Positions 1 to 64,000 of a stretch of DNA of 64,000 nucleotides are shown here, one piece after another. The stretch comes from Dendrobates tinctorius (taxonomy: Eukaryota), in NCBI RefSeq assembly GCF_039654945.1, contig NW_027361679.1, positions 90,334,001 through 90,398,000 of the forward strand, in the 5' to 3' direction. Numbering within the stretch: position 1 is the stretch's first letter; each line of letters starts with the position of its first letter. A program made the translations under genes and the position numbers. The notes under the pieces are model-generated. The model ran no database searches. It saw nothing but the letters and a program-made list of their open reading frames with translations, and was not told where the DNA came from.

Positions 1-629
1 ATGGCACCTGTCCTGGCTATAGCCCTAATATACTTGTCCCAACCCCAAGGCACAAGTTCTATCCCTAGTGCACATTCGCCTACCCCAATCTTAAAGAGAG
101 TCTGTCAGGTTGAAAATGGTATCTGATACGCAGGCAGGTTGCTATAGAGCAGGAAGAGATGATCAGATTAATATACTTTTCTGTGGGAAAGGCTTCTGTG
201 AAACTTAACAATGTAATAAGAGATCTGTGTGTCCTGCACTGCTGGTTGTAAAATCCGATTCGTGGCATGTAAGGAACAGTGCAGTTTATTCTCTGCGCGT
301 TTCGAAGCACTCTGACTTCATCTCCTGTTTTGATCAAAGTGGGATCCGATTTTCTCAGATGTGGAAAAGATGGTAGAAAATGTCTCCATTCTCTCAGTCT
401 GTGAAATTTGGACTACACTGGGTGCAGAATTATTAGGCAAATGAGTATTATGATCACATCATCCTTTTTATACATGTCCTACTCCAAGCTGTATAGGCTT
501 GAAAGTCAACTGCCAATTATGTAAATCAGGTGACTTGCATCTCTGTAATGAAGAGGGGTGTGGTCTAATGACATAACACCCTATATAAGGTGTGCTTAAT
601 TATTAGGCAACTTCCTTTCCTTTGGCAAA

Positions 630-793
630 ATGGGTCAGAAGAGAGATTTGACGGACTCTGAAAAGTCAAAAATTGTGAGATGTCTTGCAAAGGGATGCAG
701 CAGTCTTGAAATTGCCAAACTTTTGAAGCGTGATCACCGAACAATCAAGCGTTTCATGGCAAATATCCAACAGGGTCGCAAGAAGTGTGTTGA

Positions 794-825
<32 letters not shown>

Positions 826-1664
826 GCAAAATATCTGCCCATGAATTGAGGAAAATCAAGCGTGAGGCTGCCAAGATGCCATTTGCCACCAGTTTTGCCA
901 TATTTCAGAGCTGCAATGTTACTGGAGTATCAAAAAGCACAAGGTGTGCCATACTCAGGGACATGGCCAAGGTAAGGAAGGCTGAAAAACGACCACCTTT
1001 GAACAAGAAACATAAGATAAAACGTCAAGACTGGGCCAAGAAATATCTTAAGACAGATTTTTCTAAGGTTTTATGGACTGATGAAATGAGTGACTCTTGA
1101 AGGGCCAGATGAATGGGCCCGAGGCTGGATCAGTAAAGGGCAGAGAGCTCCACTCCGACTCAGACACCAGCAAGGTGGAGGTGGGGTACTGGTATGGGCT
1201 GGTATCATCGAAGATGAACTTGTGGGACCTTTTCGGGTTGAGGATGGAGTGAAGCTCAACTCTCAGACCTACTGGCAGTTTCTGGAAGACACCTTCTTCA
1301 AGCAGTGGTACAGGAAGAAGTCGGTATCGTTCAAGAAAAACATGATTTTCATGCAGGACAATGCTCCATCACATGCATCCAAATACTCCACAGCGTGGCT
1401 GCCCAGTAAAGGTCTAAAAGAAGAAAAAATAATGACATGGTCCCCTTGTTCACCTGACCTGAACCCCATAGAGAACCTGTGGTCCCTCAAAATGTGAGAT
1501 CTACAGGGAGGGAAAACAGTACACCTCTCGGAACAATTGACTGGGAGGCTGTGGTGGCTGCTGCACGCAATGTTGATCGTAAACAGATCAAACAACTGAC
1601 AGAATCTATGGATGGAAGGCTTTTGAGTGTCATCGTAAAGAAAGGTGGCTATATTGGTCACTGA
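630..1664 (+). pseudogene. Tc1 transposase, frameshifted
   Basis: ORFs 630-1100, 1090-1497 and 1479-1664 carry an HTH-like N-terminus, VLWTDE, MQDNAPSH and WSPCSPDLNPIENLW motifs. Two frameshifts and an A28 run at 795-822. Confidence 0.92.
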
Positions 1665-1892
1665 TTTTTTTTTTTGTTTTTGAATGTCAAATGTTTATTT
1701 CTAAATTTTGTGTTATATTGGTTTACCTAGTGAAAATAAACAAATGAGATGGGTATATATTTGTTTTTTATTAAGTTGCCTAATAAATCTGCACAGTAAT
1801 AGTTACCTGCACACACAGATATCCTCCTAAGATAGCCAAACCAAGAAAAAAAAACCCACTCCAACTTCCAAAAATATTAAGCTTTGATATTT

Positions 1893-2590
1893 CATAGAAT
1901 CATAGAATCGTAGAGTTGGAAGGGACCTCCTGGGCCATCTGGTCCAACCCCCTGCTCAAAGCAGGATTCGCTAAATCATCCCAGTCAGATGTCTGTCCAG
2001 CCTCTGTTTGAAGACTTCCATTGAAGGAGAACTCACCACTTCTCGTGGCAGCCTGTTCCACTCATTGATCACTCTAACTGTCAAAAAGTCTTTCCTTGTG
2101 CAAATGAAAATAAAGTTGATCCTTCTACAATGTGACAGCCCTTTAGATATTTGTAGACAGCTATTAAGTCTCCTCTCAGTCTTCTCTTTTGCAAACTAAA
2201 CATTCCCAAATCCTGCAACCTTTCCTCATAAGACAGGGTTTGTAGACCGGTCACCATTCTGGTCGCTCTTTTCTGAACTTGCTCCAGTTTGTTGATGTCT
2301 TTTTTAAAATGTGGTGCCCAAAACTGGACACAATATTCCAGATGAGGTCTGACCAAAGAGGAGTAGAGGGAAATAATGACTTCACGTGATCTAGACTGGA
2401 TGCTTCTGTTAATACATCCTAGAATTGCATTTGCCTTTTTTGCTGCTGCATCACACTGTTGACTCATATTCAGTCTGTGATCTATTAGTATACCCAAGTC
2501 TTTTTCACATGTGCTGTCACTTAGCCCTATTCCTCCCATTCTATATATGCTTTTTTCATTTTTATTGCCCAGATGTAGTACTTTGCATTT
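1893..2590 (-). mobile_element. CR1 LINE 3' fragment
   Basis: RT C-terminus ([23 protein letters not shown]) on -; (TTCTATGA)n-type tail at the 1893 end; internal deletion near 2090. Confidence 0.9.
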
Positions 2591-2665
2591 GAGTCTTTTG
2601 GGTTGATTGAGAACGTAGTTGTTGTTTAATAATAAAAACAATCCTCTCAAATACAACTTGCCTAA

Positions 2666-3576
2666 GGCTGGGTTCACACGTAGCGGAACTCTCGCGGAAA
2701 TTGCCGCGAGAATTCCGGAATTCCATTCCGCGGGAAAAATCACATTTTAAATTCCCACGATTTTCCCGCGGAAAAACTAGCATTTTGCAAGCGTAATTAG
2801 CTTGCAAAATTGCTAGCGTTTTCCAAGCGATCTGGAGCATCGCTTGGAGAACTGATTGACAGGTTGGTCACACTCGTCAAACATAGTGTTTGACGAGTGT
2901 GACCAACTTTTTACTATTGAGGCCGTCTATGCGGCATCAATAGTAAAAGAATGTAAAAAATAATAAAAAAATATTGTTATTCTCACCTTCCAACGTCCCG
3001 CGCAGCCTTCCCGCCCCTCTCCACGCTCCTGGTCCCAGTAATCCTTTGTGACAATTACCGCGATGTCGTCTGTTCTCGCGGTTATTCGCGATGACCTCAC
3101 GCAAATGACTGCGAGACTTCGGGATCCCGCGAGAACGGACGTCATCACTCGCAAAGGCTTACTGGGACCGGGAGCATGGAGAGAGGCGGGAAGGCTGCGC
3201 GGGACGTCGGAAAGTGAGAATAGCAATATTTTTTATTTTAAATTCTGTCTTTTACAGGGATATGGTACCCAAAGCCCGGAGGACAGTCTCCTCCGGACCG
3301 TGGGTACCATCCGCAAATGTTCTGCTTACTTTTTGCATGGTGTGCACAGCCACATGCGGAAAGTAAGCAGAACAATGCATTCCTATGGGTGCGGGATCGC
3401 CGCGATTCCGCAAAATTAATGAGCATGCTGCGTTTTTTTACCGCAAAGAGATTCCGCTGCGGTAAAAACCGCAGCATTAGCACAGCATTGCGGAATCCCA
3501 TAGGAATGCATGGGATGCTTATTTTTTGCGTTTTCGCCGCAGAAACGCGAAAAAAACGCCACGTGTGAACTCAGCC
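2666..3576. mobile_element. PIF/Harbinger-type MITE
   Basis: TIRs GGCTGGGTTCACACGT / ACGTGTGAACTCAGCC; TAA target duplication at 2663-2665 and 3577-3579. Confidence 0.88.
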
Positions 3577-3863
3577 TAATAATTCTGCACACAGTGTACA
3601 CTCAAATGTCATCCGAGTGCAGTCCAATGTTTTCCACTGAATCATTGACTTGAGTGGCCGAGTGCAATCCGAATGTTGGATAAAACTCAGGCTTGCTGCA
3701 ATTTTTTTCCTTGGACAGTCTGTCCGAAGAAAAAAATCGCACACGTACAAGTCCCCATAGTATGAGTGCGATCTAATGTTTTGTTGGGTCACACTCTGAC
3801 TGAAAGTATGGGTGTGTACACAAGTTCTAAGGGTGTAAATGAACTTTCTTTTCTCTTCTTAAG

Positions 3864-3914
3864 GCAATTGTAAGAGGCGACCTTGATGTTCTCAAGGACT
3901 GGTGCTACGAAGCG
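3864..3914 (+). CDS. TIMM44: TIMM44 coding exon (AIVRGDLDVLKDWCYEA)
   Basis: Polypyrimidine tract plus AG at 3862-3863; GTGAGT donor at 3915; 51 nt, phase 0; peptide matches the Tim44 domain as I recall it (human AMISGELDILKDWCYEA). Confidence 0.95.
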
Positions 3915-4212
3915 GTGAGTTTGCATTTCTTTAGTTATCTTCCCATACAATTCATGTTTTATTTTTTTTATTCAGCTACATTTTTATTTATGATAACAAT
4001 TACATCATATACATGACATCAAGCAATTGTTCACATATAAACATGTTTTTATAAACAAAAACAAAACTCCTCCCTCCCTTTTCCCCCCCCTATCCCCCCT
4101 CCGAGATCCCTTCAGTGCCTTCCCCGTTCCTCGTCCAGTACTCTTTCCAACATCCATATATAGTTATGTAATGTGAATATCTTCCATATCCCAATACGTC
4201 CCTCCCACCCCT

Positions 4213-7200
4213 CTAACTCCATTCTACCCATGGCTGCCATATCTTGTGAAACACCTCAAGTTTATTTCTCTTAGTGTAAATACTTTTTTCCAATGAAATT
4301 ATATGCTCTGCCTGCGCAAGAAAGTCCCGTCTAGTCGGAGGCTCCTCTCTGATCCAAAACCGGGCAATCAATTTCCTTGCTATGAACAACAGTCTAGCAA
4401 TCGCCAGTTTGACCATAGCCGCCGCTGCCAATTCTTCCACAAAGCCTAAAATACAGATCAAAGGGTCCCTGGGGATTACACATTTATATATCCATTCGAT
4501 CCGATTCAGTACAACTGTCCAGTATGTAGACAATCTAGGGCAACACCACAACGTGCATCATATCTAGCAAACAAAATTTCAAGGGCAGTGAACATATAAT
4601 TATAGGTGGCCCTGACCCATGATGACCACCCCATAACATGCACTAGCTGTGGAAAAACTCCCAATACTTTGTATACAAAAACACATGGAGTAAAGACATC
4701 CACCAAGGATAATATAAAAAATAGTTTTATTCTGAAAAGTTAATAATATAGACAATGAAGTACATAAAGACGGGTCACATAATAAAAGAGCTCCATATGA
4801 TAAGGAATTCAGGTACAGAAAAAACACACATGTAGCAATACTAACAGCAATGGAATGTGTATAATGGATATGCAGAGATAAGTAAAGTGCCAGTGCTTAA
4901 AGTCTTTCTTTCAGATATCCAGAGAATCCCACAAGGTGACCCCCTCACAGTAATAAACCATCACAACATAATAGCTCAAAATCTTAGTCTGGAGGCCACA
5001 TAATGAAAAACCTGTTCAAAACCGCTTACCCATAGCTGATTAGTATGCCACACGTGTAGCCCCTACGCGCGTTGCGCGGGATGTGCATCATATCTGCCCG
5101 CTCCTGCGAACACCGTGGACAATCGGAATCAGACCTCAAACCCATCTTGAACAATCTATCAGGAGTTCTGTAAGCTCTATGAATTACGTACAGCTGAGAC
5201 ATCCTCCCAGGTTCGCTCATAGAAATCTTAGGCACATATTCTAAAATAGATTCCCATCTATCATCACTTATTTCTCCCAATTCAGCCTCCCATTTCACTC
5301 TAGCCTTGATGGGATGACTGACTAGAAATGTAAATAATAAATCTCTATACACTTCTGAGACTGCCCCCTTTGTCTCGCTGTTCCCCAAAATGGAGGCCAG
5401 CGTGACATCAATCTGGACCTCAACAGGCCTCCTCCGACATTGCGACCGATACGCATGCTGAATTCTTTTATAATGATACATATTTGAGTGTGGAAGCTGG
5501 AACTCTGATTGTAGCTCCATGAATGATTTAAGTCTCCCCTGACCCACAAGCTGACCCATCCGTCTGATTCCTGCCTCTCTCCAAAGCCCAAATCCCTCCA
5601 TTCGCTGGAATTCTTGTAAATTTATGTTATCCCACACTGGAGAGTATTTAGTAAGGCCCGTGACACCCCTAATCTGTTTAACTTTCTCCCATACCTTATG
5701 AATAAGGAGAACCGTAGGAAACCTAGAGCCAAATTTTAAAAACTGCCCCCCTTTCAGGCTCTCTCCCAAAGGCCATTTCCCAAACAGCTTTCTCAAACTA
5801 CTGGGCGATTGTTCCTGTCCCGTCTCCTCCCCCCATCCTCCCATATGTTGACATTGTGCTGCTAAAAAATATACCCAGGGATTAGGAAGCGCCACCCCCC
5901 CGTCCTCTTTCGGCCTCTGCAACGTTTCTTGTTTAAACCGTGGGCTTCCCCCCCCCCCCCCATATTAGGTCGCCGAACAGCGATTTAATTTTACAGAACC
6001 TACTCTGTGGGATCCAAATTGGAGAATTATGCAGTACATACAGCAGCTGCGGCATCGCAATCATTTTTAAAAGATTTACCCTTCCAATCACCGAAAGATG
6101 TAATTTATTCCACGCCGAGATCTTGGAAAAAACTTTTTGTAGCAGAGGGCTTAAATTAAGTTCTTCAAAACTACTCAAAGGGAGGGTGATCTGTATCCCC
6201 AGATATTTAAATCTCGAAACTACTCTCAATTTCGGTGATATTCCAACCTCCCCAATATCTCCATCTACTGTATCAATGGGCATGATGCACGATTTATCCC
6301 AGTTAATTTTGAGTCCAGAAAATTCTCCGAATTCCTCAATTAATGCCATCGCATTATCCAAGTTCTCCCCCGAGTCCCCCAGGTATAGCAGAATATCATC
6401 AGCGTACAGAGACACCTTCTCCTCCTTCCTTCCATAAACAAATCCCTTTATCTCCTGTGAATCCCTTATTTTAATAGCTAGGGGTTCCACGGCCAGGGCA
6501 AACAGCAACGGAGATAATGGGCATCCCTGTCTCGTACCCCTATGTAGTGAGAAACTATCAGATAATTTATTGTTTACTCTGATTTTTGCCGTCGGAGAGG
6601 AATACAGCAACCCCACCCAAGACATAAACCTAGGCCCGAACCCAAAGCCCAACAGGACCGACCACAAGTACTTCCATTCTACACAGTCAAAAGCCTTATG
6701 GGCATCCAAAGACACTACCACTCTTTTTCCAGCATTATCGGCCGGAATTTGCATATTTAAATATAATCTTCTTAGATTGATTGCTGTAGATTTATTGGGC
6801 ATAAAACCCGATTGATCTGGGTGAATTATTTTAGCCACCACACGGGTCAACCTGTTGGCCAAGGCCTTTGCCAATATCTTAATATCTGTCGTAAGAAGTG
6901 AAATCGGTCTGTAGGACTCCGGATCCAAAGGGTCTCTATCGGCTTTAGGAATGACCACAACAATGGCCTGTCTCATAGAAGTAGGCAGCTGTCCCCTCTC
7001 CAACGACTCATCAAATACCTTCACCAATTTAGTTATTACTTCTTCATTTAGTATTTTATAGACCTCCGTTGGAATACCATCTACCCCCGGGGCCTTATTA
7101 CCCGCCATGTCCGCCAATGCCATCCTCAACTCCTCTGCCGTAAGCGGCCTATCCATCCACTCTCTATCTTCATCCCCCAATCTAGGAAGCTCAATCGTTC

Positions 7201-8495
7201 CCAAATAACTGTCCATCTCCTCTTGACCTTTATGTGTCTTTGAGGAGTATAACTCACTGTAAAACTGTTTAAATACTTCCAAAATTTGATCCCCCTGTGA
7301 AACCACGGTACCTTCCTTATTTTTAATTGCATATACATGGGAAGATTCCCGTTGTGCCGACGCCACCACTGAGAGCAGGTGCCCCACTTTTTCACCCTCC
7401 GCGTAGAATGCCTCATTCCGAAACGCCCGCCGTCTCTCCGCCTTACGGATATGAAGTTTATTAACTTCCAATTGGGCCACTTTCATGCGGGTCTGCGTAT
7501 CTGTATTACACTGCGCACCCAATGCCTCCTCCGCTGCCCTTAGTTCCTCCATCACTGCTTTGTCTTAATTTTGAGACTTAGTCTTATATCGAGATACTTC
7601 TCTGAATAAAATCCCTCTCAAAAAGGCCTTCATAGTATCCCAGACTATATGGCCCTCAGCACTGCCTTCATTTATCCTAAAAAATTCTCCCAATTCTTCT
7701 CCCACCTTTCCCATATCCAGCAACCATAACCAAAAGGGGTGAATTTTCCATCCCATTCCTGTCAACCTCCCTTGCCCTCCCAATTGTAGAGACACCTCCA
7801 GTGGACAATGATCCGATAGGACTCTGGGCAGATATTCCACTTCCTGTACCAAGTCATCCATTCCCTCATTTCCTAAAGCCACATCAATACGAGATAAAGA
7901 TCCGTATGTCGCCGAATAACATGAATAAGTATATTTCTCCATATTCCGAACTCTCCACAAATCTATCCAACCAATCTCCCTCATGTAGTTTCCAAAAGGT
8001 GTCACCTTCCCCCCCTTCCCACCCCCCCGTATGTTTACCTTTATCCCAATGATCATTTGCAATATTATTTACATCACCGATTACAAGCAGCGGGACTCCC
8101 ATCCATTTCCCAGATAAGTCCAGAATTTCCTGTATCTTTTTTCTAGAGAATGGTGGAGGGATATACAAGGACACAATACATAATAATCTATTCAAAATTC
8201 TGCATACAATAAACACGTATTGCCCGTCCCTATCTATTATAGCCTCCACTTCTTCGTATGGAGTAGAATTGTGGATTAACACAGACACTCCCCTTGCATA
8301 GGCCGAATACGTCGAGTGATAAGCCTTCCTCACCCATCTTTTTTGTAGCATTGCGACTTTATCCTCTACCAAGTGTGTCTCTTGGAGGCAAATCACTGAG
8401 GGCCTCAGCTTCAGATATTGTAAAATTGCAACCCGTTTTGAAGCATTAGCGAGACCCCTAACGTTCCAGCTTAGAATCTTAATTCTATCCCCCAT
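4213..8495 (-). pseudogene. LINE ORF2 (endonuclease + reverse transcriptase), disrupted
   Basis: Motifs ILSWNVRGL, CLQETHL, SRIDVAL, LSDHCP, YRPISLL, GTRQGCPLSP, LYADD, CPRC spread over five ORF pieces. Confidence 0.92.
4566..5082. mobile_element. Unclassified 517-bp insertion in L1 ORF2 (possibly Penelope-derived)
   Basis: Flanked by the 13-bp direct repeat GTGCATCATATCT (4553-4565, 5083-5095); splits the ORF2 C-terminus; A-rich, non-coding. Confidence 0.7.
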
Positions 8496-9870
8496 AATAT
8501 GTTGCAATCCCAAACATTAGACACGTTATAGGTAGAATCTCGATCCTCCCCCCCCCATCCCTCCCCCCCACCACTACCCCCTTTCTCAACTTCCCAACTG
8601 GAATAAACCCCCCTCCCAAAAAATTAGTTGTCTCCCACAGCCTTTAAGCTGATAAGAATTCTCTCTCCCTCTCTATTTGAGAACCAGTAGGGCGTTTTAA
8701 CAGCCTAACGATACAAGCTCTGTATTCCAACTACCCTCCCGTCCACATTACAATTCATGTTTTATAGAAGTGAATGTTCCCCAATTCACTGTGGTGTGCA
8801 TGTCTGGCATTAGTCAGTGCGTTACATAAGTAATAGAATCATGAAGGAGATATATACGTTATTATTATTTATTAGCGGCAGTGTTTCGGCTCCATAATAG
8901 AACCTCTTTTGAGAAAGCTGGAACTGAAACGTTGCCACATGGGCTAATAAAGTCTTTGACTTTGTTCACATCATTAAGAGTGCTGTTTATTTTTCTATCT
9001 ATATTATATTGGACTAAAAGGGTAAATGTCCAAAAAGCTACCCGTATTACAGTATTTTTGGCACAGCTTCGCTCTATTTTTCTGTGTGTACGTGTTTAAT
9101 GTGTGAATATTGGCCTAATTGCATGCATGTATACATGCCAGAAGATCTCTTTTCCATAAATGTGTTACTGCTTAACAGTATGCAGTGTACAGGACACCCC
9201 TTAAAAACCATGTTTCTTATGACTTTCCACTCTTTTGTTTTTATAGAATAAAATTAATTTCTATTTTTCTTAAGGGATGCCAATTTAAATGGCAACTGCG
9301 GCATTGATGATGGTTGACACCAGGAAGGGCTTGCCTCTGCCCCACAGATCCTTAGGCTGTCGATAACTACGGTAGATGGAGGCTCCAGCAAACTTAATAA
9401 ATTTTAATTTAAAAGAAAAGGTCTTTTGGAAAGAGATAATGAAAAAGACAGAAAAAAGATTGTCTCCTAAGGCCCAAAACACATCTAGTATTAGTGGTTA
9501 AAAATATCCTTTTCCTGGTCCCACAACTGCCCTGCAAACCTGTGTTTCTATAATAACAGTATACACTAGTTATTCGGACCCTGCAGTACTACTTTTCATC
9601 TGTTACCTTCATTTTACAAATATATATTTAGTAAATTAGTAAGAACTAGTGGACAGATGGATATCAATATGACTGCAGGGTCAGGCTGTCTCCTGGACCT
9701 TTATCCTGGAATGTCTTTATCTTTTATTGGGGAAAGTTGGCTAAGTAGTAAGGGATTTGTCTTCCCATAAGCTATGACAACCGTCAAGCCATCAAGTTCA
9801 ACCTCTCCTACTTCCACATCCATCTGGCCGAATTTGCATCAAAAATTTTTCTTTTTCTTTCCAAACTTAA

Positions 9871-10146
9871 AGGGACTTCAGACTGTCAAATTGTGACAGC
9901 GTGCATTACACGGTCTTGATTCTCCATTATTACTGTTGCGAGCAGGTGGTCACCTAACTGGATGTATATAATTTGCATTCTTGCGGTCATGTGCTCATGA
10001 GAAGCGTTTGGAATCTCTCAGTATAATGAATCGAGAGAAGCCAAAGGAGTTTAGACAGCACGTGACTTCTCTCACCTGGAATACTGGAGAATCGTAATAG
10101 CATGCTCAGTGACTACAGATTCCTTTCTCAATCATGGACAGTCCCT
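9871..10146. mobile_element. Kolobok/T2-type MITE
   Basis: TTAA|AGGGAC ... GTCCCT|TTAA termini. Confidence 0.65.
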
Positions 10147-11005
10147 TTAACCCCTTTCTGATATGAGACGTACTATCCCGCCCACGGTACCCGAGCCCCT
10201 ATGACCGCGGACGGTATAGTATATCTAAGCGATCAGTGGGGGGGGGGGGGGGCCACTGATCGCGGCCGGGTGTCAGCTGACACCCGGCACTATGTGTCAG
10301 GGGCGGTCGCGGACCGCCCCCGGCACGTTAACCCCTGGCACACTGCGATCAAACATGATCGTAGTGTACCAGGGGATTAGGGAAGCATCGGCAGGGAGGG
10401 GGGCTCCCTCCGTGCTTCCCTGAGACCCCCGGAGCAGCGCGGTGCGCTGCGTTGCTCTGGGGGCCTCCTTCCCTGCAGGCCCCCGGATACAAGATGGCCG
10501 CGGGGGCCTGCATGGAGGCGGCTTCCTCGGTGCCTGCGAAGAGCGCCAAAACATGAAAAAAGACATAAATGAGGTATCACTGTAATCGTACTGACCTGAG
10601 GTATCACTGTAATCGTATTGACCCGAAGAATAAAACCGCTTTATCAATTTTACCACACGCGGAACGGTGTAAACGCACCGCCCAAAAGAAATTCATGAAA
10701 TGCTGGTTTTTGTTCAATCTGCGTTCCAAAAATCGGAATAAAAAGAAAAAGTCACGTGCCCGAAAATGGTACCAATAAAAATGTCAACTCGTCCCGCAAA
10801 AAATAAGACCTCACATGACTCGGTGGGTCAAAATATGGAAAAATTATAGCTCTCAAAATGTGGTGATGCAAAAACTATTTTTGCAATAAAAAGTGTCTTT
10901 TAGCGTGTGACAGCTGCAAAACATAAAAACCCGCCATAAATAGTAAATCAAAGCCCCCTTTATCACCCCCTTAGTTATGGAAAAAAAAAAAAGTATTCAT
11001 TTCCG

Positions 11006-11080
11006 TTAGGGTTAGGGTTAGGGCTAGGGTTAGGGCTGATATTAGGGTTAGGGGTGTGTTGGGGTTAGGGCTGGAGTTAG
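11006..11080 (+). repeat. Degenerate (TTAGGG)n tract inside the piggyBac-like element
   Basis: TTAGGGGTTAGGGTTAGGGCTAGGGTTAGGG... Confidence 0.85.
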
Positions 11081-12919
11081 AATTGGGAGGTTTCCACTGT
11101 TTGGGCACATCAGGTGCTCTCCAAATGCAACATGGCGTCTGATCTCAATTCCAGCCAATTCTGCATTGAAAAACTCAAACGGTGCTCCTTTCCTTCCAAG
11201 CTCTGCCATGCGCCCAAACAGTGGTTTACCCCCACATATGGGGTATCGGTCTACTCAGGACAAATTGCACAACAACTTTTGGGGTCCAGTTTCTCCTGTT
11301 ACCCTTGGGAAAATAAAAAAAAATGGGGACTAAAAGATCATGTTTGTGGAAAAAAGATTTTTTTTTATTTTCATGCCCAGGCGTTATAAAATTCTGTGAA
11401 GCACTTGGGGGTTCAAAGTGCTCATCACACATCTAGATAAGTTCCTTGGGGGGTCTAGTTTCCAAAATGGGGTGATTTGTGGGTGATTTCCACAGTTTAG
11501 GCACATCAGGGGCTCTCCAAAGGCAACATGACACCCACAGACCATTCCATCAAAGTCTGTATTCCAAAACGTCACTACTTCTCTTCCGAGCCCCGATGTG
11601 TGCCCATACAGTAGTTTTCTCCCACATATGGGATATCGGCGTACTCAGGACAAATTGGACAGCAACTTTTGGGGTCCAATTTCTCCTCTTACCCTTGGGA
11701 AAATAAAAAAAAAATTGGGGACTAAAAGATCATGTTTGTCAAAAAAATATCATTTTTTTTATTTTCGCGCCCGGGCGTTATAAACTTCTGTGAAGCACTT
11801 GGGGGTTCAAAGTGCTCACCACACATCTAGATAAGTTCCTTTGGGGGGGGGGGTCTAGTTTCCAAAATGGTGTCAGTTGTGGGGGGTTTCCACTGCTTAG
11901 GCACATCAGGGGCATGGCGTCCGGTCTCCATTCCAGCCAAAAAAGTCAAATGGCGCTGCTTCCCTTCCGAGCTCTGCCATGCCCCCAAATAGTGGTTTAC
12001 TCCCACATATTGGGTATCAGCGTACTCAGGACAAATTGCACAATAAATTTTGGGGTATTGTTACCCTTGGGAAAATAAAAATTGGGAATGAAAAGATAAT
12101 TTTTGTGGAAATAATATTATTTTTTATTTGTATGGCTGTACGTTATAAACTCCTGTGAAGTCCTTGGGGGTTCAAAGTTCTCACCACATATCTACATAAG
12201 TTCCTTGGGGGGGGGTCTAGTGGGGGGGGGTTTCCACTGTTTAGGCACATCAGGGGCTCTCCAAACGTGACATGGCCTCCGATCTGAATTCCAGCCAATT
12301 TTGCAGTGAAAAAGTCAAACGGCGCTCCTTCCCTTCTGAGCTCTGCCATGTGCCGAAACAGTGGTCCCCCCCCCCCACATATCAGGTATCAGCGTACTTG
12401 GGACAAATTGCACAATAACTTTTGCAGTCCAATTTCTCCTGTTACCCTTGGTAAAATAAAAAAATTGGACCTGAAGTAATTTTTTTGTGAAAAAAAGTTA
12501 AATGTTCATTTTTTTTTTTTAATCATTAAAACATTCCTGTGAAGCATCTGAAGGGTTAATAAACTTCTTGAATGTGGTTTTGAGCACCTTAAGGGGTGCA
12601 GTTTTTAGAATGGTGTCACTTTTGGGTATTTTCTATCATATAGACCCCTCAAATTGACTTCAAATGTGATGTGGTCCGTAAAAATAAAATGGTGTTGCAA
12701 AAATGTGAAATCGCTGGTCAACTTTTAACCCTTATAACTTCCTAACAAAAAAAAATTTGGTTCCAAAATTGCGCTGATGTAAAGTAAACATATATGAAAT
12801 GTTACTTATTAAGTTTTTTGTGTGCCATATCTCTGTGATTTAAGGGCATAAAAATTCAAAGTTGGAAAATTGCAAAATTTTCAAAAGTTTCGCTAAATTT
12901 CCATTTTTTTTCACAAGTA

Positions 12920-13045
12920 AACATAGTAACATAGTTATTAAGGTTGAAGGAAGACTTTAAGTCCATCTAGTTCAACCCATATCCTATCCTAACTTGCCCT
13001 AACATGTTGATCCAGAGGAAGGCAAAAAAAAAAAAACCCATGTGG
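12920..13045 (-). mobile_element. Short CR1-type 3' end fragment (second subfamily)
   Basis: ACATAGTAACATAG tandem tail followed by GTCCATCTAGTTCAACCC; absent from the homologous position of 45410-47685. Confidence 0.6.
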
Positions 13046-14339
13046 CAAACACGCTTCACGCAGGTTATATCAATGACATTTTACCACTAACATGAAGTAC
13101 AATATGTCATGAGAAAACAATGTCAGAATCACCGGGATCCATGGAAGCGTTCCAGAGTTATTACCTCATAAAGGGACAGTGGTCAGAATTGTAGAAATTG
13201 GCCCAGTCATGAATGTGCAAACCACCCTTGGGGGTAAAGGGGTTAAGGACAATTATTTTTACCTGCAGTGGCCAGCCTCTGTCCAATGAATTAACCATGA
13301 TCTATGCCAGAAAGCTGACCTCATACTTTTTTTTGAGGAGAGATATGACTGGTCTGACTGGGGAAGGGGGGGGGGTGAAGGTGGCAAATAAGTGATCAGA
13401 AATAACAGGTGAGAATCCACAGGAAACCAAATGCAGAAGGGAACATGTAAAGCTTATCCCTCTTAACAGGGGTCTGACAATATTTTAGCTTTTAAGGTGG
13501 GGAAGGTCAAATAAAACAAAAAAGTTAGGGTGCTTTCACATGGCTTTCCGGCTTGCGTCTGAACCCCTGTAAAACGGGATTCTGACATATGCACTGAGGG
13601 GGCCATAAACTATACTGGTGCCAGCAGTGCGAACTTGCGCTTTGCCGTGCATCATGTTCAGGCATATACGTATACTGGGGGAAGACACTCGGATGCTGTC
13701 TACTATGTCCGCCTGCTGTAGGCATACACTCTCGAAAATTATATTTCCGACTCCCGTTTTGCTGGGGGTTCAGACATGAGCCCGAACGGGTGCCGGAACT
13801 TGAAAGCAACCTTACTGATGGCACACTCTAGCACTGAAGAATAGTGGAGGAAGGTGCGAGTAGAGAACATTTGGACACAGAACTGGATGGGACGAAGGGA
13901 AAATGGAATATGATTCAAATGTTCAATTTCATCCAGAGAAAGTCAAAACACACCCTTTAAATGACAGGACCCCAGTATGTTCTAAATGTCTGGCAGCATG
14001 AAACTGCTGACGTTCCATTTAGCAGTGTCATGATTAACAGTGTCTTACACACGGGATTCTAGAAAGACGCTAATGTAAAAACCTATGAAAGGTGTTTTTC
14101 ACTTTCAACAATCAGGTCCCCAAACGCTTGCAGTCATGTAAAATAACCATAAGTCAGATGGCAGTCTCCCACCTTGAGTCCAGCTCGCTGCCCCAGTCTC
14201 TGCGTTTTGACTGTTGCAGTGGTGTCACATTGGCTCCAGCGGTGATGCACACTGTCAATCGCTGAAATCAGTGGCTCTGTTGATGTGGAGGATGATAGGT
14301 GACTAAGCAATGCAACAAAACTTGGTTATAAGCCAACAA

Positions 14340-14775
14340 CTAAATGAAAAAATTCACCAAATAATAAATCATAAATGGATATTCATTATAAATTCAATGA
14401 CCTACTCAAAAAATGAATACACCAAACGGAGTCCAAAACATTAAGACTCAAATAAATTTATTACATAATTACCAATGAGTATACAGAACCAGACATAGTA
14501 ACATACCATAATTACAGCAAAATACATATAAAAAATGCATATAAAAAGGACAAAGTGAGCACTATAAATAAATAATCATACAAAAATGATGAGGATAATA
14601 ATAATAATAAAGTGCATAATATATATGGGCTGAAAAAACAGCTCCTAATAAAGTGCATAAAAAATACACAAAAATAATATATAAATCCAAATCATATATA
14701 CCCGTAAGGTGTGGCTCAATGTGTCCAGGCTCCCTCCAACGTACGTTTCGCCCACCGTGGCTTTTTCAAGGAGTG
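14340..14775 (-). mobile_element. Penelope-like derived fragment with a hammerhead-like motif
   Basis: A-rich tract ending CAACGTACGTTTCGCCCACCGTGGCTTTTTCAAGGAG; on - this reads core, stem II, GAAAC, palindrome. Confidence 0.45.
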
Positions 14776-14801
14776 TTAAAACTTGGTTATAGTGACAATA
14801 A

Positions 14802-15181
14802 GGGTGTGTGCAAACGCTGCGGATTCTGCTGCGGTTCCCGCTGCGGGTCCGCAGCAGTTTTTGCTGCGGTGTACAGTACCATTATTCCCTATGGGAATAA
14901 AAAACCAAAGTGCAGACAGTGCGGATTTTTCCGTGCGGTTTTCCTGCGGTTTTGAAACCGCAGAAAGAATTGACATGTCAATTCTTTCTGCGGATTCCAC
15001 TGCGGTTTGCCATCTCCTCCATTGAGGAGATGAAAAACCGCAGGGCAAAACCGCAGAGCAATCCGCAGGTAAAACCGCAGGTCTTTTAACCTGCAGATTT
15101 ACCTGCAGATTTTACAAAATCCACGCGGCCAAATCCACGCGGCCAAATCCGCACTGGAATCCGCAGCGTGTTCACGTACCC
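14802..15181. mobile_element. PIF/Harbinger-type MITE
   Basis: TAA|GGGTGTGTGCAAACG ... CGTGTTCACGTACCC|TAA; internal TGCGGA/TCCGCA repeats. Confidence 0.75.
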
Positions 15182-15561
15182 TAAAAATGGCAAGGCATAT
15201 TTTTTTCTCTCTCATCCAGCAAAAGAAAATATCAGCAGATTTTTATGTCCTTGTTTTATTCTTGCCCTGTTCAAATACACAGGAGCTGATCATCGAAACC
15301 CGAGAGCGACGACTAGTCTTCAGAGCTGTGTTCTTCCGGCTTTGTAACTGTTGTGGCCAATAATTTTGAGAATTACACTAACTTTGGTTTTCACAAAGTT
15401 TGCTTCTTGAGTGTTTTTTTAATGAGATATTTCTATGGTTACTGAAGTCAAATTATAAGCAAGTTTTTCCTTTTTTATTGACAATTGCATCAAGTTTATG
15501 CAAAGACTCGATATTGTTAGTGTTGTCCCTAATTTTTCAAGACTTCTGCACTTAACTCTTA

Positions 15562-15930
15562 GGCTACTTTCACACTAGCGTCGCCCGACGTACGTAGCAA
15601 TGCGTCGTTTTGGACAAAAACCGCATCCTGCAAAGTTGCCCGCAGGATGTGTTTTTTCTCCATAGACTTACATTAGCGACGCATTGGCACACGTCGCATC
15701 CGTCGTGCGACGGATGCGTCGTGTTTTGGCGGCCGCGACGCACACAGAAACGTTACATGTAACTTTTTTTGTGCGTCGTCTCCGCCATTTACGACCGCAC
15801 ATGCGCGGCCGAAACTCCGCCCCCTCCTCCCCGGGCATTACAACGGGGCAGCGGATGCGTTGAAAAACTGCATCCGCTGCCCCCGTTTTGCACAACTTTC
15901 ACAACGTGCGACGCTAGTGTGAAAGTAGCC
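15562..15930. mobile_element. PIF/Harbinger-type MITE
   Basis: Perfect 22-bp TIR GGCTACTTTCACACTAGCGTCG; TTA duplication. Confidence 0.9.
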
Positions 15931-17116
15931 TTAGATATCAGTTTTTGTGCTTAAAGCTTGTGCCAATTTCTGTCTTTTTCAACTCACTTTTTGAAGATTG
16001 AACACAGGTTTCCAATGTGATTGAAATCTGGGGTGCTTCTTGACCAAGTATATAAAATGTAAATATTTTGTTCTCCGATCCAGTTAGTTATTACGTTTGC
16101 TTTGTGATACTGTGCTCAGTCACTCAGGAAAAAGCATTATTCATCACCAAATTGCTTCTAGATTGTTGGGAGAAGTTTCTTTTGGAGGATCTTTGGATCA
16201 AGTCAGTGGTGGTAGTCAAGAGTGAGCCCACTCCCTTGGATGTAAAGCAACACCACACATGAATTGTTTCAGGATGCTTTATTGGTTACATGATTGAGGA
16301 CTCATTGTAGCTCTAACCTTTTCTTCTCTGGACAATCATTCTTCCAGATTCCTGCAGAATGTTGGTCTGTTCTTGATGTTCTTTCTTGGAGAGAAGTGGC
16401 TTCTTTATTGCCCTTTTGGATACCAGGTCATCCTAGAAAAGCTTTCGCCTCACTATGGCATGCAGATGCTGACACCAGCCGTCGGCCATCCCTGAGCAAG
16501 GTCTGCACTAGTGTTGAAGTCATTCCATAGTTGAATCCCCCTTAGGACTAGATCATGGCACTTGCTAGACTTTCGTGGGTTCACTGAAGCCTTTTTCTCC
16601 GCAACTGAAACTCTTTGAATTTATTGATAATACAATCAATGATTGATTTAGGGGCAAACTTCCAAGCAGCAATTGTTCTGTCTCCACATAAGGAGAATGG
16701 AGGTTTTGCTGATTGATATGAGGCTGAGAGAATTCTTCCCTCCGTATTCCTAGATGAGGAGCAAACAGGACCTTTTCATACTCAGCGTGCACAGACTTGA
16801 TTGTAGAACCACAGTGTTGGTACAATTCAAATCTGGGTTTATTTACAACTTGGATAGAGCACAATACTTGTGGGTACAATGCAGGAACTTTCTCTTAAGT
16901 AGCTGGTACAGGTTGCAGTTGTTTGGTGGTGTGTTGGTTAGAAATTGATGCTTTGACAAACCCAGTAAATGAGTGACTTTTTTCACATCATGATGAAAAG
17001 AAAATGGATGCTGAAAGTGACCCATGAACTGCAGTGAAGACACACCCATATAAATACTAAATTAGAACTAGATGGGCATTTCCTGAAGGAAATACATCGT
17101 GCTTGAACAGCGCTGC

Positions 17117-17890
17117 TGTGACGTCAGTCCGCGGATCTGGACAGCACCCCGAGAAACCCTGAGACCCTTAACTCCTATACAGGGATCTGGAATTGTAGCA
17201 AGGCCCAGGGGGTGGCTGTCTAGAAGCAGTGCGCCAGAGCAGGACAGTCACCAATAGGGAAGAAGGCAGGGACCCAAAAAACGTAGTCAGAAACCGGGCG
17301 AGCAGCGGAGGTACAGAAACGGCAGGCAGTGGCAGAGTTGTGAGTCCAGGCCAAGGTCACAAAACGGGAGGGCGGTAAAGGTACAAAAACGGCAGGCAGT
17401 AGCAGAGTCGAATATCCAGGCCAAGGTCACAAACCGGGAGAATAGCAGAGGTACAAAATCGTCAGGCAGTAGAGGGGTCAGAAATCCAGGCTGAGGTCAG
17501 AGTCAAACAATAGCAAATCACACAGTAGCACATAGGGGAACCAAGAATATATCTGGCGACCTGCAAGACCAGTCCCAAGGTATTTAAGGGATCAGGCCAT
17601 CCCTCACAGGCTCCCGGACTAATGATGTCATCAGGACCGCCCCCAGGACCAGGCCAGATGGCGATGCACCAACCCCTCCATGACCGACCGAGGAGCGGAG
17701 CCTGCGTCCATCAGATGCCTGCGCAGGAGCCCCTTCTCTGTCGCCGCCATCACTCGGGGGAGAACCACGGCGCCTCCCAGTGGCCGAGGCAGGACCAGCA
17801 GGCCCCGAGTCTGACTGCGATGTGACAGTCCGGCGCCTCCTAGTGGCCGAGGCCGGGACAGCAGGCCCCGAGTCTGACGGCGACGTGACA
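17117..17890. mobile_element. Solo LTR (Gypsy-like)
   Basis: TGTGACGTC ... GACGTGACA termini; 5-bp duplication GCTGC at 17112-17116 and 17891-17895. Confidence 0.85.
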
Positions 17891-18586
17891 GCTGCCAGCT
17901 TTACAGCAGTGTATCAGGTGTCGACATAACATGCTAACCCTGCCCCCCACATTATACATCCCCGTTCTAGAGATTTGGGGCTGTTTTTAAGTAATTTTTT
18001 ACACAGTCAGCCTTTGGGGGGTGCCTGATCCTAATGCACACACTTAAAATTAAATCTGTGATGAAAAAGTCACTCAGACCCCGTTTTTCGGGGTACTTTT
18101 TCGTCGCAGTGGAATGTTAATGTGTGCATTTTTTAAAAACCGCATGCGTTTTTTGCGGGAAAATCTGAGGAATCCTTAGCTGATGCTACTGCACACAGCC
18201 TCTGACAACCTGCCCCCAGCCTCTGACAACATGCCCCCAGGCTCTTCCAGCCTCTGACAACATGCCCCCAGCCTCTAACAACCTGCCCTAGGCTCTTTCA
18301 GCACCTGACAACCTGCCCACAGCCTCTGACAACTTGGTAGCCACTTTGGCTATTGGCTATTAGCTAATAAGGGTCATGTGTGGAAGCTGCATTTGCTTAG
18401 CTGCCATCTTTGTAAGCTCACTGCACATGCGCTGTGGCTTCAATCCATGTCAGTTGGGGGTTATGGAAAGGTCGCCATTAATTCCTATGGGAAAATTTTT
18501 GCTTAAAATGTGATTTTTTTTTTTTTTTTTAAAAAAAAAAAGACAAATTGGATCGACTCCAAAAATATATAGCACACCTGTCCCCA

Positions 18587-18706
18587 TTTGGAGGCCGGGG
18601 TCGATCAGCCTCCGATTTGGAGGCCGGGGTCGATCAGCCTCCGATTTGGAGGCCGGGGTCGATCAGCCTCCGATTTGGAGGCCGGGGTCGATCAGCCTCC
18701 GATTTG
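18587..18706. repeat. 29-bp minisatellite, four copies
   Basis: TTGGAGGCCGGGGTCGATCAGCCTCCGAT repeated perfectly. Confidence 0.9.
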
Positions 18707-20062
18707 GCACGCTAGCCCTTTAAGAGCCAGTTTGGCGCACTGGGCTTCTAAATCCACTTTGGCACACATTCTCTCAGGGGCATGCGTCATGTGATGAAGC
18801 TAGATTTGTATTTGTGCTTTGGGTTTCGCTTTAAGAGTTGATATTATCTGGCAGAAACTGTGTCCTGGTGGGGTCATGTAAAGTTCGTAGGCGTTGGCAT
18901 AGTAACTGGGTCTGCTTGCGCATATCAATGAGCTTAACTGCCGCAACTGGTCCTCAAATTTGAATCGCCTCACGACTGCCCCATGTATTCCTATGGCAAA
19001 ATTTTCCCATTGAAAAGCATTGAGACAGTGCATTCCAATGACGGGAAAAAATTTTTTCAAACGCAAATTGTGCAAAAACTACAAATCCAATCGACACGAA
19101 AAATACTTAGCACACCACTCGTGGATGCTGGCTTTGAAACGACGCCTCAACGGAGTCTGTGCGTGTAGCGGTTCGGGCCGCATTAATTGCGGAAATCAAC
19201 TGAATAATAAGAGGGACTAGATGTGTATTTCCTGAAGGAAGTACAGATAGTGCTTTGACATGGTGCCCAAGCTGCCCCTTTAAGAGACTTGCTTGCTGCT
19301 TCGGCAAGGCTTTCACACTTGGGCACCCCACTCAGCCTCCGATTTGGAAGCCGGGGGTGGCTCAGCCGCCGATTTGGCGGCCGGGGGTGGCTCAGCCGCC
19401 GATTTGACGTGCCGGCCCTTTAAGAATCACTTTGGCGCACTGGGCTTCTAAATCCACTTTGGCGCACATTCTCTCTCAGGGGCATGCGTCATGTGATGAA
19501 GCTAGATTTGCATTTGTGCTTTGGGTTTCACTTTAAGAGCTGATATTATCTGGCAGAAACTTTGTCCTGGTGGGGTCATGTAAAGTTCGTAGGCGTTGGC
19601 ATAGTAACTGGGTCTGCCTGCGCATATCAATGAGCTTAACTGCCGCAACTGGTCCTCAAATTTGAACCGCCTCACGACTGCCCCATGTATTCCTATGGCA
19701 AAATTTTCCCATTGAAATGCATTGAGACAATGCATTCCAATGACGGGAAAAAAATTTTCAAACGCAAATTGCGCAAAAACTACAAATCCAATCGACACGA
19801 AAAATACTTAGCACACCACTCGTGGACGCTGGCTTGGAAACGATGCCTCAGCGGAGTCTGTGCGTGTAGCGGTTCAGGCCGCATTAATGAAATCAACTGG
19901 ATAATAATAATAAGAACTAGATGTGTATTTCCTGAAGGAAGTACAGATAGTGCTTTGAAATGGAGCCCGGGCTGCCCCTTTAAGAGAGACTTGCCTGCTG
20001 CCCCTGCAAGACTTTCAACTCCGGATCTGTTTTAACTGTGGGTGCCTCTCAGGGGCCACTTT

Positions 20063-20633
20063 CATAGAATCATAGAATCGTAGAGTTGGAAGGGACCTCC
20101 TGGGCCATCTAGTCCAACCCCCTGCTCAAAGCAGGATTCGCTAAATCATCCCAGTCAGATGTCTGTCCAGCCTCTGTTTAAAGACTTCCATTGAAGGAGA
20201 ACTCACCACTTCTTGTGGCAGCCTGTTCCACTCATTGATCACTCTAACTGTCAAAAAGTTTTTTCTAATATCTAATCTGTGTCTCCTCCCATTCAGTTTC
20301 ATCCCATTGCTTCTAGTCTTTCCTTGTGCAAATGAGAATAAAGTTGATCCTTCTACAATGTGACAGCCCTTTAGATATTTGTAGACAGCTATTAAGTCTC
20401 CTCTCAGTCTTCTCTTTTGCAAACTAAACATTCCCAAATCCTGCAACCTTTCCTCATAAGACAGGGTTTGCAGACCGGTCACCATTCTGGTCGCTCTTTT
20501 CTGAACTTGCTCCAGTTTGTTGATGTCTTTTTTTAAAATGTGGTGCCCAAAACTGGACACAATATTCCAGATGAGGTCTGACCAAAGAGGAGTAGAGGGA
20601 AATAATGACTTCACGTGATCTAGACTGTATGCT
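20063..20633 (-). mobile_element. CR1 LINE 3' fragment
   Basis: Near-identical to 1893-2590; includes [14 protein letters not shown] and the tandem tail. Confidence 0.92.
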
Positions 20634-20639
20634 GTATGT

Positions 20640-21260
20640 GGGGCCCCTCAGGGTCTGATTTGGTGGGTGGGGCCCCTCAGGATCCGATTTGGTGGTCTGG
20701 GCTCCTCAGGTATTGAATTGGTGGATGGGATCACTCAGGGTCTGATTTGGTGAGCGGGGCCCCTCAGGGTCTGATTTGGTGAGCGGGGCCCCTCGGGGTC
20801 TGATTTGGTGAGCGGGGCCCCTCGGGGTCTGATTTGGTGGGCGGGGCCCCTCGGGGTCCGATTTGGTGGGCGGGGCCCCTCGGGGTCCGATTTGGTGGGC
20901 AGGGTCACTCTAGGTCCGATTTAGTGGGCTGGGCCCCTCAGGGTCCAATTTTGTGGGCGTGGTCTTTCCGGGTCCAAGTTTGTGGGCGTGGTCTTTCCGG
21001 GTCCAATTTTGTGGGCGTGGCCCCTCAGGGTCCGATTTGGTGGGCGGGGCCCACTCTGGGTCCGATTTGGTGGGCGGGGCCCACTCTGGGTCCGATTTGG
21101 TGGGCGGGGCCCACTCTGGGTCCGATTTGGTGGGCGGGGCCCACTCTGGGTCCGATTTGGTGGGCGGGGCCCACTCTGGGTCCGATTTGGTGGGCGGGGC
21201 CCACTCTGGGTCCGATTTGGAGGCCGGGGCCCACTCTGGGTCCGATTTGGAGGCCAGGGT
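20640..21260. repeat. 29-30-bp G-rich minisatellite inside the HINE
   Basis: About seven near-perfect copies of TCCGATTTGGTGGGCGGGGCCCACTCTGGG at 21031-21250, diverged copies upstream. Confidence 0.9.
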
Positions 21261-21882
21261 GTCTCAGCCTCGGATTTGTCGGCCATGGTCGATCAGCTTT
21301 CGATTTGGTGCGCCGGCCCTTTTAGAATCACTTAGGCGCGTCGGCCGTTTAAGAGCAAGTTTGGCGCACTGGGCTTCTAAATCCACTTTGGCGCATATTC
21401 TCTCAGGGGCATGCGTCATGTGATGAAGCTAGATTTGCATTTGTGCTGTGGGTTTCGCTTTAAGAGCTGATATTATGTGGCAGAAGATCTGTCCTGGAGG
21501 TGTCATGTGAAGTTCGTAGGCGTTGGCATAGTAACTGGGTGTGCCTACGCATATCAATGAGCTTAACTGCCATTTCAATTGCCTCAGGGCATGTTTTGAC
21601 TGTGGCAACATTTTCCCATTGAAAAGCATTGAGGAAAATGTTTTTTCAAACGCAATTTGCGCAAAAACTACAAATCCGATCGACACGAAAATTACTTAGC
21701 ACACCTCTCATTGACGCTGGCTTCGAAACGACACCTCAACGGAGTCTGTGCGTGTAGCGGTTCGGGCCGCATTAATTGCGGAAAATCGACTGAAGAAGTT
21801 AGCAGCGTTCGGATTACAATATAGTGTTTTTTTCAAACCACTATAACTAGATGTGTATTTCCTGAAGGAAGTGCAGATAGTG

Positions 21883-22149
21883 GGGCGGCACGGTGGCTCA
21901 GTGGCCACAGAGTCCTGGGTTCGAATCCCACCAAGGACAACATCTGCAAGGAGTTTGTATGTTCTCCCCGTGTTTGCGTGGGTTTCCTCCGGGTACTCCG
22001 GTTTCCTCCCACACTCCAAAGACATACTGATAGGGAATTTAGATTGTGAGCCTCATCAGGGACAGTGATGATAATGTGTGCAAAATGTAAAGCGCTGCGG
22101 AATATGTTTGCGCTATATAAAAATAAAGATTATTATTATTATTATTATT
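21883..22149 (+). mobile_element. V-SINE
   Basis: tRNA-like head (TGGCTCAGTGG, GGTTCGAATCC), V-domain GGGTTTCCTCCGGGTACTCCGGTTTCCTCCCAC, (ATT)n tail, duplication ATAGTG. Confidence 0.88.
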
Positions 22150-23909
22150 ATAGTGCTTTGAAACTGTGCCCGGGCTGCCCCTTTAAGAGAGACTTGCCTG
22201 CTGCCCCTGCAAGACTTTCAACTCAGGATCTGTTTTAACTGTGGGTGCCTCTCAGGGGCCACTTTGGCCTGTGGGGCCCCTCAGGGTCTGATTTGGTGGG
22301 TGGGGCCCGTCATGATCCGATTCGGTGGCCTGGGCTCCTCAGGGCTTGAATTGGTGGACGGGAGCCCTCCGGGTCCGATTTTGTGGGTGGGGCCCCTTAG
22401 GGTCTGACTTTGTGGGCGGGGCCCCTCTGGGTCCGATTTGATGGGCGGGGCCCCTCTGGGTCCGATTTGGAGGCCTGGGTGGCTCAGCCTCCGATTTGTA
22501 GGCCAGGGTCGATCAGATTTGCATTTGTGCTTTGGTTTTCACTTTAAGAGCTGATATTATCTGGCAGAAACTCTGTCCTGGTGGGGTTATGTAAAGTTCG
22601 TAGGTATTGGCATAGTAACTGGGTGTGCCTGCGCATATCAATGAGCTTAACTGCCACCTCACGACTTCCCCATGTTTTCCCTATGGCAAAATTTTCCAAT
22701 TGAAATGCATTGAGACAATGCATTCCAATGACACGAAAATTACTTAGCAGACCACTCATGGACGCTGGCTTCGAAACGACACCTCAACGGAGTCTGTGCG
22801 TGTAGCGGTTCGGGCCGCATTAATTGCGGAAAATCAACTGAATAATAATAAGAAGCAGAAGAAGAAGTTAGCAGCGTTCAGATTACAAGATAGTTCTTTC
22901 TTCAAAGCACTATAATAATAAGAATAAGTTAGCAGCGTTCGGATTACATTATAGTGCTTTCTTCAAAGCACTATAATAAGTTAGCAGCGTTCGGATTACA
23001 TTATAGTGCTTTCTTCAAAGCACTATAATAAGTTAGCAGCGTTCGGATTACATGATAGTGCTTTGTTCAAAGCACGATAAATATAAGAAATTGCATTACA
23101 ATATGTTGCTTGAACCTGGAGGTTCAAGCACCATAATGACAGATATGAGTAAAGAATATTGGCCAGCAAATGGCACATAGCAATATGTCTAACAATAGTA
23201 ATACACCTAACTGATGAAGCAATGCAAAACTTACACTGTAAAATATACAAACTGAACGGAATAGCAACTATATCTGGGAAATAGCAATTATATCTTGGGA
23301 ACAGCACAGCAATGTCCTTGCCTGTAAAGCCCAATTGATGCAAAGCAATGATGACTGCTCGTGTGTCCTTCGAAAATTATTCCAAGCCCCCTTTTGAGGC
23401 TACTAATCTGCCCTCATAATTCAATCAATATAATCGAGTTATATCAGCTGCTATCTCCTCTACAACGCTTTCTCCTGAGGTAAAAAAAAAATCTATTTTG
23501 TGTCAGGGCTGAAATTCAGTGGAAATGGAGGTTTTGTGGTAAAATTAATTTTCATGCAACTTTGCAGTTTTTTGCAACTTGTCTGACCACGCATCATAGC
23601 AACCTAGAGTTAATTCAAACTGCTACTTTAAAAATTGAAAAACAGATACAAGCGCAATAGGGTCTTGTCTGGATATTAAGGTTAGAGATTTAGTTAAAAG
23701 CTGCTCACCTGTGAGGATTGTGTGTGACACTACCACTAGCTTAGTTGTCAGCCGCTTCAGCGTCCACAGATTTGTATATAATGGAAAGCCGGAGTAAGTG
23801 AACTTCGAGTGCACTACTGATTCACGAACGAACCATAAAACAAATTAGTTGAAGGTGATTTATTTGTCAACACATTTCAGAGTCAAATCAGACTCTTTTC
23901 TCTATGCAT

Positions 23910-26900
23910 GTGGTTATCCGCTGGAGTGGCAGCCTGTTACAGTAGCTCCTTCTTTGCTCTCCTTTTTTCTATTTTTCCTTTCTCTTTTTTTTATTGTTAC
24001 TCCAAAGGGACATTGCACTATGGAAAGCCATAAGAGGACCTGGACCTTTGATGGACTTTTTACCTTGTTTTTACTTGGATCTATTGTGTTGGGAAATCCA
24101 GGAACTGAACAAGACCCTATTGTCTACTCCAGAGAAGCTATACTGCTGCTTAGGGACACAGCAAGGCAGCATGCTGCTAATAGACCAGAGGACATTCCAC
24201 CAGAAATAAGGAGGACTAAAAAGAGGTTGCAGAGCTGGAGCCCTCAGGAAAGCTAGAAGAAGGCGCTATAGACCTGCTCTTCCGTCCGTCATTATGGGCA
24301 ATGTGAGATCACTCGGGAATAAGATGGACGAACTGTCGGTGCTGACCAGACATCATCGGGAATTAAGGGAGAGCAGCATGTTGCTGTTTACAGAGACCTG
24401 GCTCACCGAAGGTACTCCCGACACTGTTGTCTCGTTGGATGGCTTTAAACTCATTCGCTCGGACAGGACAAGGGAGAGCGGTAAGAGGAAAGGCGGAGGG
24501 CTGGCGATATTTGTGAGTGATAGATGGTGTGACTCTAGGCACATCGTGGTCAAAGAGCAAACATGCTGTAAGGACATTGAGCTATTAGCTGTGGGCATGA
24601 GACCTTTTTATTTACCGAGGGAACTATCGCATGTAATCATGATAGCTGCATATGTCCCCCCTTCTGTGAATGCTGATGCTGCCACTGAGGTCCTACAATC
24701 CACAGTGAGCATGATGCAGTCCCTTCACCCCCAAGCACTCCTTCTGGTTTCGGGAGACTTCAATCATGTGTCTCCAGCATCCATACTACCCAGTTGCACA
24801 CAGTATGTTACCTGCCTCACTAGAGACAACAAAACATTGGACTTGTCCTTTGCCAATGTGAGAGGGGCATATGCCTCGGCAGCCCTACCGCCCCTTGGAA
24901 GATCGGATCACAACCTAGTGCACCTCCAACCCGTGTACAAGCCACTTGTACAGAGAGAACCTGCTGTCACTCGCACAGTGAGGATATGGACTGAGGAGAG
25001 TGATGATGCTCTGAGACTGCTTTGAAACAACCACTTGGGAAGTGCTGCAAGATTCCTATGGTGATGACATGGAAGGTCTCACACACTGTATAACGGACTA
25101 CATTAATTTCTGTGTAGACAACACGGTACCCACAAAAGTAGTGAGGTGCTTCTCTAACAACAAACCATGGATCAGCCCCGGAATAAAGGCTCTTCTCAAA
25201 GAGAAGTTGGCCTTCAGATCAGGTGACAAGGGCAGGCTGAGAGAGGTTCAGAAGGATCTGAAGTATCTAATCAGGCAGGGAAAGGCTAATTATAAGAGAA
25301 GGATTGAACTGAAATTGTCACAGAAAAGGATCCATGAAGTCTGGGAGGGTCTAAAGTCTATATCTGGGCATAGACAGACAGACTGTCTCCAGGTTGGTTG
25401 TAGATAAAGAGGGGCTTAATGAACTTAATCTATTCTTTAACAGATTTAATCACACACTGGCTGCTCCTGCCCCTGCATACCATTCACACCTCTCTGCTAC
25501 AATAACTTCACCCCCTGCTGCAACTTGTCAACTGAGCCAGGGTCTGTTCTTCACAAGTACCCAGGTTGCAAAAGAACTGAATAAGATCAAAGTTTTGAAG
25601 GCTGCAGGTCCTGACGGCATCAGTGCAAGGCTAATCAAGACCTGCGGGCACCAGCTGAGTGAGATCATTACATATCTGTTCAATATGAGCCTGAGAATGG
25701 GTATAGTACCACAACTGTGGAAATTATCGTGTGTGGTACCAGTTCCGAAGAAACCTTATCCGAAAGACCTTAATGACTATAGACCTGTAGCATTGACATC
25801 ACACCTGATGAAGGTACTAGAGAGATTGGTTCTCACACGTCTCTGTCCTCTAGTGAGCTCAGATATGGACCCTCTCCAGTTTGCCTACAGGCCGGGCATT
25901 GGTGTGGATGATGCCATTATCCACCTTCTAGATAGGACTCTCTCTCACCTGGAGAAACCTGGGAACACTGTGAGAATAATGTTCTTCGATTTCTCTAGTG
26001 CTTTTAACACCATACAGCCAGGTCTACTGAGAGACAAGCTGGGCCTTGTTGGTGTGGACCTCCAACTCTCCTCCTGGATCCTTAACTACCTCACGAACCG
26101 ACCTCAGTTTGTAAAGGTTCGGGACAGTGTGTCAGACACAGTGATCTGCAATACAGGGGCACCTCAAGGTACAGTTCTTGCCCCTTTTCTCTTCACACTG
26201 TACACTGCAGATTTTAGGTGCAACTCATCTAGCTGCTACTTGCAGAAGTATTTTGATGACTCTGCAATAGTAGGCCTCATCACAGGAGGAGATGAAAGAG
26301 AGTACAGAGATACTAACCAAGCTTTTGTGGAGTGGTGTCAGAGGAACCACCTTAGGATTAATTCCGGGAAGACCAAGGAATTGGTGGTGGACTTTCGCAA
26401 GGGCAAAAATCCACCAGTAGTGGTGAACATTCAGGGAAATGACATTGAGATAGTCGACACCTATAAGTACCTTGGTGTGATCCTCAATAATAAGCTTGAC
26501 TGGGCCCATCACTTGGATGTAGTGTACAGGAAGGGCCAAAGCAGGCTTTATCTGCTTAGACGGCTGAGAGCCTTCGGATTTAGAGGGGCACTCCTTGCAT
26601 CCTTCTTCAACTCTGTTGTGGCATCAGTCATCTTCTTTGGTGTGGCGTGCTGGGGTAGTGGCATATCAACCAGGGACAGGAATAGGCTGGACAAACTGAT
26701 TAGAAGGGCCAGCTCTGTCCTGGGATGCCCCCTTGACCCAGTTCAGGAAGTAGGCGACAGGAGGATACTGGCCAAGGTGAGCTACATGGTGCAGAATGAT
26801 TCCCATCCCATGCATGAGACCGTGACAAAGATGTGCAGTACTGTCAGTGACCGGCTACTTCATCCTAAATGTGAGAGGGAGCGCTATCGAAAGTCCTTCC

Positions 26901-27147
26901 TTCCTGCTGCAGTTAGGCTGTATAACCAGCACTGTCCAAAACGGAGAACGACCCAAACAGAGAACTGATAGATCCAAAGTTGTGACAGTCCGGTTACATT
27001 TTTTTTTCTTTTTTTCTTCGTATATGTACCTACCTACTGTCAATGTAATGCCTTTATGAATCTGTATCTGTACTTGTTCCTGCCTTGCTGCTGTAATGCT
27101 CTGAATTTCCCCAAGGTGGGACAATTAAAGGATTATCTTATCTTATC
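23910..27147 (+). mobile_element. Rex1/Babar-type LINE, near full length (5' boundary approximate)
   Basis: APE (GNVRSL, FTETWL, GDFNH, SDHN) and RT (YRPVALTS, DFSSAFNTI, GAPQGTVLAP, YFDD); tail GGATTATCTTATCTTATC. Confidence 0.85.
24019..26968 (+). pseudogene. Rex1-type EN-RT ORF with frameshifts
   Basis: Pieces 23849-24256, 24294-25025, 25042-25407 and 25394-26968. Confidence 0.88.
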
Positions 27148-27443
27148 CTGAGATAGAAGTCTAATTTAACTCTGAAACGCGTTGACAACGAAAGCACCTT
27201 CAACTAATTTGTCTTATGCTTCATTCATGAATCAGCAGCACACTCGAAGTCCACTTACTCCGCCTTTCTACTTTAAAAACTGAAGCAGCAAATTTTGTGA
27301 AAAAATAAAATTTGACAGTTTCAATACTTTTGGTCACAACTGTATATCGTTTACATCTATCACTGTGAGAGCAAATAACAGCTGGGCGGTTGGGATTGTC
27401 GAGTGTCGGATGTTTGCTGATATGATATTCATGACAACCTTAA

Positions 27444-28731
27444 CCCCTTAATGTCCAATGACGGACACAGTCCGTCATCAGACATTTCCCCTGCTTTGAT
27501 GAGGGCTCCGGCGCTGAGCCCGCATCAAAGCCGGGACATGTCAGCTGTTATGAACAGCTGACATGTGCCCGCAATAGGCACGAGCGGAATCGCCGTCCGC
27601 CCGCGCCTATTAACTAGTTAAATGCCGCTGTCAAAGCTGACAGCGTGCATTTAAATAGCATTTCCGGCCGCCGGGCCGGAAATGACGTCACCGCCGACCC
27701 CCGTCACGTGATCGGGGGTCGGCGTCATGTTGCCTGGACAACCAGAGGTCTCTATGAGACCTCTCTATGGTTATTCCAGGCATATGGCTTTCAGCGCCAC
27801 CCGGTGGTCGGCGCTGAAAGCACAGCAGTAAATCTGCCACATATGGGCGATCTGCTCATCGCCCATATGTAGCAGAGCCGATCGGGTTGCGCAAGCTTCT
27901 AGCCTCCTATGGAGGCTATTGAACCATGCCAAAAGTAAAAAAAAAAAAAAAGTTTAAAAATAAAAAAAAATTAAAAAAACCTAAAAGTTCAAATCACCCC
28001 CCTTTCACCCCAATTAAAATAAAACAGTAAAAAAAAATCCCACATACACATATTAGGTATCGCCGCGTTTAGAATCGCCCGATCTATCAATAAAAAAAAA
28101 GCATTAACCCGATCGCTAAACGGCGTAGCGAGAAAAAAATTAAAAACGCCAGAATTACGTTTTTTTGGTCACCAAGACATTGCATTAAAATGCAATAACG
28201 GGCGATCAAAAGAATGTATCTGCACAAATGTGGTATCATTAAAAACGTCAGTCCGGCACGGAAAAAATAAGCCCTCACCCGACCCCAGATCATGAAAAAT
28301 GGAGATGCTACGGGTCTCGGAAAATTGCGCAAATTTTTTTTTTTTTTTTTTTAGCAAACTTTGGAATTTTTTTTCACCACTTAGATAAAAGAGGACATAG
28401 ACATGTTTGGTGTCTATGAACTCGTAATGACCTGGAGAATCATAATGGTAGGTGAGATTTAGCATCTAGTGAACCTAACAAAAAAGCCAAGCAAAAAACA
28501 AGTGTGGGATTGCACTTTTTTTGCAATTTCACCGCACTTGGAATTTTTTTCCCGTTTTCGAGTACACGATATGGTAAAACCAATGATGTCATTTAAAAGT
28601 ACAACTCGTCCCGCAAAAAATAAGCCCTCACATGGCCATATAAACGGAAAAATAAAAAAGTTATGGCTCTGGAAAGAAGGGGAGGGAAAAATGAAAATGT
28701 AAAACCAAAAATACCCCTGGTCATTAAGGGG
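27444..28731. mobile_element. Non-autonomous piggyBac-like MITE
   Basis: TTAA|CCCCTTAATG ... CATTAAGGGG|TTAA. Confidence 0.85.
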
Positions 28732-28830
28732 TTAAGAAATATTAATTGAAAATAGAAGCATTACTTCAATTCAGTTGCATACTGTTCTGTTACAATTTAT
28801 TATACTTTTTCTTTTTTTTTCTTTGTTTAG

Positions 28831-28920
28831 ACATATAGTCAGCTAGCTCACCCCATTCAGCAAGCCAAAGCAATGGGACTTCGGTTTCATTCAAGGGTTC
28901 TGGACATTGACAATATTGAT
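28831..28920 (+). CDS. TIMM44: TIMM44 coding exon (TYSQLAHPIQQAKAMGLRFHSRVLDIDNID)
   Basis: TTTAG acceptor, GTAAGT donor, 90 nt, phase 0; continues the Tim44 sequence. Confidence 0.97.
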
Positions 28921-29117
28921 GTAAGTATATAAGCTACAGTATATGCGGCATGTTATAGACCTGTGTATTAATAGCAAAAAATGGAGCTAAAACTAATTTT
29001 TGCAATTGGATCTCGTTAAATATGTTGCACTTTTTGGTTGTTATAGGCGATTTTCTCTGCACATTCAATTTTGATGTGGCCTTAAATTATCTGACAGGAG
29101 CTGAGAAAAAAGTGTTA

Positions 29118-29745
29118 CGCTATGTGCCCACGTTGAAGAAATGCTGCGGATTTGTCCGCAGCATTTCCGCAACTCCCTGCCGCGGGTAAAACTCATGCAG
29201 AATTCACATGCGTTTTCCCGCAAAATTCAAGCGCTTTTCCAAGCGATTTGAAGCATCGCTTGGAAAAGTGATTGACAGGTTGGTCCCACTTGTCAAACAT
29301 AGTGCTTGACAAGTGTGACCAACTTTTTACTATTGATGCTGCCTATGCTGCATTATTAGTAAAAGATAGGATGTTAAAAATAATAAAAAAAAAAATAAAA
29401 AATCTGGATATACTCACCATCTGTCGGTCCCCGATCTCCTCAGCGGCGCTCCCGGTCCGTTCCGTTCTCAGGCGTGCTTTGCAAGAATGACCTTTGTGAT
29501 GTCAAGTGAGCGTTTGAATGCAATCCTATGGAGGCTGAATCGCCGCGATTCCGCAAAATTAATGGACATGCTGCAGATTTTTCCGCAGTGCGATTCCGCA
29601 GCGGAAAAATTCACAGCATTGGCAAAGCAACTGCAGAATCCCATAGGATTGCATTGTGTGCGTTTTAACTAGCGTTTTTTAAGCGTTTCTGCGGCGGCCT
29701 CGCCGCTGTGGAAACGCTTAAAGAACGCAACGTGGGCACGCAGCC
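29118..29745. mobile_element. PIF/Harbinger-type MITE
   Basis: TTA|CGCTATGTGCCCACGTTG ... CAACGTGGGCACGCAGCC|TTA; interior related to 2666-3576. Confidence 0.82.
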
Positions 29746-29801
29746 TTACAAACTCTTTTGTCCCACCATTACACAAACGTAACTGATGGATTCTCAATTA
29801 A

Positions 29802-30113
29802 AGGGGTTAGGTGACAAGTCGGCAGTCACTCTGTGCTGCAGATTTATGAAATGTCAGGATTCTCCTGGAGAGGGTGGGCCCATGATCACAAGTATGCGAT
29901 TTGCATATATGTCACGTGCCGACTAGACGTGCGCGACCTCTCAATGCAAATGAACTTAGTGAGGTCGGATTGTGGCCAGGAATATGCAAATCGCCTACTT
30001 GTGGTCACACGCTCACCCACTCCTGGCACTGTAGAATGCCAGCATAACGCACGTTGCACCTTGTGAGAACTCTGAGTTACTGCAGACTTGTACCCCAAGG
30101 CTGGACAACTCCT
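29802..30113. mobile_element. Kolobok/T2-type MITE
   Basis: TTAA|AGGGGTT ... AACTCCT|TTAA. Confidence 0.65.
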
Positions 30114-30608
30114 TTAACTCATTATTCAGCTAGCCATAAATAATTCAACACAGGCTATAGAAGACAAATGGTTGCAACATTTTAATGAAACCCCTTGGCA
30201 ATATTGATGTGTAGCACCAAATACATGTATTTAATGTTTTTTTTTTTTTTGTGTGTGTGTGTTCAATTTAACTTGTATCATTTTAAACTGTAGTTCCGAA
30301 AGGAACCTCTAAGCTACAGTCTGTTCTGTGCTTTCAGCCACCAGCTATAGCCTATGGATCTTCTCTTTTAGATTTAATTTTGTTTAACATGCAGAACAAT
30401 TTCAAAATCAAGTGACAAAGAGATTAGAAGTAATTCTGTGATTATAGTTTCAATGTTTTATATAGTTTATTTCTATTGGTAATATTTCTTATGTAAGCTT
30501 ATACAATTTAATTATTCCTTGTTATGCATATATTGACAGTAATTGAAAAACTACCATGGTGATAATTTAATTTAGTTTTTTAAATAATTCTATTCATTTT
30601 TGTCCCAG

Positions 30609-30719
30609 CTTGCCATGGGAAAAATGATGGAACAAGGTCCAGTACTTATCATAACTTTTCAGGCTCAGATAGTTATGGTTCTTAAAAATCAAAAAGGGGA
30701 GGTTGTCGAAGGAGATCAG
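30609..30719 (+). CDS. TIMM44: TIMM44 coding exon (LAMGKMMEQGPVLIITFQAQIVMVLKNQKGEVVEGDQ)
   Basis: CCCAG acceptor; 111 nt, phase 0; ends CAG|GCAAGT (GC donor). Confidence 0.97.
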
Positions 30720-30918
30720 GCAAGTATATACTTGTATATATTGGTTTTAGTTTTGTCATAACAGCTAAATCTAATGGCCTCTACTCCCTGCTGATTCTCC
30801 TGGATTTCTCTGCAGCATTCACACTCTATATGCTGAAGGACACTGTTATCTTCCTACCTCTTTGACCGCTCCTTTACTGTATCTTTTGCTTGCTCCTCTT
30901 TCTCTCCCCTTTGCCTTA

Positions 30919-31299
30919 AGGGCATGTCACACTAAGAGATATCGCTAGCAATATCGCTATAACTAGTGACGTTATAGCGATATTGCTAGCGATATCTCTG
31001 TGTCTGATACTTACCAGCGACCGGCTCCCCCCGCTGGTTATCGCTGATCGCGCGAGAACGTCCTGGACTGTTTCTCGTCGTCAGCTTCCTGTGGCGCTTC
31101 CTGCTGTGAGGACGAGCGACGCGTGGAGCCGGGCGGGAGGACGCAGGATCGCCTAGTGTGACAGGTAAGTAGCGATCCCCGTCCCCAGCGATGTCGCTAG
31201 TGAGATCTGCCTATGTGGCAGCTCACTAGTACCAGCGATCCTGACTGCGTCATATCGCTGGTCGGGATCGCTGGTACAACGCTAAGTGTGACAGTACCT
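30919..31299. mobile_element. PIF/Harbinger-type MITE inserted in L2
   Basis: TTA|AGGGCATGTCACACT ... AGTGTGACAGTACCT|TTA; second copy at 41206. Confidence 0.85.
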
Positions 31300-32338
31300 T
31301 TACTCTCAGGGTTCCTCAAGGTGCTGTCTTTGACTTCCTCTTTTTCTCCATGTACACCACCCCTATTGGACAAATAATCAGTTGATTTTGTTTTCAGTAC
31401 CATCTCTATGCCGATGACACCCAATTTTACACATTGTCTCCTGACATCAACCCTGCATTACTACAAAATACCAGTGATTACCTTTCCGCTGTCTCAAACA
31501 TTATGTCCTCCCTCTATCCAAAGCTAAATCTGTCAAAAACTGAACTCCTTGTGTTTCCTTCCTCCACTAACCTACCTATGCCCGATATTGATTCAGATCT
31601 CTCCTTCACTCTCCATATCCAATAACTCGCTCGCTCATGTCATCTGCACCTCAAAAACTTCTCTAGAATTCAACCTTTTCTTACTTTTGACTCGGCAAAA
31701 ACTTACTGTAACTCCTATTAATTCTCGTTTGGACTATTGTAACGCTACTAATCGATCTTCCTCTTGCCAAACTCTTCCCTCTTCAATCTGTCTTGAATGC
31801 AGCAGCCAGGATCATATTCCTTTACAACCGCTAAACCGAAGAGTCTTCCCTGGGCCAGTCATTTGTACTGGTTACCCATCCAATACAGAGTTCAAAATAA
31901 AGTTATCACTCTTACCCACAAAGCGCTCCACGGTTTAGCACCACTATTCTCCTCCCTCATCTCGGTCTACCACACTACCCTTGCCCTCTGTTCTGCTAAT
32001 GATTTAAAACTAATATCCTTAATAATCTGACCCTCCCATTCCCGTCTCCAAGACTTCTCGTGCACTGCGCCAATTCTTTGGAATGCACTACCCAGGACAA
32101 TTCGATTTAATTCCCAATACCCACAGTTTTAAGCATGGCCTAAAAACACATTTCTTTAGACTGGCCTATCACCCCACCTCTAACTAGCCCCATTTTGCCC
32201 ATACAAATTTTTCTTCAAAATCATGACCCCTTAGCATCTGTTCACACCCTTCATGCACTTAATAGCCCTTTGTGTCTGTACTGTACACATACTGGCTGGT
32301 GACCGGTTCATGGAAGGTTAGGTGTATCCCCTATTTAA

Positions 32339-32604
32339 TAATAGTAATCTTAATTTTTATATAGCGCCAACATATTCCGCGGCGCTTTACAGTTTGCACA
32401 CATTGTCACCGCTGTCCCCGATGGGGCTCATAATCTAAATTCCATATCATTATGTCTTTGGAATGTGGGAGGAAACTGGAGAACCCGGAGCAAACCCACG
32501 CAAACACGGGGAGAACATACAAACTCCTTGCAGATGTTGTCCTTGGTGGGAGTTGAACACAGGACTCAAGCCCTGTAGTGCTAACCACTGAGCCACCATG
32601 CTGC
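32339..32604 (-). mobile_element. V-SINE
   Basis: Reverse complement of 21883-22149; flanked by the direct repeat CCCCTATTTA. Confidence 0.85.
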
Positions 32605-34167
32605 CCCTATTTAGTGTATTATGGCTGTACCGTACAATATGAGCTCATTTTACTATTCGCCTTTTGTGTTCCCCCTATTTCCTCATAGGTTGTAAGCTTG
32701 CGAGCAGGGCCCTCACTCCTTTTGATATCTGAGTTATGTTTACACTGTAATGTCTTTGTTATCTGTACAAGTCCCCTGTAAAATTGTAAAGTGCTGCGGA
32801 ATCTTTTGGCGCTATAAAAAAATAAACATTATTATAAGTTTGTGAACCCCAAGCATTTTTAGTAAAACATGAATTATAGACAACAAACTTTTACTTTTAA
32901 TGTTTCAAATGGAATCATTATTAATAACAGAGTAGCGCAATAATGATAACGATTGGTAAACTTATAAATTAGTCTTGTTATTAGGTTTACATACCTTAAG
33001 TTGACCATTTGCCTAGATCATCGGACTAAACGCATCCCTCTTTTGGGTCCCCCCGTTTTGCGAACATACACAACAATGCTATTCAAGCTGATCTTTTAGG
33101 GCCCTGTTTATACATGGCTTTTTATGCATTTTAGTTTGCATGAAAATGCAAACTCAGGTCAAAATGTGAAAGGGAAAAAAATGCACCATAAGAATGAGAT
33201 TTTAGAAATCTCATTAATTTTACTGAGTGTGTGAAATGTCATTTTTTTTCTGCACAAAATAAGCGTGGAGAAAATGTTAAAAAAAATAAATATATGTGAA
33301 CAAGCCCTAAAAGGGAGTCTGTTGCCAGGTTTTTACTACCCCATCTGAGGGCAGCATGATATATGAGCAAAGACCGGATTACAGAAATTTGTCACTTACT
33401 GGGCTTCTTGCTGCAGTTTTGATGAAATCTCTGTTTCATCTTTTGCTGATCTACCAGTTCTCTAAATGCTGAGCTCTGCATAACGGCGCTCACAGCACTG
33501 ATTGGTAGCTTTTTGCCTTTGCAGCCTATGCACAGAAAACATAGAAAGCTGCCAATCAGAGGTGGGTTTATATAGTGATCATGAATATTGAGGACTACCT
33601 AACAGTAGATTTGTTAGTTCTCTAGTCAGAATAACTCTTTAAAACCAGTGTAAAGAAATTCCACTCTTGTGTTGATTCAGATACATTAATGTCTTAACAT
33701 TGTTGATAGCTGGCACTTTTAAATCGGGTATTAAAGAGGTTAGCTTTTTCATCTTTATTTTGGCAAATGTATTGGGAATAATGTTTAAAAAGCATCTGTA
33801 TGCACAGAATTCATGGCAAGAACAAGCCAAGCACACAGTGCACCCTTGGTGTGGCCAAATAGTTCAGTGAACCTTCCCATCAACTTGCTTGACCTCTATC
33901 TCCACCCCCTTCTTTGACAGCCCTGGCTTCAGAGAGCCAGAGAAGAACTAACAAGTGCCGAAGCAGCTGTAAAAACAGCATCTCCATCTCTGCCATTGTC
34001 AGATTTTTCTTTAAATATGGAACAGAAAAAAACAACTTTTGAAAGCATTACAATAGCCCTGGCATGAACTCTGGTACTATTATTAATAGAGCAAACATTA
34101 TAAGGAAGTTTGTTTGAATGGTCACATTACATAAAATTGATGTTTTTTCCTTTTCTTGCTAACATAG

Positions 34168-34287
34168 GATAAAGTTTTACGAATGCTTTACGTGTGGGCT
34201 CTTTGTCGAGATCAAGATGAACTTAACCCTTATGCAGCCTGGAGGCTTTTAGATATTTCTTCATCTGCTTCTGAGCAGATCCTTTGA
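34168..34287 (+). CDS. TIMM44: TIMM44 last coding exon (DKVLRMLYVWALCRDQDELNPYAAWRLLDISSSASEQIL*)
   Basis: CATAG acceptor; 120 nt ending TGA; matches the vertebrate Tim44 C-terminus. Confidence 0.98.
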   Translation, partial: DKVLRMLYVWALCRDQDELNPYAAWRLLDISSSASEQIL

Positions 34288-34355
34288 TATCTCACAGGCC
34301 GCCTTGTTACAGCAGAAAAAGTCGGAGTTGAGTTGTATTCTGCAAAGAACACTGA

Positions 34356-34361
34356 AATAAA
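34356..34361 (+). promoter_or_regulatory. Candidate polyadenylation signal for TIMM44
   Basis: First AATAAA after the stop codon; usage unverified. Confidence 0.4.
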
Positions 34362-36122
34362 AGAACATTCTCTCCTTAAGCGAGATTACAATTTACTACC
34401 ATATTGGTGAGATCCAACTGCCAGGAAATGCCTGACTTTTGATCACCTTATTTAAGATTTTGCTCACGAAGAGTAAACTCCACATTTCCTGAAAAAAAAA
34501 CATTTACTGATGTGATGTATAATTTATGTATGTCTCCTGAAATTTTTAAATGGTGGTTTAACAGTGTATATTCTCAGTAAGTAATTTGCCTCTGTCATTT
34601 TTTTTTTTGTTTGACCTGTATATTGTAAAATAATATTTTCTGTTTTGCCAAATGAAAAAAACTGAATCGATTTTTTTTTTCATATTTTTTGCCACTCGTG
34701 TTTGTCTCATCATTTTCTCCTGGAGTGCGCCACTCCTTAGTTTCCTGGGTACTGGGGAGAAGTGTGCTCCTGCTTCATTGACATCTGCATTTTTGTGCCA
34801 CTGGCTGAACTCTGATGCTGTCGGCAGAGGCCGCTTTGCCCTCTGCAGTACTGGAGCAGTGCAGTGGTGGCCATACATGTGCAGATCTTACTAGCTCTTT
34901 CTGGTGGCGCTTGTAAGCACTGCTTTGACGGTGGCCAGTATCACTGGAGTGCAATATTAGCAAGCCAGCTTCTGAGCAATGCTTACAATCTGTAGTACGG
35001 TCTATTATGATAGCTTTTGCCCTCCACCATAAACTTGCTGTAGCCATTACCCTTAGATAGGCTCTGATTAACCCCTTCACCACGAAGCCTGTTTTCACCT
35101 TCCTGACCAGGCTAATTTTTACAATTCTGACCACTGTCAGTTTGAGGTCATAACTCTAGAACGCTTCAATGGATCCCGTTTTCTCGTGACATATTGTACT
35201 TTATGATAGTAGTAAAATTTCTTTGATATGATTTGCGGTTTTTGTGAAAAAAAATGGAAATTTGGCGAAAAATTGAGAAAATTTCACAATTTTCAAACTT
35301 TTAATTTTTATGCCCTTAAATCAGTCATATCGCACAAAATAGTTAATAACATTTCCCACATGTCTACTTTTACATCAGAATAATTTTGGAAACATAATTT
35401 TTTTTGTTAGGAAGTTATAAGGGTTTAAAGTTGATCAGCTATTTCTCATTTTTACAACAAAGTTTGCAAAACCATTTTTTTTAGGGACTACCTCACATTT
35501 GAAGTGACTGAGGGGCCTGTATGATAGAAAATACCCTAAAGTGACACCATTCTAAAAACTGCACCCCTCAAGGTGCTGAAAACCACATTCAATACGTTTA
35601 TTAACTCTTCAGGTGCTTCACAGGAATTTTTGGAATGTGTAAGAAAAAAATAAACATTTCCTTTTCTTTCACAAAAATTTTCCAATTTTTTTTTTACTTT
35701 TGCAAGGGTAACAGGAGAAAATGGACCATATATTTTGTTGTGCAATTTCTCCTGAGCATGCGGGGCACACGGCAGGGCTCGGAACAGAAGGCGTGCCATT
35801 TCACTTTTTGAATGTAAAATTTGCTGGCACAATTAGCAGACACCATGTCATGTTTGGAGAGCCCCTGATATGCCTAAACAGTGGAAACCCCCCACAAGTG
35901 ACACCATTATGGAAACTAGACCCCTTTGGGACCTTACCGAGATGTATATTGGGCACTTTGAACCCCCAAGTACTTCATAGAAGTTTATAATGTTAAGCTG
36001 TGAAAATGAGAAAAAAAATCACATTTTTCCCAGATAAACCTTTTTTAGCTCCAAATTTTGCATTTTCATAAGGGTAACGAGAAATTGCTCCATACAATTT
36101 GTTGTATAATTTCTCCTGAGTG

Positions 36123-36405
36123 TAGTGATGAGTGAGTATACTCGTTGCTCGGGTCTCCCCGAGCGTGGTCTCCAAGTATTTTGGCTTGCTCTGGGATTTC
36201 GTTTCTGTCGCTGTAGCTGCATGATTTGTGACTGCTAGACAGCTTGAATACACGTGTGGAATGCCTGTTTGTTAGGGAATTCTCACATGTATTCAGCCTG
36301 TCTACAAGTCGCAAATTATGCAGCTGAGATGACAAAAACTAAATCTACGAGCACATCCACATACTCGGAGATCACCCGAGCAACGAAGCTACTCGCTCAT
36401 CACTA
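36123..36405. mobile_element. hAT-type MITE
   Basis: TAGTGATGAG ... CTCATCACTA termini; perfect 8-bp TSD CCTGAGTG. Confidence 0.88.
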
Positions 36406-38885
36406 CCTGAGTGTGCAGCTACCCAATATTTTGAGGAAAACTGTTTAGGTTCATGGCAGGGCTTGGAAGGAAAAGAGTGCCATTTGAAATTTTTAATATA
36501 AAATATGCTGGACTAATTAGCTGTTGCCATGTCGAGTTTGGATAGCCCCTGATGTGGCTAAACAGTGGAAACCCCCCACAAGTGACACCATTTTGGAAAC
36601 TAGACCCCTTTGAGACCTTACCTAGATGTCTACTGAGAACCTTGAATCCCCAGGCGCTTCACAGAAGTTTATAACATTAAGCCGTAAAAATAAAAAAAAA
36701 TACATTTTTCCCACAAATCTTTTTTTAGCTACAAAGTTTGTATTATCACAAGGGCAAAAGGAGAAAATGGACCCCAGTTTGTTGTGCAGTTTCTCCTGAG
36801 TTCACCGATGCCCCATATATGGTCGAAAACTACTTTTGAGTCACAGTGCAATGCTCAGAAAGGAAGTAGTTCCATATTACACTGCAGATTTTGCTGCACT
36901 TGTTTGAGGGTGCCATGTTACATTGACTGAGCCCCTGAGTTGCCAGAACAGCAGAATCCCCCATAAATGACCCCATTTTACCAATTAAACCTCTCAATGA
37001 ACTCATCTAGGGGTATAGTGATTATATTGACACCACAGGTGCGTCACAAACTTTTATACCATTGGGCAGTGAATAAAAAATAATTTACATTTTTACCACC
37101 AAGGTTGTGTGTTAGCCCCAAGTTTTACATTTTCACACTGGGAAATGGGTAGAAATGGCATCAGAATTTGTCCCACAATTTCTGCTAAAAGTAGAAATAC
37201 CCTTTATGTGGCTGTACAGTACTACTTAGCCATATGGAGTGACTAGGGAGGGACGGAGGACTATTTGCCTCCTGGAGCACAGATTTTCCTAGACTAGTTT
37301 GTGGATTCCATGTAAAGAGCCCCTAAGTGCTAGAAAAGCAGAATCCTCCATCAAGTGACCCCATTTTGGAAATTATAACCTTTTGGGAATTCATCTACAG
37401 ATGTAGTGACGATTTTAACTCCATGGGCGGTTTCCAGAAACAGGCAGCAGTGGATGTTGCCGAGTGAAAATTGCAAACTGCTGTTGTAGTAACCAGTACG
37501 CTGCAGTGACCAGTACGTTGCAGTCACCAGTACATTATGCCCAGCTCATGCTTCTGGAGACCTGTAAATTAGGCGGGCTCTCCACTACAGAAATACCAAA
37601 CGTGGGCGTTAAATGTTGTTTAGGCATACTGGCACTCAGAAGGGAAGGGGGGGCATTTGGATTTGGGAGCTGAGAATTTGCTGAATTTCTTTTGGGGAGT
37701 GAGGAGCCATTTTACATTTTCAGATCCTTTGTGTTACCTGTAATGTGGAAGCCCTTATATTTCCGTTAACAGATGACGTTCCTGAGTAAGGGCTTGCTTT
37801 TTTTGTGGATTAAGTTGAAGCTTTTATTTGGAACATTTTACATAACTTTTGGGATCACATTTATCTGGTCCTCTACGCTGAGCACGCACTTTGGGGTTTC
37901 CATCTAAATTTCCGAGTGACTTGACAGATGAAACCCCTGAGGGATCAATTCACTATAATGAGGCAGCAGATTTACTCTGGCCTCTGTTCAGAGGTGTCCT
38001 TTTCAGAAGTGCACAAAACTGTGCAATCCTAAAAAGCAGGGCTGTGGAGTCAGTAAGCCAAACCTCTGACTCCAAAATTCCCATGAAACTGACTGCACAA
38101 CCCCAACTCCCTCATACATGGCTCATGTTTAAATGATAAATTGACTGTAGTAAAATGGTAACATCAGGCTTTTAATATTTATTATGATAAAGTATATCTA
38201 AATGGCTTAATTTTTGTATGTTCTATTTATTGGAATACAACTTTAGAACAAATAATACTTTGCATATTTACAATTTATTATACACTCTGCAGTAAGTGGG
38301 GGAAAGAAACAGTTTTCAACAAAAATGAACTGAATAGCATTTGTGCAGTCTGTGAATTTGTTCTGAGATAGTATCGCCTCCATCAGATCCTCCTTTATAG
38401 ATGACCTCAAATGTGACCTATTTATTTTAAGGCTAGAGAACAACCGCTCTACAGTAACTTGGGTTGGATGCAAAGCAGTAACCACATGGACAATAGCTCT
38501 ACAAATTTCAGGGTATAAAGGAATGGCCTCGTGCAGTCAGTTTTGATGAATAATTGGACTCTTCTACTTCTTTGAGAGCAAGTGAAAAATTTTGCTGAAA
38601 TATGGTCAATCTGTTTTCTATGGGAGTGCAATCTTTTTCCCTGCAGCAATGCTTTGCCTGCACCATGTCATCCAAATACTTGTCGAAATCAAACTCCACA
38701 TCTGATGAGGATGAAGGAATAGCAGCAGCAGGACCCGAGTCATCTATCTCTTGGCCGTCCTGTCGCCCACTCATCCTAACTGCTACCTCAATCAGAGCTT
38801 TTCCTTTAGTAAACCGTTAATCATCCAGCAATATACGATGACTCGGGTCCACATAAACAGCTGCCAGAAGAATTTTATTTTCTAA

Positions 38886-40212
38886 CTAGCTGAAGAGCCA
38901 GTCGCTGCTCGGGCATTGTAACTAACTACGGTTAGTTATAACAAATTATAATGAATATATATGTATATATATATATATAAAGCTGAGTGTATAGCCACAT
39001 TCACTATAATATCCCACCAGCCAGAGCTACCAGACTACTACCCCTAATATCCCACATCGTCCCAACAGCCAGGGCCACCGGACTGCTAATATGCAACATC
39101 ATCCTGTCAAAGCCACCGGACTACTACCCCTAATATCCCACATCATCCTGTCAGCCATAGCCACCGCACAACTACCACTAATATCCACATCATCCCATCA
39201 CAGTTGCCATACTACTAGCCTTAATATCCCACATCATCCCGTCAGCCATAGCCACCGGACTACTACCACTAATATCCCACATCACCCCGTCAGCCTGGGA
39301 TCAGAATCAGAGCGCTGAGTGGAATTGCCCTAACTTCCATATCGGGAATCCCTTTAAGAGAGACCTGGTGTCAGAACCAGAGCGCTGAGTGGATTTGCCC
39401 TGACTTCCATACCAATGATCCCTTTAATAGAAGCCTGGGGTGAGAATCGGAGCGCTAATGGATTTACCCTAACTTCCATACCAGAAATCCCTTTAAGAGA
39501 GGCCTGGGGTCAGTACCAAAGTGCAGAGTGGATTTGCCCTCATTTCCATACCGGGGATCCCTTTAAGAGAGCCTGGGATCAGAACCAGAGCGCTGAGTGA
39601 ATTTGCCCTGACTTGCATACCAATGATCCTTTTAATAGAATCCTGGGGTCAGATTCAGAGCGCTGAGGGATTTGCCCTAACCTCCATACAGGAGATCCCT
39701 TTAAGAGAGCCTGGGGTCAGTACCAGAGCATTTGAAGGCAATTGCCCTGACTTCTATATCGGAGATCTCTTTAGAGAGCCTGGAGTCAGCACCAGAGCGC
39801 TGAGTGGAACGGTCCTAACTTCCATACCGGGGATCCCTTTACGAGAGGCCTGGGGTCAGAACCAGAGCGCTTAGTGGAATTGCCCTAACTTCCATACCAA
39901 TGATCCCTTTAAGAGGGAAGATGTGACTATGGGATGGAGGATGTGTATATGGGCACAGGAGGGGGGATTCATTTGTCATGTGCTCTCTGCTCCTTTCTGT
40001 GGGGCAGACAAAGGCTGGGAGCTTATGTTCCTGGGGATGTTAGATTTCTCCCACCCCGTCAGTGTGTCTGCTGAGGTGTTTTCTGGAGTGGGAAAACTGT
40101 TGCTCATAGCAACCAATCACTGCGCAGCTTCTTTTAAACAGCTCTGGTGAAATGAAAGATGCTTCGTGATTGGTTGGTGGTACACACACGCATTCAAATT
40201 TATATATGGAGA
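38886..40212 (-). mobile_element. Non-autonomous Helitron
   Basis: On -: A|TC...imperfect GC hairpin...CTAG|T with no TSD; removal restores the hAT frame ETLLLENKILLAAVYVDP. Confidence 0.85.
39000..39915. repeat. Two tandem-repeat blocks inside the Helitron
   Basis: ACTACCCCTAATATCCCACATC-type units (39000-39292), then longer CCTGGGGTCAGAACCAGAGCGCTGAGTGG...CCCTTTAAGAGAG units (39293-39915). Confidence 0.85.
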
Positions 40213-41205
40213 TAGCAGTGTCTCTGTTTCAGTGAAGCAGCAATGCCATCTGCGATTAAACCTCTTTGGGACAGGCAAAACAACAAGTTCTTCCACTCCT
40301 TTATAAAAATGCCAGGAGTAAAATCCTCAGCTTGTAACTTTTTAGTCACTGTAAATGGGTGATGAAGCAATTCCTTCAATTCAGGCACCTGTGTCCATTG
40401 ACCTTCATGTAGTGTTACCTGAAGGTTGGCCATATCTACAAGGAAGGGTTTCAGCTCAAGCAAACACTTAATCTTTAAATAGATGCTGCCCCACCGAGTT
40501 GCTTGATCCACAATTGCCCCGTTTCCAGCACATCTTCAAGATGGAATCAGTTTTCGGGGTTGTGGCAGCAATAGCCAATTTCTTCACTTTGCCAATCAGA
40601 TTCCCAGCATGTCCCTCTTGCAGACTATATCTTATTGCCAGCTGCAGCGTGTGCACAACACAGCCCATGTGATGAATAGGAAAGAGGTGTGAAGCAGCTT
40701 CAACAAGATCATCTAATTGTAAAGAATCATTTTTCTGTTCTTCTGTAGTAATATCTGTTTGTTCCTCCGTTATGGGAACAGGACTGTGGCCTTCCAACTC
40801 CAACATACTGAATGTGAAATGTTCATTATTCTCATTCATCAGTTGAATTGTACTCATGTTTGAAGCATTATCAGTTACAATAGCAAGGACCTGTTCTTTT
40901 TTGAGTTCATATTCTTGCAGAACTTTTTCCACTAAGGTCTGGAGAAACTGGCTGCTGTAATGAGCTTTAGTATCTTTTACTGCCAGCGTCTTGGTAACAA
41001 TTTTCTTTGTTGTCACAAACATATCGAACGTTGATAGCAAAATAGTTCACACTGTGACGTGTGCAGGCATCCATTTTAAGAAATGCAATACGTCTCTTGA
41101 GAGTCTTTAATATCTTCCTTTTGGTTAAGGGCTTCTTCTATCACTAATTTTCTAATACTTTCTCTTTCCAGAGAAACACCAAGTTGTGAGCCATTTCTCC
41201 ATTAA

Positions 41206-41570
41206 AGGGCCTGTCACACTAAGATATCGCTAGCAATATCGCTATAACTTGTGACGTTATAGCGATATTGCTAGCGATATCGCTGTGTCTGATACCTATG
41301 ACCCGCTCCCCCGCTGGTTATCACTGATCGCGCGAGAACAGGCTGGACAGTTTCTCGTCGTCAGGTTCCTGCTGTGACGACGAGCGACGCGTGGAGCCGG
41401 GCGGGAGGACGCAGGATCGCCTGGTGTGACAGGTAAGTAGCGATCCCCGTCCCCAGCGATGTCGCTAGTGAGATCTGCCTGTGTGGCAGCTCACTAGCGA
41501 CCACTTAGCGATGTACCAGCGATCCTGACCGCGTCATATCGCTGGTACATCGCTAAGTGTGACAGTACCT
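41206..41570. mobile_element. PIF/Harbinger-type MITE inserted in the hAT transposase
   Basis: Near-identical to 30919-31299; TAA/TTA flanks. Confidence 0.85.
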
Positions 41571-42327
41571 TTAGAGCTGTAAAAGCTGGTCGTGCAAATA
41601 ATGATAATGGTACACAGTCCTTCACAACAAGCTTGATGAGCTGTCTTTTAAACACATCTGCTGTCATTGTTACAATAACTTTGTCACAAAATATCTTGTA
41701 ACTGACGTTTGAGACGCTCTTTCCTCCTTTGCCTGGTGTGAAGTGCTGGTCCCTGGTTTCTTGGTGCTACTGTGATCTTTTTCAGTCACAGATTTGTAAA
41801 CTTCTGGTTGGCAGCGTTGTAAATGTCTTTTTAGATAGGAAACTCTTGAAGGAGCATTTTTACCACTGACTGAGTATGCACTGATTTTGGCATCACAGCA
41901 TTTGTTTTCATCTGGGTCACTTATACACACACTGACACACAAAATGTTTGTTATCTTGAGTCACTGTGAAATGGTCAAATGCAGCTGATTCCATAAGATT
42001 CTTCTTAGACATTTTGTAATTATGTAAATTCCCTCTCCAAATTTTGTCCAGTAAAAAAAATGTATATTGTAATTCTTGCAAAAATAGAGAATCATGCACT
42101 GTATAATTTGAGATATAAATAAAACAATCTTGCATAAATCAATAGGACAGATAATAAGTATAAAGTTTGTAAAATGTGTTAAATAGCTTTACTTTGAACT
42201 TTCAATGTCAAGGCTTGTCTCTACAGGGTACAGCTCACTAAATGCTTCACATCATATTTCTTCATAGTCTATGAAGAGGGGAGAAGGGAGGGAGCATGTT
42301 TGTGCTGAATCACATTACAGAACACAC

Positions 42328-42480
42328 AAAAATATTCAGAATTGAGAGTTCTCAGTGGTTGATACCTTTTAATGGCTAACTGAAAAGCTTTTGAGACAAC
42401 TCAGGTCTCTTCATAGTAGTCTTTTCAGTTAGCCATTAAAAGGCATCAACCACTGAGGACTCTCAATTCTGAATATTTTT
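42328..42480. repeat. 60-bp-arm inverted repeat (Penelope-like)
   Basis: 42328-42387 pairs with 42421-42480 with two mismatches; 33-nt spacer. Confidence 0.85.
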
Positions 42481-44747
42481 CTATCTACTGGCTAATACAG
42501 TACAAAGATATACATCTTTTCTGTATTCCAGTACACACACAAATATATGTCCTTATCGATCCTGTTACTGTGTTTCTGAATTTGAGATGTTAGAAAACAT
42601 TTTTTCCCCTTATATTCTATGTATAGTGTATATAAGTCAACAGAGCAGCTAATTTCTCCAAACATGAGCTAAGAGGAAAAACAAACTAAAACATCAAGCA
42701 TACAGAGACAGCATATACTGGACTATTGATTTATGCAGTTTATTTAAAGTTTAGTCATGCTTTAGGAAGTACTTACCTTCTTTAATCCTGCTTTCCTATT
42801 CACTCCAGAAATTCTGAGATTAATGTAGGCTTTCCTTCCCTGTGTGTTTATTTTTTCCCCTTATCTGTAGATGAGTAGCTTCACTACTTATGAACATAAA
42901 CTGCAGCATAGATTCATCTCAGCAAAAAGTTTAGACCTTAGATCAGGAATAGGACAGACATTTATAAGACATTTCATAACTTATCCAAATTCTTATGAAA
43001 AATGTTCTCCACATACTGCATTGAACTACTGTACCCAATTTATTATATATTTTAGGAGTATGAGTCGGTCCATTTTATACCGACTCCACCAAAATGGGCT
43101 CTGACTCCGACTCCACAGCCCTGCTAAAAAGACGGACACTGCCGGATCACAGGTCCTATGGAGTCCACAGTGATTCCATATGCCTCATTGTAGGGAATTT
43201 TCCACTGAAGGTTCTGTCTGAATCACGTATTTCAGAGATCTACACGGAAGCCCCGATGTGAGCGCAGGATGAATGTACGCCAAGACTTACTGCGATCTTT
43301 GGGAGGCAGAATGAAAAAAATCAACAGCAGGTGAAGAACTGGTTTTATTTTTTACGCCGTTCTTCGTGCGGTAAAAGTGATTGGGCGACTTTAGTCTTCA
43401 GGTCGGTGTGATACCAGATTTATAATGGAATTTTGTTTGGCTGCTGTCACACAATAAAAGACGCTTTTTATTGCAAAATATAGTTTTTGCATCACCATAT
43501 TTTGAGGGCTATAATTTTTCCATGTTTTGGCCCACAGAGTTATATGAGGGCTTTGTTTTTTGCGGAGCGAGCTGACATTTTTATTGATACCATTTTCGCG
43601 CACATTACATTTTTTGATCACTTTCTATTCTTATTTGTGGGAGACCGAATGAACAAAAACCAGCAATTCAGGAATTGCTTTTTGTTTTTGTACCGTTTCG
43701 CATGTAGTAAAATTGGTAAGGCGGCTTTATTCTTCGGGTCAATATGATTACAGCGATACCTCATTTGTATAGTTTATGAATTGGCACTTTTACACAAACT
43801 TATTTGCTAGAAAAAATTATTTTTGCATCATTTTATTCTGAGAGCTATAACTTTTTATTTTTCTGCTGATAGAGCTGTATGGTAGCTTGTTTTTTGGGGA
43901 CAAGATGATGTTCTTCAGCGGTATCATTTTTATTTACATCCGTCTTTGATCGCGTTTTGTTGCACTTTTTGTTCAGAGGTATGATGATGAAACATTATTT
44001 TTTGCCTTTTTTTTTTTTTTACAGTGTGCACTGAAGGGACAGTTTTATAGAGTGGGTCGTTCTGGACCTGGCGATACCAAATGTGTACTTATTGGTTTTT
44101 TTTAATTTACATAAATGTATTGGAAAAATATTTACCGTATTAAGGATTTTTAAAAAAATATTTTTATACTTCATAATTTTTTTATATATTTATTTATTTA
44201 TTTTTTTTTTTTTTTACTATATATCAGATCACTGATCGGACACTGTACAGCAGAGTATCAGATTAGGATCTGACAGGCAGGGAAGGAGGCATGCCGGCGC
44301 CGGTTCTCAGCAGGCGCTCACAAACCACCTTCCCTTCAGGGCCTGGTTGGACCCCATGGCGATCTTGGTGCCGAGGGTCTCCATGGAGACCATCAGGATA
44401 TCGCGATGCGATTGTGATGTCCCGATGAAAGCATGCAGGGAGCCCCCTCATTGCGCAATGCTTCTCTATGCCGTCGTCACTACTGACCGCGGCATTAGAG
44501 GGGTTAATTGCCCGCGATCGGTGCAAGCACCAATCGTGGGCACTGTTGCGAGGAGTTAGCTGTCACATACAGCTGACACCCGCACCCAATTGCCGCAGCG
44601 CACAGCGTGAGGCGCCGTGATTGTGCCGCCGTAGATATATACTGCTCTTTGCGGGAACGCACCTCCGGCAGAGCAGTACAGTATATGTACGGCTCATGTC
44701 AGGAAGGAGTTAAAATACAATTTCTTAGCAGTACTTTTGGTGCTACT

Positions 44748-44995
44748 TGGTGATGAGCGAACGCGCTCAGATAAGGTTTTATCCAAGCATGTTTGGGTGC
44801 TAACAGAGTGTATTCGGCGTGCTCGATGATTATGTTCGAGACCCTTCGGCAGAATGTCTCCCGGCTGTTAGGCAATCCCTGCATGTATTGCCGCTGTCTA
44901 ACAGCCGGGAGACATTCTGCGGCCGGGTCTCTGATATAATCGTCGAGCATGCCAAAGACACTCAGTTAGTACCCGAACACGTTCGCTCATCACTA
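44748..44995. mobile_element. hAT-type MITE
   Basis: TGGTGATGAGCGAAC ... GTTCGCTCATCACTA; degenerate 8-bp flanks GTGCTACT/GTCCCACT. Confidence 0.75.
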
Positions 44996-45409
44996 GTCCC
45001 ACTTCCACAATTAAGCACCTCGGAACATATAAAAACATCAGAAATAAGTCTTCATAACATTTTATTGAGACATGTGCCTTTAGGTGCAATACGTAACTTA
45101 GTCTTAATGCTGGAGCGTTCCATCACCATGTTCCTGAGGTCAATAATTCAGGCTCCAGGAAGCTATAGTTCCCTTTAATACAATATATATGTCTTGATTT
45201 TCTATCATGTAGCAGTAACGTTCAGACTTCCCAGTCTCCCTCAGACAGCAATTTTATTATGCATATTGCTTTCTCCCTGGTGCCAAGATTTGCCATGTGT
45301 TGGAAAGGGTTGATAAATTGAGTGGCTGGTGATGATCCATTTGTCATGGTCCACATAGGAACCAAGTATGAAATAAGTGGTAGGTGAAGGATCCTTAAAA
45401 ATAATTTAA

Positions 45410-47685
45410 CCCCTTTACCCCCAAGGGTGGTTTGCATGTTAATAACCAGGCCAATTTTTACAATTCTAACCACTGTCCCTTTATGAGGTAATAACTCTGG
45501 AACGCTTCCATGGATCCTGGTGATTCTGACATTGTTTTCTTGTGACATGTTGTACTTCATGTTAGTGGTAAAATTTCATTGATATAACTTGTGTTTATTT
45601 GTGAAAAATACGGCAATTTGGAGAAAACTTTGAAAATTTCGCAATTTTCCAACTTTGAATTTTCATGCCGTTAAATCAGAGATATGGCACTCAAAATACT
45701 TAATAAGTAACATTTCCCACATGTTTACTTTACATCAGCATAATTTTGGAACAAATTTTTTTTGTTAGGAAGTTATAATTAGAAGGGTTAAAAGTCGACC
45801 AGCGATTTATTTTTACAACACCATTTTTTTTTTTTTTTTTAGGGACCATATCACATTTGAAGTCACTTTGAGGGGTCTATATGATACCCAAAAGTGACAC
45901 CATTCTAAAAACTCCACCCCTCAAGGTGCTCAAAACCACATTCAAGAAGTTTATTAAACCTTCAGGTGCTTCACAGGAATTTTTTGAATGTTTAAAAAAA
46001 AAAAAATGAACATTTAACTTTTTTTTCACAAAATTACTTCAGGTCCAATATTTTTATTTTAGGAAGGGTAAAAGGAAAAATTGGACCACAAAACTTATTG
46101 TGCAATTTGTCCTGAGTACACGGATACCCCATATGTGGGGGTAAATCACTGTTTGTGCGTAGGCAGAGCTCAGAAGGGAAGGCGCACCGTTTTACTTTTT
46201 CAACACAAAATTGGCTGGAATTGAGATCAGACGCCATGTTGCATTTGGAGAGCCCCTGATGTGCCTAAACAGTGGAAACCCACCACAAATGACACTATTT
46301 TGGAAACTAGACCCCCCAAAGGAACTTATCTAGATGTGTGGTGAGCACTATGAACGCCCAAGTGCTTCATAGAAGTTTATAAAGCCGGGGCATGAAAATA
46401 AATCATTTTTCCCACAAATATCTTTTAGTCCCCAATTTTTTTTATTTTCCTAAGGGTAACAGGAGAAATTGGACCCCAAAAGTTGTTGTCCGATTTGTCT
46501 TGAGTACGCTGATGCTCCATATGTGGGAGAAAACTACTGTATGGGCACACGTTGGGGCTCGGAAGGGAAGTAGTGACGTTTTGGAATGTAGACTTTGATG
46601 GAATGGTCTGCGGGTGTCACGTCGCATTTGGAGAGCCCCTGATGTGCCTAAACAGTGAAAACCCCCCACAAGTGACCCCATTTTGGAAACAACCCCCCAT
46701 GGAACTTATCTAGATGTGTGGTGAGAACTTTGAACCCCCAAGTGCTTCACAGAAGTTTATAATGCAGAGCCGTGAAAATAAGTTTTTTTTTTTTTCATCA
46801 AAAAAATGATTTTTTAGCCCGCAATTTTTTAGTTTCACAAGGGTAACAGGAGAAATTGGACCCCCAAAGTTGTTGTGCAATTTTTCCTGAGTACACGGAT
46901 ACCCCATATGTTGAGGTAAACTACTGTTTGGGCACACGTCGGGGCTCGGGAGGGAGCACTGTTTTACTTTAGGAACGCAAAATTGTCTGGAATCAATGGT
47001 AGTGCCATGTCGCGTTTGGAGACCCCTTACTGTTCCTAAGTAGTGGAAACTCCTCAATTCTAACTCACCCCTAACCCCAACACATCCGTAACCCTAACCA
47101 CAAGCCTAACCCTAACTCCAACCCAATCACTAATTCCAACCCTAACGGAAAAATACAAATAAATATATTTTCTTTTTATTATTTCTCCCTACCTATGGGG
47201 GTGATAAAGGGGGGGGATTATTGAATATTTTTTTATTTTGATCACTTTGATAGGGTCTATGACAGTGATCAAAGTGTACATGGAATGAATGAATCCTAGC
47301 AGATTTGGCGGGTGAACTGCACATGCGCCCGCTACTTTGGAAGATGGTGGCGCCCATGGAGGCTCCAGGATTGACACCGGGACTCAGGAGGTACCGGGGG
47401 GGGGAAGCATATACTGACTGCGGCAGCAGATCGTGGGGGGGGGGGGGGGCAGATCGCGGTCTCCAGCCATGGCCGATGATATTGCAGCATCGGCCATGGC
47501 TGGATTGTAATATTTCACCAAATTTCATAAATATTACAATTGCTCTGGCTGTTGCATTTTCAACAGCCTATCAGAGCGATTGTAGCCACGGGGGGGGGTG
47601 ATTAATTCATGACAGCATATGCGTCACAGGTCGGTTTGGCACCGACTTTCATGACGCATACGCTGTGTCAAAGGTCGGGAAGGGG
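45410..47685 (-). mobile_element. Non-autonomous piggyBac-like element
   Basis: TTAA|CCCCTTT ... GAAGGGG|TTAA; reverse homologue of about 10960-13242; CCCTAA tract at about 47060-47145. Confidence 0.82.
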
Positions 47686-47689
47686 TTAA

Positions 47690-47990
47690 AAGATTCAGAA
47701 GGCACGCAGAGAATATTAATGAGATTTGAGGGGTTTCTGAGTGTAGCAGTTGAGGGGTTCGACTTACTATAACATGAGGGGCTGGGGTTGGGAGAGATTT
47801 CTCCTGCGACTAGGAGAAGGATAGAAAGAGTGAGCAGACGGTTGATTTGTGAGAGCGTCTCTTGTGTTGGATGGTGGGACTGAACGAATCTGTGCAATTT
47901 AACAATGTGAAAAGAGCGTGAGTGCTATACATAGGAGAGGAGTGAGGGGCCGATATGAATGGAGTATAAAGAGTTAATGCAAGGACGGTG
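47690..47990 (-). mobile_element. L2-type LINE ORF2 5' fragment
   Basis: LLTLSILLLVAGEISPNPSP ... RNPSNLINI, typical of an L2 ORF2 N-terminus. Confidence 0.6.
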
Positions 47991-48374
47991 GATATGAGTG
48001 AATGCAGCAGCCAGCATATAAATTATAGAAATGTATATTGTAAAAATTTGTTGCAATCCAAAGGTGCTGTGTATAGGTTTAAATGTCTTACCTGTATCCT
48101 GCCCTGTCTAACTGCAGATACTTTGAAAAATTTACTTAGAATAAATGTACATAAATGCCCCTCTGCATAAATGCATCTCTAGACTAAGTCTGAATATATA
48201 GGAGGCTTGCTCTTAGATCTATCACTATTTTACCTCGTTAGCAATCAACTAAGTTAAGACAGCAGGAGACAATAAATATAGTATCAAGTAAACAAATTTG
48301 CAGGCCTACATGGATCATAAGCCTCTTTGGAGAAGGTTACAAGACCTTACAGCATTAAGGGACAAGCACATTAA

Positions 48375-48846
48375 GGCCTGTTTCACACATCAGTTTTTTC
48401 CGTCAGTTAAAATCCGCTAAAATGGCGGACAACGGATCCGTTCCTGTACTGACCACAACGTTTTGGCACCGGACCGTTGTTTTAACGGATCCGGCGAAGG
48501 AAGAATTTTAAAGGAACCGCTGCTGCCCGGGGAGGAGGGAGAGAGAGAACTGAGTTTAGGGTTAAATTTCCGACACAGGCATTTCTCCCGGGCATGCGCA
48601 ATAGAAAATGCGGATCCGGCCAGGGAAAAAAACCTATCATTGTCCATCCTGTCCGCTCAGCGGATGGCAAAATCTTGGCAGATCCGTAAAAAAACGGATC
48701 GAACGGATGACCATCCGTCAAGATCCGCCATTAATACAAGTCAATGGGGGAAAAAACGGATCCGCCAAGAAAAATGGCGGATCCGTTTTTTTTTGCAAAA
48801 CGGCGGATTTTGACTGAAGGGGAAAAACAGATGTGTGAAACAGGCC
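48375..48846. mobile_element. PIF/Harbinger-type MITE
   Basis: TAA|GGCCTGTTTCACACATC ... GATGTGTGAAACAGGCC|TAA. Confidence 0.9.
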
Positions 48847-49799
48847 TAAGAAGAATAAGCTAAATACCATTATATATGCTTGCTGACATTGAATAGAGAT
48901 GACTGGATACATGCAGGCTCTATGCAGTAGTTGAATGAACTAAATACCTGTATGAAGAGAATAGAGATGAGTGTTAGTTTCCGCCATGTTTAACTGCAGA
49001 TACTTGGAGCCATTTTGATTACGTTGTTAGAAACAGAAGCTTAATCCACCACAACCACTAAATACTGAAATGAATCGTGGTAAGCACAACATCACACTCT
49101 TATGAGCTCTGACTGAAAGAAAATCTGCCTTAGCTCCCCATTGCAACCAATCACAGTGAAGCGTTCAGTTCTTATACTGCTGAGGTAAAATGAAAGCTGT
49201 AGTCTGGTGGCTATGGACACCACCACAACGTTATGAACTGTGACTAAATAAAATTGTCTTTACTGCCCATAACCGCTAGAGACATAACAGAGCAGCTTTC
49301 ATTTCTTATACTGCTGAGGTAAAATGAAAGATGTTCTCTGAACATCCTCCCCACACTGTTCTGAAGTTGGGTTAAGAAAATCTTCTGTCCACAGCAGCCA
49401 ATCGCAGCACAGCATCCATTAATTTCTCACCAACCTCATGACACCAAAAGTCATGCAAAGGGGTCCAAGTATGGTGAAAGAAAAAGCCTATGGAGTCAGA
49501 GTTTATATAAAAATTGTAAGTAATTACATTTTTTCAATATTTTTACTGAACTCAGATCTAAAGTGTATAAAAATCAGCTTTTACTTTTCAAGCAATTTTA
49601 CCCTTGCAGACCTGTATTACTACATTATTTAGCTGTGAATATTTATGTGCAAAAAAAAAAAAATCTGCGCGCTGAATTTGCAGAATAGGCAAAACAAAAC
49701 TGGAACAGGACCCTCAGTTTACACAGAATATTATGTTCAGCGATAAGGCAAACATTTTTAGGTGTGAGACTTGTATAGATACACCTAAATAAAATCGAA

Positions 49800-50201
49800 A
49801 TGGTTCCATTTTCTTGCGTAGGGTGTCTTGTATTGAAATTTGCTGCAATGACCCGGGTACTGCGTTCACCAGACATCAACACAATTTCTATCCCCTCCTC
49901 ACATGTTAACCTCTGCAACATGTCAATGACTAAGCAAAGAAACTTGTAAATAACTCATTAAAGAATAAAGTTATGTTAAAACCAAGCACACCATTGTTTT
50001 TCTTGTTAAATTCTCAATAAGTTTGATTTGTCACATGACCCTGTTCCCATTGGAAATAGTAAGATCCAAAATGGTCGACTTCAAAATGGCCACCATGGTC
50101 ACCACCCATCTTGAAAAGTTTTTCCCCTCCCATAAACTAATGTGCCACAAACAGGAAGTTGATGTCACCAACCATTCCCATTTTATTTAGGTGTATCCAT
50201 A
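49800..50201 (-). mobile_element. Tc1/mariner-like remnant
   Basis: N-terminal HTH-like peptide MLQRLTCEEGIEIVLMSGERSTRVIAANFNTRHP; termini not resolved. Confidence 0.45.
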
Positions 50202-50557
50202 TACAGTTAGGTCCATATATATTTGGACAGATACATTTTTCTAATTTTGGTTCTAGACATTGCCACAATGAATTTCAAACAAAACAGTTCAGATGCAGTT
50301 GAAGTTCAGACTTTCAGCTTTCATGTGAGGGTATCCACATTAAAACTGGATGAAGGGTTTAGGAGTTTCAGCTCCTTAACATGTGCCAACCTGTTTTTAA
50401 AGGGACCAAAAGTAATTGGACAATTGACTCCAAGGCTATTTCATGGACAGGTGTGGGCAATCCCTTCTTTATGTCATTCTCAATTAAGCAGATAAAAGGC
50501 CTGGAGTTGATTTGAGGTGTGGTGCTTGCATTTGGAAGGTTTTGCTGTGAAGGAAAC

Positions 50558-52416
50558 ATGCGATCGAAGGAGCTCTCCATGCAGGTGAAACAAGCCATCC
50601 TTAAGCTGCAAAAACCCATCTGTTGTGAGCTCATTTTCGGGTTTGCCTCTGGCTTCTGGTGAGGGTTATGGAGCTGGCTGTGCTGACAGAGGAGTAGTGA
50701 GTTCTCTATCTGGACTCCCTCTGTTGGTGAAGGGAGGTAATGAAGCTGATCTAAATGGCAGAGACCGGCCACCTGAGGAAGAGGACTGCGATTGAATATC
50801 AGGAGTTTCTGATTGGATTTAAGGCAGCCGACTCCCTAGTTTTTTGCTGGTGATTTTTCCTGACTGTGGCTCCTGGTTTCCAGTTTGGTTTCTGCCTTCC
50901 TAAAGCTAAGTTTTCTCTGCTATTGTTCATATGAGTTTTTGTCTGGTTTACTTAGTTTTTGTGTTCAGCCAGCCCTGGCTGGGACTGGGCTGAATCCCCA
51001 TTTTTGTCTCTGATCAGTGGATCTCTTTTGCTCTGTCTTCAGAATATACCTGAGTGCTGATATAGTGATTTCTATCAGATGTGTTGGACATTCTTTTTGG
51101 CAGGGTTTTTTGCGTGATTGCAGACAGCAGCTTTTCTTTCCTGTCCTTTCTAGTTAGCGAGGGCCCCATCGTTTGCTCAGCCTTTCTACTTGTGTCCGTG
51201 TTTTCATCGACAATACATGTTGGGGGCTGTCTATTGCTTTGGGGTCTGCTCTGGGGCAGTTTAGATTTTCCCTTTCTTTAGGCTTATTTAGTTCTCTGGC
51301 TGTGACGAGGCGTCTAGAACCACCGTAGGCACGCTCCACGGCTACTGCTAGTTGTTGTGGATAGGATCAGGGGTCTGCAATCCGCTAGTTACCAACCTCT
51401 CCGGTTTTCTGGGCTTAGCTTGCTTTTTGGTTTTTCCTCCTCGGTGACTCATTCATAACACCCATCCGAGGAACTGCTACATTAGGAGTGGCAAAATCTA
51501 CAGTTTGGTACATCCTGAGAAAGAAAGCACTGGTGAACTCATCAATGCAAAAAGACCTGGGCACTTATGGAAGACAACAGTGGTGGATGATCGCAGAATA
51601 GTCTCCATGGTGAAGAGAAACCCCTTCACAACAGTCAACCAAGTGAACAACACTGTCCAGGAGGTAGGCGTATCAATATCCAAATCTACCATAAAGAGAA
51701 GACTGCATGAAAGTAAATACAGAGGGTTCACTGCATGGTGCAAGCCACTCATAAGCATCAAGAATCAAAAGGCTAGACTGGACTTTGCTAAAAAAACATC
51801 TAAAAAAGCCAGCACAGTTCTGGAAGAACATTCTTTGGACAGATGAAACCAAGATCAACCTCTACCAGAATGATGGAAAGAGAAAAGTATGGCGAAGGCG
51901 TGGTACAGCTCATGATCCAAAGCATACCACGTTATCTGTAAAACACGGCGGAGGCAATGTGATGGCTTAGGCATGCATGGCTGCCAGTGGCACTGGGTCA
52001 CTAGTGTTTATCGATGATGTAACACAGGACAGAAGCAGCCGAATGAATTCTGAGGTATTCAGAGCCATATTGTGTGCTCAGATCCAGCCAAACTGATTGT
52101 CCATCTGTAGTATGAAACGACGACCAATGACCCAAAACATAAAGCCAAAGCAACCCAGGAGTTTATTAAAGCAAAGAAGTTGAATATTCTTGAATGGCCA
52201 AGTCAGTCACCTGATCTCAACCCAATTGAGCATGCATTTCACTTGTTAAAGACTAAACTTCAGACAGAAAGGCCCACAAACAAACAGCAACTGAAAACCA
52301 CTGCAGTGAAGGCCTGGCAGAGCATCAAAAAGGAGGAAACACAGCATCTAGTGATGTCCATGAGTTCAAGACTTCAGGCAGTCATTGCCAACAAAGGGTT
52401 TTCAACCAAGTTCTAG
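50558..52416 (+). pseudogene. Tc1 transposase, disrupted by an LTR and frameshifts
   Basis: MRSKELSMQVKQAILKL start; ILWTDETK, VKHGGG and WPSQSPDLNPIEH motifs. Confidence 0.9.
50621..51460. mobile_element. Solo LTR (840 bp)
   Basis: TGTTGTGA ... TCATAACA termini; 6-bp duplication CCCATC at 50615-50620 and 51461-51466. Confidence 0.85.
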
Positions 52417-53142
52417 AAATGAACATTTTATTTACAATTAATCTGTCCCATTACTTTTGGTCCCTTTAAAAACAGGGTGGCACATGTTAAGGAGCTGAAA
52501 CTCCTAAACCCTTCATCCAATTTTAATGTGGAAACCCTCAAATGAAAGCTGAAAGTCTGAACTTCAACTGCATGTAAGTTGATTTTGTTTAAAATTTATT
52601 GTGGTAATGTCTAGAACCAAAATTAGAAAAATGTCTCTGTCCAAATATATATGGACCTAACTGTATGTTATCATGGCCACAAGGCTTGATAATATGCTTA
52701 GTGGGCCGACAAGTCTGGAGACACCAACGCTGGGGGACCTGACAGGTTCCCTTTAAGCATCTTCCAGAAAAACTTAAATACAAATACCCCAAACACTGGA
52801 AATAATGAAGGGCTCAACTCACTGAACAATACAAAATAAATAGAATCTCATGCAAGTACTATTAAGCACAACAAGAGATCAAAAAATAGGTATTAGACCT
52901 ACCGGTAATGATGTTTCCAGGAGTCCATCCTGACAGCACTATGGAGGACGTCCTCCTCCTCCTTACAGGGACAGGAAAGCACACGAGAGGTTAAAAGGCC
53001 ATGTCCCACCCCCTTTCCCTCAGTGATTTGACAAGTACCACAAGGTGGATGATGCTAGTAACGGTTTAATGAAACAATCATATTACAGCATATGACATAA
53101 CATAATACAACATAGTATAACATAAGAGGGAGGGAACTACCC

Positions 53143-53229
53143 GTGCTGTCAGGATGGACTCCTGGAAACATCATTACCGGTAGGTCTAATACCTATTTTC
53201 CAGGACGTCCACCTGACAGCACTATGGAG
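53143..53229. other. DIRS internal complementary region (ICR)
   Basis: First half is the reverse complement of about 52883-52939, second half of 58158-58190; they meet at CCTATTTTCCAGG (circle junction). Confidence 0.93.
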
Positions 53230-53246
53230 AGTACCAAAGCACCTCC

Positions 53247-56078
53247 TCAGGGTGGGATTACTGCTTGGAGAACTTTTCTCCCGAATGCGGTTTGTTGGCC
53301 AGCTAACACATCTAGTTTGTAGTGTTTGCAGAATGTATTAAGACTAGCCCAGGTTGCCGCTCGACAAATTTGATCAACTGACGCCCCCGCCCGCTCGGCC
53401 CATGAGGCCGATACCGCCCTTGTAGAGTGGGCTTTTAAGGAATCAGGCGGGCTGGCGCCTTCAGCCTGGTAGGCGTCCGAGATTACTGAGGTAATCCAAC
53501 GCGCTATGGACGCCTTAGAGGCCCTCTTCCCTTTATTCCTACCCCCAAAGAGAACGAACAGGTTCGGGTCGATACGCCAACTATTGGTGGCCTCTAGGTA
53601 CTCTATAACTGCGCGCCTCACGTCTAGCGAGTGGAGCCGCCGCTCCTTCTCATTTCGGGGATTATCACAGAAAGAGGGTAACACTACCTCCTGATTCAGA
53701 TTTCTTGTAGAGGCTACCTTCGGGGTAAATGCCGGGTCTAACCTTAGGATTATACTATCCTCTCTTATCTGGAGGTATGGATCCTTAGTGGATAGGGCCT
53801 GGATCTCCCCTATTCTTTTGGCCGTGGTAATGGCTACTAGAAAGGCCGTTTTACGAGTGAGAGCAGGGATGGTTATCTTCTCACTAAGGGCGAAAGTGTC
53901 CGATCAGAGGAACCGAAGTACCAGGCCCAGGTCCCATGGCGGGGTGAGCTGCCTAATCGTGGGACGCAGGCGCTGTGTGGCTTTTATAAACCTTATCACC
54001 CAGGGATGTGCAGCTAACTGATAATCAAAGAAGGCGCTCAAAGCTGAAACCTGGACTTTTAGAGTGCTGGGCTTGAGGCCTTTATTAAAACCTGCCTGCA
54101 GGAACCCTAGTATGTTAGGGAGATCCGGGGTACCTGCCACGAGCTCGGACCTGCCACCCTCCAGACAAAATCTCCTCCATATCTTCCGATAAATTGCCGA
54201 CGTCACCGGCTTCCTGCTGGCCTGTAGGGTGGATATGACCTGCTCCGACAATCCTTTTGCCTTCAGGATGTCCCTCTCAGTATCCAGGCCGATAGATGCA
54301 GTCTTGCTGGGTCCGGGTGGTGGATCGGGCCCTGGTGGATGATGTTCTCCCACAAGGGCAGCTCGACTGGATCTTCTACTGCCATGGCTCCCAGAAGGGA
54401 AAACCAGCTTCTCCTCGGCCAGTATGGCACTATCAATATCACTCTTGCGTGGTCCTCGCGTATCTTTCTGAGCACTGCCGGTATGAGGGCCGGTGGTGGG
54501 AACGCATAAGAGAGGGATTCTCCCCAAGTCTGACTCAGGGCGTCTACGCCCTCTGGATGGTCCATTGGATTTAGGGAGTAGAATCTGGGAACCTTCGAGT
54601 TCTTGCGGCTTGCGAAGAGATCTATACTGGGGTTCCCCCAGCGCTGACAAAGCTGGTTGAAGACCTCTATGTTCAATTCCCACTCTGTCGGGTGGATCTG
54701 TTGTCTGCTCAGGTAGTCCGCCACTTCGTTTTGGGAACCCTCTAGATGTACCGCGGTCACGGATCGAACTGTCCGTTCTGCCCACGTGAATATCTTTTCC
54801 GCCAGTGCCTGTAGTGGTTGATGTCTGGTTCCTCCTTGGTGTTTCAGGAATGCCACTGTCGTTGTATTGTCGGATAGAATGCGAACATGACGACTCTTTA
54901 GTACCGACCGGTTTCTCCGCAACGCTTCCCAGACCGCGAAGAGTTCCTTGAAATTGGAGGATCTGGCCTTGATGCTTGCTGGCCACTTCCCCTGGAAGAT
55001 CTTCCCTTCTATGTGGGCTCCCCATCCCCACGCACTTGCGTCTGTGGTGACTACCACGTATGGAGAGGTTGTCCAATGCACGCCCACCTGAAGGTTCCTG
55101 GCCTGTAACCACCAGCGAAGGGACTCCTTTGCTCGTCCTGAGAGTCTTAGGGGTTTGTCTAGCGACGCCTGACTCCTGTCCCACCTCGCGAGAATTTCTC
55201 TTTGTAACAACCGCGAGTGGAATTGGGCCCAACGGACACACTGGATGCATGCCGTCATGAGGCCCAGGACCTCCATTGCTTCCCTTATGGAGCATTGACG
55301 CTTCAACAGACCTCTGGTTCTGGCCTGAATGGACTTCTGCTTCTGCTCGGGTAGCCAGGATATTCTGTCGGCTGAGTCTAGGAGGACTCCCAGGAATACC
55401 TTTCTGGTGTTTGGTGTGAGGTCCGACTTCTCCCAGTTGATCACCCAGCCCAGGAACTCCATCACAGTAGTTGTTCGGATCCTGTCTCGGATGAGCGCTT
55501 CTTTGGATCTTGCCACCAGTAAGAAGTCGTCCAGGTACGGCACAATCACAATACCCTGATCTCTCAGGTAGGCCACCACCTCTACCACCAGTTTCGTAAA
55601 GATTCTGGGAGCTGAGGCCAGCCCGAATGGAAGACCTTGGAACTGGAAATGGCAGGTCCGGGCTGGTGAACTGATCGCCAACCTTAGTAGGCTTTGGGAT
55701 GAGGGATGAATAGGAACCTGATAATATGCCTTTTTTAGGTCTAGGGTGCACATAACTGCGTCCCTGTCTATCAGAGGAATCGCGGATCGGATAGATTCCA
55801 TCCGGAACCTCCTGTATCTGACCCAAGCATTTAGTGGCTTCAGGTTTATGATGGTGCGGGTCTCGCCGGATTTCTTTGTAATTGCAAACAGGGAAGAGTA
55901 GTGACCTTTCCCTCTTTCTGATGCTGGAACTGGTATTATGACCCCCGAGTCTAACATGTCCTGAAGATCCGACCACATTGCGGAGTCCTCCAGGACGACA
56001 GTGGGGGCAATATATCTGTCGGGGGGAGGAGAATAGAGCTCTATCCTGTAACCTTCTCTGATGGTTCTGAGGACCCAC
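53247..56078 (-). pseudogene. DIRS ORF3 tyrosine recombinase with one in-frame TGA at 53904-53906
   Basis: Same frame across the stop (VLRFL*SDTF...AITTAKRIGE...AHSTR...KHY); catalytic R, HxxR and Y present. Confidence 0.9.
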
Positions 56079-56377
56079 TGACTGTTGGTGACTCGCGACC
56101 AGTTTGCTGCAAAGTGGCGAAGTCTCCCCCCAATGCCTATGGCGTCATTGTCTCCTCGACCTAGATGTCGATGCAAATGGGGGACCTCTGTTCTTCCCAC
56201 TTTGGCTGAAGGAGCCTCTGTAGGAGCCTCTATTAGAACTCGCCCGGCCCCTAAACTCTGACTGTCCTCTGAAGAAGGAGCCTCTCCGAAAGGACTGGGA
56301 CCGCCTGGGTTTTTCTTCCGGGAATCCCTTATTTTTATCAGACACCAGCTCAAGGATATTATCCAGGGCTGGACCAA
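54263..56377 (-). CDS. DIRS reverse transcriptase, RNase H and methyltransferase-like ORF
   Basis: LPFGLASAP, YLDD, TTDAS, SDNTT, ADYLSR, IDLFAS and YAFPP motifs; open for 704 codons; true start uncertain. Confidence 0.93.
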   Translation of the reverse strand: MVQPWIISLSWCLIKIRDSRKKNPGGPSPFGEAPSSEDSQSLGAGRVLIEAPTEAPSAKVGRTEVPHLHRHLGRGDNDAIGIGGRLRHFAANWSRVTNSQWVLRTIREGYRIELYSPPPDRYIAPTVVLEDSAMWSDLQDMLDSGVIIPVPASERGKGHYSSLFAITKKSGETRTIINLKPLNAWVRYRRFRMESIRSAIPLIDRDAVMCTLDLKKAYYQVPIHPSSQSLLRLAISSPARTCHFQFQGLPFGLASAPRIFTKLVVEVVAYLRDQGIVIVPYLDDFLLVARSKEALIRDRIRTTTVMEFLGWVINWEKSDLTPNTRKVFLGVLLDSADRISWLPEQKQKSIQARTRGLLKRQCSIREAMEVLGLMTACIQCVRWAQFHSRLLQREILARWDRSQASLDKPLRLSGRAKESLRWWLQARNLQVGVHWTTSPYVVVTTDASAWGWGAHIEGKIFQGKWPASIKARSSNFKELFAVWEALRRNRSVLKSRHVRILSDNTTTVAFLKHQGGTRHQPLQALAEKIFTWAERTVRSVTAVHLEGSQNEVADYLSRQQIHPTEWELNIEVFNQLCQRWGNPSIDLFASRKNSKVPRFYSLNPMDHPEGVDALSQTWGESLSYAFPPPALIPAVLRKIREDHARVILIVPYWPRRSWFSLLGAMAVEDPVELPLWENIIHQGPIHHPDPARLHLSAWILRGTS

Positions 56378-57455
56378 ACACCCTCAGACCCGAGAAAGGG
56401 ATGGCACATAACTTGGCCTTAGAAGGGTTATCCCCCGACCAGGATCTAAGCCAGACTGCTCTCCGGGCCGCATTAGAGAGGGAGCTGTTTCTGGCCGCAA
56501 ACCTAACAGATTCCGCCGACGTATCCGACAGGAACGCCGTGGCTGATTTCAAAAGAGGAAGAGATGCTAGTATCTCTGACCTCGGGGTCTTGTTGGTTAG
56601 GTTTTCCTCCAACTGCCCCAACCACAGGAACATAGACCTGGCCACCGAGGTGGCTGCTATGTTGGCTCTAATCAGGGCCGCCGACGTCTCCCATGTTCTT
56701 TTTAACAAGACGTCCGCCTTTCTATCCATTGGGTCTCGAAGACCGGATGAGTCCTCGGCTGGGATAGCCGATTTCTTCGTAACCTTGGCCACCGGGACGT
56801 CGATCTTAGGGACTTCTTCCCACGCCCGAGTTTCCTCGGGATCGAAGGGCAGTCTATTTTTAAAGATTCGGGAGAGTGTCAACCGACGCTCTGCTTCCTT
56901 CCACTCCTCCTGGATCATTGCTTTGATGTGCTCGCTCACAGGGAACACCACCTGTTTGCGGGACACCAGTCCTCCAAACATTAAGTCCTGTCTGGACTGT
57001 GGCTTAGGGACTTCTTCCATCTGCATGGTATTTCTGACCGCGTGTACCAGCTCGTCCGTATCCTCCAGTCTGAACAGATACTTTCTGTTCTGTTCCTGAC
57101 TGTCCCCCAGGATCTCGCCTTCTTCCTCCTGATCTGAGTTCCGGAAATCGGATTCCTCGCTAGGGCTCGCCTCTGATACTGGGACTGGTTCCCACCTTGG
57201 ACGCTTGCGACCTGGCCCAGGGCTGGGGGATCGACGCCGGGACGTAGAGGCCTGAATCTCTTCCCTTATCAGCGACCTCATTTCGGAAAGCAGAGATGGC
57301 TGTTCCTCGCCTATGACCCTGGAGGTACAGGGACCACATAGGGTCTTGCTATAGGTGTCTGGCAGCTTTACTCTGCACACCGGACATCTGACTGATTTGG
57401 CGGTGGCTTTCGCCGGGTCCTTCCCCGAGGGGGACTCAGCCGGGGTTCCCTTTTC
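56145..57455 (-). CDS. DIRS gag-like ORF1, main exon
   Basis: CxxC...CxxC N-terminus; RDPMDRK and ARRAVWLRSW motifs; open to TGA at 56145. Confidence 0.85.
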   Translation of the reverse strand, partial: EKGTPAESPSGKDPAKATAKSVRCPVCRVKLPDTYSKTLCGPCTSRVIGEEQPSLLSEMRSLIREEIQASTSRRRSPSPGPGRKRPRWEPVPVSEASPSEESDFRNSDQEEEGEILGDSQEQNRKYLFRLEDTDELVHAVRNTMQMEEVPKPQSRQDLMFGGLVSRKQVVFPVSEHIKAMIQEEWKEAERRLTLSRIFKNRLPFDPEETRAWEEVPKIDVPVAKVTKKSAIPAEDSSGLRDPMDRKADVLLKRTWETSAALIRANIAATSVARSMFLWLGQLEENLTNKTPRSEILASLPLLKSATAFLSDTSAESVRFAARNSSLSNAARRAVWLRSWSGDNPSKAKLCAIPFSGLRVFGPALDNILELVSDKNKGFPEEKPRRSQSFRRGSFFRGQSEFRGRASSNRGSYRGSFSQSGKNRGPPFASTSRSRRQ

Positions 57456-57534
57456 CTGATAATATAAGGGGCACCTCATCAGATCTGGGCTGTGGGGACG
57501 GGTGGGGAGGGTGGTCTGCGCTATGCGCACTTAC

Positions 57535-57564
57535 CCCTCCACCAGATGCAGTGTTGCCTTCCAT
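57535..57564 (-). CDS. Predicted first coding exon of DIRS gag (MEGNTASGGG)
   Basis: GGGGATGG start context; GGG|GTAAGT donor; joins in frame to the CAG|GAA acceptor at 57455. Confidence 0.65.
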
Positions 57565-58400
57565 CCCCTGGCGTCCGATGCAGTCACACAGTCTGGAACC
57601 ACCTGTGACGCTGGAGAACGCTCTGGTCCAGGAGCGCGCGCGCCCTGGATTTGAAACCGGCGTCTGACGTCACCGGATGTGACGCTGGTAAGCCGCGCCT
57701 CCACTTCCTGCCGGGCATCTGCGCGCGACCGCGCTCGGCGCGAGCAGGGAGCCTTTCCTGCTATGACGCTCCGGCCTCCACTGCCCAGCGTCAGCGCGTC
57801 CTGCGGGTACTCGGCCCGCCGCCCCACTTCTATCGGTGCCCGCATGGCCAGCCGCCTGCGGGGAGCCGACCCGTCCTGGAGCCGAGAGCCCCCCCACCGG
57901 GAGGAACGGCTCCCTCCAGGAGCGCCGTCCTGCTCCTGGCCTTTGGAGCCGAGGGACTCCCCACCGGGAAGTTTCGGCCCCGGGACCTCTTGACAGGGGA
58001 AGGATTGGACCGGCCGCACGATCCCCTGGGTCCCTCCGGTAAGCTCTCGCGTGTCCCTCCGTGCAGGGACAGGAAAAACACTGAGGGAAAGGGGGTGGGA
58101 CATGGCCTTTTAACCTCTCGTGTGCTTTCCTGTCCCTGTAAGGAGGAGGAGGACGTCCTCCATAGTGCTGTCAGGTGGACGTCCTGGAAATAGAGTTTTT
58201 CAAAGCTCAAATATAATTGTGTTTATGTCTGCTGCAACCTATACTAGCACTCATGCTCTGTTTATCATTATTTCAATAAATTATATTTGAGCTTTGAAAA
58301 ACTCTATTTTTGATCTCTTGTTATGCTTAATAGTTCTTGCATGAGATTCTATTGATTTTCCAGAAAAACTTGCCTGCTATGCTGCCTGAAACACATATTA

Positions 58401-58898
58401 GGCTGGTTTCACATTAGCGCTTTTTAAGCGCACGCACGGCCGGGGGTGGCTCCGCCCCCGAGCCGGCTCTCTGCCAGGCGTGCCCGCCCCTTGCTTGTAG
58501 CGCCGCCTCCTAGCGCACAGCGGCGCCTGCGATCGGCGCACCCTATCTTTAGCATAGGGTGCGCAGATCGTGCGCAGGCCGTGCGCTAGTTGCGCTTTGA
58601 CCTGCGCTGCGCACTTTTGACGGTGCGCCGTGCGCGCCAAAATCCGAAAAGTTCGATTTTGGCGCGCACGGCGCACCGTCAAAAGTGCGCAGCGCAGGTC
58701 AAAGCGCAACTAGCGCACGGCCTGCGCACGATCTGCGCACCCTATGCTAAAGATAGGGTGCGCCGATCGCAGGCGCCGCTGTGCGCTAGGAGGCGGCGCT
58801 ACAAGCAAGGGGCGGGCACGCCTGGCAGAGAGCCGGCTCGGGGGCGGAGCCACCCCCGGCCGTGCGTGCGCTTAAAAAGCGCTAATGTGAAACCAGCC
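58401..58898. mobile_element. Fold-back Harbinger-type MITE (palindrome)
   Basis: 244-bp arms with no mismatch seen, 10-nt spacer, TTA duplication, GGCTGGTTTCACA termini. Confidence 0.92.
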
Positions 58899-59199
58899 TT
58901 ACCTGCACACACCCTGAGGAGGCGCAATCCCAGAAACAGTCTTATAACTGCTTCAAAAAGTGCAGCAGGCCCATCCTTTAACTACAACGACAATGTCGCA
59001 AGTGTGCGAACGTCTGCCACAGGTATAGAGGATACTCGTGAAAAAAAACTTAAGTAGCAAGCTACATATTACTGGCAGTCATTGTAGCAAACTACATATT
59101 ACTGGCAGTCATTGCAGCAAACTACATGTGAACGCTGCCCAATATCAGAGGAGTACCGGCCAGTACAGGCAGAGCCCGGCTTTCAGGGCCCTCACAACA

Positions 59200-62100
59200 C
59201 ATCAGGCTGGTCTGGGCCAGAGGGGGTCGTTCCCAGCACTGGGTCCTCACAACACCGTGACAGGCTGGTCGTGGCCTGAGGGGTCGCCCTCAGCACTGGG
59301 TCCTCACAACACCCTGATAGGCTGGTCCGGGCCTGAAGTGTTGCTCCCAGCACTGGGTCCTCACAACACCCTGACAGGCTGGTCGTGGCCTGAGGGGCCT
59401 CCCCCAGCACTGGGTCCTCACAACAACCTGACAGGCTGGTCCAGGCCTGAGGGGTTACCCCCAGCACTGTGTCCCCACAACACCCTGACAGGCTGGTCGT
59501 GGCCGGAGGGGTTGCCCCCAGCACTGGGTCCTCACAACACCCTGACAGGCTGGTCGTGGCCGGAGGGGATGCCCCCAGCACTGGGTCCTCACAGCACCCT
59601 GACAGGCTTGTCGTGGCCTGACGGGTCACCCCCAGCACTGGGTCCTCACAACACCTTGACAGGCTGGTCATAGCCTGAGGGAGTCAACCCCCGCACTGGG
59701 TCCTCACAACACCCTGATAGGCTGGTCCGGGCCTGAAGTGTTGCTCTCAGCACCCTGACATTGGCATTGTAGAAGGATCAACTTTATTCTCATTTGCACA
59801 AGGAAAGACTAGAAGCAATGGGATGAAACTGAATGAGAAGAGACACAGATTAGATATTAGAAAAAACTTTTTGACAGAGTGATCAATGAGTGGAACAGGC
59901 TGCCACGAGAAGTGGTGAGTTCTCCTTCAATGGAAGTCTTCAAACAGAGGCTGGACAGACATCTAACTGGGATGATTTAGCGAATCCTGCTTTAAGCAGG
60001 GGGTTGGACCAGATGGCCCAGGAGGTCCCTTCCAACTCTATGATTCTATGATTCTATGGTCCAGGCCTGAGGGTCACCCCCAGCACTGGGTCCTCACAAC
60101 ACCCTGACGGGCTGGTGCAGGCCTAAGGGGTCACCCCCAGCACTAGGTTCTCACAACATCCTGACAGGCTGGTCCAGGCCTGAAGGAATTGCTCCCAGCA
60201 CTGGGTCATCACAACACCCTAACAGGCTGGTCCAGGCCCGAGGGGTCGCCTCCAGCACTGGGTCCTAACAGCACCCTGACAGGCTGGTTGTGGCCTGAGG
60301 GGGTTGCCCCAGCACTGGATCCTCACAACACCCTGACTGGCTGGTCCAGGCCCGAGGGGTCGCCCCCAGCACTGGGTCCTCACAACACCCTGACAGGCTG
60401 GTCCGGGCCTGAGGGGGTCACCCCCAGCACTGGGTCCTCACAACACCCTGACTGGCTGGTCCATGCCTGAGGGGGTCACCCCCAGCACTGGGTCCTCACA
60501 ACACCCTGACTGGCTGGTCCATGCCTGAGGGGTCACCCCCAGCACTGGGTCCTCACAACACCCTGACAGGCTGGTCCGGGCCTGAGGGGGTCACCCCCAG
60601 CACTGGGTCCTCACAACACCCTGACTGGCTGGTCCATGCCTGAGGGGTCACCCCCAGCACTGGGTCCTCACAACACCCTGACTGGCTGGTCCAGGCCTGA
60701 GGGGTCGCCCCCAGCACTGGGTCCTCACAACACCCTGACAGGCTGATCCGGGCCTGAGTGGTCACTCCCAGCACTGGGTCCTCACAGCACCCTGACAGGC
60801 TGATCCGGGCCTAAGTGGTCACTCCCAGCACTGGGTCCTCACAGCACCCTGACAGGTTGGTCCGGGCCTGAGAGGGTCACCCCCAGCACTGGGTCCTCAC
60901 AACACCCTGACAGGCTGATCCGGGCCTGAGTGGTCACTCCCAGCACTGGGTCCTCACAGCACCCTGACAGGCTGATCCGGGCCTAAGTGGTCACTCCCAG
61001 CACTGGGTCCTCACAGCACCCTGACAGGTTGGTCCGGGCCTGAGAGGGTCACCCCCAGCACTGGGTCCTCACAACACCCTGACTAGCTGGTCCATGCCTG
61101 AGGGATCGCCCCCAACACTGGGTCCTCACAGCACCCTGACAGGTTGGTCCAGGCCTGAGGGATCGCCCCCAACACTGGGTCCTCACAGCACCCTGACAGG
61201 TTGGTCCAGGCCTGAGGGATCGCCCCCAGCACTGGGTCCTCACAGCACCCTGACAGGCTGATCCGGGCCTAAGTGGTCACTCCCAGCACTGGGTCCTCAC
61301 AGCACCCTGACAGGTTGGTCCGGGCCTGAGAGGGTCACCCCCAGCACTGGGTCCTCACAACACCCTGACTAGCTGGTCCATGCCTGAGGGATCGCCCCCA
61401 ACACTGGGTCCTCACAGCACCCTGACAGGTTGGTCCAGGCCTGAGGGATCGCCCCCAACACTGGGTCCTCACAGCACCCTGACAGGTTGGTCCAGGCCTG
61501 AGGGATCGCCCCCAGCACTGGGTCCTCACAGCACCCTGACAGGTTGGTCTGGGCCTGAGGGGTCACCCCCAGCACTGGGTCCTCACAACACCCTGACAGG
61601 CTGATCCGGGCCTGAGTGGTCACTCCCAGCACTGGGTCCTCACAGCACCCTGACAGGCTGATCCGGGCCTGAGTGGTCACTCTCAGCACTGGGTCCTCAC
61701 AGCACCCTGACAGGTTGGTCCGGGCCTGAGGGGTCACTCCCAGCACCCTGACAGGCTGGCCGGGCCTGAGGGATCGCCCCCAGCACTGGGTCCTCATAGC
61801 ACCCTGACAGGCTGGCCGGGCTTAAGAGTTCGCCCCCAACACTGGGTCCTCACAGCACCCTGACAGGTTGGTCCGGGCCTGAGGAGGTCACCCCCAGCAC
61901 TGGGTCCTCACAACACCCTGACTCGCTGGTCCATGCCTGAGGGATTGCCCCCAGCACTGGGTCCTCACAGCACCCTGACAGGTTGGTCCGGGCCTGAGGG
62001 GGTCACCCCCAACACTGGGTCCTCACAACACCCTGACTGGCTGGTCCAGGCCTGAGGGATCGCCCCCAGCACTGGGTCCTCACAGCACAGCACCCTGACA

Positions 62101-64000
62101 GGTTGGTCCGGGCCTGAGGGATCACTTTCAGCGCTGGGTCCTCACAGCACCCTGACAGGCTGGCCGGGCTTAAGAGTTTGCCCCCAACACTGGGTCCTCA
62201 CAGCACCCTGACAGGTTGGTCCAGGCCTGAGGCATCGCCCCCAGCACTGGGTCCTCACAGCACCCTGACAGGTTGGTCCGGGCCTGAGGGGTCACCCCCA
62301 GCACTGGGTCCTCACAGCACCCTGACAGGTTGGTCCGGGCCTGAGGGGGTCACCCCCAACACTGGGTCCTCACAACACCCTGACAGGTTGGTCCGGGCCT
62401 GAGGGGGTCACCCCCAGCACTGGGTCTTCACAACACCCTGACTCGCTGGTCCATGCCTGAGGGATCGCCCCCAGCACTGGGTCCTCACAGCACCCTGACA
62501 GGCTGGCCGGGCTTAAGAGTTCGCCCCCAACACTGGGTTATCACAGCACCCTGACAGGTTGGGCCGGGCCTGAGGGGTCACCCCCAGCACTGGGTCCTCA
62601 CAACACCCTGACAGGCTGATCCGGGCCTGAGTGGTCACTCCCAGCACTGGGTCCTCACAGCACCCTGACAGGCTGATCCGGGCCTAAGTGGTCACTCCCA
62701 GCACTGGGTCCTCACAGCACCCTGACAGGTTGGTCCGGGCCTGAGAGGGTCACCCCCAGCACTGGGTCCTCACAACACCCTGACTCGCTGGTCCATGCCT
62801 GAGGGATCGCCCCCAACACTGGGTCCTCACAGCACCCTGACAGGTTGGTCCAGGCCTGAGGGATCGCCCCCAACACTGGGTCCTCACAGCACCCTGACAG
62901 GTTGGTCCAGGCCTGAGGGATCGCCCCCAGCACTGGGTCCTCACAGCACCCTGACAGGTTGGTCTGGGCCTGAGGGGTCACCCCCAGCACTGGGTCCTCA
63001 CAAAACCCTGACAGGCTGATCCGGGCCTGAGTGGTCACTCCCAGCACTGGGTCCTCACAGCACCCTGACAGGCTGATCCGGGCCTGAGTGGTCACTCTCA
63101 GCACTGGGTCCTCACAGCACCCTGACAGGTTGGTCCGGGCCTGAGGGGTCACTCCCAGCACTGGGTCCTCACAGCACCCTGACAGGCTGGCCGGGCCTGA
63201 GGGATCGCCACCAGCACTGGGTCCTCATAGCACCCTGACAGGCTGGCCGGGCTTAAGAGTTCGCCCCCAACACTGGGTCCTCACAGCACCCTGACAGGTT
63301 GGTCCGGGCCTGAGGAGGTCACCCCCAGCACTGGGTCCTCACAACACCCTGACTCGCTGGTCCATGCCTGAGGGATTGCCCCCAGCACTGGGTCCTCACA
63401 GCACCCTGACAGGTTGGTCCGGGCCTGAGGGGGTCACCCCCAACACTGGGTCCTCACAACACCCTGACTGGCTGGTCCAGGCCTGAGGGATCGCCCCCAG
63501 CACTGGGTCCTCACAGCACCCTGACAGGTTGGTCCGGGCCTGAGGGATCACTCCCAGCGCTGGGTCCTCACAGCACCCCGACAGGTTGGTCCAGGCCTGA
63601 GGCATCGCCCCCAGCACTGGGTCCTCACAGCACCCTGACCGGTTGGTCCGGGCCTGAGGGGGTCACCCCCAACACTGGGTCCTCACAACACCCTGACAGG
63701 TTGGTCCGGGCCTGAGGGGGTCACCCCCAGCACTGGGTCTTCACAACACCCTGACTCGCTGGTCCATGCCTGAGGGATCGCCCCCAGCACTGGGTCCTCA
63801 CAGCACCCTGACAGGCTGGCCGGGCTTAAGAGTTCGCCCCCAACACTGGGTCCTCACAGCACCCTGACAGGTTGGGCCGGGCCTGAGGGGTCACCCCCAG
63901 CACTGGGTCCTCACAGCACCCTGGCAGGCTGATCCGGGCCTGAGTGGTCACTCCCAGCACTGGGTCCTCACAGCACCCTGACAGGCTGATCCGGGCCTGA
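59200..64000. repeat. 57-58-bp GC-rich satellite array, runs off the window
   Basis: Unit CCAGCACTGGGTCCTCACAGCACCCTGACAGGTTGGTCCGGGCCTGAGGGGTCACCC; ORFs show a 19-aa period. Confidence 0.97.
59765..60058 (+). mobile_element. CR1 3' fragment inserted in the satellite
   Basis: Reverse complement of 20063-20360; ends CTATGATTCTATGATTCTATG. Confidence 0.92.

Follow-up and report, generated by a model that had tools for sequence, protein, structure and literature searches.

Does the gag gene of a frog DIRS retrotransposon begin with a spliceosomal intron, and how would such an intron persist in an element that is copied through RNA? The question was raised by the first-pass annotation of the window, that is, the whole 64,000-nt stretch of Dendrobates tinctorius DNA analysed here, in which a 79-nt segment at the gag start had the appearance of an intron. 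We regard this segment as a genuine spliceosomal intron of this DIRS family, a prediction that we hold with a probability of about 0.8. The best reading of the locus is that a U2-type intron would be spliced in vivo to feed the start of gag. As this intron is present in a retroelement, the RNA to be copied would have to stay unspliced. Expression of overlapping ORFs by DIRS elements and separation of message from template are largely untested outside Dictyostelium, and the defined junction 57535>57455 makes splicing of this element testable in existing frog RNA-seq.

Structure and insertion of the host element

The element is a complete DIRS1-like tyrosine-recombinase retrotransposon on the minus strand (about 58190-52883; Table 1), and every DIRS1 feature tested was found in it. 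The inverted terminal repeats (ITRs) form a non-identical pair of 116 nt with T runs at both element ends, in agreement with the repeats of about 120 bp and the TTT ends of DIRS1-like elements, and their differences are confined to the region of the outer end and a single inner base. The 33 nt and 57 nt of the internal complementary region (ICR) are 100% complementary to the two termini. ORF1 carries the LAP2alpha domain and ORF2 the reverse transcriptase (RT), RNase H and methylase domains, as judged from Pfam matches above the cut-off (PF11560 and PF00078) or just below it (PF17917 and PF05869). The recombinase ORF overlapping pol was matched by PF00589 below the cut-off (E 2.5e-05), and contains the R, HxxR and Y motifs. 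The same layout is given for anuran DIRS1-like elements in passages of Gazolla et al. (PMC9210276), where the Xenopus families DIRS_XT/XL have three ORFs (ORF1 with LAP2alpha, RT/RNase H/methylase, and YR), ITRs of about 120 bp, an ICR and TTT ends. Named homologs were all anuran, the closest being a Dendrobates tinctorius model at 88%.

The first-pass annotation described the element as young. The near identity of the ITRs agrees with this description, but the recombinase frame carries an in-frame TGA at 53906-53904, which is read through in the four relatives that span the site (of 14 local alignments). Because of this stop, the present copy is probably not autonomous. Within the 64-kb window, blastn and tblastn matched the element alone, and no further copies were detected.

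The element splits one arm of a long MITE-like inverted repeat, with flanks at 58191-58359 and 52833-52885. The intact arm represents the empty site, and CTATTT is common to this empty site and the element end. With the empty site taken from the other arm of the repeat, the T counts at the two junctions (3+6) equal those of circle junction plus empty site (4+5). The T counts fit insertion by recombination at a short shared core, with no target-site duplication.

The surrounding DNA is rich in repeats. A perfect 245-bp inverted repeat with a 10-nt loop (58400-58899) adjoins the MITE-like flank, and a GC-rich 57-bp satellite of about 84 copies with higher-order periods occupies 59135-64000; arrays of 29-bp, 70-bp and 387-bp units lie elsewhere in the window. 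A decayed Tc1-like DNA transposon with long inverted ends was found at 50201-52666 and another at about 600-1500. LINE-type remnants were recognized from ORF translations at 2081-8516, 20141-20647 and 24210-26968, and presumably resemble CR1-like, L1/Tx1-like and Rex/Babar-like elements. Among ORFs of at least 130 aa in the window, no host exon was evident.

Table 1. Positions of the element, its repeats and ORFs, and the features predicted around the gag start
Feature	Position	Strand	Remarks
DIRS1-like element	52883..58190	-	Full-length; right end within T run 52881-52886
Left ITR	58075..58190	-	Starts TTT
Promoter-like motif cluster (candidate)	57635..57712	-	In CpG peak; ETS-like 57709, palindromic CRE 57672, TTCAAA 57655, GC repeat
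Putative exon 1, coding part	57535..57564	-	Strong-context ATG and ten codons
RNA hairpin (weakly predicted)	57503..57544	-	End of exon 1 pairs with intron; donor GUAAG in internal loop
Putative GT-AG intron	57456..57534	-	79 nt, phase 0
5' splice site (putative)	57529..57534	-	GTAAGT; its TAA terminates upstream gag-frame ORF (ATGs 58103, 57845)
Branch-like motif	57477..57482	-	CTGAT, A at 57479; overlaps weak in-frame ATG 57479
Pyrimidine tract and CAG acceptor (putative)	57456..57473	-	
gag exon 2 (putative)	56145..57455	-	436 codons; CxxC...CxxC finger from residue 24; LAP2alpha domain
pol ORF	54263..56383	-	RT, RNase H, Dam-like methylase; no ATG before conserved GGRL motif
Third ORF	53247..56144	-	gag frame, overlaps pol; tyrosine recombinase at end; in-frame TGA 53906-53904
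ICR	53143..53229	-	33 nt match left terminus, 57 nt right terminus
Right ITR (52914-53029) and right-terminal extension	52883..53029	-	TTT end

Putative splice signals at the start of gag

ATG 57564 sits in GGGGATGG, with G at both -3 and +4, and opens the 30-nt coding part of a putative exon 1, encoding MEGNTASGGG. The exon ends in GGG, followed by the donor GTAAGT with its first intron base at 57534. The 79-nt segment ends in CCCCTTATATTATCAG at 57456, and exon 2 begins with EKGT at 57455. Joining of the two exons in phase 0 gives a 446-aa Gag with zero internal stops; on unspliced RNA, ATG 57564 leads to a 42-aa peptide that ends at 57436, out of frame with gag. The A of the branch-like CTGAT at 57479 is 24 nt from the 3' splice site, and pyrimidines occupy 12 of the 16 bases preceding the AG. 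Splicing to the nearer CAGs, at 57489 or 57484, would remove introns of 45 or 50 nt, respectively, and leave the join out of frame. The GT...AG ends, a consensus donor, a branch site 18-40 nt upstream of the acceptor, a pyrimidine tract and a plausible length, as expected of a U2 spliceosomal intron, were all found on scoring with approximate frequency matrices. The ATG, ten codons, donor, 79-nt length, CTGAT, acceptor and phase-0 join all lie where the first-pass annotation had placed them, and the stop-to-stop gag ORF starts, as it said, at a GTG inside the segment (57530). The in-frame TAA that it noted in the segment is present, but in the gag frame and not in that of ATG 57564.

The donor ranks first among the 286 GT sites of the element and is the sole GTAAGT on its sense strand, and the acceptor ranks eighth among 459 AG sites. 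When the 688-nt leader was shuffled 3000 times with dinucleotides preserved, GTAAGT alone appeared in 108 shuffles, and ATG, donor and acceptor in frame at the observed strength in none. A relaxed arrangement, with each site weaker by 3 bits and any ATG accepted, was seen in 195 shuffles (6.5%). The splice matrices were approximate, and the thresholds were chosen after seeing the site, so that the true chance lies between the strict and the relaxed values.

The relaxed value lends some weight to the reading that the splice-like signals arose by chance and that Gag is made on unspliced RNA from ATG 57479, or from GTG 57530, with no functional intron. The first-pass annotation had raised ATG 57479 as a caveat. 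This ATG is indeed in frame and would give a 444-aa Gag opening with RCPLYYQ, with the finger at residue 32, inside the range of relatives; seemingly intronless relatives also exist. The start-to-finger distance does not discriminate between the two starts, being 32 for ATG 57479 and 34 for ATG 57564 against a median of 30. The context of ATG 57479 is, however, weak (C at -3, A at +4), and the codon owes its presence largely to the branch motif, the branch-point A serving as its first base. The peptide from ATG 57479 scored below all of 47 homologous Gag N-termini, whereas 26 of the 47 scored at or below the exon-1 peptide; these 47 are gene models with a Met 10-60 residues before the zinc finger, taken from 179 fetched relatives, and the composition used for scoring was drawn from the same proteins. 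The element's strongest donor and a strong ATG also stand exactly in register, and we consider the absence of a functional intron unlikely.

Gag starts in relatives and in earlier reports

The comparative evidence consists of protein gene models, which by construction favour canonical splice sites. P0156 and P0008, members of a related family with 86% identity, differ near the gag start by 25 extra residues in P0156. This insert follows a shared five-residue start, begins with G-E-C and ends with S-T before a shared E, as the read-through of a 75-nt phase-1 GTGAGT...ACAG intron with a consensus donor would, the DNA being deduced from the protein. Such an intron would be of phase 1 and would precede the finger by about 35 residues; in the present element, the distance is 23 residues and the phase is 0.

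Among 55 hand-picked finger-bearing proteins compared, P0081, P0135 and P0169 share 90-97% identity from a point 11 residues ahead of the finger onward. Their upstream parts are unrelated, and those of P0081 and P0135 contain host domains. The Cdc23 match of P0035 extends to residue 140, and its Gag portion opens with the following residue, E. At the level of proteins, the relatives favour an acceptor immediately ahead of the zinc finger, and the comparison gives indirect evidence of gag-start splice sites in further families, with differing positions and phases. Chimeric models also fuse Gag elsewhere, as in P0036, P0021 and P0034. P0110, P0094 and P0040 read from leader motifs into gag without a break, from which it follows that intronless DIRS families probably exist. 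The start is a Met inside the finger in 8 of the 179 relatives. If the intron is real, the annotation of gag would be corrected; many database models begin inside or after the zinc finger.

From the same family as the present element, only P0001 (88%) and P0177 (68%) were found, both starting downstream of the finger. The Gag N-terminus of this family was absent from the 35 matches among 6374 candidates, from the short candidates (0 of 20, residues 1-150), and from the 8 matches among 7431 long candidates, with the best 150 of 1185 profile matches considered. A pattern search of genome contigs for DNA of relatives gave 57 pattern matches and 0 confirmed relatives, and plasmids gave no match. 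In four Eleutherodactylus coqui models (P0012, P0020, P0026 and P0175), gag and pol are seemingly fused in one frame, unlike in this element.

An acceptor of this kind was anticipated from host genes. Abascal et al. (PMC4495291) described mammalian LAP2alpha (TMPO) and ZNF451-L2a as single large 3' exons of about 500 codons derived from DIRS gag, and concluded that a splice acceptor had come with the element; they did not identify a native intron. The native gag acceptor before the zinc finger could be the one inferred behind both, and would, if real, provide a concrete source for these two mammalian DIRS-derived exons. The TMPO junction is probably in phase 1, and its phase may differ from the phase 0 of the present junction.

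Introns in tyrosine-recombinase retrotransposons have probably been reported before, in 2004. Goodwin and Poulter (2004, Mol Biol Evol) are said to have named spliceosomal introns as one surprising trait of the DIRS and Ngaro elements. Reviews of YR retrotransposons were reportedly given by Poulter and Goodwin (2005) and Poulter and Butler (2015), and introns are reportedly drawn in ORF1 of some vertebrate elements. Our literature search, with the 2004 paper and the 2015 review outside its reach, gave no report of native DIRS introns. Both "intron" and "splic" occur 0 times in the main text of PMC9210276, "intron" is absent from PMC3266345, PMC6681497, PMC3783388 and bioRxiv 10.64898/2026.05.21.726589, and DIRS introns are not mentioned in passages of PMC9341512, PMC5718144, PMC13465315 and PMC3212892.

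Spliced gag RNA itself is already known in Copia elements. The reports on Arabidopsis EVD (PMC5580714) and barley BARE1 (PMC3735527) describe a spliced subgenomic gag RNA, and in BARE, RNAs that start at different sites form separate pools (PMC3735527). As in EVD and BARE1, Gag of the present element would come from spliced RNA and the unspliced RNA would be copied. The Copia intron, however, lies downstream, around protease, and truncates the gag-pol ORF, whereas the intron predicted here follows codon 10, its splicing would create the Gag reading frame, and the element has no protease. An intron near protease with early termination, giving a gag-only RNA, was not found here; this intron may work like that of the Copia gag RNA, but the element is not a member of that group.

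Retroviruses and env-bearing gypsy elements likewise keep splice sites in the genome and need unspliced RNA. Gag and Pol of retroviruses are made from unspliced RNA, and splicing serves env and accessory genes. The "retrovirus-like control switch" of the first-pass annotation therefore has the direction reversed. Translation of retroviral Gag from unspliced RNA is described in PMC10309623; here, unspliced RNA puts ATG 57564 out of the gag frame, and Copia is the nearer model.

Proposed expression of gag, pol and the recombinase

Gag would be translated from spliced mRNA that takes its start codon from a very short coding first exon, and unspliced full-length RNA would be the template for reverse transcription. 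Since the spliced form still encodes full Gag, coding does not protect the intron. It would be kept only if the copied RNA is unspliced or if intronless copies fail, and we propose that it survives copying because unspliced full-length RNA is the template. We consider this pair of RNA pools likely. The first-pass annotation had likewise proposed an unspliced genome and a spliced gag mRNA, for which the sequence signals, the frame, the rarity of the arrangement and the analogy to DIRS-1 give support, whereas splicing in vivo and the pools themselves are what we infer.

Alternatively, a real intron might be removed freely from the copied RNA as well, with intronless copies arising constantly and coexisting, so that it would not be a regulatory switch and would persist through copies that escape splicing or as the holder of a needed cis-element. 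An intronless copy would still encode the complete 446-aa Gag, and P0008 might represent a genomic copy that has no intron, instead of a spliced model. According to the report on Dictyostelium DIRS-1 (PMC7192593), reporter introns are normally removed during retrotransposition, but engineered introns placed between the left repeat and ORF1 were partly retained in cDNA. Steady one-way loss should, however, clear the intron from a family quickly unless this loss is selected against, and intron-like signals are seen in several families nonetheless. Free splicing of the copied RNA appears unlikely, and separate pools remain the preferred reading.

The most likely way of separating the pools, at about even odds, would be an internal promoter. 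The gag mRNA would start at a CpG-rich promoter 60-150 nt upstream of ATG 57564 and would be without the left repeat needed for replication; its donor would be near the cap, and efficient splicing is proposed to follow from this position. The genomic RNA would start at the left repeat, contain upstream ORFs running across ATG 57564 in another frame, and be spliced poorly, perhaps with the aid of the donor hairpin or of bound element proteins. The upstream ATGs 58103 and 57845 indeed overlap ATG 57564 out of frame, spliced or not. Because of these ATGs in any repeat-initiated RNA, and of the peak of CpG and promoter-like motifs 70-150 nt upstream of ATG 57564 (Table 1), a short, internally initiated and spliced gag mRNA is favoured. 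TTCAAA in this cluster is taken by us to be a reverse CHR-like motif. Traces of the same motifs were found in leader translations of four relatives (P0040, P0012, P0110 and P0094), but they do not place the start site, since motifs in retroelement leaders can also drive initiation upstream. A coding role of the 190-codon upstream ORF was rejected: it had no Pfam match, and its resemblance to P0034 and P0008 is spread over several frames, which indicates conserved DNA.

With the same intron and a different origin of the RNA pools, a single transcript from the left repeat could be incompletely spliced. Its unspliced fraction would be packaged and serve as the copied RNA, and ribosomes would get past the upstream ORFs to Gag by leaky scanning or reinitiation. 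The left repeat of DIRS-1 is the proposed promoter, with RNA starting near its end, and 5'-proximal reporter introns were partly retained in its cDNA (PMC7192593). The donor hairpin also suits this model, with a z-score of -3.1 in a window chosen after seeing the hairpin. A GC-rich leader of 500-600 nt with up to four upstream ATGs, two of them overlapping ATG 57564, would however translate Gag poorly, and the motif cluster and CpG peak lie just upstream of exon 1. A single transcript is a real possibility, though short of an even one.

As for the hairpin, the first five bases of the donor are unpaired in it, and it falls outside the 12 most stable of 190 leader windows. Folds of the region are overall not unusual (z -1.28 for the 191-nt region, and -0.90 and -1.06). 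Comparison of 52000-59500 with structured RNA families gave 5 matches at E<=0.1, all far below the gathering scores.

Extended to other elements, the internal-promoter model would have many vertebrate DIRS families making Gag from internally initiated, spliced RNA with a tiny first exon, while genomic RNA escapes splicing and the donor may feed the recombinase frame. Insertions in introns would then act as Gag exon traps, the source of the LAP2alpha and ZNF451-L2a acceptor. We offer this generalization tentatively, as rather doubtful in its full extent.

Use of the same donor for pol or YR was also suggested by the first-pass annotation. A splice from the donor to pol was rejected as a candidate: the best of the 8 phase-0 acceptors in the pol frame before GGRL has GAG, which departs from the consensus, and the second best reaches 3.4 bits. 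The claim for pol is unsupported without a good phase-0 acceptor. For YR, such a splice may be possible, as phase-0 acceptors of about 8.3 bits are present at 56015 and 54221.

The recombinase frame directly follows the gag stop and stays open across pol (53904-56144, minus strand) with 0 stops, compared with a mean of 17.7 and a minimum of 7 in 2000 synonymous recodings. This stop-free frame is probably maintained by selection or by a structural constraint. DIRS elements are known for their long overlapping ORFs. At 56150-56144 (minus strand), gag ends in CAA TGA C, and pol crosses the stop in the +1 frame (N-D) with no earlier ATG. Q ends 16 of 46 homologous gag sequences, and ND or SD occurs just before the GGRL-type motif in 7 of 16 gag-pol read-through models. 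The gag-stop region suggests either a +1 frameshift for pol, presumably comparable to that of antizyme, or stop read-through into the recombinase frame.

Two further observations concern alternative starts and acceptors. At about 54275 (minus strand), shortly upstream of the recombinase domain, a CTG with a favourable context occupies the position at which some relatives, such as P0028 and P0176, appear to have Met, and is a possible alternative start. Of all acceptor-like sites in the element, the two that score highest are in the left repeat, at 58135 and 58080 (minus strand). P0034 joins a host glucosidase to the left-repeat region of a relative, and the repeat may also trap host transcripts.
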